Source: Lytechinus pictus | Taxonomy: Eukaryota | Assembly: GCF_037042905.1 (NCBI RefSeq) | Contig: NC_087251.1 | Coordinates: 41,976,001 to 42,040,000, forward strand | Direction of reading: 5' to 3' | DNA length: 64,000 nt | Shown: in pieces, positions 1 through 64,000 of the stretch | How positions within the stretch are numbered: the first letter of the stretch is position 1 | How the letters are laid out: every line of letters begins with the position of its first letter | Position numbers and translations under genes: made by a program | The notes under the pieces: generated by a model | What the model was told of the DNA's origin: nothing | Databases searched by the model: none | What the model saw: the letters and a program-made list of their open reading frames with translations, nothing else

Positions 1-340
1 TCACTGAACATCTCATGCCAGTTTCAGGTCACATGACCAAAGTCAAAGGTCATTTAAGGTCATTGAACTTTGGCCATTTTAGAGGTAATTATAAGATAGC
101 TGTCATAACTTTCAAAGTTTCTAGATATATTGTATAAAATGTGGATATAGGGGTAATCAAGTATCACTGACAATTTTTAGGTCACATGATCAAGGTCAAA
201 TGTCAATGAACGTAGTATTGTATCATTATATGAATGGTGTTTTTTGTGAATAATTATTTTATAGTAGTTTTCAAAGTCAGCACTGCTGCTATATTGAATC
301 GCGTGATGCAGGTGAGAGCGCCAGAGGCATTCCACTTGTC
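1..340. mobile_element. Fragment of an interspersed repeat, related to 4560-4770
   Basis: Shares collinear blocks with 4560-4770: CATAACTT..AAAGTTT, GGTAATCAAGTAT, TAGGTCAC.TGATCA.GGTCAAA and ATATTGAAT.GCGT.ATG. Confidence 0.6.
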
Positions 341-972
341 TACTTTTGAGTTCTCAACACCAAGTGTCTACTGAGGAGACTACTATAGGGCATGAAACAG
401 GCCCAAAACGAACAACAACAACAATATAGTAAATAGTGGTTGTAAAATATGAGCTGTGATTGGCTAGATTGGTACCACGTGACCTCCCTTCAAAAAAATA
501 TATTGTACATATGCACAATATATAAACTTTCAATTTTGGAGGGTAAAACCCGTATTAAATGAATGGGGAGAATATTGATCAATGGCAATGCGCATTATAA
601 CCAGTAAGCCCTGCGCGTCTGCATTTACTGAGCACATGCAATGCGTTGGATGTTAATTTTTATAGTGACGTCACCTTTTCCTGACCCGTGCAAGGTACAT
701 TATGAACGGTACATTTTGGATGGTACGTGTGCAACGGTACGAATGTTTGACATTCAGCCTCCCATTTGCTCGCGTACAACAATCTAAGTAGGCATTGTAC
801 AATTTGCTATAATAAATAGTGAACGTTCTATTATACAATATTACTGGACTATATGAACTCCAAATATTAAATTATCCCTCGTGCAGGTCTATTTCATATA
901 AATAAACCCGCACTCGGGATAATTTTACATTTGTAGTACATATAATCCAGTATATTAGATAGCCAAGCACGA

Positions 973-3945
973 TTGGTCCATAGCGCGTCACGTGATATGA
1001 TCGAAATCAATGTATTTTCCCAGCTGGTCCACCTTCGATGAATATATTGACCAACCGGTCCATGAATATATTTATCTACGTGTATGGCGCCCACTTGTGG
1101 ATTAGATGTTACCAATTACACAGAAATAAAATATGTGGGACTAAAGTAGCGATCGTTTGTAATTGATCAACACTCGATATCAATAAATTTTTCGAACCGG
1201 ACCGCGAAATTTAAGTGAGTCCGACAATGACAACTAGGAGCCTACTACGAGTTAGGTTCAACGTTAGGCCTTCTTCAGTTACTAAAATGGAGCCTAACTT
1301 AATTGTGTAACGTTAAACAGGAATAACCGTTATTTCTGAAATTCTGGGGATTTATATAACAATTTCTGGATAGATCTTTGACTTTGTACCGGTATTGAAT
1401 AGTGGAGCCAATGTTTTTAGCAGTTTTGAAACTTTTATAGTTTTGGATTTGGCCTAGGATCTAACGTTAACGTCAAAATTTATGGTGATGTCTGATGAGG
1501 AAAAAGATAAGCTTTTGGACGATAAAATTGGGTATTTAGATCTACATTTAGGCCTAGATCTAGTCTAGATCTAGGTCTAACGTTAGATCTAGAGTCTAGT
1601 ATAAGTTAACGTTAGGTCTAACTTTTTAACATGTTAGGCCTAACGTAAGATCTAACGTTTATAGGCTAGAGTCTAAAAGTTAGAGTAATCTAACGTTAAA
1701 TCTTGCTAACGACAAACGGAGTTAGATCTAACTTAGATCTAGTGCTAACGAGTCATTTGTTAGATTTGGTCCTGGACCGCCAACAGTAGATCTAGGCCTA
1801 CGCCGCAACCTAAGTTAGTCTGACTTAACGTTAGAACACTAGGTCTAGATCTAACATTAGGTCTAGACTTCTAGACCTAACTGTTAGATAATGTTTTATC
1901 TCATCCCCAATTTGGCCTAGACCCTAGATCAAAATCTGCACCTGATCATGGCCTAACATGCATTCTCGGTCTGCCTTGGGTCATGGACCTGGACTGGACT
2001 CTAACTTCGATCTAGGGCTGGGCCTAAACAAAGTTGATTTGATTAGAAAAGGGTCATTCACTGAGTAGTAGAATAATGTTACTTAGATCTAGATCTATAC
2101 CAGTTCCATCAATCACTGTGGCTATCATAAACAACTGGCTGCACGCATCTTTAGGCCTATCTTTATCTTCATCATTAAAGGCTATCTAATATAACAGATA
2201 TTGACTGATGGGATGTGTAAAAAAAAATTCTTTGGTCCATAGCGCATCACGTGATATGATCAAAATCAATGTATTTTCCCAGCCGGTCCACCTTCGATGA
2301 ATATATTGACCAGCCGGTCCACGAATATATTTTTCTACTTGTATGGCGCCCTCTTGTGGATTAGATGTTACAAATTACACGGAAATAACATACGTGGGAC
2401 TAAAGTAGCGATCGTTTGCAACCGATCAACACTCTTCGATCGTACCGTACCGCAGAATTTAAGTCCGACGACGACGAGCCTACTACAAGTTAGGTATAGA
2501 TCTAACAGAAAGGACAAGTCCACCCCAACAAAAAGTTGATTTAAATAAACAGAGAAAAATCCAACAAGTACAACACTGAAAATTTCATCAAAATCGGATG
2601 TAAAATAAGAAAGTTATGACATTTTTAAGTTTCGCTTAATTTCACAAAACAGTTATATGCACATCCTGGTCGGTATGCAAATGAGGGGACTGATGACATC
2701 ACTCACTCACTATTTCTTTCGTATTTTATTACATGAAATATGAAATATTCTAATTTTCTCCTCATTGTCCTGTGATACAAAGTTTTATTCCTCCCTGAAC
2801 ATGTGGCATTACCATTGTTATATTATTTTATGGTTCAGTTAAGTTGGTCCTTGATGTCAAATTGGTAGAAATTGAAATATTGTATAATTCAAACAATAAA
2901 AAACAAAAGAAATAGTGAGTGATGGACATCATTGATTCTCTCATTTGTATGTCACTGAGTTGTGCATGTAACTGTTTTGTGAAAAATAAGCGAAACTTTA
3001 AAATGTCATAACTTTCTGATTTTATATCCGATTTTAATCAAATTTTCAGCATTATGCTTGTTTGATTTTTCTCTATTTATTTGAATCAACACTTTTCTGG
3101 GGCAGACTTGACCTTTAAGGACTTCTTCAGTTATTTGTGTAGACAGGAATAACCATCATTTCTGAAATTCTGGGATTTATTTAACAATTTCTGGATATGT
3201 ATTGGTGAGTGGAGTCAATGAATTAACAGTTAGTTTAGCAGATAGAGACTGAAGCTTAGCTTACTTTTAAACTTTTAGTTTTTAATTGGTCTAACGTCAA
3301 CAAATTTGTGGTGATGTCTGATGAGCAATGAGGAAGAGGATAAGCTTTTGGACGATGAAATTGGGTAACTAGATCTAGATTTAGGCCTAGGCCAAGATCT
3401 AAGTTAGGTCTAACTTTTTAACGTGTTAGATATAGATCAAGGCTAGAGTCTAAAAGTTAGAGAAATCTAAATCTTGCTAACGACAACGTAAGTTAGTGTT
3501 AGCAAAACAGTTAGATTTGGTCCTGGCCCTGGTTTGACAACAGAAAGATCAGGACTATCACCAACAGTAGTCTGACATAGATCTAGATCTTACCTAGTCA
3601 TGTTTATCTCATCCCCAATTAGATCAGAATCTGCACCTCATGATGGCTCAACATGCATTCTCGATCTGACATGGGTCCTGGACCTGGACTAAATTAGATC
3701 TAATAAGTTAGGCCTAAACAAACTTGATTTTGATTAGAAAATGGGCATTCAATGCGTTGACTAACATTACTTATAAACCAGTTCCATCAATCACTGTGAA
3801 TATCATACACAACTGATCTACTGCACGCACCGTAGACCTAACTTTTTTAAGTTTAGATTTAACTTTAGAGCTTTCTTCATCATTCGAGCTATCTAATATA
3901 ACAGATATTGACTGATGGGGTGTGTAAAAAAACATTCTTTGGTCC
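973..3945. repeat. Diverged tandem duplication (unit 1 973-2231, unit 2 2232-3938) rich in short palindromes
   Basis: Both units begin TTGGTCCATAGCGC.TCACGTGATATGATC and end ...ACAGATATTGACTGATGGG.TGTGTAAAAAA..TTCT, each followed by TTGGTCC. They are collinear apart from the 2509-3116 insertion. Confidence 0.9.
2509..3116. mobile_element. MITE with long terminal inverted repeats (AAAGG...CCTTT)
   Basis: Left end AAAGGACAAGTCCACCCCAACAAAAAGTTGATT...TCAAAATCGGATGTAAAA is the imperfect reverse complement of the right end TTTTATATCCGATTTTAA...AATCAACACTTTTCTGGGGCAGACTTGACCTTT. It is absent from the duplicate copy and has TTAA at the right junction. Confidence 0.88.
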
Positions 3946-4559
3946 TCCTAAAGGATTTATATTTTCCCTCGTGATCATATTTTCCCTCAGTATATTACAC
4001 ACCCAATTAGTCTATATCTGTATAATATTGTACAGTAGATATAGTAGTAATATATTTTACACATCCCTACATGAAGTGTTTTTTTTTTCTATTCAAAGAT
4101 CTACATTTAACCCTTTGTGCAGATCACCACATTTGTTTACGAGTGTCTTTATAATATATTATTCATGGCATTGTTAATTAATTTGTTATAACTGAATACA
4201 TGTTTTTTTCTTCATTTTATTGGAAAGGAATGGATAAATTTCTTTGGGGGCTAATCCCCAAGTAGATAAAGATTGTTAGTATATATAATCATAATTATGA
4301 TTCAAACATTTACAAAGTTTGGGAAAGCAAGAAAAAAAAAGAGGTCCTCGGTTTCAAAAGGGGGGGGGGGCACACTTGGGTAAAAATGGCATATAACATT
4401 TTAATTATGACTCTCAAAAAGGGGGGGGGGACACGAGCCGGATGTGCCGCCCAATTATTCTTATCTTTGGTGTTTTTAACTTAGTTGTTTAACTATTTAA
4501 AGGGTATTACATAATGAATGCCTAAAAAAGTCTGGCCGTTTTGGGAGTATGTGTTGAAT

Positions 4560-4770
4560 TGGCATCATAACTTAGAAAGTTTATGGATCTAGCTCATGAA
4601 ACATCGACGTATTGGTAATCAAGTATGAATAATTGTTTTGCACATGTCTTAGGTCACTTGATCAGGGTCAAAGGTCATTTTGGGTCAATAGACATATTTT
4701 ATTATCATGTTAGTGTTTTCTTCTGTGATCAATTATTCATTAGCTGTTTTATATTGAATTGCGTAATGAT
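4560..4770. mobile_element. Degenerate second copy of the repeat at 1-340
   Basis: Same collinear blocks as 1-340, in the same orientation. Confidence 0.55.
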
Positions 4771-5099
4771 CATCAGGAAATAAGTGTTTTGATGTATTAT
4801 GACTAACTTTCAATATTAAGTGCTTTACTACAGGGGCCTTTTTCTAAAAGAATATTATCGAGAGAGGGGGTTGTTATTTTCAAATGCAAATTAATTTTTT
4901 ATCCCCCCCCCCTCCAATATCAATGGATGAAAAATGGTCTAAACTTTTTGAAGATCAAAATGTTGGATGATACTCCAATTTAATTCAAATTATTGAGTTT
5001 TTATCAAAGCTAATGCTTTTATGCCTGAATTATTTTAGTTTCACTTAAAAGTAAAAAAAATAACAATAATAAATGCATGCTTTGTAAAATCACAAAATA

Positions 5100-6085
5100 T
5101 GCAAGTATGAATTTTCTCCCAGATATGATTTAGAATTCATATGATTATAGGAATAATATTATATAATCCCCTTTCTATCCCTGCTATTCCAATGTTCTCC
5201 TCAGCCTTTCTCCTCTCCCATCCCTCTTTCTCTCCTCCTTCACTCTCCCTCCCTTCTACCAGACTTCCTGATACCCCTTCCCTAATTCCTGAACTCCCTT
5301 CAGATGCATAAACCAATTTATGCCAACACATTTATCATCAGCTTCTCAAACCAGCATTTCCTCACATTGTGCTTCTTTTTGCTGCTATCCTAAATGAAAG
5401 CCTTTATATAATTTTCTGCTTTACAATTCTTCGTTTTAATAATGAAACTTTTCCCAGCAATGGCTTAGTATTTGGATGATTGCATTGCTATTCACTTTCC
5501 CCTGACCCCTTTCTATCCCCCTTCAACCCCCCCCCCCCCTCTCTTCTGGGTCCTTTTCCTCTCTCCTCCTTCCCCCTCCCTCGCTTCTCCCTCTTTACCC
5601 TCCCCTTCTCCAATTATTTTGACTCTCTCCACATGTTTAAACCAATTTATGCCAACACATTTATTATCAGCTTCTCAAACCAGCATTTCCTCACATTGTG
5701 CTTCTTTTTGCTGCTATCCTAAATGAAAGCCTTTATATAATTTTCTGCTTTACAATTCTTCGTTTTAATAATGAAACTTTTCCCAGCAATGGCTTAGAAT
5801 TTGGATGATTGCATTGCTATTCACTTTCCCCTGACCCCTTTTTATCCCCCTTCAACCCCCCTCTCCTCTTCTGGGTCCTTTTCCTCTCTCCTCCTTCCCC
5901 CTCCCTCGCTTCTCCCTCTTACCCCTCCCCTTCTCCAATTCTTTGGACTCTCTCCACATGTTTAAACCAATTTATGCCAACACATTTATTATCAGCTTCT
6001 CAAACCAGCATTTCCTCACACCATGTCTCTTCCTGCAGCTATCATAAATGAATGCCTTTATATAATTTTCCACTTTGCTATTCAT
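5100..6085. repeat. Tandem repeat, about 3 units of ~325-329 bp, each with a pyrimidine-rich tract
   Basis: CCAATTTATGCCAACACATTT recurs at 5313, 5642 and 5967. The following blocks are near-identical; the first unit is more degenerate. Confidence 0.9.
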
Positions 6086-7930
6086 GTATTCACTATCCAT
6101 TGTTGCATTTCATGCAACAGTAGCGTTTCCTCCTTGAAGGCTGTAGTCTCAACAATTGCAAAATCCAAAATGAACAGTCTACCGTTCAAGGGCATAAGAA
6201 ATGAGGGTATTATGTTTTTCAGATGGAGTATCAGACGCTCAACGACAGCAGAAGCAAGAATATATTATAATAATAAAGAATTATTTATTTATCATGACCT
6301 GCTGGATACATTTGTATAGGTACAAGTTACAATTAATTGTACATCATTGCCATTAGTAACGAGATATTAGCCATACCCGTACATTATACTTGAATATTTA
6401 TCAACAGTATGTAATGCATAAAAATTCTGCTTTTTAGGAATCATAAACCATGTCCAAGTCCAAGACTTTCTTTTATGTCTATGATATCATTTGCAATGCA
6501 TATATATACACCTTCAACACTTATAGCCTTCATTACAGTTTGCAAAGAAACAATGTTAAAAATTGATGTCTGAAGCATAGACTACCTGACTTTGTCAAAT
6601 TACGTGATGGATCGGTTGGTGTAGATGTAAGTGAGCTGTATAGCGAATGGTGATAACTATACTGACCCAATTCCTTGTTTTGATTCATCAATACCAAGAT
6701 GCAACAAAGACAGAAAGAATGGCAATATATATTACTTCGATTGCTTGAGATTGAAGTAAAGGAAGTGGCTCTTTCGTTACATTGTCCAAGGGTAATTGTA
6801 AGAGAATTATTTGGGTCTTTCATTATCTTACCTCTGTTTGAAGTTTAATATCAAATCTGAAGAGATAGAAGGATGGTTGGGTAGGGAGCAAAATTTAAAA
6901 AAGGAGAGATGAATTAATCATGCATTTTTAAAAGATTTATTATGTGCCCATAACCCCATGAAAAAACGATGGCTTTGCAAGACGGGTATTATGCCTGTGG
7001 TAATTGGTTTATTCTTGATATAGAAAACGAATAATAGGGTATTGTATTTGCCAGAGCATGACACAAAACATTTTTCAAATTATTGAGAAAAGTGTTCTTT
7101 GTCTTATGTTGTGATTATCATAGTCCTTTATGAGAATTATTGTGCTCAACATGTTTATAAATTAAAAAAAAATCAATATTTCATCTTTCACTTTATGATT
7201 CACATTAATCTTTATTTTATTGAAAATGTAGCTAATAATTTATAATGTTATATTATCTGACATTTTAAACCAAATTGTGATTTAAAAAAAATTGTATTGT
7301 TGAGAAACGTGCTTTACTATAAGTATCTATGGTCTATGGATACTGATGACAAACAAAGTTACATAATTCAACCATTAACATATTGTACTTAAATAAAATT
7401 TGGAAAGGCATTTATTTGAATTTTAAATGATGAAAAATTAATGCATGTATGAATATCAATTCAATTTTTAGTCAACAGATACACAATATTGCAGCAGCAG
7501 AAGTTCAACTTCAATGAGTGATAAATTTCAGACTGCTCAGAATAGGTTTGAGCCTCTGCAACTAATGATTTACTCAAGTCAATATAGTTAACATGTGTAA
7601 TCATTATTCATTGAGCTGTAAAAGGAGGGGATAGAAATTATATATACACTGTACTAACTTCAAGCATGACAGATCATTTGTTTTAACTTTAAATAGATTT
7701 TATTGTTGCAGACTATTCTACTTTCTCATGGTTCTTAACCTTATCCTAATCTCGACAACATTATTGAATTATTTTATAATTGACTAGCTAAAAGAAAAAT
7801 GGGAGGGGTGTTCTCTATGAATTCGCCATCTGTGGAAGAGGGGAAGATGGTTTAAAGTGTGTCATCTTAGAATTGATTGTTTCTTGTGGAGTAGTGTGAG
7901 GTGTGAGGACTCCCTGCAGCTGTTCCAAGC

Positions 7931-8511
7931 CCCGGGGGGGGGGGGGCACTTACATTGACGAGTGGATACCATCTGCGACCAAATAAAACATGTAAAAAGG
8001 ATGTCTTTTTCAAGATAGGGCACGTTACGTACGTAACGTAATAAGGGTGTCAAAAACACTGAAATAATGAAAAAAGGGTATCTATTTCGCTAGTAAAGAT
8101 ACTTGTTTAGGGTCAAACTTGCGAGGGAATAAAAAAAGACTAAAATGTTTTATAAAGGATGTACTTTTTGCCCCGACAACACTACGTGTTTAGAGTCCAA
8201 TTTGCGCGAGGTTTTGGAGGCTGGACGACCGACGTCCGTCACATAACTAAAATATTGCTGTATTTGTTTAGTGGTTCAATGCAGGCAATACTTTCCAAGG
8301 GTATCGTTTTGCTTTCAATAATTGTTAAGGGTAGGTTTCACCATATATACTAATATCTCTATGGGTTTCACACGCCAATACTTGTTAAGGGGTGCATTTT
8401 TAGAATATGGAAAATACTTGTTAAGGGTGCTTTTTGAGACCCCGTGATCGCGCATGGTATCCACTCGTCAATGGAAGTGCGCCCCCCCCCCCCCCCCCCC
8501 CCCCCCCCGGG
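7931..8511. mobile_element. Non-autonomous TIR element with CCCGGG(G)n termini and a target-site duplication
   Basis: Left CCCG(n)CACTTACATTGACGAGTGGATACCAT; right ATGGTATCCACTCGTCAATGGAAGTGCG(C)nGGG. TTCCAAG flanks both sides (7923-7929 and 8512-8518). Confidence 0.9.
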
Positions 8512-9030
8512 TTCCAAGGTTTCTTGAATGAAGTGAAGATGTGAAAGGGGTCAGGGAGTTCGTTAAGATTGTTACTTACAATCAAGGTGGGGGCTGGTTG
8601 AAATGAGGGAACAGGGTGTGTAAGGTCAGGGAGTCTTACCATGAATCATTACCAGTCATACATTACCTGACAGCGCATACACTCATTCCTGTTTGTTTCC
8701 TTCCTTCTAAAGTTTCCTGAGAAATAAAACAAAATAAGATACTCTATGGTATTTATTAAAAATGAGTTTTACTTAGGGTGTATGCATTGAGTGAAGAGAT
8801 GGGAGATGGAGCCTGGAGGAGAGAGATAAATAGATAGAACGAAGGACTATTCATTCATACCTTATTGTCTGTGTGTTTCAGAGGGAGAGAGAAAGGGGGG
8901 ATATGGATGAGTGAAGGGAGGAAGAGTGGGTAAGATGGATTGAGAGAGAGAGAGAGTTGAAGATGGTGTGCTAAATAATGTCGATTTTCAGCCTTAAATG
9001 TAATTTGATATTAACCCAAACAGAAAAGTG

Positions 9031-10730
9031 AACATGAGGACGAATTAGGTGATCTGTCTCTGATTTTCGTGATCACGAATACAATCACCATGTTTATTGA
9101 GATCAATACGATGATCATATTGAAAACTGAACTTTTATTACGAAAAGAACATGTTGAATACTCTTGAAAAGAGGGAAATGAGAAGTTTTGTGAAATAGGT
9201 GTAGGTGATACACATGGTACATGTACATGTTATATTAAAAGGGTTTTAAACTATTTTATTGTGCAATTTTTTAACTTATATACCTTGTAATGGTCATAAA
9301 GGACCATTTGTGAAATGTTGAAAAGAAACAAAAAAGAAACAAAATTCTCATGTTCACCCCTGGGCTCGAACCCTGGACCCTAAGGACGCAAGTCTGATGC
9401 CTTATCAACTGAGCTACACTATTTCCCATAGACTTTACACATACCGTAAGCACTATTTCCCATAGACTTTACACATAAGCAAATTAAGAGGATCTCAAAT
9501 CCAATTTTGCAAGAGAAATACGGGCATGATCCCGGCATCTGATCGGAAAATGGAGACCACATTAACGATAGCTTACAATCTCAGCTACAACATATTCCAA
9601 GCTCAGAGAAAACCAACAAAAAGAAATGGAGATATGGCTCGCGAAATAGAAGAATGTAACATCCAGTTTTGAGAAAAAGTCATTTCCCATAGAGATTGCA
9701 CACAAAATGAGCGAAATTGACATGTCTCTATAACTTGCTATTTTTCAGGATGATCCGTTCCTTTAAATGTAAATATAGCCATCACATTAGAAAGAGTATG
9801 TCCTCAGCTACAACATTTAAAAAGCTGAGCGAAAATTGACAAATTTTTAAGGAGTTAGAGTCAAATTTGCATAATTATGATGACGTCATAAGTAGCACAA
9901 TGGAAATTTTGAGTTCCGACGCCATTTTGATGACATCATGATGAAATTAAGGGTCAAATGTGGCATGAAATCATATCTCCCATCCATACTCTATTCGAAT
10001 ATGAAAAAAATTGGGGGTCAACGGACTACCTGAAGAGCTATAATGAATTTTGTATAGGCATGTTTTTGCACATATATTGTCTATGGTTAGTGCGCGCGCG
10101 CATGCGTGCTGTAAACTTTGATGGAGGCTAATTCCGTTATTACTTGTCGTAGAAGGTTGATCAAGGTATCAAATTACTCAGAATTATATTATCATTGCAT
10201 TGATATAAAGAAAATGGCGATCCTATGCTCTATAGTGCCATTACGCACGAGAACGCGCGTGTACCCGTGCGCGTGCGCAAATTTTTGAAATGCTTAAAAT
10301 GACCTGATTCGTACCCTACTTAGGTCAAAAAGTGATTTTGAGCATTTTAAAATTTTGACGCGCGCATACGCGCACGTCGTGACCTTTACATGACCTTTGA
10401 TGACATGGGCAGTTGACCCTTTACCTGAAGTTAATGTGATGTAAATATTGTTAATTTTGATAATTAATAATGAAGATATGATTGATAATGTGATTTTACA
10501 AAATGGCGTCTAGATGACGTCATGATGACCTTTTGACCTTGAACCTGTTTCATACAGATGACAGGATAAGTCCCCATAACTGATGATACTTTGAAGAAAA
10601 TTGAAGATGTAGATTTTGAGATTTTACGCTAACAAGAAAAGGGTGGAAAAATAAGAAATAAATAAATAAATAATAAATAAAAAAGAAAATTCGTACAAAA
10701 TTAATAGTTGATCTGTCGATCACCTAATTA
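9031..10730. mobile_element. Helentron/HINE-like non-autonomous element (~1.7 kb)
   Basis: Sub-terminal inverted repeat AATTAGGTGATC (9043-9054) and GATCACCTAATT (10718-10729). Terminal hairpin GTTGATCTGTCGATCAC, GCGCGC- and TGACCTT-rich interior, (AAAT)n near the end, no ORF. Family assignment is inferred. Confidence 0.55.
9353..9419 (-). pseudogene. tRNA-derived sequence inside the 9031-10730 element
   Basis: The minus strand reads GTGTAGCTCAGTTGATAAGGCATCAGACTTGCGTCCTTAGGGTCCAGGGTTCGAGCCCAGG, with Pol III A box and B box. Anticodon and acceptor stems are not intact. Confidence 0.65.
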
Positions 10731-12550
10731 ATGAAAAACCTATTTTTAACTTGGCAACATATTAAGGTGCCTGGTGCACTTTTAAAAGTATACCACACAC
10801 AACACTTGCCTTATTCAACTTAGTGGAGATTCTGTAGCATGCATATTGACACAAATGCATGTTTCCGTTTATTTTCTTTCTTGATTCTGGTTCATTTCTC
10901 CAATTGTAAACAAAATGCTAATGGCTTTGTTAGTCTCCCTAAAGAAAGCAAATAAAACAAAATCTGTTTCACTTTCTCTTCTGAATGTAGCATTGACCGT
11001 TGTCATGCAATTTCTTAATCTACACTTGGGGAATAAAAGTATAATATCAGATCAGAGAAAAAAAAGTCACTAATATATTGACATATGTGCACAAACTCCA
11101 AGACTTCACTTCCTTCTCAATTTAGTTTCCTTTCTCTCCAGTTTGAATAAAAAACTTGAGATCTTACAGTGTATAATGTATCCAACAAAAAAAAATAAAA
11201 TCAGAATTCTCAGTTATATATTTTTTTCCTACATAGATAAATGATATATTTCATTGGCATAATCATAGATTTAAATTATATTACTGTATGTTGATATGAA
11301 AAGTTCATGCAGAGATGAGTATACTGCTGATATGAGGTGCATATCACTCTTGTCAAAATAAGCAAATACTGACAATTGTATAACTAGTATTTTACATCTA
11401 GTTTTGATGCATTTTTAGCATTATACTTTCTTGGTTTTTCTCTGTTTATTCAATTATTCATTTCAGATTATTTATCAATGATTTTTAGGGGTGTACTCGG
11501 TGCCTGAAGAATGATGTTATGCTAAATCTTCCACAAAATTATCATCTCAGCTATGATAACTAGGTCTAAATTAGAGCATATATAAAACTACTTTTGTCTG
11601 TCGTACGAGTGCAAGTAATCAATGAAGATACTAATACTTTAATAGAGTGCAACATCATTAGAGAATCTGCTTCCAAAAAAATTATTGAATTTTTTTTTGT
11701 CGTCGTGAGCATTCTGGAGGGGATGGCTCAAGAGTGTCAAAGTGGGGGACAGCTGTCGTGGAATTGTCTTACCCTACTATTGATTATTAAACCTGGTCTA
11801 ATGGACTCCTGGTATAATTAGCATAGCTATAGTTGACTGGTTGTGATTGGTCTGTACAGGCAGTATATTGATCTGGATTTACCAGAATGTTCAACATAGC
11901 AGCCTTTAAGAGAAGTTCAACCGAAGTCCAAGAAAGTTTAATTGGCACGCAAGAAAACGGATATGAGATTCATATTTTAAAAAATTATATGATATAGAAT
12001 ACACTCTAGAATATTAGTAAGGTATCAGAAGTTAAGATACAAAGAATCTGAACTGAGTAGCTATAAATTTATGTGTCTGACCATTTACTTACAAAACTAT
12101 TATCATCTTGAATAAAAAAAACTCTTGAACACATCAACTACATGTAGGTCTATAGTGACAGTAGATCAGTATAATTGAATAGGTCATTATTTCAAGAACT
12201 TCTGTCTATAGATTAGAGTTATAATTAAGTACATGGGCACTGGAAAACTAATGAAAAAAAGTCAAGATATGTTTCTGACTTCTTATATAAAAGTTTTGGT
12301 TGTGTGTGCGTATGTGTGTAAAAGATCTCTGTTACCCTGCACTTTCTTAAGCAGCTGTATACAGAACAGAAGAAATGTAATGTATATTCAGCTTACTTAT
12401 GCAGCACACTTATAATTAATCTTACTGGTAATTGATGAGCCTTCTTTTAGTTGAATATTATATACTATTGCTGGTGACTAGAAAACACCTTGAAAAGGAA
12501 ATAAAGAATGTTTTCCTTTCCTGCCCCAAGAAATGTCCATATCATCCTCA

Positions 12551-12785
12551 GCTGGATCCAGGGGCACTCCTCCAATATGAAGTGATAATGGAAATAGGCA
12601 GTTTTTTTTAATAAGACTATATTTGCCTTTATATTTTTGCCTTTCTAATCCCTTTTTTAGGAAGGCTGATTTTAAGTAATAACTTCCAATATTGGTGGTG
12701 GGTGTGTGTGTGTGTGTGTTTTTTTTTCAAGAAGAATATTTTGCCCCCCCCCCCTCCCTCATTTTGAAATTCTGGATCCACCCCT
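12551..12785. mobile_element. Degenerate MITE remnant (GGATCCAG...CTGGATCCACCCCT)
   Basis: GGATCCAG at the left; a poly-C tract then TTTTGAAATTCTGGATCCACCCCT at the right. Confidence 0.35.
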
Positions 12786-13404
12786 AATATCCTGCTGTAC
12801 ACATTGAGAAGTTAGTTAGTAAACATATTGAGCCCTATACCATGTTATAACCCAGGGTAAGTTCTAGGTAAAACGTGTTTATGCTGAAATCAAATTTACT
12901 AGTACCGTATATTCATCATGTTGAAGCTACTTTTTTTAACGTATCAGAAATAACCATAGACCCTCATTTTTTCTCAGTTTGATCGTTGAGGCCTGAAAAC
13001 TTCACATATATTTTTTGTAATTCTTTATGTCATTGTTTGCTGACTCCTTTGAATGTACTATGACTAATTTCATTTTACACCCCATATTCCTTTTAGTACA
13101 TGCTGTGCATAATTTCTAATCCAGTCTGTTTTGACAAATAATAAGACTTTGGTATCTACAAACAATTAACTCAACTCACAAACTGTAGTGTTTTCTGATT
13201 TATTTTATTTTTTAGTTTGAAGGAGCACACTAGATTTGCATGTACCTGCATCTTTGCAAACATGTTTCATTTCAGGGTCATCAGCCTTGGAACCATACCT
13301 TGATTTATTAGCATGATTATACTGTGTTTTCAAGAAAGCGGTTTCAAGATTACCTGCATCATAGTATTTCATACTTTGAATGTGAATGTGAAACTGTTAC
13401 AGTT

Positions 13405-13800
13405 CTGGGGCGTGTTGGATAAAAGTTACTCTTATTTTTACTTTGCCATCTAATAGTAACTACCATGGTAACTGCTCATCAGCCAATCAAAATCAAGGAT
13501 TCCATTTGAAGATATCATTGGATGGGGGGAGGGGCTCTTAGTATAAATGTATGATACTTATTTGCCGTGGTTGAGACCCCCATTTTCAGTCTAAATTTTA
13601 GATCCAGAGCATCACCGATTCACAAAGCCGTAAAAGTTCTTATTTTTTTCCCATTCCGGAGGCCCTCAAATTTCTGCTGTCTCGTTTCATGGGGTGCCCA
13701 TCATGAACTACTCGGCCGGTTGGAGCGGCGATCGAGGAGCAATAGATTGCCAGGTCGGTCGAAGCTCCCCGTGCCCGCAGCTGCTAGTACTAGCCCGATA
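13405..13800. mobile_element. Composite repeat remnants
   Basis: 13405-13500 (ATAAAAGTTAC..ACTTTGCCAT..CTACCATGGT..GCTCATCAGCCAAT) resembles 14575-14665. It is followed by a G-tract-initiated, GC-richer segment. Confidence 0.4.
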
Positions 13801-14182
13801 TGAATCTATCTAGCAAGACGCGTGCATGTTTTTTCACAGCCACTACAATGCTAATGAGTTCCGAAAACCCCAAGCTGAAGTAAATTTGAAAATAATGGGT
13901 ATTCATTCCATTGGAGTATCTTTTGTTAGTGACATACAAGCTACATAAAAAGAATACTACATTTTGTTGCATTTATTCTTATCAATTCATGAAGGTGTAT
14001 ATCTGATTCAGCATTTACAGTTTTATAGGCTCATATATTGCTATAAGCCATTATCTATTTTCTTACTGCAATATATAAGGAATATTCTCCTTTTCTGCTC
14101 AGTTTGGTAGTATATATCATGTTCATTTGAACAATTTTATTTCATCGAAGTTCAAAGATCTCTTCTTTTCTTTTGTCTTTAG

Positions 14183-14253
14183 GTGCAGGCAAAGGATGAC
14201 AATATTCTACTTGTTGTTCAGGGTATTGGCAATTAGACCCATAGTACAAATCA
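14183..14253 (+). other. Candidate 71-nt non-coding exon (possible distal 5'-UTR exon)
   Basis: Strong acceptor TCTTTTCTTTTGTCTTTAG| and consensus donor TCA|GTAAGT. No transcript evidence. Confidence 0.4.
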
Positions 14254-16008
14254 GTAAGTATTGATTTCAGTAAAGAGTGTCTCTCTCTCTCTCTGTCGAG
14301 GCATTTAGAATCTCTTCAAGGTGATTAAAATGTAAATGAGGGTTGAATCGAACATCTGTGCATTCATTTCTATTTACCATCCTAAATCATTTCAAGATTT
14401 ATCCATCGGGTATTTCATTCAATTTAGCAACTCTTCGGTTGTATTTCAGTTGCATATTTCTGCTCATGTACTGTATATTGCAGTAATTAGTACCAATTGA
14501 TGTTGATGTTTAATCAATCAATCCAAACTGTTAGAGAAGTTAAAAACATTCACAGGTTTTCTTTGTACAAAAGTTCTGAGGCCAGTGTCATAAAGAGTTA
14601 CAGCTACTGTAACTTTGTCATAAGGGCATCTACCATGGTCCTTAACAGGGCTCAGCAGCCAATAATGACAAAGTTTCAAGAGTTGTTAAGTCCTTTTGAA
14701 ATGGGCACGTGTTCTATGCTTGAACAATAAAATTTGGGTACATCTCAGTTACAGTTTGGTGAAAGTCTATTTTCAGTGAAAAAAAATCCAAAATTTAATT
14801 CATCCTGTTGTAAATTTTCGATAGTTATGATCTTAATCCATGATATGGTATGATATGAAATAATTTAGTCATAGTATTAAGCTAAATGATTCAAAATTTC
14901 AACTTGTACTTTCAATTTGAAATCATTTTATCCGGCTGTATGCAGTAAAGCCCAGTATGAATTCCTATACAAAATACTTGAACTACACACAAAGAAATAT
15001 CTTGGCATCATATACCTCCATGTTACCACGTCAGTATAGACAAAAAACAGCTTGCATGCTAGAGGTATTGATTGGAATGGCGCTGTAAGATTGTGTATTA
15101 TTATCCTCTTCAAACAAAAGAAGAGGAATTATCAATATGGCACAAGTGTAAGGTGTGTGTTGGAGTGTCCTTAAGACTGCACGATGTGAAACGGACCATA
15201 TGGCCCTCAAGGATCAATATTTTACTTCTCTCTCTCGCTCTGTAAGGGTTATGGAATCGTAAGGTGGGGGAGGAGACAATACATTAGGCTTGATTGTAAG
15301 GCCTCCAACCCAGGGTTGAATACAGATTGCTGGTAGAGATTTAGGAGTGGTTATTGATAGGAGTAGGCTTATGTAACAATCTGTGCCCAGACTGTTCCTG
15401 CATCTCGGGGCGTGCTGCCAGAGACGGTGAGTACTTGGTGGCCTGCTTGGTGCAGAAGTTGGTTAGTCAGTCAGCTTGAAGCATCGCGACGAGCACATTA
15501 GTTCCTGAGGAAATGAAAGTGTGAATATTTTCTGCATAGATTGCCTTCCATCAAACAGCGTGAATGTCTGAAACCTCATGGCTTCATGCATGCTTTATTA
15601 AGACACCTTGGTTTAGGAAATCATCTGTCGGATATTGTTCTGCTTTCCTTTCTGTTGCCAAACGCGCGAGCTTCCCAAGTGAGAACGTAAGTTGCATGCA
15701 AGTTTTCATAAGTAGCTTGTGATTGGATGGTGCCTGAAGATAATGACACCCATCTGTGTTTTGTCGTGAGAGATTTCTTTCTACCATCAGGCAGGAAGTC
15801 CACCCATTTAAGATTGAAGTTTAGAACAAATCTACGACTTCCTTGAGTCATTTCAGGTGAGTGGAACATGATAAATCTATTACATTTTTTCCCACGGTCG
15901 TCTCTTCAATTAACACCTATTCAAAATGAAATCTCTATTTAATGACCTAAAGATAAATGAGTAACTGGTTTAGTAATGATAATCATATCTCTTTGATGTA
16001 GTAGTCGA

Positions 16009-16113
16009 AATAGTAGTAGTAGTAGTAGTATTAATAATGCAGCAGCAGAAGAAGTAGTAGTAGTAGTGATAGAAGTAGTAGTAGTAGTAGTAGTAGTGGT
16101 GGTAGCAGCAGTA

Positions 16114-16180
<67 letters not shown>

Positions 16181-16201
16181 GTAGTAGTAGTAGTGGTAGT
16201 T

Positions 16202-16234
<33 letters not shown>

Positions 16235-16280
16235 TTAGTAGAAGTAGTAGTAGTAGTAAAAGTAGTAGCAGCAGTAGTAA

Positions 16281-16330
<50 letters not shown>

Positions 16331-16350
16331 TAGAAGAAGTAGTAGTAATA
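16009..16350. repeat. (AGT)n microsatellite, ~340 bp, imperfect
   Basis: Direct inspection. Confidence 0.98.
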
Positions 16351-17416
16351 ATAGAATAGTACTAACTCACTCACATAGTACTAACTCGCTTTGCTCCATC
16401 TCTCTGAACTGACGCCATAATGTGCAAAATAGGTCCAGAATTCTCAAATTCTCTCACTAAAACCGGAAAATTTTTCTAATATTTCTTTATAACATCTTTT
16501 GTTGGTTTATATGTATTTATACATCTTTGTAAATTTTCTCTTCAAATTGGAATTTTGGATCATTGCAAAGGAGGTAGGTTAGTAGTGGAGGTAGCATAAA
16601 ATCTTGCTGATTGTATACACTGATTATGAAGCTGTTGACATATGGAACGTGTGGATGTCTAGAAGATGGTATCTTTAAAATGAGTGTCAAAAAACCAATG
16701 AAAAAAAAAACTGTGTAGCGGATGTTCACATTTCATTCTGTATTCTACATTAGTAGTAATCATCACAGTATGATGATGAGGGTAACTTTACTCCCATCAT
16801 TTGCCCATATATTCATCAGATAAACCTCTTAATCAGTGACATTTAAGTTCTAATTAACATCCGTTATTCAAGTTTCAAGTATGTATATATTGCAGAAATC
16901 AAACTATAATGGTTTGTTTTGTGCTTAATCTGTTTCATCAAGGTGCAGACTTTTGATGAAGAGGCAATATGAATATTTGCTCAGATCCCTTTCTTACTTC
17001 TGGTTGCCCCCTCCCCATTCCCTGTCATTGTCATCGATCACATGAATGCATTTTTTTTTTTTAATAAAGTTTTGTTTTTTTCTCCAGTTTCTTCAAAATC
17101 AGTTTTACCTATTGAATTTGCCTTTTGCATATTGTGTATGTGCAGTTTATTTTATTATTCATTTATTATATATTTACGTACTTACTCTTACTCATTTATT
17201 TACTTATGGGGTGTTGCAAGAAACTTGCGATCAATGTCAAGCCCATTTTTGGTCCCTTAATCAAGTGTATGTCTTGCAATTAATTGCAAATTTGCAATTG
17301 ATTGCTAATTTGCTCCTTGAAACATGGAATGTAATCTGATTTGCTATTTTATTTTATTATTTTATTTATTAACAGAATATTTGCAATTGATTGCAAATAT
17401 TTTCTTGCAACACCCC

Positions 17417-17515
17417 CTTACTTACTTACTTACTTACTTAATTGCTTGCTTGCTTGCTTGCTTACTTACTTACTTAATTACTTACTTACTTACTTACTTG
17501 CTTGCTTACTTATTT
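17417..17515. repeat. (TTAC)n/(TTGC)n microsatellite
   Basis: Direct inspection. Confidence 0.95.
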
Positions 17516-19167
17516 ACCTTTTTATGAGTTCATTCTTAAGAGCTAGACTAAAATCTCTAAATTCTATTAAGGCATTTCAGAAAATATAAGTATTGAATTG
17601 CTTGAATTATGTTTATTAAATTCAATACACAGGTAGAGATCATTGTTATCATTTTGATCCCACTTTCTCTAACAGATATTAAAAGAAAGTTTACATTTAC
17701 TTCGTATCACTGGACATATATATCAGTGGGCCACTGAGTAGCCTTATTTTTGCACCCCAAATGATTATTTCCATATTTATTTTTGATTATATATTTTCCC
17801 TCAAATTTTTACTGATTGAAGAGAATTTCTTGAAACTACTTTCATTTTCATTTTCATTAAAATTGGCCGATGTGCAGTCCTAGATGTTATCATGAATATA
17901 GTGTAAATGAACCAAGGCATCTCTAGCTGTGATATATTACTGCTTTATTTGTCGGAGAAGTCATCATGACGTGTATTGAAGAGAGCAATCTAGAGTGATT
18001 TTTTTTTATTTTGAGGAGTGAGATCATATTCGCTGATATGATCACTGGGTGAAATGGAACAAGGAGGAGGAGGGAAGAAAAAAAACTGATTAAAAGCATG
18101 ATAAATGAGACATCAAGTATTCTCATCTTTTGTATTCTTTCATAGTCGGTCTCAGAATATGACTATTCTTTATGCTCATGATGCTGTGAAGTAAATTCCC
18201 TCTCATTCTTAGTGGTAATCATACTAGTACTGCAATCAACTTTTCGTTTTTTGTCGTGCTCAGACTGTATACTTTAGAAATCACCTTCATGAACTTTACT
18301 CACTATAGTTTTTATTAAGTTGTACCTCTTGTTTATGTTTGTATATATATTTTCTTTTCAAATATGTTTTACTTTGTTTTGTTTTAGTTTAGTTTTTTAA
18401 TTTGTTGTATTATTATCAATGGATTATATTTCATTTATGATTGGACATATATTGTTGTACATTGCACTGGCCCCATGGAAGACCAGCAGCAACAATTATA
18501 CATGTAGTTGCAGCTGAATATTTGCTACTAGCCGTAATTTTATCTTATTTGTATATACTGTACATTCTATTTGTAGTATTGTTTGATATTTTTAATCTTG
18601 CGGAAATAAAAACAACAACTTGTACCCTTTCTTGTTTCTATTTTTCTTATCTTTGGACTTATAATGAAATTGATATTTCAACCTGTATTCCTTTAATTAG
18701 TAGCTGATATTCATTCGAGTTGAGCTCTGTTTGGCCATTGCAGGTTTGCAGCACTTTTGTTCCAATTGGTTCATTGTGAATCTTATGAAATTAATTTTGA
18801 TTGTTTTTTTTTGTGAAGATTTATTATAGTTTTCTATCTTTTTAAATTCCCTGATTTCCCTCTCCCTCTTTATCAATCAGGAAAGGGCTATGTTTGATAT
18901 AATTTCTAAAACTATCCTTAAATGATCTTAGCTGCCTGTCTGTCTTACCTTCAAACAGTTTTATTTATTTTCATTTTTTATTTTTTAGATGAAATATTTA
19001 TATACCTATTAAGGGTTTTATAAGTGTTGGACCTAGAATAGACTTTCATCTAGCAAAAATTACTTATACACAATAGATTTTGTTTTCACCTTCAATTGGA
19101 TAACACATTTGATTTTTAATTTTATTTCTAGATATTGTTTCTTTCTGTTCTAAATTTAATTCAAATA

Positions 19168-19374
19168 GGCGCGATAGCTCAGTCGGTAGAGCAGGGGATT
19201 CGTATTCCGGTGACCCGGGTTCGATTCCCATTTGGTGCGCTAGTGCCCTTTGGTAAGGCATTTATCCTCAGTACCAGGTCCTTCGGAGAGGACCTTAAGC
19301 CGTCGGTCCTCTGGTTGCTTGCTTACAAGCATTCATGCTTTCTTAGCAATCAGGTAAAAAAATCACCACCAATC
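19168..19374 (+). mobile_element. tRNA-derived SINE
   Basis: Head GGCGCGATAGCTCAGTCGGTAGAGC (A box)...GGTTCGATTCCC (B box), then GTGCCCTTTGGTAAGGCATTTATCCTCA, a GGTCCT..AGGACC hairpin and an A-rich tail. Imperfect flanking duplication AATTTAATTCAAAT / AATTTTAATTTCAAAT. Confidence 0.85.
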
Positions 19375-19629
19375 AATTTTAATTTCAAATCAATGACCGT
19401 AGGGGAGGGGTAGGGTGGATATAACACTTCACACTTCAGCAAAAGGGTAAGATATGTATTAATTTCTATGTATTTTCTATATTATTATTGTCTTTCTTGA
19501 TTATACTATTATAAATAATAGCTATTTTTCGTGGACTTGCCATGGAAGTGTTCACCCATATTTTTCAGTCAATTTTTTTCTTGTTTGCTTATTTATAAAA
19601 TGTGAATGGAGCCCAAAGACAAGTCCCTG

Positions 19630-19714
19630 AAAGGTCAAGTCCACTCCAGAAAAATATTGATTTGAATCAGTAAAGAAAAATCGATCATAACGCTAAAAAT
19701 TTCATCAAAATTGG
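19630..19714. mobile_element. Single-end fragment of the 2509-3116 MITE family
   Basis: AAAGGTCAAGTCCACTCCAGAAAAATATTGATTTGAATC...AAAATTTCATCAAAATTGG matches the TIR. Confidence 0.7.
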
Positions 19715-22700
19715 TCCATACTTCCCCCTTCCTTGCACCCCTTTGCTCTCATTGGGGAAGATCTTCAACAGATGTTGGATACTATGAGTCAAGACATCAG
19801 AGCAAGAGACCCGTTTTCATCAGCATCAACGTCCAGCTTGGGCCTATAAGCCAGTTCGTAGTTCCTTTCTGCGCATGATCAAAAGATTCTACCCATGATC
19901 AGAGGAAGGTCATTTGTACGAAAGTGACATGGTGGTTTAAAATCTAATGAGATAAGCACCAACTTTGATGTCTTGATTATTCATATATTCTTTTGAATAG
20001 TGGTTTTCATTTACATCCACAAAAAACAACAAGGCGTCCACAACGACTGGTATTTCACAGTTTGCCAAGTACATTGTGCAACATGCTATGATATGCATTC
20101 AAAGTAGGAATGCAACAAATACCTTCATAAAGTGTTCATTGGTGTGCTATTCTAGTCACCTGGTCTATTCAATTTCTTCGTCCTGGTATGTAAGGCAAGC
20201 TTACGTATTATCTTGCTTTGAAATCTGCCTATCATAATGAAAGAAATGAAAGGTCATTTGACTAAAATTGTCCATGAGTAACTACGAACTGGTCTATTAT
20301 TCTTGTTAAGTTCCATCACAGCAAACTAGACATTGCTTGCAGCAATCAACGTGTCCATGCTTTTCATAAGAATGCAAAAAGCTGGCTAATCCATATTGGA
20401 GTCCAACCCTCATCATAAGAAAAGAAAGATATCTTAAAATATTAAAATAACCAGCATAAGCTGAGACTTAGTGGGATGAGTTGATCCACTAATCATCATC
20501 AAGCTTAATGATAGTTTTTGAGATTCATTAAGCATGATCCTGGACCTTTGCTGAAGTTTTCGAATTGAATTGAGATTAGATATACTTAATATTTGATTAC
20601 AGCCTTAGTTTGTTGGTTGTCTAATGGAAACACACCTTATGTCAGAACAGAAGTTACTCTGGATTGTCTTGACTTTGTAATATGTCAAGCAAGCTTTCAA
20701 GGTAGGCCCATTTCCTGGCTCCAGGTTCGAAGAAGATTCACCGCAAGATTGATTCAAGACAACTGGACAGGGAGCACTTTCCTTACAAGGCTCAGTCATA
20801 TCAGAATTATAGATCGTTTCCTTTCTTGCATTTGTCAGAACACCTTTTTCTTCATGCATTATCACATTCAAAGTGACTGTTGAACTGATTCTTTATGCTG
20901 AGATATAATTAATTTTCATGCTTTCCAAATAAAAAAAAAGGCTCTCTTACAGGCCTGGTTATGGATATTATACCATTCATATTTTTTGTGAATATACGCA
21001 TATGCAATTTTTTTTTAAAGTTCAATTATTTTGTTATTTCTTTAAGGGTAAAAAAAATCAAGAAAACTTTGCTTGTGAATATAACAATATAGACATAATA
21101 TATGTGGTGCAGAACTCACAATAAGCATTTACTTTTTATTTTTTAATGAGTGCAGTTTTTATCAATACAGACAAAGAAAGCAAATTTTCAAATTGTACTG
21201 AGCATTCATATTTTACATACATGTATTTATCTTTCTGTTGATGTATCTTTTTTAGCATTTGACTGGGCCTTTATATTTTGCAAGTAACTCATAGTCCAAA
21301 CTTTTCAAAAATTGGCATATTTATTGATTCCAAATCTTTTGAATAAGATAAGGATAAGATTTCCACTCTTTTGTATTAATGTTTGAATATTGATGTGTAA
21401 AGACACATTGGTAAGCATAAGAGACATTTCTAGAGTTCTGCAAATTGTTACACAATGACTTCTCATAATTAATCAAGAAATACCCCCTCAAAAAAAGAAA
21501 TAAATAAACAAATAAAGAATAACAATAATAGTAGTAATCAGAAATAAAAACAAATAAATGAATAGCTTTAAAAACAAATGAATAAATAGATTAAATTGAT
21601 AAAATGAGCGAGAAAAAAAAAACTTATAATCTAGTCAAATTACAATAAGTTATGAACAAATAAAGTAATGTTTCATCAGGAAAGTACTCCTTTAAAAAGC
21701 TCTTTATCTTTTCCTCTCTCATTTGAGGTCTTGCTTACGATAATGAAATTTATGGCAAGATAGAGCAACAGCACTTTCTGGCAGATTAGTTAATCCATCT
21801 AATTTATAACACTGTTGCTGCTGCTCCTTTCTCATTATGTTAGACTAGCCGCACTCCTGACGACGACGGCAGCGGAGGAAAAATGGCCGTCTATTCTTCT
21901 TGCTTGACTTCCCATGCAGACACCCTATGCATATCGTCAAGTAATTACAGAATCTAGAAATTGATCTCACGATTGTTTGAGTTGCTGCGTCAGCTCCCTT
22001 CTTCTCTCCTTACAAATAATACATGAAGTCAGTAGGTGGGTTATTAGCTTAAGTGAATTGCATTAAAATTGATAGCCGCAGTACAAGAAGGTTCAGGGTG
22101 AAATGCTTTTGCTCCGAGTAAAGTAGAGGGATGTACTTGCAGTTTGGCTTGCCCTCAGAAACTGGGCTTTCTTTTATCACAATCTAGTGAAATATTCTAG
22201 TGATGTTATACTCTATAGATTCGATGTACTTGCATGATACTATACTGTACACTTGTTGACAAGTATAATCATCACCAAAGACTTCATCACACATTTCTTG
22301 GATTCGGTATTAAATTTGGATTTTGCAAAAATTATCGCTCAGGTTGTTTCACATTCACCATTGCTTGCTTTTACCATTCTTTCTACTTCTATGCTTTTAC
22401 TTAGGAAGAAATATATCTTCCTCTTTTCATATAAAAAAATATTTTCATACTGCCTCTATTTGTATTGTTATGATAAGTGACTGATACCTTTTGTTGTGGA
22501 ATAGAATGAAGTGATTATTTTTTTTAGAAACAAACAAAGAGTAGAAAATGGTCACCTTTCAAATTATAATTCTTGTGATTACTCAACGGTATTACCTTTA
22601 GAGGTAAATATAAATTATTATTTTGTCTGATATCATAATAATTACACTCTATAAAACAGATAATTTGTCATTTATACATTTTATTTCCCTATTATTTTAA

Positions 22701-23430
22701 CTTGGTGATAAAAATAGATATGGGTGAACTTCTTTATTACATTTTGCAGTGCATGTCACCTAGGAATGATGAAAAAGCATTATTAGTTGATAAACCCAAC
22801 TGGAATACCAAGTTGAGATGATATGTGGGGAAACCTTTCATTTTTTTTTTTGGTATCGGCTTGTACACAGATCATTATAACACTCACTACATAGTTATGA
22901 ACAACAGAGGGCAGTATATAGAGTTCTATTTCCTTACCCCAGATGTCTCCTACATTCTCATTGTGATTCCTGTCTATTCTCGTGTTATCAGAGCCCCTCA
23001 TCTATGAAATACAATGAAATAAACCATGGGAAACTAGAAATGTGATATATACTAGAATCGATTGATCAAGTGTTCTCAGACCACACAATACATTCATAAG
23101 GAGTATGCTTTTAAAAGGCCATAAACATTTTAAATGAATCATTAAATACTTCATAATTTTCATTTTCCAATTCTCTTTGCTAATTTGTTGTGGTAGGAAG
23201 TTAATTTGTGACTGAGAACATAGGTTTTAATGCTTGACAATGTTCTACCTAGAGCTACATACATTGATGTCTAGTATTTTTAATCAAAATGTGTTAGTTT
23301 ACCTCTTCAGGCACATTACCTCCCCCCACCCCCCCCCCCCCCTCATGATGAATTAGATTCCTATTCCTATTCTTTTGATGAAAAAGAAAAATGAATGGGA
23401 GTTGAAGATGTGCAAAGAAGATAGTAGGAA

Positions 23431-23909
23431 TCAAGGGGCAAACCCTCCCCAACAAAAATTGTATTTGAATAAAGCAGAGAAAATGTCAACCAAAGATACA
23501 GTAATCAAAATCAGATATGAAATATGAAAGTTATGATATTTTATTAAAGGAAATACAGAACATTTATTTTTTATTTTTTTACAAATTTGACAGTACTGGC
23601 ATACTCATTCTAAAACAATAAGTCACAACCATTGCAATCTCACATATTTAATGAAATAAACCCTTTTTCACATTATAATGAGGAAAAATTGAACATATTT
23701 CGAAATACAAACAAAATAGTGCGTGGGAGACATCAGTTCCCATAGTATAGGTAAGGAGGTGCATATAACTGTTTTGTGAAAATAAGCAAAACTTTAACAT
23801 GTAACTTTCTTGTTTCAAATCCGATTTTGATAAAATTTGAGTGTTACGTTTATTTGATATTTTCTTTTCATTCAAATCCAAGCTTTCTTAGGGTGGACTT
23901 ATCTTTTAA
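23431..23909. mobile_element. Older copy of the 2509-3116 MITE family
   Basis: Left end CCCCAACAAAAATTGTATTTGAATAAAGCAGAGAAAA. Right end ATAACTGTTTTGTGAAAATAAGC...TCCGATTTTGAT...GGGTGGACTTATCTTTTAA. Confidence 0.75.
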
Positions 23910-25699
23910 AATTTCAATTTAAAACACAAATTCCTTGGATGGTGTTGATGCAAATTTCATTGAAAAGTTATGATTTTATTATACTCATTTGAAAGAGCCC
24001 AAACTTGCCCTTCCTTCGTTAGGATGGACTTTGCCTTTAAATTCAGCATCAGATTTCTGCATGATTTGTGAAGTAGAAGTTTAGCTCGGATTGTGAAGCA
24101 GAGACTGCTTGTCTCATGGATGTTTGTAAGATTAATGTGACCAAATGCCTGCGTCTTTCTCTGCATTTGTCAAGAATAAAGACAGATTTGATCCATGTGC
24201 GCCCCTTCCTTTATACTCTCTGTCTCTCCTTAGTCCGAAACGGGCCCTACGCCCTGTTGATTCATTGCTTTTTAAGTGCAACTAGATGAATGATATCCCA
24301 AAGAATGGCCGAATGATCGGAGGCGAAGCAGGAGAACAGAAGAGGAGCTGGGAAGACTGAGGGGAAGATGAGAGATTGTATAGGTGGACAACCGGGATGA
24401 TAATGGAAGGGTGACAGAGATTGAACCATGACAGTGATATATTCAGGGAAGGGGGATAGGGACACTGGAGCCAAGCAAACCCTCGGGAAGTGTGCACGTG
24501 TGAATGGCTGTAGCCTGTATCTTTGTTACCCTTGCTTTGTATCATTTTTTTATTGTTTAATCTCTCTCCTCCAGCTGTTATCATCCCATCACATCTATGC
24601 CAGTCTTCCCTCTCCTTCTTTTCTTCTAGCCGAGGACAGTCCTCCTATTCTCCCATCTCTCCCCTTCGTTCTTGTTCAAGATCTCGAGAGTGTGGATGGG
24701 TATATAGATGGCCCTGAATTCTGTGTTATTGAGATATGTAGCTGGTCATCCAGGTGGCGGTTTTCAAGGGATGTTCTAGTTTGTGAAGATATGAAATAGA
24801 TCTTCTCTCTCTCTTTTTTTTTCCTCACCAGCTGCTTAACAGTGTTCAGTCTTCCATACGGTGGCGTTCTTCTCTCGCCTTATTAATATCTTGTTATGCA
24901 CGTACAGTGCATTTGTTTGAATCCCAATGGCGCCGGATTATTTTTCTGCTCTTCAGTGTCTATTCATATTTCTTTTCAAGTGGGTTATAGCATGACAAAA
25001 AAAGACCTGATGGATTATGAGAGGGGTAAAGAAGAAGTGAAGAATTATGACTACAAGAATAACCAGCCAGGCACCCTGACCCGATCAGGTCAAGACTATA
25101 TACTTCTCATTGTTGAAGCTCCTTTTCTTTTATTGTTGCGATGCCATAGAAGTCTTGTCCTGAATAATACTTTGAAGGCTAATAAAAAGGCTATGCTATT
25201 GTGACACCCACCCCAATCTTGTTGATCACCATTCCTTAAAGGCGGTCCATCCCCCTAGTTCCTTTACCAATCCATTCAAACACAATCCCATACCCCAAGA
25301 CATTTCTATGTGGGGGATCGCCCATGCAGAGGTATAGTCGTCAATACTTCTTTGTTAATTCCAAAATTTGTTTTCTTATTATTTTTCATATGTCTTCATG
25401 GCTGGTTTCATTATAAAGCAAATATCATAATCCCTTGCTTTGGAAGTTATATATCCATAACCCTCGGTGGCCTATTCCCCAGGTAACAATCGTTTCTACA
25501 AACAAATGCCAGCTACTGTGAGAAAACTAAAGGCGATATTGAGATATGGGTCTTACAGCTTCTTATTTAAGAAGCAAGTAATCAGATAGGCTGCAGTATC
25601 ATTTCTTAGCTCAAAGTTCAAGACTTCCTTGTTTGCTATAGGGAGGATATATTCGGGAGTGTAAGAAAATTGGTAAGAAGATCATGTGACCATGCGTGC

Positions 25700-26540
25700 A
25701 TCAGCCACTTGTTATAAGATGAGGGTATGTGGACAGCTCCCGCCCCTTTCCCCTCCGACCCGATCAATAGCCACCGCTCCACTAGCTCCGCCCCTTCACA
25801 ATAACAATACCTCAGACAGCATGCATGGTTTCTTCCCATTGTTCTGGGGGTATTGCTTTTCCAGTTACCAGTGTTGCTACTGCGCTCTATATCCAGGCGG
25901 CTCTGCGCAAGTGTTATCATATTTCTCATATGCCATCACCTTATTCCTGTTTTACCCACAAACAAATTTCTAAAGCTGTGCATGGCATTCAGGTGGACTA
26001 GCCCCAATATCATCGCCGAGATCAAGGCTGTTGCATTGTGATTGCTGTGCTGAAGTATATTTTACTTCTATTCGGTGGTTGTTATCACTCAAGTTCCTGT
26101 TTCTATAAATTGGATGACTTATCCTTGTAGACTTCCTGTTGATAGTGATTTAAGCCAACAGGAATAGAGACCATTGCGAAGGAGCCAGCTTCAGCGGCCG
26201 CCCGGTGAGTCTCTTTTATCTTTCTGCTTTACCTAGGTAGCTCTCTCTCTCTCCCCCTTCCTCCTCCCATAGGCTTGGGTGCTACAGGTTGACTGGTGAT
26301 GGTGCAGACAGTGCGTTGATTGGTGGTGAATTGTATTGCTCACTCCAGCCAGCATGCTCTCCTACCCATGCTCTCCCTCTCTCTCAATCACGCAGCAGTC
26401 TGAGGCAGTCAGTCCTTCGAGCTCCCGCTAGCTTCCCGGTTGATCGTGGTCAGTACCATCGTTGTCTCCAATATTCACCTACTTACAGTGTATTCTTACA
26501 ATTCACGCAAAAGGAAACTTTTTTTTAATCAGGGTAAAGG
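25700..26540 (+). promoter_or_regulatory. Candidate Prox1 promoter / non-coding first exon(s)
   Basis: Locally GC-richer, with two GC-box-like motifs (CCGCCCC near 25740 and 25788), ATTGG near 26319 and TCAGT Inr-like motifs. Donors CCG|GTGAGT at 26205 and AGG|GTAAAG at 26534 lie upstream of the 32771 acceptor. Confidence 0.45.
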
Positions 26541-29500
26541 AAATTGCTTCTTCTTGTCAGCATCTAGTAATATATTTGAACACTATCAGAATATTTTTAA
26601 TGATATTGCTCTCATCTTGTGCCTTGTGGATCAAATGAATATATTTGTTATTTCTTTGACTGGATCAATTGATAAGGTATGTATCTCAATGTATTTTTTC
26701 CTACATTCAAATACGAGGCCAAATAATTTAACGTTATAACAGGAAAGTTTCATTTTGTAATCAAAATACATTAAGATATGATAAATAAAATTTGTATTTC
26801 TAGAGAAATTAAGCAGCTCCCTCACAAATGATAATTAAATTGGAAAAGAAACGTCATGCTTTGATGTTGATATGGAAACAGATTATTAATTATTAACCAT
26901 AGCATTAATGAATAAGTTTTTTTTTTCTTAACTTTAAAATGCATATACAAAATATCTAGCTTTTCAGTTTGTAGTACTTCTTAATAAAATCTAGGCCTAC
27001 TGAAAAGAAGTACTCAGTAAACTAAAATCATTGCTGGCTAAACCTTGACTTCCTACCAGTATTTAAATTCAAAGTAATATACTGACCAATAAATCAACAA
27101 TATTATTGATGTCATATGACTACTAGCAGACAAGTAGCTTAATCTGATTCCGTCTGCTTTTTATAAGGAGGTGTGTGCTTTCCTTTCTTTCTTGAGAAAG
27201 AGAACACCCATTGATGATTATGCTGGTCATTTTACCATGTAATGAAAGAATACAAGTGGTAGTTTCTTTTAAGATAATGATTTATGGATGACAGTCTTTT
27301 ATCTCAGATACAGCCTTGTGTAGGGTTTGTATTGATACAGTTCTGTTTGTGTATATTTCCTGTAAAAGGGGTAAAAGATACCGTATACTTCCTTGAAATG
27401 TACATCCGCACCATGCAGGCGGTGATAAAACTATAGCTACCAGAACTTCTAAGTGGATTATCCATTGTTTCATAGGATGAGAAGGAAAAGAACTGAACAG
27501 AAATCTTCCGAGAGAGATCAATTCTACCAGTAACAAAAGCTTGATTTCAATTTCCATTGCTCTTCAACTAGAATATGGGTAATAAAGTTGAATTTGTTTC
27601 TGCTTATTATCTGCATGGAGTGATTAGATACAAAACTTTTCCAGACATCTCTGTGATTGTTAATGCAATTAATGTAGCAATCATTAAAAAAATCACAAAT
27701 TTTATAGGGGAAAAACACCCTCATAAGTGCTTCGGTTAATTGTTTTCGTAAAAATTGATTTGCAACCAAACTAGTTTACCGAGTATGCATGTATTTCCTT
27801 CTCCTTTTCTCAGAAACCAAACATAGAAATTTTTATTGAATTTCAGTTTCTTCAAGATGTAAATTGATAATACTTGTAGAAATTGACTCATGATGATTGT
27901 GAACACCTTAAGATTTTGAATTTATTAAATGAACTTGAGCTATAATTGATTGAAATCCATTATCCTTTGATTGAAGCTGAAATGTAGTTTATGATTGTTT
28001 CATAACATTCAATTGATCCTTTTTTGTCTTAACTTATTTAACTCAAAATATTGGATTATAGGATTGACAAAAATCAAAAAGTCATGCTAATACCTATATT
28101 TATAATTTCTTTATTAATCAAGGGTTCATCATATTCATATTCATTTACGTTTTGCAGGTGATTTAAGTTATGTATACCAATTTTTCCAGAAAAATGTCCA
28201 TCTGAAATCAATCATCACTCTTACAAATCATTGCTATCACATTCCCACCCTCTATATCCATAAAAAAAAGTGGGCGATGATGTAAAGATCTCATTTATAC
28301 CATTTTATGTAGATGAATGATGGATATTAAATGCAGACTTTACCTCAAAAAGGTCAACACAAAGGTCTGGGTGCGTTCATATTGTATACCCATTATTACT
28401 TCTCAACAACTTGGGGGATATCTTGAGATCAGTTTAAGGAACATGTGTTTGAGCTTCTTAGCTTCAACCTTTAGTATTTGTTCAAACTCCCCTTTGTGGA
28501 CCAAAGATTGATAAAAGTATGTTTGCCAGGAGAATTTATATATGGATTGTTGACAGAGTCATACTGCCATCTTAGAAGGTTTTAGCTCTTCAAGCTCAGT
28601 CAATAAAAGTTAGTTTACATGAGGGTGACTTCTTGGTTGGGGTGGAGTTTATTGAAAGGAGTCATGCTGCTACCATGGAGCTATTGCTGCTACATCAATC
28701 TTCAGCAATGGCTGTTTCATTTCCTTTCTTTCTTTCCTTATGGCACATCCATTATGTAACTCGGCACATCTTATGTCACGTGATCAGATGGTTTTATTCC
28801 TTATAAGTCCTTCTTCCGGCAACAGTAGTCGCAGCCTTGGTAGTTCCTTCTTTGAAAAATCCTCTTGAGTTTTTTTTAAAGCATAATCTCCTTCCTTGTT
28901 GGAGTCTGGGTCAGGAACTGGTGACAGGAGATAAGATAAGAGAAATTGCAAGATGTGCGTTTCAAGATCCAGCTTTTTCATTTCCTCTTCTTTCTCTTAT
29001 TTTTTGTCAAATTACCTGAAGATTTCTGTTTAAATCTTTGGACTATCGCCTCTCCCAGCCCCCAAAGTCTTGTTGGATAAGATAAGCCATCCCTCCCAGT
29101 GTGGATATTTTCCTGATATCTCAAGGCGAGGGATGTGTCTTTGTTCTGTCTAAAGACGAATCCAGTCAAGGTCTGGTGTGGCATATGAAACAATGTCCAG
29201 TTAACTAACCACTTGACAACTCTTAAGATGTTTAAGCTTGCCCCCTTCAAGACCCTCCCAGTAGCTGGAAGGATCTGATCTATATTAGGAATGAAGACGC
29301 TCAGGTGACATCATATAGATCATCAAATATGTGTGTGTGTCCCTCTTTCTCTCTTCCTTGCCATATCCTTCTAAGACAATTCCACGGCATATCATTAAAA
29401 AAGATGTTTTGAAATTAGAATGTGATTAATAGTATCTTTTTCTTTCTTTTTTTCTTTTTGCTTCATTCGTTTATTTCACTTTTCTACTTACTTGACTGAA

Positions 29501-32500
29501 GAAATGTTAGTATAAAAAAATTAACAATAAAAATTGAGCCAGGATATTAATTTGGTGCCTAAATACTTTTCAAAGTGAAATCAGAATTGACTAAACATAT
29601 TATGTAAAACATTATCTAAGATAGTGTATTAAATAATGTTATCTGACAATGTTTGCTGTCTGGTTAGAAAAAATAGAAGAAAAATATTTGACAATCTTTA
29701 TTTAAAAAGAAGAAAATCAAAAATCAACTCTAAGTAAAAAGTTTGAACTTCTGTTGAAACGAAAACACAAGATGCTTCAGTTCTGTTTTTGCATGTTTTA
29801 AGTATGAAGATTGGAAGAATTAAGGAGATTTAAGTTTTTAAGGACTTAGATTTTAACTCCCAGCCCAGATTGAATATTCAATTATAACCAATATATTCTT
29901 ATCATTAAGAACTTGCATCTTATTTTGTAACTTTATAATTAATTTTGATATAGCAGAGATATAGTTCATGAAAATGATTCTTGGAAAACCTTTGCTGTTT
30001 GTAACAGTGTACATTTAATATAAAATGTGTTGATTACTTACTAAAAACCCCTTACAATGTACATTATCTTGAAAAGTTGTGACTACTTTGATTGAGACAT
30101 CATGTATGAAATCTCTTGCTCGCTTTCACAAAATCCCTTTCAGCTTTTAACATTCAATACCATGTAATACTATCAGTGTTACACAAAAGTTTTTTTAATA
30201 CACTTCATAAACCCCGAGAATAAGTTCACTGCCATTCTAAACATTCTATTTTCACAGCATGAGTATAGGTCATATCTATGTCAAATTCCATTTTTGGCAC
30301 ACTATGTCCAAATGATATTTCAAGGTAAGGCTTTCTGTAACTGAAAAAAAATGATTGTATTCATTCATAATTTTGGCAAAGGCAATGGATGTTTGTGATT
30401 ATCAATTTTGTCAACTAGTTCTGGGAAACAAATATTTAGGTGGAAATAAAGAGAACCCCTTCAGAAAGTCTTGTTTATTTATTTATATTTATTTTTTGTG
30501 AAAAAGGGTGACTAATCCACATTTACATACAAAGTAAAACTAGGGGCAGAAATCAAATACAAAAATTAGTTTTGTCGCATTTTAAACAAAAATTAGCCTT
30601 TTTTTAATTAGAGCAGTATCAAACATTTAAACAGTATCAATTTTGTATGAAATCATAAGGGTGTTGACAATAGAGGAATGAGTTTTCTTTCTTTTTTCAT
30701 TCGCATTTGAATTATATAAGACTAAGAGGCTATAGATGTTAAACTTGTATGGTATTCCATATTTACCTTTTTATTATCTTTGATGATTTGACATGAATGT
30801 GAAATGAAAACATTGAAAGTATGAAAAAAATAATTGAATACAGAAAAAAGAATCATAAAGGATGATTGTATTATATCACGTAGTAAGATCTGAGTACCAT
30901 TTGTGTAATGGTTTTTTTGCCCCAAAGCAGACCTACGATTCTTATATTTTCAATGTAGATTTTTGAACAGTAATTTCATGAATTAAATTCATTGTAAAGA
31001 ATATTTTTTTTAAAGAAGAATTAGGGAGAAATATGTTGTTGAAAACTTGTTTTGAATGAAGAAGCTGGAAAAAGTGAATATTAATTTGGTAGAAATTGCT
31101 CGTCACACTTGTGTTTTTTATATTGTAAGGGTTTAATCACCCTACGGTCTTTGGTCATCTCAGGCCAGGGCTACTGGTCAATGGTCAAGCTTTGATATCA
31201 TCGGTCTTGGTCTATTGTTTGACGAGGGCATAAGAATTAGAGTGCAAAGAAGTAACCCCTTCTTCTAGACATACTGTATATAGCATTATTATATTTGGCC
31301 TCTACCTTTATCTATGCCCTTGAATAACAATTTTCTTATAGAATAGATAATTGTTGATAAATCTCTCCTTCTTCTGGCAAATATTAATAGGTGCAGTGTA
31401 CATGCCTGTAAAAAGTAATTGCAGTTAATAGTTTTTATATCATCCATTCTTTAATAGTAGTTGATTTTTTTTTCCCTAGAAGTAGTTTAGAAAGCCTCCT
31501 GATAACTTTTCAACAAAGATACAAATGTTTTAATAGTTTGTATGCACATGGGAGCTGAGCAGCTAAAATAAGTGTTTTGAAATTAACTTGATATTTTCCA
31601 AAGCAAGATAATATTTAAAAAACAAATACAGCAAAAAACATTAGCATGCAATGCAAGTGATGCTAGATGTACATTTGGAGAGTCTAGATTATTTCTTGCA
31701 CTGATAAAACTGTAGTCAGGTTCATTTATTGACACCTTTATTTCTTTGAAATTGCTAATGTTCATTATTCTAATTTACTTATTAATTTACCCATTCAAGT
31801 GCACAGTCTATGCTATGCACTTCTGAAATTTTGAATTACAGAATCATTTTGAATAAAATGCATTTTGTGTTTTGAAACCTATCATTGGTATGAGAGAAAG
31901 AAAGAAGGAAAGACAGAAATGATATGCAGAAACGTAACCCGTGATCCTTTGCCAGAGTGATAAATGCTAAACAATTGAGATAAGGATACAGCCCTTTTCC
32001 TTCACTTGTACTTTTACTCTATCTACAAACAGCAATAGGTTGTTTTTGGAAGAAAAAAAAAACCCAGACACAAAGGCGCCTATCTAAACCATCTTTGTTT
32101 CTCTAGCAAAGAAGTGATCCTGTGAAAAAAATAAGAATGAAATAATATAAGGTAGAATATCAACTAGTGACATCATGCCAAAGAGGAAACCTAATCTGCA
32201 ATTGTATTTAGGAAGTAGCAACTCTGTAGCAAAATTTGTACTTAGCATGATCTTAGTGCGTCCTTGCTGCATTGATCGAAAGTACTTTAACCCCCAATGA
32301 GTTATGCAGAGAAAATCTGAAATAGTTCATTTAGGAGGGTTAAACGAGTATTATGCTAGATATCTTTTTTTGGTTTTGGTTGCCAGTAGTGGATGGTTAG
32401 CGAAGTCGGATATAGTAAAGTAGGCGTTATCTTGGTCTTCAGCGGCTCATTTCCCACAAACCAATCTTCTGGGTTGTGTACGGGATACCGGGGAAAGAGG

Positions 32501-32917
32501 AAGTTAAGTATCAGGGTTATGTTGAAAACAATTGGCTGAAGAGCCAACAATCTTTCTGCGAGACCTACTGGTGACAAGCAGAAAGGAGTAAGAAGCCATC
32601 TGGGTAAGACGTGTGTTACAGGGCTCTCGCTTCCTCCGTGCCCCTGAAAAAAAGTGCATCTGGTACTTAAATTTGCTCGTTGATTATGAATGCGTACTTG
32701 CCCATCAGGTAGAATGTGGTATTGTTAGCCTATTTATAACTGGTGTTTTCTCTCTCTCTCTCCTCACACAGTGAGTGATTTGCGGCCGAGTGAAGTACTA
32801 GCTGTCAGCTGACGGAATTTACTCACACCTCTCGTTCCAACTGTAGAGACATTGGACCGGTGAAGTGCTTCGGTGTAGAGGACAGTCAAGGAGACAGCAA
32901 CGTTGTTTGGCAAGCCA

Positions 32918-34365
32918 ATGTATAAGGTCGAGGATGCATCCAGTCGCCAAGTAAAGCGACACAGAGCTGATCACGGTCTACCTACAGGCAGTCTTCATAC
33001 AAAAGTCAACGGTTTTGCCAGCATCAACGGTGTGTTCCAGGAAAATGTCGAACACAACTCTGAAGTTTTGAGGAACTTGCTAAATTTGAATCGTGGCAGT
33101 CCTGCCAAGTCCTTCAGTTTGTGCAGTGATACAGAATCACAAGATTCTTTGACGCAGGACAGATTGACTGAGAATCGTCGCGGATTACTTGATTTAGAAG
33201 AGCAAATTGTGAAGAGCGCAGATACTGAACTTGGTGGGAATTGGCAAGCTAGAAAGTTGGAGTGCGCAAAGGTACCCAGTGAGAGTGGAGATTCCACAGC
33301 CATGCCCACTGCAGAAACCGCAATGTGGGAAGAGTGTAACGGATCAACTAGTCCAATGCAAGAAACAGATAGTCTCAAAGCCAAACGCGCCCGAGTCGAA
33401 AACATTATCACAAGTATGAGGCACTCACCACCAGCAGTAGGGGGCCAAGAACCTTTGGGTTTAGAGGACAGTCTTCGCAAGCCAAAGCGAAAGCAATACC
33501 AACCGCAACCCCAGCGATGGGACTCTGAAGACGAAGACTCTCCAGGAAAACCATCCCGCAAACAAGAGAAAACTAAGCTCAAAGGGATCCTATCCCACCT
33601 TCAAACGCAGCTTGATACACTTCAGGAGAAATACCTCAACATGTTTGATACGGAAGACGATGGTAATCTATCAGACAACTCAGACGACATGGACGATTTA
33701 AATGAACCAGTTGACACAGGTAGTGCAATCCCCAAATACGAGGTCAATGGTGTCAGTGGAAACAGCTCCCCTGTTCGTCATGGAAACGATAGAAAACGAA
33801 GAGCCGATGGAAGTTGTGTTCTTGATCGCACGACAAGTTATATCGTAAGACAAACGTTGAAGGAAGAGTTGCCCCCTCTCCTCCTCAATGCTGTAGACTC
33901 TGTTATGAATAAACTCGCGAAAAGCACCAGCAGCAAAAATACCAGCCACAACAACTCAACCCACACCAAGACTGAAATCGGTAGTAACCAGGGCCGAAAT
34001 CCAGTACTAGCCCGGAATGCTGCGAGCCCCCCTGCCCCAGCCCAGGAGTGCAAGCCGACACCTCCCCCGCCAACCCTCCTTCACCCGAGCTTCTTTATGA
34101 GGCCATTCCCTACACCATTGGAGCAGACAGAAGCCATGTCATTGGTGGTACCGAGTCGGAAGAGGGTGAGGAGCAATGACCGACCCCTTCACGCCAGCAG
34201 CGGGTTCCATCCTGGAGATCTACCAATGAAACCTGAGCCTCTCCTACCGGTCAGCTTACCCACCTCCGTGGCCATACCCAACCCCAGCCTTCACCCTACC
34301 CTAGCTGCCAGCTTCATGGCACCAACCATGGCCACGGATCCAAGGGAGCACTTTGAGAGCCTCAG
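32918..34365 (+). CDS. Prox1: Prox1/prospero homeobox protein, coding exon 1 (N-terminal region)
   Basis: 490-aa ORF. The first ATG is at 32918, after an in-frame TAG at 32876. Prox-family motifs: SSRQVKRHRAD (like the vertebrate SRQTKRRRVD NLS), VLRNLL (LxxLL), AKRARVENIITSMRHSP, RKPKRKQYQPQ, a coiled-coil LQTQLDTLQEKY, EQTEAMSLVV and LPTSVAIPNPSL. Acceptor: pyrimidine tract plus CAG at 32769-32771. Donor: CAG|GTACAT at 34366 (phase 2), or CAT|GTAAGA at 34372. Confidence 0.93.
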
Positions 34366-36283
34366 GTACATGTAAGAATCTTCTTCTTTCTATCATCCAA
34401 TTCTCATTTATTATCTAAACAGATATTGCATGATTACTATGTGACAGAAATTGAGGCAAAAAATTGCTAAGCAGGGGAAGTTCCAGACTGAACATTAAAA
34501 TGGGGGAAAGGAAGTGATATTAACTGCAAAAATGTTACATGCTTGTACCACAGATGTTATAATATGATTTTAACGTTTGAAACTCAAGCTGCAAGGATTT
34601 CCAAAGTTGAACATACACATTTTCACGTGATTGAATTTCCCGACGCATGTCTACATGATATTTATACTTTTCTTAGTTTTCTATATATTGCGAAAAGAAA
34701 TTTAACGAGGAAAAAAATGCTCCGTATTGTATGTGAGTACTAAACAAATATTTGAGTGTAAAAAAATAATGGTTGTGTATTCTCTTCTCTTATCTGTTAT
34801 TCAAAATCCCAGTATTACATCATCTCAAAGTGCACGTACTGTCTCACATGAAGGTTTTCATTAATGTTAAATCATGGTTAATCCATGCTAGTCTGTGATG
34901 TGTGTATTAATTGTCTTTTTTCTCATTTCACTTTCAACTCATTGATTACTAAAAAATTTTAATTCTCATAAGGTTTATACAGAGACCACATATATACCAG
35001 TAGTCAGTAGATTAAATGCTTAAGAAATTATAATTAATTCTAAATGAAGTATTAAGTTCTGCTATTTTTTTTTTTAAGTATGATGAATATCATTTTTCTT
35101 CTCCATCTGTTCAATTGCAATGGTTTCAAATGAAATAAAGCAATCCGATCGACCGGAGAAAGAGAATTATTTTATTCTACCCCCTTACATCACCTTATAT
35201 TCACACTTAATACAATGATGATTTATGTGCCTGTCCCCTCCATATACTATACTAATTAATAAGAAATTGCTGAAAAGATCATGTTAACTCTAGGATTTTT
35301 AAGACTATGTGTTTCCAAAGTATTACTTTCCTTCAAAAGCTAATTTAATGCAATAGTTTTAACCCTAGATTATGATTTTTTCTGCTTGTGCTGGGTAAAT
35401 GTAACCAAACCTGATGTGTTCTTAGTAATGTTCTTCGATAATTAATTATTATGCACCTTGAACATTTACAGTACTTTCAATAGAACTTAACATTATCTGG
35501 GAAGGGGGGGGGTGAAGAAAATTTATTTTGTAAAAAGTCTGTATGTATGCATCCGTCATTGTATCCTAATTTTGTAACATTTATGTTTCACAAGCAATTT
35601 CGCATAAAATCCTCATCAAAATTTTAAGAGCCATATTCAAGAAATATATCATGTACATATAGTATTTGGTGATTATGGTCGCATTTCCTTTTTAAACTTT
35701 AATACTTTTGTAGTACTTATTTTCAAGAGTGTAAGGGCATTTAAAAAAGGGGGATTTATTAAAAGCACAATTTTTGTCAGAAAATACATTGCTGTGCCTG
35801 TAGGTGCAAAATGGTATCTTAAAATTTATCAGTTGTAAAAAAAAAGCGCACTATTCCTTTAATCCACGATGCTGCCAGCTGTTAACCACAAAAATGAAAA
35901 TAAAAGAAGAATAAAATATTGCTTTCTGGTTGAATTGAAATGGGATATCACTTCCAATTACAATCCCTCTTATAAGTCTTTTTCTCCTCATCAACCAGCA
36001 TATTAAATGATGCATCCTAGTTCATATTAATCCCTTTTTTTTTTGCCCTTATGGGGTTAATTGTATTTGTATGCTTGACGCCCTTTTCCAGCATTCCAAG
36101 GCCTCAGTCCTAAAGTGAAAGATTTTTTAAAATGAATTATTCTCAAGTGTGCAATTAAATAGGAAACAGTACTTAACAGCTTAGGAATTATTTAGGTAGT
36201 AGTAAAACCTTCATTCTATAAATATTATGTTAATTTAGTCTAATGGTCTCACTTCATGTATTCTAGTCACATCACCACACTAA

Positions 36284-36672
36284 AGGGCCGTCTGCACTAG
36301 CTTTAGTTTTCAAATTAGCGCTTTATTTCTGATCTGCCAAATTATCCCGATCTGAACAATCTCAAGATTATTCGTAATGGAGACGCAATTATCGCGCTAG
36401 TTCGCAGGGTTAATCTCGAGATTGCAATCCCAAGTCAACTTGGGATTATTTGCAAAATAGCGCGCTATTTTACGAATTATCCCGCTAATTCGCAGGTGCA
36501 GACGCATTCGGGATTATTTATTCACGGCGTCAGACCATAATGCATCGATGCCTTGCTCGAGCAGGAATTGCTCTTCTTGCGATGGTGGAGACGGGGTTTC
36601 TTGAATCTCGAAGAGGGCCAATCGGGCTAAAATCTCGAAATTGAGCAAACTTGGGCTGGTGTAGCTCCGCCT
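36284..36672. mobile_element. Degenerate PIF/Harbinger-like MITE in Prox1 intron
   Basis: CpG-rich island in an AT-rich intron. Imperfect TIRs (AGGGCCGTCTGCACTAGC / GCTGGTGTAGCTCCGCCT) with TAA on both sides. Internal palindrome AATCCCAAG-TCAA-CTTGGGATT and repeated AATTATCCCG. Confidence 0.5.
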
Positions 36673-39600
36673 TAAGTGCGGTCTATAACTAATCATTTAG
36701 CTACCCAGAATACATGCCAATAACTCCTTTAAAAAAAACAAGCCAGATGCTTGAAGTTGATTGGATATATGATGATTCATTGATTTACATTCTTGCGATT
36801 CTGTTTATTTGGATGTGCAATATCTGTGACCTATCTCCTATTTGGACAAGAATTCGAAACCATCAAAATATGTGGTGAGAGCTCTCTTTGCCTTTTCATT
36901 TGCCTTAATGTTCCAGTAGATTTATCATTGTGGAACAAATAAAAAGAGATATTTGGCAAATTCTTCTCCTTTATTGACTGAAGTGGACAAATATTTATTA
37001 TCCCCATTAGAAGGAAACTAGAATCAATCATTCATGCATTCAATTTGCAGAAGATTATTTTAATAATTTCCTTATAGTGCTGGTAGCCAACAATTCCACG
37101 TAGATTGTTCCAATTTGAGGTTAATTCGTATTATGTCATTAACGGGCCTTAGAAAAAAAACAGCTTTTGGTGTTGAAACATCAAAATAAGAAGAATGGAT
37201 GAATTGTACCTCAGTTGAAGTACTATAAATCTTATTTCACCGACAGTAATCCTTTAATAGACCATTTCCACTTCTTTTTGTTAAATCCATTTTTTTTTTC
37301 AATTGAAATTTTAGTCTGCGTTGGCTCCTAGAAATGATCAGAAAAGAATTTATCAAAAAATCACCACATCCTGCGTATAGAAGGCCAACAGAAAAAGTGA
37401 AAAAAAACACATATTTTGAGGTTCTACAAGACGCATTCATTTCATAATTGTCACGATGCCTCCTAATCCGAGAATCTTGCCAAGACTTTTCCGCGGATCA
37501 GCCAATCTTAGTTCAGACAGCTCAACTTTCATCAGAGCTCCTCTTTTTTTTTTCAAACAACTCTATTTTCAGCTCGCCTCGCAAGCAGCGTCAATCAATA
37601 TACAGTTGAATCACCGACTTACGATGGATTTGTCTCGGTCTCTCGATACACAAAAGGAATTCCCATTGCAGTATATCATTAGTATAGGAAGTACTTCATT
37701 GTATTTGTCAGTAAAAGTTGACTTGTTGAGCTACTTGCCCCTTCAAAAATAAAGAAAAAAGATCAAATGTTGGCGAGGAGAGTGACATAAATTATTCCTA
37801 TCCTCCAAAACAAAATCTCTACACGTGGCTGTGACCCTAAAAAGTGCATTCTTGTAAATCAATCCCAAGTCCCAAAGCTTTTCATTTTCATTTTTTGTGT
37901 GTGTGACTTGCCTGAAAATGAGTGAGCAATTAAGTCATCAGAAACTCAGGAGTACCCCCATCAGGCTCTGATTTAGTCATGATTGCTTGCATTATCAAGT
38001 AAGCATGCACATGCAATCTTGTGGGATAAAACAATACTTAGAGTCTCTCCTTAAACAATTTCCATAACGTCTCAAATTATCCATATTACTGTGCATGTTA
38101 AGATCTTGAAACGCCTAAACCTGCCTAACTCCAGATCGTGTAGAAATCTTAGTAATTCCAATGAAGATGACAGAGAATTAATTATTGCATCTCTAATCCC
38201 AAGTATTGGCTGTAATCACTGCCTGCCAATCTCCAGTAATTCCGATATCATTAAGGTTGTAGGATATCCCCAAGCCAGCCAATGGAAAAAATAAAAAGGA
38301 ATTTGCCGTGACTTGGCTACTCTTGAACATGATTAAAAGAAAATGACTTCTAAAACACAAAATTTCATCAAGGGTATTAGGAGAATGTATTACTAGACTC
38401 GGCTGTGAGCGTGTATACTGGTGTTTCATATTATCTCATGTTCCCACGCACTTTAAGATTACTTCGGATTAGGTCAAAATCTTACTGCTTAGATCTGTAC
38501 TTCATACCCTGTCATATCTTGTGTCGTATCTTTCATCCGAATGCTTACCTAGATAGGAGATATAAACTTGTATTGATTCATGGTTTTAACCTGGTGATTC
38601 ATATGTCATATTTACAGGTTTTAACATTCATATGGCTTTGCAAATACACTGCTAGATGAGAGAATAGATACTTTTGCTGTAATGAAGTAAAAGGACCTGT
38701 GTGCTACCGGTATTAATTGCCATTGTTTAAAAAAATACATGTATATATTTACATAATCAATTAAGAGAATGTGACATGAAGTTGCACGACTTCTTGTTGT
38801 CGCCTCAGGGATTCAAACCTACGCTTTTGATACAGATTCAATGTTTGTCTATTAGGGAATAGAAAGTTCAAAGAATCACACAATACGAATAGAAATAGGA
38901 TGGAATGAATGGCTTTCAAAACAAGATTTATTAACACATCTCAATGAATAGCATAATCACACCCGTCTTTGCTTATTCTCCGAATGCTCTTTCTCTCCCC
39001 TCTTTCGCATTTCAACTCCTGCCCCATTTCTCACTGTGTACCAGTGTGTAGGTTGTATCCTTCCTGGTCGTTATAGATGATTAAGACATGATATCCCCTT
39101 GTCATTCTCTTTCACCTGGTCTGCAAGCAAAGCAAACCTATCTCTGAGGGTTCTCATACAGGATATAACAAGTTGGCGTGCAAAGAGCAGGCCGTCGGGG
39201 CTTTTGGCTCTCACGTTGCAAAAACATCTTCGCAGGAAATCTGTACAGAGTCTGCTTTTTCTTTCACTTTCCTTTCTTCCGTTTAGAGTTCTTTTTGATG
39301 GATTTGATGTGTTAGGAAGAGAAGGGATCTATTATTGTTGTGTATGATGATCCCATCTGCAGCCGGCATTGTTTGAAAGATCATTCATTGGCTGTTACTC
39401 TCTTTTATGCCGTGACATGTTTATAACCCATCTTCAGGAATATGGCTCACCTGGGCGAGTAGTTTATGAGTGATGTTCCTTACTTCCTTTAGAGTTTATC
39501 TGCAAGTATATAGTTCAATGAATATTTCATATCATCCATCCGTAATATCATTTCATGAGATTAAAAACAAACACTTGGCAGCAGTATTTATCTTTTCCTT

Positions 39601-40229
39601 TCATCCTGCAATAAATCATAGAAAACCTGAAGTCAAGTACCATGTTAAAGAGTTCAAGGTGATGCAAGTATCTCCATTCAACAAAGTCCTTTTTTTGAGG
39701 CGACACTTTATAGCATTATAATTGATCATCATTTCCTTCTTCTTTTGAAGGGAGAATAGTCTTTGGGTTTCCCCCTCTGTTTTTGTTATCCTTTTCCAAG
39801 ACTTAAGACAGGTCATAATCATAATTATGTTGTACTTTTTTGATATTATATTATATATAATTAAGTATATATAGTCTCATTTTTCATTCAGCATTCCCTT
39901 TCTCTTGTGTTTCTTCCCTCTGTTCTCTTGTTGTCATTGTATATTTGAATTATTCCAATTGTCTATATTGTGTTACATAACATTTTTGCGATGTCTTGCC
40001 CCCCCCCCTCTTTTTATCTATCTATCTATCTGTCTGTCTGTCTGCCTATCTATCTATCTCCTGTTGTCTATTTTGAAAATCTATTGTCTCTTCATTGATA
40101 TTGAGTTCCTCCTCTCTCTTCCCCTCTCTCTCACTCTCTGTCTCTCTCTCATACTATCATTCAACTTGTAGATTTCCAAATGTATTGATCATTACCATCA
40201 TTTCATTTATTTTTCCCTCTTGACTCCAG

Positions 40230-40443
40230 GTACGCCGGAAGTCCTCTGATCCCCAACTCTCATCTATCTCCCCTCAACTACCTGAGTGACCACCGGTCAT
40301 CTCCTGGTGACCTCTCCCATCTTTCTGGGGAGAGCCCGGGCTACCCGATGATAAAGCCAGAGGGAAGGGATACTTCACCACTTCACATGCACGACAGACC
40401 CAGCTCGGCTGATCTCTCAGACTACTCGCCAGTCAATGGAACA
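40230..40443 (+). CDS. Prox1: Prox1/prospero coding exon 2 (Ser/Pro-rich linker)
   Basis: Pyrimidine tract plus CCAG acceptor ending at 40229; phase 2 matches exon 1. Open frame YAGSPLIPNSHLSPLNYLSDHRSSPGDLSHLSGESPGYPMIKPEGRDTSPLHMHDRPSSADLSDYSPVNGT; IKPE and SP resemble vertebrate LIKSE...ISPYSG. It ends directly at the U12 donor ATATCCTTT. Confidence 0.85.
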
Positions 40444-43400
40444 ATATCCTTTCTCATATTTCTTTTAACAAATTATAAAGTTAAGAAGGGGATGAGGAGG
40501 GGGGGGGGTGAAGTAACACCTGCTGAAATTATCATTGGTGTTATATGTATAATTTGTTTTTTCTTTTAAAAGAGCGGCCCACAACACTTACTTCCAAAAA
40601 GAGTAGTAGAAAATATTTTTTTGTATATTTCATATGAAAATGTTGTACATAATCAAACAAACCAAAAATTGCTTTAGCTGTCTTCTTTGTAAACAAATGG
40701 AAGTAAAGCAAAACATATTAGCACTTCGATTTGATATATCATTAAAGTTGACTACAGTAATTCAGTTTATTGACTACAGTAATTTGACCCTGGCAGTCCA
40801 GTGGGTGCTCAATCTATACGCTGTTATGTTTATTATGTGTTGTACTACACTGTACCAATTTCTTATACTTTTCATTGCCGAAATGAATAATGATGATAAA
40901 GTCACTATTACCCTAAGAGGAATCATATGCATATGTTATATTATTCAAGCTATTAGAATTTGCATCTTTTAAACATTTCGTTCATTGATAAATGATGAGA
41001 ATTGGAGAATTATAATTCACTACCAGGTAAACAGTGATTTATTAGTTATTTTGACAAATGGACCATCAATGATATAAATCCAACAAAATCTTTTTTTTTC
41101 TTTTACGTTTTGTACATTTCTTTGATTATGACGAGGATCCTGTCATTGTAAGAATCCTTTCAGCAGCCGCCATGTGACACATTTTATCTTGAAAATGAAA
41201 AGAAAGTCCATATCAGCCGTACATGCTATTCCTATTCTCTTAGAAGATGACAATCACCTGACGGTAATTATTTCCCAAATGATTACAAGCTGCCACGATG
41301 AGGCTTAATATCAACAGTTTCCACAAGAAATAAACATAATGGAAGTGAATTGGTCCCATCTGGATGTCATATTTGTTACTTTCTCTATCATTTCCCAATT
41401 TGTTCTTCCCACTTGATTAAAATTTTAATGTATGCGGTCATTTTCTTATTGTGATTGCTCCTCCTTCCTTTCCCACGACTTGCGGGCCGAACGTAACCAC
41501 CAAAAATAGAGATTCGAGACAAGATTCTTGACGGTCAGCCATGCAAAGGAAGTGAGTTGAGATCAATGTTTTGGATCTGGTATCTGGTAATGCTATCATT
41601 CAGGAAATTGCGTGCCAAGCAAACCAGTTAGAGTTACTCTCAAGACTCCTTTCAAGTAAGCACTCGGAAACCAACCAACAATATCATGTGATCGATCTTG
41701 GCCACATTGTTTCACTTGGAAAAAGAAAGCTGGTATTATTGTATCACTTCTCAGTCTTGACTCGACTTGACTGTTTTGGCATTGTAAACCCTTGTTAAGA
41801 TGGCCTTTAAGACATAGACAATGCACTCTGTCTTCACGTTTATTTTCACTTCATTCAAACACTTCCAAGAATAAAAATAAAATTCTCAAGGTTTATATCT
41901 CTGGAAAGGTTCCTAGTTTGATACTAGAAGTGATGAATGGAGAAATGGAAATCACATGTAACACTCATTTTGCAAGGAAAAATAAATTGCCTATATTTCT
42001 TCTATAGAAATAGTATTTCAATTTTATTCCACATCTCTTGAATGTCACAAACAACATATAAAAAACAGCACAGTTATATACAAGACTATAATCACCACAT
42101 AAATACATGTTTTACAAAATATGCCCCCAAAACAAAGAAAAACACAGTAAAGTCTAGCAAATGATGAACAAACATTCCCTGCAATATCTACTTTCTACCC
42201 AAGGGTTTTTCAGGAGTATAAATGGGAGCCCAACAACAGTCTAATCATTCTCAATGGTGTTTGAGATGTATGAATTCAAATTCTTTTTACTTTTTTATAT
42301 TATTAATTTTTTTTAATTGGGGGGGGGGGCTCAAAGTTTATAAATCATTGGGGAGCTTGCCATCCCTATTTTACTGAATCTGGTTAAAATTTAAACTTAG
42401 ACCATATTTATATTATCTTCTGGCTTATTATTGATATTTCTTTAGGTGTGTTTGCTCCTGAACTCTGACAGATTAATCCATATCTTTATTTCTCCTGATA
42501 TGCTCCCCCCTCCATATCTCTCCCTCTCTCTTTCATCCAATCTCTGTTCTTTCTCTCTCCATCTCTCTTTTTCCCTTTCTCTCTCATTCTCTCTCTTTCT
42601 TCATCTGTTTATATACTGTACCTACCTATCTATCTATCCATCTTTCCCTGTATTTCCCCTACTAGCTACCCATCTCCCTCTCTCTCTCTCACTCTCTTTC
42701 TCCCTTATCTCTCTGTCTGACTTTCATTTCCCTATGTCATTTCATTCCAGACAAGTTGATTTCATTCTCCCATGCTCTCTTTAGTGTATGTGTTGCTTAT
42801 TGGTCTCACCGCAGTCTCACTATACTCAGCTGAAATTGACGAAATAAAGTTTGAATTGATTCATAAATCTTGGCTGATATGATGATCACAGTCAGAGGGC
42901 AATGTACTTTCTCGTCGGCATTGCTTCATATTCTTTCCTTCAAATGCCAGTCTTTGACTCGCTGAACTTGTCGCCATACCTCAAAAAAAAATTATGAGGA
43001 GCCCTTTCTTATCTGGCCGCTGAGGGGTTTTAGGTCTTTTGTCTGATTTGGGGCCAAAGTATTTCTCAATTATTGTTCATATGCCCATCAAAGATTGAAA
43101 AGGCATTTTGTCCCCTGATTTCCTTAAGGATTCTTCTTGTTTTATGAAGCATGAGGGGTAATGTAGGGACATCACTATGCCTGATCAGTTGCTTACGCTT
43201 TAAGACTGCCTCAAGAAATGGAGGATAAAGTAGACGGAATGCCTTATTTGTCGCTCCTTTCACAGTGCTTCCAATTTCCATTTCCTTTCTATTTTCTTTT
43301 GCTGTGCAATCAATTGAAATTAATTCTTTTTCATTCTCTCATGATTTCAATGATTTACATTTCTTGGATGGAAGCAAAATTTCATAGTTCTTTAATGAAA

Positions 43401-46316
43401 ATATGAAGAAAAAAATCATCGTCTTTGAGTTGAGGGTCAGGGTTTGTATGAATGCATGTATGGAATTATTAGGAAGCTGGGAAATATGGGGGAAAGTAGA
43501 TGGTTCAATAAAACAAATTCGTGGGTGTTTTCTTGTTTCCCACCAGTAGGGCCGATGGTTCCATTATACAGTGATTATTTCTTTTAAGAATTGTGGCATT
43601 TTGAAAGGATTTCCTGAGTCTATGCATCATAATTCTTTCTATTTGACCAAAATCTTACTTGATTTCCATCAACTTTGGTACTTCTTCTGACCACAATATC
43701 ATTCTCTCTCTCACTCTTTAATTGTCACTCTGCTCATTGATATCTTCCACAAATGAAGATTGATTTTTATTGATGTTGCAAGAATACCATCAATCATAGC
43801 TTTCTTTGGATAACTGGATATTAATCTTACTTAGCCTTGGCTAAAGATGGTTTGATTGTGTCTATTCATAGAGGCAATGATTTGCCATAGAGAATAGAAA
43901 CAGTAACCAAGTTACTTATTAACCCTGTGGAGAAAGGAGAGAATAAGTTAACCTCAGCATCATGAGCAATTATTAGTAAATAATTCTTTCTTCTCAGTCA
44001 AAGAAGAGAGGAAGTAGTGGTTTTCTGTTGGTATCTCAAAAGACAAGGCATCTATCTCTTCAATATAGTGAATTGTTATTCCCAGTCTCATCTTTTGTGA
44101 TGCTCGGAAAGACCCATATAAACGACTCCCGGTTTTGTCCTATTCTCTTTCATTGGTTACAAAAATTGATTTGTTTTGTGGTAACAAGGCCATAGTTTTT
44201 TTTCCCAAGCTATTATGCCACTTTTCCTACATTTTGCTTTAGTGTCTTTCTCATAGAATAGAATCGTTCCTTTAGATGCTGATTTTGACTTCCCACCGAG
44301 AGCCTTTGTTAAGGTGGATCTCCATCATAACTCCAGATCGATGGAAGTATATATATATCTATATCTCATCGCCCTATTTTGTTTCTTCCCTAGAACGATT
44401 AATCTTTATGAAGAATGAACCCTGTGTGGTCATTCCCATTCAGACGTAGCCAAGCTTTGGGGGTAAACAGCTCTCTCTCTCTCCCACTACGTCCTTCTTC
44501 CACTTCAGTGCCGACGCCCATTCAAGATCAAACCCTCTGCCTTCATTTGGCTTATCTCATCCCAGGTTCTTGCACTTTTGCTGGGAGTCCCTTTCAAGAA
44601 GCCGCTTCATCCGTAACAGACTCAAACCCTTATTGTTGCTCGTACCTAGAAGCCGAAGCACAGCTTGAGGATCAGGGTGGGACTTTATGCGACATGTTAT
44701 TCTTGATGAGACTTTGGCATTGGCCGGTTCTACATGGCTAGCCAGCCATCGTCCCCCCATTCAAACCCTCCGCCACTTGCCTCTTCCTCCACCATACCCC
44801 CAGAAAAAGAAAAAAAAATTGTCAGGTTTCCATTTTAAATATCCAATCATCTTTTCATTGTTTGCTTGTAGATTAGAAAGCCCCAAGACTATGACGGAGA
44901 ACAATTGACAGGAAGATTTTCCCTTGTTTGGTGTGATGGGGTCCCCCGAGCTCCTCTAAATGTTTCATTTCTGAACTTCACCAAATTGATGTCGGGGAGT
45001 ACATGCTCTTTTTCTTCATTAAATGATCAAAAATGAAGGATATGTGAGAGGCCATGCATGACCCCTGTGATTAGACTAATTGATAGCAAGCGTCGAAAAG
45101 TAACGACAAGTCTGTTCTGCCGGTGTGCCGCAAATCACCTCTCTTCTCCCATCATATTTCCGCTAAATTTCCATCATTATCATTACACTCTGATTAATTT
45201 CCTCTCTTTCTCTTTCCCCCTCTCTCTCTCTCTCTCTTTTATTTCTAGCCATCTTCTCTCTATACGTATTTAGCACAAAGAACGTCATGTACAAAAGATT
45301 ACGTTGTTTGCTGTGTAATCTTGTACTTGCCGTGAGAGTGTATCTCTTTTTTTGTTCTTTTATCTTCCTTTCATCTCCCTAACTCTGTAAATCTCACGGA
45401 CCAAGTCAATATGAGGCTTAACTTGTTTTGTAGTTCCTTCCCCAAGTCTGTCTAAGTCCCTTATCATATTTTTTTGAAGAAACTCTGGGTGAATAGAAAC
45501 GCATCCAAATGCAGAGTAAACCGTGCATTCTTCCATACAAAGAAAATCATAAAGCAAACATAAGAATCTTATTCATTGGCTTTGAGTTGGCATATAGCGT
45601 GAGATATTCTCTTTTTGCCCGAAGGCTGCTCAGCAGTGCAAGAAAAGGTGTAAACACGTAATGTGTAGAGGAGACCAAGGATGAAAATGGCCTTGGATAT
45701 CTTGCCACCAAAACTGGCACGAATAGAAAAGCCTTCTTTTCATACCAGTCCACCATGTCTTTTTTGTAAGAAAATAGTTTCTGCTTGGTCATGTTTTATT
45801 GCATCTGCTACCATCTTTTATCAGTACGCCATTATTGGTGTTGCTTATTTTTTCTTAGTTCTTCCTATTTGTTGACAGATTTACAAAATATTTGTCTGTC
45901 CCGGGATAGTTTTTTTTAGTAATTCCTTGAAATATGGAATATTTTGGGGTGTTTTTTTTTGTTTGGATTCATTTGCTTGATTCATTTAGAGGCCCTTTAA
46001 GGAACAAGATTAATTGCATGACTAAATGTAAAAAGATATCTGAGTGAACTCCAGACAATGCATTAAAACTGCTTGTTTGATTTTATTGCATTTATATACT
46101 TTCTTGATGACCCAAAATATAGGAATCTCATTTATTCCATCAAATGATGCAACTCTTGCAAATAATTTCAAAGAGAAAATAAAATTGTCATTGACTCTTA
46201 TATCATACTTCCCTCCCAAAGTGGTAGTATTTTCTTGAATGTATCAGCATGATTAACATGTTTACACATGTGGATATGAAATGCAATATAATGTATTTAC
46301 CTTAACTGACCAATAC
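40444..46316 (+). other. U12-type (minor spliceosome) AT-AC intron of Prox1
   Basis: 5' end ATATCCTTT (40444-40452) is the U12 donor consensus. Branch site TACCTTAAC (46298-46306) lies 10 nt upstream of TAC| (AC at 46315-46316). There is no pyrimidine tract and no AG in the last ~69 nt. The phase-0 join keeps the frame (...[12 protein letters not shown]...). Confidence 0.93.
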
Positions 46317-46622
46317 TCGATAACTTGTACCCTGACACCGACCCACCTGCGGAAGGCCAAGCTCATGTTCTTCTTCGTCCGCTACCCAAGCTCTGCTCTT
46401 CTGCGTCAACATTTCCCAGACGTCAAGTTCAACCGTCACAACACCTCCCAGATCATCAAGTGGTTCAGTAACTTCAGAGAATTCTATTACATTCAGATGG
46501 AGAAGTTTGCCCGTCAGGCCGTCAGTGATGGTGTAGAGAGCACTGAAGATCTTAAGGTGACCCGGGATTCAGAGCTTTACCGGGCCCTCAATCTCCACTA
46601 CAACAAGAGCAATGAATTTACA
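46317..46622 (+). CDS. Prox1: Prox1/prospero coding exon 3 (atypical homeodomain and start of Prospero domain)
   Basis: [68 protein letters not shown]...[17 protein letters not shown] is the diagnostic homeo-prospero sequence. Donor ACA|GTAAGT at 46623, phase 0. Confidence 0.97.
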
Positions 46623-49600
46623 GTAAGTCCATTTTCAATGTTTTCTCTCATTAAAGAAAATGAATACATTCACATTTGAAACCGATGAACTGTTTATTCA
46701 TAGATTAACTTTTTTATTTTATAGCTACTCTTCAGCATCTATAAAAATCCCAGAATTAAGAAATGTTTGAGAAAATGAAGGAAAATGAATATTCATTGCA
46801 TTTTTTGGCCTAATTTTCTTGGAAATAAAAAAGCTTCTTTATGAGTAAATGGCAATTTGGCATATTTATGATAGACTTATTGACAAAAAAATGTTTTATT
46901 TCTTTGCTTATTTATTTGTTGTTCTGCTATATTGACTTGAAAGACGAGTGTGGGTGTTTGTGGAATTTATTTCACAAAACAACCCCCGGCACATCTATTT
47001 TCAGGATTTAGATATATCTATTATTCACAAGTGTGAAGAAAGCAGACAAAGTGGTGTTTCGGTCCTGTATGCATGTCATTTGCTTTGAAAACAAAAATCA
47101 ATCTATTCTTCTCTTGATTAATGTTTTTCATTATTTGAGAATGATTTGTCTTTGAACATATTGGTCAAATTTTCCAACAAATATAATATTCTATATACAA
47201 GTAAATGTCAACAATTAATAAGGAACGTTGTTTTTTTTTTTTTTTTTTTTTAAGAAAGAAAAGAGATTAAGTTCCCACTGTCCCTTTTAGATCGAAAATT
47301 CTGTGGTAATTTCTCAAATTGTTCGTAACTAATCAATGATGGAAGAAATGATATACCCTGTCCTCGTTATATTTGAACTGATCTGTTTACGGAAGGACAT
47401 TCCTTAACCAGCAGTAAGGAAAATAGGTTTTTATCAATAAAAAATGAGAATCAATCTTCCATGACCATTGTCAGCCACTGAAACTTAATTTGAAAGGACT
47501 TGAATATTTACTTTAACTTGTTGACGTGACTATTCAGCCGAACAAGGCTAAGATGAGAAAGATGCTTCCGTGAATGATATTCTTAATCTGTCTCTTGTTT
47601 TTGTGTATTTTTGGTTTATTCATCGATTGTTTGGCAGTTTCTGGCTGATATGTTTGTTTCTGTTAATGATGACTAAGTGTATCTTCTCCAATTGAAAACC
47701 CAGATCTTTAAACCGCATTGGTAGGCTGCATTGTCCATCACATCCATATTTAATGACGATTGCTGTTTGTTTTGATGGTGTTGTCATCTTTGTTTAAGCA
47801 TTTCATACATGTACCATGACATGACACATCTGTGTGCACATGAAAATGAGAGTGACTTCGTGCATGTCTCAATTTTCATGATTTGATAAATAAACATACT
47901 TGATAAATCAACATACTTATATATTTGATGTATAAACCTACTTATGTCTCGTCATGTACTGTAACATCTAATATTGGATACTCTTCTGAGAAAGGGTGCA
48001 GATTTCTTAATCCTTATTCCAATTTTTCATAGTTTTTACAACCTAAGTGTCTTGAAATCGAACTACTTTGCACTATACAAAAGTATGCTTATTGTTTTGT
48101 TGATAGAAAAGAGGCTGTTGCCAAAAAGTTCATGGTTGACAGCATGCCCCAGTTATCTTACAAATGCTGATCACTGATATTGTGTTTGTTTGTTTATTTG
48201 TTTGTTTATTCAAGTTGCTCTCATAAAGCCTTTATAACCTTAACTTTGACGCTATGAATAACTCTTTAATGAACATGGAAGTGACCATGAATTCTTGAAT
48301 AATGAAACAGCAAGATTTATAGCATTCATTGTGCAATTACCCTGGAACTATCCCAAATATTAAAAAAAACAGTAATATCTTGGAAATAAGTACTGAAGGT
48401 ATTCCTGTCATTAACAATACTTTACTTAATCTCTTTCCTGTCATTTGGAATATTGTTTCAATATAATCATGCCATCATACTGTCCTTTCTTGTCAAATAA
48501 TAATGGTCTATGAATAAAGTAATTTATTTACCTGCACTTAAAATCATAATCTCAATGCTCAACCCTCTTTTCAAAGAAGACGGAGCTGTGTTTTTAAAGG
48601 AAACAATTGCAAAAGACTGTCGATCTTAGGTTCAAAGTGCTTCACAAAATAATAGGCTGTAATCTGAATAAGGGTAATGTTGATAATCAATCGATCAATC
48701 GATGTGAAAAATAATTGATGAATTAATGAATACATGCTAATATCTCCTGGGAGTTAAGATACGATTCATTCCTACCATTATTACAAAGATAATCAATATT
48801 CTCCATTTCAGTGCTTGTTATCTGAGAAGTGATTAGAATCTTAGCTGTGTTAAGTCATCCATATATCTTTCATAGATATGAAACTTTAAAGTATGAATAA
48901 TTAGATTACATCTCAGCAAGTTCTCTTGAGAACTGGATCCAAAACGGGTTCTTGACGTTTTCTTTGGAACGAACATGTCTGCTGCCCTCTTTTTCCTTTG
49001 TGTAACGGCTTGTAAATCCTGAATTAGTAAAGGAAGGAAGGTATCTCATAGAGCATTTCCCACTTAGGTTAGATGGGCAATAATAGTGCATTGCACTATG
49101 GTCAGCTGATCATTGCTAGGTGAATATCAATGGACAAAAATATACACAAATCATGCTTCTTTGCATCTGTGGGTTGGTGAAGATTTAAATTCCAGAAATT
49201 GTATGTTTGGTCTGTCATTTTGATCAATCTACGACTGTTCAATCAATATATTCATATTTAACAATATCTTTGTTGATTTCCTTACACTATATTGGTCCAT
49301 CTCCATTTTAGTAAATCTGTTTCCCTTTTATTTGTATCTCCTTTCATATTCCCCTCTGTCCCTGCCCCCCCCCCCCCCCTTGCTTGCTCTCTCTCTCTCT
49401 ATATTCCCTAATTCATCTTGTTATTTTGGTATTTTAGCTCTCAATTTGTATATGTTTCTCATTATCTGTTTTTCTTTTCTTCAAATTTCCCTCTAATCCC
49501 AATCCATCCTTATGGTCATCAGCCTTGTTTAAAGAATAGATGCTCCTCATGACTTGTTTTTTTTATTTATGTTTTTACCAATTCAATCTTCGATAATACT

Positions 49601-52600
49601 TTCTCAGTACTTTGTCATTCACGTAATCTGGGACACCAACTACACAGTCATGAATGAATAAAAATTCCTCGGTCCGATGTTAATGTCCTCATCTTTACAT
49701 GCTTCCCAAATTGATGCCGCGGAAACGAGAAAAAGGAGAGGGGGGAAAAAACACAAAAAGTTGGTTATCTTGAATTCCTTCCGAAAAAAGTACAATGACA
49801 TTTCATTCCAATGGATGTTATGATCAAGACAATTACCCACCCCATTACTTTATTCTACTTTTCAGCCAATGAGCAGCTCACTCATATTCTGTCATTTTCT
49901 TGACAGAGAGGGTCCATAAAGCAGGAATTTTTCTTAATCATTAGCTCCTAGTCTTTGTGAAAATCATATATAGGTTGATTACACTATTGCTGGGTGTTCA
50001 GGTAGCCCTATCTGCCAATAAGAAGGAAAAAAAATCTAATTTTCTTCCCAAATTGCGTGTCATTGGCAAGGACATTGCCTTCTGTACTATTCAGAAGCCA
50101 AAGAAAAGGAAACAAAAATAGCATTTTCTTGCTCTCTGTATCTACCTGGCCTTTTCATCAGTGGAAGTGCGTGTTTTGTGTCAAGAAAAAGAAACAGAAA
50201 TAACTAATGGGATATATGTCAGTGAGAGGAAGATACCTATTTGGAATATATCTTTTCACTTTACTCCATCATTAAAACAAAGTTTCCTGAATCAATGATA
50301 CTCTGACCTTGCTTGCGTATTATCCTTTCCGAAAAGAAATTAGAAGACTCTAGTTTTTCACTCTTGCTAGAGCTGTACTCAAAATAAACAATTGGTAACA
50401 AATTATTGTCCACATAGGAAGCTGTAATGATGAATTCTAATTGGCTTGCCATTTCTATTATCAGCAGGCATCATATTTTCATGCTTTTTTAACTTATTTT
50501 TTTTTTAAAGTAATAAGAAATTTCATACCAGTTTCTTTTTCAAACTATTAATTAAGATTTTGGTTTCTTGACTTTCAACTAAAAAATTGGTTGAAAGTAA
50601 TGACAGTAATAATAATTATATTTGTATTTTTAGGTATAGGTATAGGTAAAAAGTAGGGCTGATAAAGTATATTATCCAATAACTTTTATATTAATTCCAT
50701 TATAATTATCTATGATTTGATGAGATGATTGGGATAAAATAACCATCCTGAATTAAAAAATTGATACCCGGATGTTGTTGAGAAAGAATTTCTGGTTCTT
50801 AATTCTACTTGCTAGGTGTTAACTGGCATTACATTAATATGCTCTTTAAATGATTGTGTGTTTCAAGATTATGTAAGTTTTGCTTTGTACCATATGATAC
50901 AAAGGACTCTTTCCCTTTAGTATTGAATATTTCAGGTTAAGAAGGAACCACCTTAAACTTTATTTGGTACTCTTTCAGGCTGATTTGAACTTTTTTTAAA
51001 TCAATCTTTAAGTTTGCCACTCTTTCTCTACCTCTTTTTTTTTGACATCAGAAGGAGAGGGAGTCTGTTGCTTGTCTAAGAATCCTGAAGGTTTCTTGAT
51101 GTATCCTTGACAAGTGGACAGTTCATATCAGAGTAAGATAGGTCCAATTAATAATGATAGTTGACTCATAATTTCCATGGTCAGTCAGATACTTTGAAGA
51201 AAGTACAAAGAAAGGTGTCTTCACAGATTAAAGAGGAAGTGACACCGATTTTGCTGAGAAAGAAAAGGATCTGTGTTTATGTTTCCTTCTTATCCTCATT
51301 CTTATGTCACCACTTCCTTGTCCATGGAAGTAAAAACAAGATACAATTTAATGGTAAATACATTTCCTGATAAGAGTATCCACTTCGATTTGCTTGGTCA
51401 TGATGATTAGAAGAATGTAAATTGAGAAAAATAAGACTGGCAGACATACAATTATTGCTTGGCATAGATATCTGTTTTTGCGAGAGAAAAAATGGATTAG
51501 CAAAAAAATGTCTTGTTTCTTACGGGATTTGAAGATAATCTGTAACAGATAGGATTTCTTCTCAGGAAGGATGTTGAGTTGATTGAATGAGTTCTGTGTA
51601 TCAGTTTTAAAGAGAAAAACATCAGGTCAAGTATTATTTCCTAAGTTGAAATGACATTTTTTGTTCTCTTAAACAAGCGACATTACTGTTTGAAAGGAAA
51701 TCAAAGAAAGTAAATAGATAGATAAGATACAAAAGAGGTTTCATCTGGAGTCTTTTATTCCTAGCAATGTCAAGAGAGATGATGGTAAAAAGAGATTGAG
51801 AGTAATTAATCATTCTAATTGGTGTCCTTGATGATACCGTATACTTGCATCACCTTCATCCATCCTTGTCCACTCCCACAGTCGGGCTTCCTCTAGACCC
51901 TAACTGCCCATGCTCAGAGCATCTCACAGAAAGCATACTCACTGCTCTCCTTCCACCCCACCCTACCCCACAGCATCACCAATCAACATTGTCCCAGGTA
52001 ATTGGAGGTGGCACAAACTTGCCACAAGGTTGATTGGTAAAGACTTGGCCGGCCCCCAGACCCAGTTAAGGTGTTAGTGGCATTGTGTGTCTCATGGTGA
52101 TCTTGATTCAATTTCTGAAGTGTGGTGAACCAGCTGCTATTGTCACACCTCCCTCATCAGATCATATTGGCCCGGACCCTCGGCCGTTTTTTCCGTCTCG
52201 TCCCCGTCCTCATGATATTTTCTAGGGTTGGCCATGTCAGACCTCCCCCATCACTCACCGATTCTTACACCTCCAAGAGGCTTGGTTCACCGGTACTTTT
52301 CCTTATGAGAAAACCATCCCCGGGTTAACATGGGTGACGGGTATTCATACCGACCATTCTCCAGCCCGATGGCTTTGATGATGGGTGCCCTTAACAGCAG
52401 ACCATCTTTCACTCGGCCTGGCATACAATAAGACATGACAGATTACTCTTGAATCTAATTGCTGCGTCCAGCTCCCTTGCATAGCTCTCCCAACAAGCTG
52501 GGTGTGTAACAATTGAGAGCCTCCAACGTGTGACTGAGTCAAGGTTGTATTTGTTAATGGGGGTAATAAAAGAAATAAACAAGTATAAAGAATATGGGGA

Positions 52601-55090
52601 AAGAGGCTGCATCTGATGGCCCAAAAGCAAGGCTGGTGGATTCAGAATTGTGCCGTGTGGAATCTTGTTCTTTTTTTTTTTATTCTTTTTCTCTTTGCCT
52701 CCATCCATCCATCCTTCATCTTGTACTTTTCTGTTTGTTCCCTCCACCCCTCGCACTCCCATTAACATAGAGAGGAAAGAAAGCGGGTCGGTAATTGATG
52801 TAACAGAAGGTTCAAAGGAAGCCAGAGTTCAAAGTACTTTTGAGTCATGAGCATAACCAATGTCTCAATCTTGATAAATGTTCACCGTCTACCCATTCAC
52901 AATATCAAGGGTACATGGTTATTACAGGGTGGTTTGTTAAAACACTCAAAAAAAGCGCCACGATATCATTTCCTTCAGCGTAGTTTATTTTATTCATCCC
53001 TGTAAAATTGGTACTACTTTCGGCCTGTTATAGTTGTTCGCATGGCGCTAACAACTAGATTCTGTCCCTAGGAAATGTTGCCAACATGCCAAATCCTAGT
53101 TTTCTTAAATGAATGCCCAAACCATTCTGTCTCTCAATTTGTCAGAGAAAATAGTTGATAATTGCGTGATTAGTTTGTTAGGCATTACAATCACGATTGT
53201 GATGTAAACTTTCATACCCCAGTTGAAATTCACTATGTTGATATGTCATCATAAATTACTTATAATAAAGACTGAAATCAACAAAAGGACATCCTTGAAA
53301 CTTTGTCCAACAAGTGATATGCCATCAACGACAAATCAACAGGCGTGGTGATTAAGTGCTGAGGCTGGATTAATTCCCATATTGTACAAGTCAACATTAA
53401 ATCAATTTCATCCAGTTTGAAAGAAATTAGCCCTTCGCCAACAGCTACTTGTGTTTCATTTCCAGCTCCCCATATCTACCTCCAAGTCTCTAAATGTCTA
53501 GCTAATTGGGAGTCGCGTCATAAAAAAGCAATTACCGCATCATACCATCCTGCCATTTAGAGGTTTCAAAAATATATTGCAATTTGATTGCACTTCTTGT
53601 GTCTAAAATCCTCAGCATTGGCGCCTAATATCAGGAAATCTTAGGTAGCGTGCAGGAGAAATTAAACAGCGTCTATTAGATCCTTACCGGGATACACCAC
53701 TCCGCAAATCTGAGTTTATTAATAAAAAATGGAGTGATTACCGAGAAAGTGGTATCGGACAGAGTGTGATCCATGAGAGCTTAGAAAGAGTTTCAAGGTA
53801 CATAAAGCCTTAATTGATTTGTTAGTCCTCAACTAAGCTTTGCCCTTCGTCTGTACTTTTCTGTGGGGAATCTACAAGTAGATGCAACAGGTCTGTATTT
53901 TGTGTTGCTAAGGAAACGCTAGGGTTTTATTTAGATCCTTGGTTTGCCAATGAATACTCTTGCCGGTATAAGTGCATTATGGTTAGGAGACACTGATAAA
54001 GCTTACTTAATGCCCTAGGATTACAGAGGGAAAGGAATATGCCACTTAGTCACTTTAACCATTTTCCTTCAAGCCACATTGGTAGAAAATTACTGCATAA
54101 AAGGGGGAGGAAAATTACACTTTTGTATGCCAATAAGGGGATCCTTGACTGCCGATTAGGAGATAAACAGTTGGGACAATGAATTGCAGAATTGCTGGCT
54201 GGGTCGGCTGCTGTGGTATTTGGGACGGAAGCAGCGCCGCACGGAATCAGACGGGAGGGTCGGGGGTGTTGTTTCGTTTAGGGCATCTTGAAGAAGCAAA
54301 AGGGCTGGTGTAATTGGATTACAATGGATATGAGTGTAGGGTCCCTGTCAGTCACACCCCTTGGTCTTTACATCCTTGTTTGTGTCATCCCCACAAATTA
54401 GAGCCTATTTGTAGAAGGCTCATTTGGTAGACTACTCATCCTTGCCCATCCTCTGTCAGGGACTCCCATTACCATCTCAGGTTCATAGTACTTTTTCTTC
54501 TCTCTGTCTCTCTCTCTCTCCCTGTCTCACTGATTTGGTTGGTATGTCTCTTCTGTAAACTCATCTTCTGCATACCAGTATCATTCTCCAGGAAAGGGCA
54601 CCCACGTTGCCCTGGCTCAGTCAACATCCTTCTCTTCTCTCTTCATCTTCCATTTTGCCAACCTTCATTCATACTATATCCCCCTTCTCCCTCTGTTTGC
54701 ATCCTGTTTGTCTCTCTCCTCCCCCCCCCCCTCTCTCTCTTCCTTTCTCCCCCTCTCTATCCCCTTCTCTCTCCATCTCTCTCTTTCCTTCAGTGTAGCG
54801 AAGTGTTGCAGATGACCGTGAACCACACAGTGCATTGCTACAAACCATTTCATTGTTTTGATTCCTTACTCCTCTGCTTGTCAACACTTCATTGGCATCC
54901 TAGACACGGTGGTGGATAGATTAGGAAAGACCTTTTTTTCTCCATCTCCCCCAATGGCTCTTTATTTCTTTCATATTCATACCTTAATTCCTTTATTTAC
55001 CATTGTGTTGATGGATCCAATGCTCTGGTAGGAAGCATGGCCTCAACACTTGTCTTCAATCAGGAGTGGGTGGTTCTCATCAAGCAGCTA

Positions 55091-55410
55091 CATTCTTCTC
55101 ACCCCCTCTTTTTTAAATTACTCCTACCAAGGATGGCATCAACACGACTTTCTGTATGGTGTAAACAAATAAACAAACAATAGAGCATATAGCTACTAAA
55201 TCTGTTGTATGTATCAAATAAAATAACTTAAAGCTTTCTACCCCCGCCTCCATTCTTCTCACCCCTCTTTTTTTAATTACCCCTACCAAGGATGGCATCA
55301 ACATATCTTTTCTGTATGGTATATAAAAAATAACAATCTACCATAGCTACTTGTACATTAATTTTTATCAGTCGTAAATATAAGCAGAAATAATCTGAGC
55401 TTTCTGCCCC
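55091..55410. repeat. Tandem duplication of a ~160-bp unit in Prox1 last intron
   Basis: CATTCTTCTCACCCC..CCTACCAAGGATGGCATCAACA..TTTCTGTATGGT occurs at 55091 and 55251. Confidence 0.88.
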
Positions 55411-57921
55411 CTCAACACAAAGATAATAATAAAAGAAAATAAAGATCTTAAATCCCCATCTATCTGTTACAATCTTCTGTCGTTCAGTTTCTCTTTTCCT
55501 TCTGTTGTCTCTCCCTCTTATGTTTAACTTTTATCTGTACAATGACTCCTGTTTGCTACATTCATGTTGGCATGTATCTCGTCATGTGTATTCATTCTGT
55601 TGCCTCTCATCTTTATATCTCTTCATCATGTTAACCATCTGTTATGAATTCTTACGCCTTCCATGTTTTCAGCCTGGTATTATTTACTATATTGTGTCAA
55701 CTCTTGTTGAGGTTCTTACACACATGTCATTAAGGTGTGGTAGACTTGATGACAGATGATGATACGGATCACCTTCTGCTCTTTTCTCATTTCGTTCTAA
55801 TATCTTGGCTTGGCGGAACAAGGTTAAGTTGATTTACTTTACCGACACCCATGCAGCAAAGTCTCAACAAAAGAGATATTGAAAAAATGCCAGGAAATAA
55901 ATTCAATGTAAATCTCTCACTGTCCGCAGTGCCGTCGTGTTGCCAATTTACCTTATCCTGTAAGATCTTTTTTGCTTGGTTATAATATCACAGTTATTAG
56001 AAATATCAAGCATCCACCGGCCAAATGACAAAACTTTGTTGACTTAATGAATTAGGGCCTATCTATTGAAAATTAAGAGGTTAATTTCTGGGCAGCCTTA
56101 TATGTAGTCAAGAAAGCTTTGTTAGCAAATGGATTGAAATAAAACATGAAAATGCAATTATTGTCTTGTGGTGAATGTGGATAAAATGATAGAACATAAT
56201 TAATAAATTAGCCTCTATTTCACTAGCTACTAGTCTTTATGATTAGGTTCATCCTCTCTCTCTCTCCCTCTCCTTTCCCCTCCCCTCTCCCTCCCTCATT
56301 CTCTATCAACCTCTCTCTGATATTTCTCTCATTGTCTCTGTCTCTTTCTATTTTGCTCTATCTCTTGTTTCTTTCAGTAACTGCCTCTTCTTATCTGCAC
56401 TTCCCTTGATGATTATTTCCAATTGAATCTAATTTTGTGAGAAGCATGAATTGTGATGACTGACAATATCATGAATCACCTGTCAACTATGACAGAAAAG
56501 CGACACACGGAGATCGAGCTGAAGAATGACTTCCATCTTACTAACTAAAATTGAAATTTAATGTCCACCTGAAGCAATTGAGAATAATATATTTATTCCT
56601 GTGCATAGGAAAGGAATGAGAAAAGTGCTTCTTGGCACAAGGGTGACTAAAATAATGACATGCATGGGGGTAACATATCATATTTTGGTGATGTAAACTT
56701 TGATAACAATGATATTTCTATCTTGAGTACAGCAGTGCATATCCTGTTAACATCTCTATGCAATTCAACAGGATTTTGGATGTTATTACCCATGTCTTAT
56801 AATAATTGTTTGCAAGTATTTTCATTGCTGTTTTTGTTGTGTTCAGCATCATTATTGATGTTCTTGTCATTATTCCATCTTCATCATCATCTTCTTCTTT
56901 TTTTTACCAAGAGCACCATTTTGCATTCACCAAGGTTCATACTTAAGCCCATGGTTAAAACTTCCTAATTTAGCAAATTCATATCAACTTAAATGCCATG
57001 TTTTTCAGTGTGATCTTAAAATAATGAGACATTTTGAAGATATTAGGCATGCAAGTAGCTTCTAAATCCAAGGAAGGATGTTACCATCTTATGTTTCATT
57101 GTGACTGAGGTCATTTTTGTTGATTCTTTCATTAAGTCATAATAAGAATGATTTAACTGTTAATCACTTAATGTGTCTCATTAACTGATTGAGAATGCTT
57201 CTTTTGGACTTTCTCAATTTTAATTACCTTCAATTGTTTACGAAAATTCTGTGACACTTCTTTGGCATTTCTACTCTCTAATAAACAAATAATGAATCTG
57301 AAGAGTGAAATATGTTTGTTTGGTCATTATGAGTCCACACCTGTTAGTATTCACTCAACATGTTGTGATCTTTGATGATCAACTTGGCTTAGCCAATATC
57401 TCATAATGCTGATTTCAAGTCCATGATCTTGTGAGATAGCTGATCTTTGATGTTTGACTCATGCCTCCTCTTGATGGCTAGTAGCTTAGTGCTTCTCTCC
57501 AGATAAAATTCCTTTGATCTCAAAGATGGTTTAGCAATGAATGAATAATGTATGCTAAGAAAATGAAAGAATTTTTTTTTTGGTCTTCTGTTTCTCCATG
57601 ATAATATAACTTAAGGAATTATGTAAAAAAAAGAACAGAATATTGATTTGTATCAGTGATTACCAATGAAAACCTTGATGTCCATGTGTTTGGAAATAGA
57701 TGCGTGGCCGTATTATGGAAACATAAAGATTAATATCATCCTCTTTATAAATGTATATATCAAGTATTTGACATTAATGCATTTCCTGCCCTGATGATCA
57801 TCCTTGTATACACCGCACACAAAATTATGTTTCATCTTTCAATCTCATCGATAAAGAATCAATGCCCATTTTCTTTTCTCAACCATTTTAACGATTTCAT
57901 ACATCTTGTGTGTTTTTACAG

Positions 57922-58104
57922 GTACCCGAAGGCTTCTTGCATGTGTCTACCACGACGCTTCGTGAGTTCTTCACAGCGATTAAGTCCGTCAAAGACACCG
58001 AACCTTCCTGGAAGAAGACTATCTACAAGGTGATTAGCAAACTGGATGAACCTCTTCCTCCGTTCTTCAAGAATCCAAACTGCCTTGATCTACTGCCTCT
58101 CTGA
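57922..58104 (+). CDS. Prox1: Prox1/prospero terminal coding exon (C-terminal Prospero domain)
   Basis: TTTTTACAG acceptor, phase 0. VPEGFLHVSTTTLREFFTAIKSVKDTEPSWKKTIYKVISKLDEPLPPFFKNPNCLDLLPL* matches the Prospero domain C-terminus. TGA at 58102-58104. Confidence 0.96.
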   Translation, partial: VPEGFLHVSTTTLREFFTAIKSVKDTEPSWKKTIYKVISKLDEPLPPFFKNPNCLDLLPL

Positions 58105-60077
58105 CAACCAAGAGCAGTCTGGAAAATGTAAACTTATCTCTTTCAAAATGAATCCAGAAATATCTTGCAATTTTTATAGAACTGCGTATAAAAGCAGGAA
58201 CATCTGAAAACTAAAGCTTGATAATTCAATAGCAACATCATACTTCAAGCAAGAGCATCGAGACTGAGAGAAGGAAATGATATTGAAGAGACAAACTGTG
58301 GCAAATTCCACCACAGGCAAGCCAATTGTGATGAATTTTCTGGTGAATTGATATTTTGTATTTGTACTTATTCCCCTTCCTATTTCTAATTCTATATTCC
58401 ATTTTGAAAAAAAAGTCTTCTCTATATTCTTACTATGTATTTATCCTGTGTGGATGTGTTTGATCAGTAGTTCTTTCTTGTCTGAACACCACCTGTTTAT
58501 TCTATTGTACAATAAGAGATGAACTATACATTTTTGGTATGTTGCTTCCTCTAAGTGTATAGCAATGTGAATAGAAACCATGTCTTTCATGTACGTAGAT
58601 CTCGTCAAGTTTTCCACTCTAGATATCTTTCATTACTGCAAAGATCTTTTTGTGATAGCTAATTGATTCTTACCCCCTGCATAATAATGAAAGCTGTGAC
58701 TTACGAGGGCTCTTTTCAAACAAAGCCCCAGATGGCTGGCCGGTTTGAATTGAATTTGTCACCTTTTTGCTAAATATTTAATGTCAAGGTTTTGAATGAA
58801 GTTGCAGAGTTGTATGGAGTTTGATTAAGTGATAAACAACCCCTTGCATTTTTGCATGATGAATGTCTTTCTGCCTTATGCTTGACAATTTTCCAAACTT
58901 TTTTTGTATCTCACACAGAGTAATTAACTCTTTCCACCCTTGCTTGTATTGTTTGCTCGAGAATCGAACTTGCTCGCTTCCTAGAAAGGATGCTCTCCGT
59001 GAAATGCGAATAATACTTGAATCCTAGAAGGAACCGGTAATCATTTTACGCAGCCCTGTCGAATATATGGTGTGCTCCCTCATGATTTGTCATGAATTCA
59101 AAAGATGGTTTGATGAAGTCAAAGAGGCTGGAAGACAAAGTTGATTTATCTCCTGCACCCCCAATGCAGACCCTGGGCGAGAAGCCTCCCTGCGCCATAG
59201 GGGCTTGAATGCATTATGTGCTCTTATCGACCAACAGACCGCAATAACCTATTCATACCGACCACAGTCCTTAGTCGGCAAAGCATGCCCCCATTGTACA
59301 TCTGCTATCATCTCTTTTGTTCATGTATCCCCACCATTTAAAACTCATCTCAATCACAAAACACAAGTTTATGACCACCGTGATTGATGACACTGTCTGA
59401 CAATTTTTTTTATATCAAACACTCCTCTTGCTTCCTAAAACCTTAGGCTTGCCATTTTCCTCCGCTGCTGTGAGAACGAAACCATGTATACAAGAGCCTG
59501 CCATATTATATGCTGATTCGATCTGAAGCAGTCGCATTGTTTGTGATTGCAAAAAAAAGAATTGTGAATATTGTGCCATATTCTGAATTGATTCTCAGAA
59601 AAAAAATAGTTTTGTAGTTTATAGTTCTAGTATAGTCTTTGAAAGTTTCATTTGCCATTTAAATGCAGTGCTTTGATAACTAGAAATAATCCTATATATT
59701 ACTACTTTATTATTAGTTCATATTTCTATGGATATGTGTGTGCATGAACTATATCAAAATCATTCTTCCTCATTTTATTGAATAAATCATGTCCACAATA
59801 GAAATAAAATGAATCCAAAGCATTTTCAGTTTTGAGAGCAAGACAAAGCCACCATCATATTCACTAAGTTACCATTATACAAAGATTGAATTATCTGTTC
59901 CCCGTTTATTTGTATTTTACATAAAGTCCCAAAATTAATCAAGCAGAAACCATTTAGATTTATTTTCAAGATTTCTTTTCAGATTTTAACACTCAACAAA
60001 AATTATATTTGTTTGGGTGTGTTTTCTATATAAGCATATCTCATAAAATTGTTATTTGCTTTTATGATTTGAATAAA
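58105..60077 (+). other. Prox1 3' UTR (minimum extent) with candidate poly(A) signals
   Basis: Follows the stop codon. AATAAA at 59781, 59803 and 60072. The true end could be further downstream. Confidence 0.5.
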
Positions 60078-63000
60078 AAGATTCAGTGCTTCATATTGAA
60101 GTTAATCATAAAATTCAACAAGTCCCCTCCCCCTTTTTTTCTCTCCCTCTCTCAAGGCAGCTTTTGAAGTGCTAAAGGAAGCATGTATGAATTAGATTGA
60201 TGATGAAGCAGTCATGAAAACAACATGTCTAATACACAAAGTATGATTAATGAAGCCAATAATATTCGCACCTTGGCTATTTGCAAACCATGTCCCACCA
60301 ACCAACTGCTGTCCATGTCAAGTACCCAGGTCGTCATCCATAATCTACCTTCACAAAGAAAAAAAGAAAGAAAGAAAAGGGGAGGAGGGAGAAAGAAATT
60401 AAAATATAAACGACCCTGTCATAGCCACTTACCCGGAGCCAAAAGTGAGATTGAAGAAAAAATTCATATGACATTTATTTTAATTGTTGACCATGCTCTT
60501 ATATCCCCACCTTGAAACTCTTTTGAAGTAAGCATGAAGCCAGGCTTTCTGCATGAAACCACTTCAGGATCATGCCTTGCTTTGATTTGCTTTGCCAATT
60601 TGATAAGCAGCGTAGACTCTGGCCCGAGTCCATGGAACCAGGCCCACAATGCTGAACCAGCTTGCCTGATTCGTTAAGCCAAAGAGGAAGACGTAATAAT
60701 ATTTTTTTCCAAGTTGCCACATCAGAACACCGCGATGCTTTCTTTGGCGTATTAAGGTGTGGCGTGATATTGATCACACTGCTGTCTTCATCAATTTAAT
60801 GTTTCAGAGAGAGAGAGAGAGAGAGAAAAGAAAGATATTCCATGGTTACCTTTTATCATCATACATCTGTGGATGCACTGATGATAATTAGTATTTTATG
60901 TCAAGCAATCAGTAGATAATGTTATTTTATTTAATGATATTTGCATTGAATTAGACCATGCAGAGAATGATTAATGAGTCCACTGTACTTGCCATTTTTT
61001 TCTCACAACTCTTGGTCACATGATACATTTTATTTCTTTGAGAAAAGGTGAATAATTACTAGACAAATAACTAACCTCTTACAAAGAAACTATATTATAG
61101 AAATAGTAACAATTTGTTTTAATAGTATATCTCATTACACTTTATTAAGATCATGTAGATCAGTGTATGAGCAAGTGAAAGAGTCCATCTACTGTGTAGG
61201 AAATGGGGATGGCATCTGAAAGTGAATTAGAGCATTTGCTATTGAATTCGTCAATTTTCTTTTCCTTACCAAGAAATTTTGAAGAGGAAATTGACCAAAG
61301 TATTAGATATAACGAGATGATTCTTACTGAATCATAAACAAGAAGACCTGTCATGTCATATGCTGCTCAATCTGTTACCTCTTGTGCCAAAAAAATAAGT
61401 GTCATCATTCTTTGCTGGATGCCAAGAAATATTTATACAAAAAAAATGAAAACGAAGATTTTCTTGGCCTGTTAAAGAGTTTGTTGCAAGGAAAGTTCAC
61501 ATGAGTGATGCCATGAGAATATCATAGACACTTCCTTCTAGTTCTCCAGATTAGAGCTCATCCTTCGAGATTTAGGGATTTGAATGTAGCCTATGTAGCA
61601 CAGAGATAGATGCATGCAAACCTTAAGGAAGAAAGCAATTGGGGTTAGAGAAGAATGTCATTCACAGACAATCATAATCAAATCAATGTATGCTGCAATA
61701 TGAAATATTAGTTTGTGATTTGATGGAAAGGGACACCTATCAATTAAACATTTTAAAGCCGGTAACGTGCTGCATCTTTTGTGCGACAAAGAAAATCATA
61801 GGAACTCAAAAAGTCGGTAAATACGTGCTCTCAAGAACTTCTGTTGTGTTTTTATTTGAGTTGTGTTTACTTGGCTTTTTGATATGTCTACCAGGTGATG
61901 AGTGTAGGTAGGTATAGAAACCAAAGCTTTGCTTAGTATAGACATTAGCCGAGTGCATAGCACCAAGATCGAGTAGAGTTTACGTACTGAGCAATTAGCA
62001 CTCAAGTCAGTCTCCCGTAAGATAGCTACCGGAGAGCTTTCGTCTGCACGTCTGAAGTGAAGTAGCTCTCATTCGGGTACTTGCACTTCAGACTGCTTGT
62101 ATATTACCCTATTAGTCTTTTTTTTTTTACTAAACCATGCTTTGATTAACACTTGCTGAAGACTGGTAAATTATATGTGATATGCTGTAAATATATTATC
62201 AGATCATGTGTGATGTTTTTTTTTTAGGAAAAGGGATATGAAGATGTATATTTGCCCTGATCCGTGTACATGCATTCACTGGAAGTGCTTTTATTTAACT
62301 GTTTTTTTGAATGGCAGATTAGAAGGAGATCATAGATTGTATTGTGAATTTATGAAACTGTAAATCATGATCTTTAGAAACTGCCCTGTTTGCTGATGAT
62401 AAAGCAATTGTGAGTACTCTGAACTGCTTTTAGATCTGGTCTTTAATACCCAGTTATTTGTGTGGTTTTTTTTGGTCATAGATGGAAAGAATAACATCAA
62501 TCCCTTTAAAATAATCATAATGATCATTGTTTTAAATTATGTTGATCAGGATTCTGCCCCGTCACTGCAATCTGTAAATAGGATTACTTCCACTCAGGCA
62601 GGGTCGGCAATAAATCACTTTATTTTCATTTTTTGTTTTTTTCTTTATTTTTCATTTTGGGACTTTGCAATCCTTGCGTCTTATTTCTTCATCCTTCTCT
62701 ATTAATTCATGTATATCTTATTCCTATCCTTTCTCTCCTACCCTTTGGTAGTCTAAACTCAAGCACTCAAAGTAATTTTACATTTTCATCAAACTCTCTC
62801 GTGTAAACATTCTTGATGTATATTTGAAAGTAATATTCAAATGTATTTTATATACTTGTAGTGCCTGTGGTGTGGACTCTTTCCATGGCAGTGCCTCTTT
62901 TTTTATACTCCATTCTTCTAGCTATTGATAACAAAAATTGTTGAAAAAATATAGTATTTGACATTCCAGTAGAATGTAGAGGTAGATTCTTCAGCATTGA

Positions 63001-64000
63001 AATATTTATTGTAGTCAAGACTGTTCTGAGTATGAGTGCCTCGATCCCTTTATATATTTATCAGGAGGAGAGCTGGGCATAGAGTTTTGCTAGGATTAGC
63101 AATTCACATTAAATCAGTCTTTTATTTGAGTATTTGCTATGAATCAATAGGTAATAATTTACCTAAAAGCTATTCATCTAATCATGATGTTAAAGTAGAA
63201 GCAAATTAATGGACAAACTTCTGAAGTCACCCAATTTACTGAAATCATTTTCACAAGTATCTTTTCTATGCCGTCAATACAAATGACAATTTCTTGGAAA
63301 GAAATTAATATAGAAAATGCCCAAGTTCTTCCTTTTATATTTCTTTGTTGGACTGCGGGCACACCCGATCTCACTAGGATGTTGAAATTTGCTGTGTTTG
63401 AATTTCTAATGATACTGGCTTGGATATACAGGGTTTTTCAATCAATCAGATTGTGGTTATTTCACCTAGTTTAGTTGAGAATCTATAACAGTACTAAACA
63501 ATTTGTGTCATATTTTATCTTGAGGATAATAATGGAAGCATGCTACAGCCCACATATTAATTGACTCTTGCCACTTATTGATTGAGATACTAGATCGTGT
63601 GATAAGGTTGATGTTCCTTTTCTTCTCTATGTTCACTATTTCAAAGCAAAAAAAATTCTGCCGGTTCATTTAGCAATGTCACACTTGGAGTACTGTTTAC
63701 AGGTGCAATTTTACACCCCTCTGATCTAAAAGGGGCAAAGTTGCACCTATAAACAGGATAAGGTCCTCCCAGTGTACCATTGGGTTGCACCCAATAAGGG
63801 TGCAGAGTTGAACCCTATTTTTCTTAGAGTGTAACTCTTTCCTTCACATTGAATCCGCTAGCTATGTAAATTTTGTCTACCTCAAAATATTCAAATCAAT
63901 AAGGAAAGGGCATAGATTTTCTTTCAACTCTGATTGACCGATCCTATTTCGAATTGATTCTTGGTGTGTTTTATGTCCAGGAATGGGACTAAGTACATAA

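What the first reader, a model, noticed from the sequence alone, without database searches (positions are those of the whole stretch)
40444..46316. Minor-spliceosome AT-AC intron gates the Prox homeodomain
Seen: exon 2 ends at ATATCCTTT rather than GT. The homeodomain exon is preceded by TACCTTAAC, 10 nt and an AC acceptor, with no AG for ~69 nt upstream. The join is in frame. Established: a U12 AT-AC intron immediately upstream of the homeodomain occurs in Drosophila prospero and vertebrate PROX1, and U12 introns are rare and can be rate-limiting. Inference: this 5.9-kb intron is orthologous, so all DNA-binding Prox protein here depends on U11/U12 splicing. GT-AG-only annotation would mis-model the gene. 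Intron retention would give a homeodomain-less product ending ...ISFLIFLL...CFFF* at 40569.
Basis: partly seen in the sequence, partly recalled or inferred. Interest (0 to 1): 0.8.

Follow-up and report, generated by a model that had tools for sequence, protein, structure and literature searches.

The report
Ancient minor intron in urchin Prox1
This sea urchin's Prox1/prospero gene has a real 5.9-kb intron with rare AT-AC ends, cut out at exactly the predicted places in two transcript assemblies; it is likely removed by the minor spliceosome and is likely the same ancient intron already known from flies and humans, so the call is correct but ordinary.

Summary
Window 40444-46316 is a 5,873-nt AT-AC intron, phase 0, just before the homeo-prospero exon of the only Prox locus found in this sea-urchin genome. 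Contigs from two studies join 40443 to 46317 exactly, and the joint cannot slide. Donor and branch site fit the U12 consensus and pair with this genome's own U11, U12 and U6atac genes.

It is very likely the ortholog of the published prospero/PROX1 minor intron: same donor phase, 5 codons before the homeodomain's L[ST]P against 3 in arthropods and 4 in vertebrates. I found no insect-type twintron.

The word 'gates' is unsupported. Retention could not be measured, and a retained transcript would more likely be degraded than translated. Public urchin models already carry the junction (14 of 14), though some mollusc and primate models read through it. The scan found this intron before in two other genomes. 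Ordinary; low interest.

The parts
32918..34365 (+). First coding exon of Prox1 (ATG at 32918). A second in-frame donor 6 nt on extends it to 34371 (+YM).
   Evidence: ORF; gene model against public urchin proteins, with both forms present as isoforms X1/X2
40230..40443 (+). Second coding exon (214 nt), AG acceptor, ends at the minor donor in phase 0
   Evidence: its last 30 nt are the loose letters
40444..46316 (+). U12-type AT-AC intron, 5,873 nt
40444..40453 (+). U12 5' splice site ATATCCTTTC. Pairs with U11 (5 WC + 1 GU of 6) and U6atac (7 of 7).
   Evidence: human and mouse PROX1 list ATATCCTTT
40444..40569 (+). 41 codons read through the donor to TAA (hypothetical retention product, no evidence it is made)
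46296..46309 (+). U12 branch site (CCTTAAC at 46300-46306; candidate branch A at 46304 or 46305, 12 or 11 nt from the intron end). Pairs with U12 snRNA at 11 of 13 positions with one A bulged.
   Evidence: optimum 11-13 nt in PMC3584512
46315..46316 (+). AC acceptor; no AG in 46248-46316; weak pyrimidine tract
46317..46622 (+). Homeodomain exon, Pfam HPD positions 1-97
   Evidence: PF05044 E 4e-54; PDB 1xpx, 1mij, 2lmd; contigs
46623..57921 (+). Following GT-AG intron (11.3 kb)
   Evidence: loose letters behind equal 57925-57954
57922..58104 (+). Last coding exon (rest of the Prospero domain). The 3' UTR runs to about 61600 if the contigs are colinear.

Best explanation
The intron at 40444-46316 is spliced out at AT-AC ends to join the second coding exon to the homeodomain exon, is likely removed by the minor (U12) spliceosome, and is likely the inherited ortholog of the fly prospero and human PROX1 minor intron, acting as an ordinary constitutive intron. 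Shown: the junction, the splice signals, the four minor snRNA families in the genome, and one Prox locus. Inferred from established minor-spliceosome biochemistry: U11 binds the donor, U12 binds the branch site and bulges an A, U6atac replaces U11, and the AC 11-12 nt past the branch A is taken as acceptor. The spliced mRNA encodes a 716- or 718-aa Prox1 with the full homeo-prospero domain. Unspliced RNA would probably be held in the nucleus or degraded rather than translated.
For: Exact joint in 2 of 2 contig runs from two studies, with no sliding possible. Consensus donor, branch site at 11-12 nt, weak pyrimidine tract (0.59 against 0.68-0.82 at the two coding AG acceptors). U11, U12, U4atac and U6atac are all above the Rfam cut-off in G000 and three of them pair with these sites. 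pros/PROX1 are listed as orthologous AT-AC U12 introns (PMC2831892 table 2); human PROX1 has the same donor nonamer and a 6,904-nt intron (PMC6717393 supplements). The donor read in phase 0 gives ISF: this stands at the junction in 5 of 5 arthropod long/short isoform pairs, in a primate model, and in the last 120 aa of 24 of 31 non-echinoderm hits lacking the homeodomain's HL[RK]KAK motif, against 0.014 expected per 120 aa.
Against: Dependence on the minor spliceosome was not tested by knockdown. The distance from the junction to the homeodomain's L[ST]P differs (5 codons here, 3 in arthropods, 4 in vertebrates), so orthology needs a small in-frame indel or acceptor drift in an unconserved linker. 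No other animal's DNA was seen; the ISF evidence is at protein level and mostly from unnamed records. Contigs drop rare isoforms, and only 871 nt around the acceptor were laid. The branch site has A where human PROX1 has T just before CCTTAAC.
Confidence: 0.93

Rival explanations
1. The intron is a regulated, rate-limiting gate: slow or stage-specific minor splicing sets Prox1 dose in mesoderm and neurons. This adds to the best explanation rather than replacing it.
For: Minor introns splice 2- to 5-fold slower and have been proposed as rate-limiting (PMC3584512 section 10). The intron is one of two kept in all insects and vertebrates examined (PMC3291851). There is one Prox locus and no bypass was found.
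Against: No intronic depth in 46020-46316 or alternative joint in either contig run (weak, since contigs drop rare forms). The rate-limiting model came from a few genes and may not be general (PMC6717393). A survey of over 3,000 genomes favours largely neutral persistence (PMC10639083).
Confidence: 0.12
2. An insect-like twintron or another bypass (nested GT-AG pair, or a start inside the intron) gives a second homeodomain isoform without the minor spliceosome.
For: The frame stays open for 41 codons past the donor with several GTs, and for 20 codons before the acceptor with an in-frame ATG at 46281. Mouse Prox1 is listed with cryptic 5' and 3' sites at MSI 1 in PMC6717393 file 6; I read this as a likely AT-AC mapping artefact because many unrelated rows also read 1, but did not test it.
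Against: No AG upstream of the AC gives an open frame; the nearest (46246-46247) is followed by an in-frame TAA. All 47 open combinations use AGs inside the homeodomain exon. Nearby GTs match 3-5 of 9 consensus positions against 7 for the three real donors. 0 of 14 echinoid models show an insertion at the junction. No intronic depth in two contig runs.
Confidence: 0.04
3. It is an AT-AC intron spliced by the major (U2) spliceosome, as known for a divergent subclass.
For: AT-AC ends alone do not define the class (PMC3584512).
Against: Both defining elements (5' site and branch site) fit U12 and pair with the genome's minor snRNAs; the pyrimidine tract is weak.
Confidence: 0.02
4. The intron is U12-type but arose independently of the fly and human one.
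For: Offset of 1-2 codons relative to the homeodomain.
Against: Same gene, same phase, same subtype, within two codons, with the ISF signature across arthropod, mollusc and primate proteins. New U12 introns are very rare (at most one gain in PMC2831892).
Confidence: 0.02

Closest known systems
Human/mouse PROX1 (and PROX2) U12 AT-AC intron (PMC6717393 supplements 1 and 8; PMC2831892 table 2)
   Same: Same gene family, donor ATATCCTTT, CCTTAAC branch core, phase 0, just before the homeo-prospero domain, similar length (6,904 and 6,998 nt against 5,873).
   Different: 5 codons rather than 4 before L[ST]P; branch site ACCTTAAC rather than human TCCTTAAC; one urchin locus rather than two paralogs.
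Drosophila prospero twintron (U2 GT-AG nested in U12 AT-AC; PMC3291851, PMC3564746; the original papers were not held)
   Same: Outer U12 AT-AC intron in the same place and phase; short arthropod isoforms join directly as here.
   Different: No usable nested GT-AG pair here, so no long isoform; 5 codons rather than 3 before LTP.
Public RefSeq Prox1-like models of Lytechinus, Strongylocentrotus and Diadema
   Same: All 14 with a homeodomain read NGT-SIT across this junction. The window's protein is identical to P0077 over its first 657 aa.
   Different: They give no intron class in what I could see; 5 of the 14 lack the last exon, which the contigs here include.

Membership tests
U12-type (minor) intron | Conserved 5' splice site RTATCCTT | tested here: met
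   ATATCCTTT at 40444; same nonamer as human PROX1
U12-type (minor) intron | Conserved branch site (T)CCTTAAC | tested here: met
   CCTTAAC at 46300-46306; 11 of 13 pairs with the genome's U12; one mismatch just 5' of the core
U12-type (minor) intron | Short branch-to-acceptor distance (optimum 11-13 nt) | tested here: met
   11 or 12 nt (range from PMC3584512)
U12-type (minor) intron | No distinct polypyrimidine tract | tested here: met
   0.59 pyrimidine against 0.82 and 0.68 at the coding AG acceptors; a crude measure
U12-type (minor) intron | Excised at the predicted ends in RNA | tested here: met
   2 of 2 contig runs, two studies; the two raw-read runs had 1 and 0 reads and none at this joint
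U12-type (minor) intron | Host has U11, U12, U4atac and U6atac | tested here: met
   3, 4, 2 and 2 matches over the Rfam cut-off in G000
U12-type (minor) intron | Splicing needs the minor snRNPs | not testable with these tools
   needs knockdown or in vitro splicing
U12-type (minor) intron | intronIC or PWM score above threshold | not tested
   no trained matrices at hand; consensus and snRNA pairing used instead
pros/PROX1 orthologous intron | Host gene is a Prospero/Prox ortholog | tested here: met
   PF05044 and PDB hits; 99% to a Lytechinus Prox1-like protein
pros/PROX1 orthologous intron | Same phase and subtype | tested here: met
   phase 0 by the ISF read-through in arthropod, mollusc and primate proteins; AT-AC
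pros/PROX1 orthologous intron | Identical aligned position | tested here: inconclusive
   donor side lies in an unalignable linker; acceptor side is 5, 4 and 3 codons before L[ST]P in urchin, vertebrates and arthropods
prospero twintron | In-frame U2 GT-AG pair nested inside the U12 intron | tested here: not met
   no open frame from any AG in 46150-46316
prospero twintron | Long and short protein isoforms differing at this junction | tested here: not met
   0 of 14 echinoid models; one joint only in two contig runs, rare forms not excluded
Regulatory (rate-limiting) minor intron | Elevated or regulated retention that limits protein output | tested here: inconclusive
   no intronic depth, but raw coverage was 1 and 0 reads

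The most novel reading that the evidence does not exclude
Minor-spliceosome activity is a stage- or cell-type-dependent valve on Prox1 in sea-urchin non-skeletogenic mesoderm and late neurons: transcripts pile up with this intron retained and release homeodomain protein only when U12 splicing rises. This would be a post-transcriptional node missing from the urchin gene regulatory network, and a one-spliceosome counterpart of the fly twintron switch.
Probability: 0.1. Interest if true: 0.5.

Novelty: new member of a known kind. Interest (0 to 1): 0.12.

Why it matters
It adds an echinoderm instance to one of the best-conserved minor introns and suggests the plain single-spliceosome state here, as in vertebrates. 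In practice, GT-AG-only pipelines can truncate Prox genes: four named public models from molluscs and a primate read through this donor. It would matter more only if retention proved regulated in urchin embryos, where morpholino knockdown makes the test easy. Nothing seen here points that way.

Tried and rejected
No RNA holder was listed as such (kinds are guessed or unknown); this is no evidence either way. The two contigs laid are spliced, so they come from RNA. Read data cover only 46020-46890 in 4 of the 21 runs listed: the donor side, the intron interior and the upstream intron have none, so cryptic exons and retention at the 5' end stay open. Raw runs X19 and X20 gave 1 and 0 reads, so retention could not be measured.

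Twintron and GT-AG bypass: rejected on sequence. A crude U2 donor score found none at 8 or more of 9 in the intron, but the real donors score 7, so that scan says little about the interior. Other AC acceptors near the branch site: 46309-46310 is in frame but only 5-6 nt from the branch A; 46323, 46329, 46335 and 46337 are out of frame (positions). Other CCTTAAC and RTATCCTT hits in the window occur at chance level. Second Prox locus: none in two searches (only the best candidates are scored). Rfam scan of the window: 0 hits at gathering score.

Papers: PMC350559 and PMC2636732 (the original twintron papers) were not held, so fly details come from citing papers and from protein isoforms. Searches listed no paper on this intron in echinoderms (listings only; one search showed 20 of 226 and 10 of 540). 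PMC11347168 main text had no hit for urchin or PROX. The one held supplement of PMC10639083 had none for Lytechinus, Strongylocentrotus or prox1; its online database could not be seen and may list this intron. No structure or complex prediction was run, as solved structures exist.
Full report
1. Observation. The sequence is as described. The upstream exon (40230-40443) is followed by ATATCCTTT at 40444. The downstream exon begins at 46317 after an AC. CCTTAAC lies at 46300-46306, and no AG occurs in the 69 nt 46248-46316. The join is in frame, phase 0, and the intron is 5,873 nt. The motifs alone are at chance level in this window (RTATCCTT 4 seen, 4.2 expected; CCTTAAC 5 seen, 4.2 expected). 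Their joint occurrence at the two exon borders has a probability of about 9e-10 for fixed sites.

2. The gene. Exon 46317-46622 is the homeo-prospero domain (PF05044, E 4e-54; PDB Prospero and PROX1). The four coding exons (32918-34365, 40230-40443, 46317-46622, 57922-58104) give 716 aa, or 718 with a second donor 6 nt on. The best hits are Lytechinus Prox1-like proteins, and the first 657 aa are identical to P0077, so this is a sea urchin. Two searches of G000 found only this locus (these score only the best candidates). In related urchins prox is expressed in non-skeletogenic mesoderm and later in ciliary-band cells and neurons (passages of PMC6371548 and PMC8683087).

3. RNA. I laid 4 of the 21 runs listed on 46020-46890. 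The two contig runs (X1, study P1; X15, study P6) each gave one contig whose match starts at 46317. The 30 loose letters before it equal window 40414-40443. The bases on either side of the cut differ, so the joint cannot slide, and the intron ends are AT and AC. Both contigs also continue into the last exon. Neither had depth in the intron or another joint, but contigs drop rare forms. The raw runs X19 and X20 gave 1 and 0 reads, so retention is not measured. The donor side and the intron interior have no read data. At protein level, 14 of 14 echinoid models with a homeodomain read NGT-SIT across the junction, including the S. purpuratus entry with NP_ and GenBank accessions.

4. Which spliceosome. 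The review PMC3584512 (passages and section 10) defines U12 introns by the 5' site and branch site, a branch-to-acceptor optimum of 11-13 nt and no distinct pyrimidine tract. Here the branch A is 11 or 12 nt from the end, and the tract is 0.59 pyrimidine against 0.82 and 0.68 at the coding AG acceptors. G000 holds U12 (4 matches), U11 (3), U6atac (2) and U4atac (2), all over the Rfam cut-off. The donor pairs with U11 (5 WC + 1 GU of 6) and U6atac (7 of 7). The branch region pairs with U12 at 11 of 13 positions with one A bulged. Actual dependence on these snRNPs is inferred, not tested.

5. Orthology. PMC2831892 table 2 (passages) lists pros and PROX1 as orthologous AT-AC U12 introns, a twintron in the fly. 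PMC3291851 (passages) calls it one of two minor introns kept in all insects and vertebrates analysed. Supplement rows of PMC6717393 give human and mouse PROX1 the donor ATATCCTTT and lengths of 6,904 and 6,998 nt. I tested position through proteins, since the donor read in phase 0 gives ISF. In 5 of 5 arthropod long/short isoform pairs examined, the long form has ISF at the junction and the short form joins 3 residues before L[ST]P. A primate model reads SGSA-ISF, and spliced vertebrate proteins have 4 residues there. Among the 76 hits, after dropping 7 homeodomain-less echinoderm-like rows that end at the first intron, 31 lack the HL[RK]KAK motif. Of these, 24 have ISF in their last 120 aa, against 0.014 expected. 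The other 7 are three VSF, one MSF, one ISL, the primate model (ISF further upstream) and one with none. Most of these records are unnamed and I did not see their DNA. The urchin has 5 residues, so the intron shares gene, subtype and phase and lies within two codons; the offset is unexplained in detail.

6. Is there a way round it? Donors 40300-40569 (GT or GC) were combined with AG acceptors 46150-46479. All 47 open in-frame pairs use an AG at or beyond 46356 and drop at least the first 13 codons of the exon, including the first nine positions of the Pfam domain. The nearest upstream AG runs into an in-frame TAA, so the fly's nested pair has no counterpart. Nearby GTs match 3-5 of 9 consensus positions against 7 for the real donors. 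An in-frame ATG at 46281 could in principle start a short protein from an unspliced or intron-started RNA, but neither contig run had depth there. The claim that intact homeodomain needs this splice is therefore well supported.

7. What is not supported. Needing a splice is true of every constitutive intron and is not gating. Slower splicing and a rate-limiting role are proposals drawn from a few genes, and a survey of over 3,000 genomes argues for mostly neutral persistence (passages of PMC10639083). A retained transcript has its stop at 40567-40569, far upstream of the last junction, which predicts NMD by the 50-nt rule used in PMC6717393; nuclear trapping is the other proposed fate. A stable homeodomain-less protein is thus unlikely (inference). 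One result points the other way: PMC6717393 file 6 lists mouse Prox1 with cryptic 5' and 3' sites at MSI 1. Many unrelated rows in part 1 of 7 also read 1, so I suspect mis-mapping of AT-AC joints, but I did not test that. On annotation, urchin models are right at this junction, while named models of Lottia, Octopus, Tegillarca and Pygathrix read through the donor.

8. Novelty. This is an echinoderm instance of a textbook intron. My searches (listings only) showed no paper on it in urchins, but public gene models already encode the junction and the introns.info database, which I could not see, may list it. The original twintron papers were not held. Earlier agents of this scan reported the same intron in two other genomes and several other conserved minor introns in this genome; these are unchecked notes and were not used as support. 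Verdict: real, correctly classed, ordinary. Interest 0.12.

Noticed in passing
window 34366 and 34372: Two in-frame GT donors 6 nt apart at the end of the first coding exon give forms with and without YM. Both appear as isoforms X1/X2 in public models of three urchin species and among Logan proteins.
   Followed up: partly
window 46623-46679 and 57922-58104: Current public models labelled L. pictus (P0077, P0079), and some of S. purpuratus and D. antillarum, read on into the intron after the homeodomain exon and lack the last exon. Both contigs laid here splice to the last exon, so those models look truncated; a rare read-through isoform is not excluded.
   Followed up: partly
proteins P0115 and P0157: The mite Dermatophagoides farinae has long (ISF, +26 aa) and short prospero models like the insect twintron, whereas PMC3291851 describes the twintron as limited to insects (it compared insects and vertebrates). 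These are gene models only.
   Followed up: partly
proteins P0025, P0064, P0076: Three unnamed relatives read VSF instead of ISF at the same place, as a GT-type U12 donor would give. This hints at an AT-to-GT subtype switch in some lineage; DNA not seen.
   Followed up: no
proteins P0027, P0040, P0066, P0070: Named public models (Tegillarca, Lottia, Pygathrix, Octopus) read through the minor donor and lose all or the start of the homeodomain: likely annotation errors from missing the AT-AC intron.
   Followed up: partly
window 46281-46316: In-frame ATG 12 codons before the acceptor; no RNA depth there in two contig runs.
   Followed up: partly
window 44380-44800: A stretch of slightly higher GC inside the intron with a 109-codon open frame; one match in G000 (itself) and no Rfam hit. 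Possibly regulatory; conservation untested.
   Followed up: partly
window 47401-47408: A perfect TCCTTAAC in the next intron, with AGs close behind; no upstream U12 donor in that intron before it, so probably chance.
   Followed up: partly
window 15939-16380: Trinucleotide-repeat tract giving long low-complexity open frames on both strands.
   Followed up: no
window 32772 and 58105-61600: A strong AG acceptor precedes 32772, implying upstream non-coding exon(s). The contigs imply a 3' UTR of about 3.5 kb.
   Followed up: no
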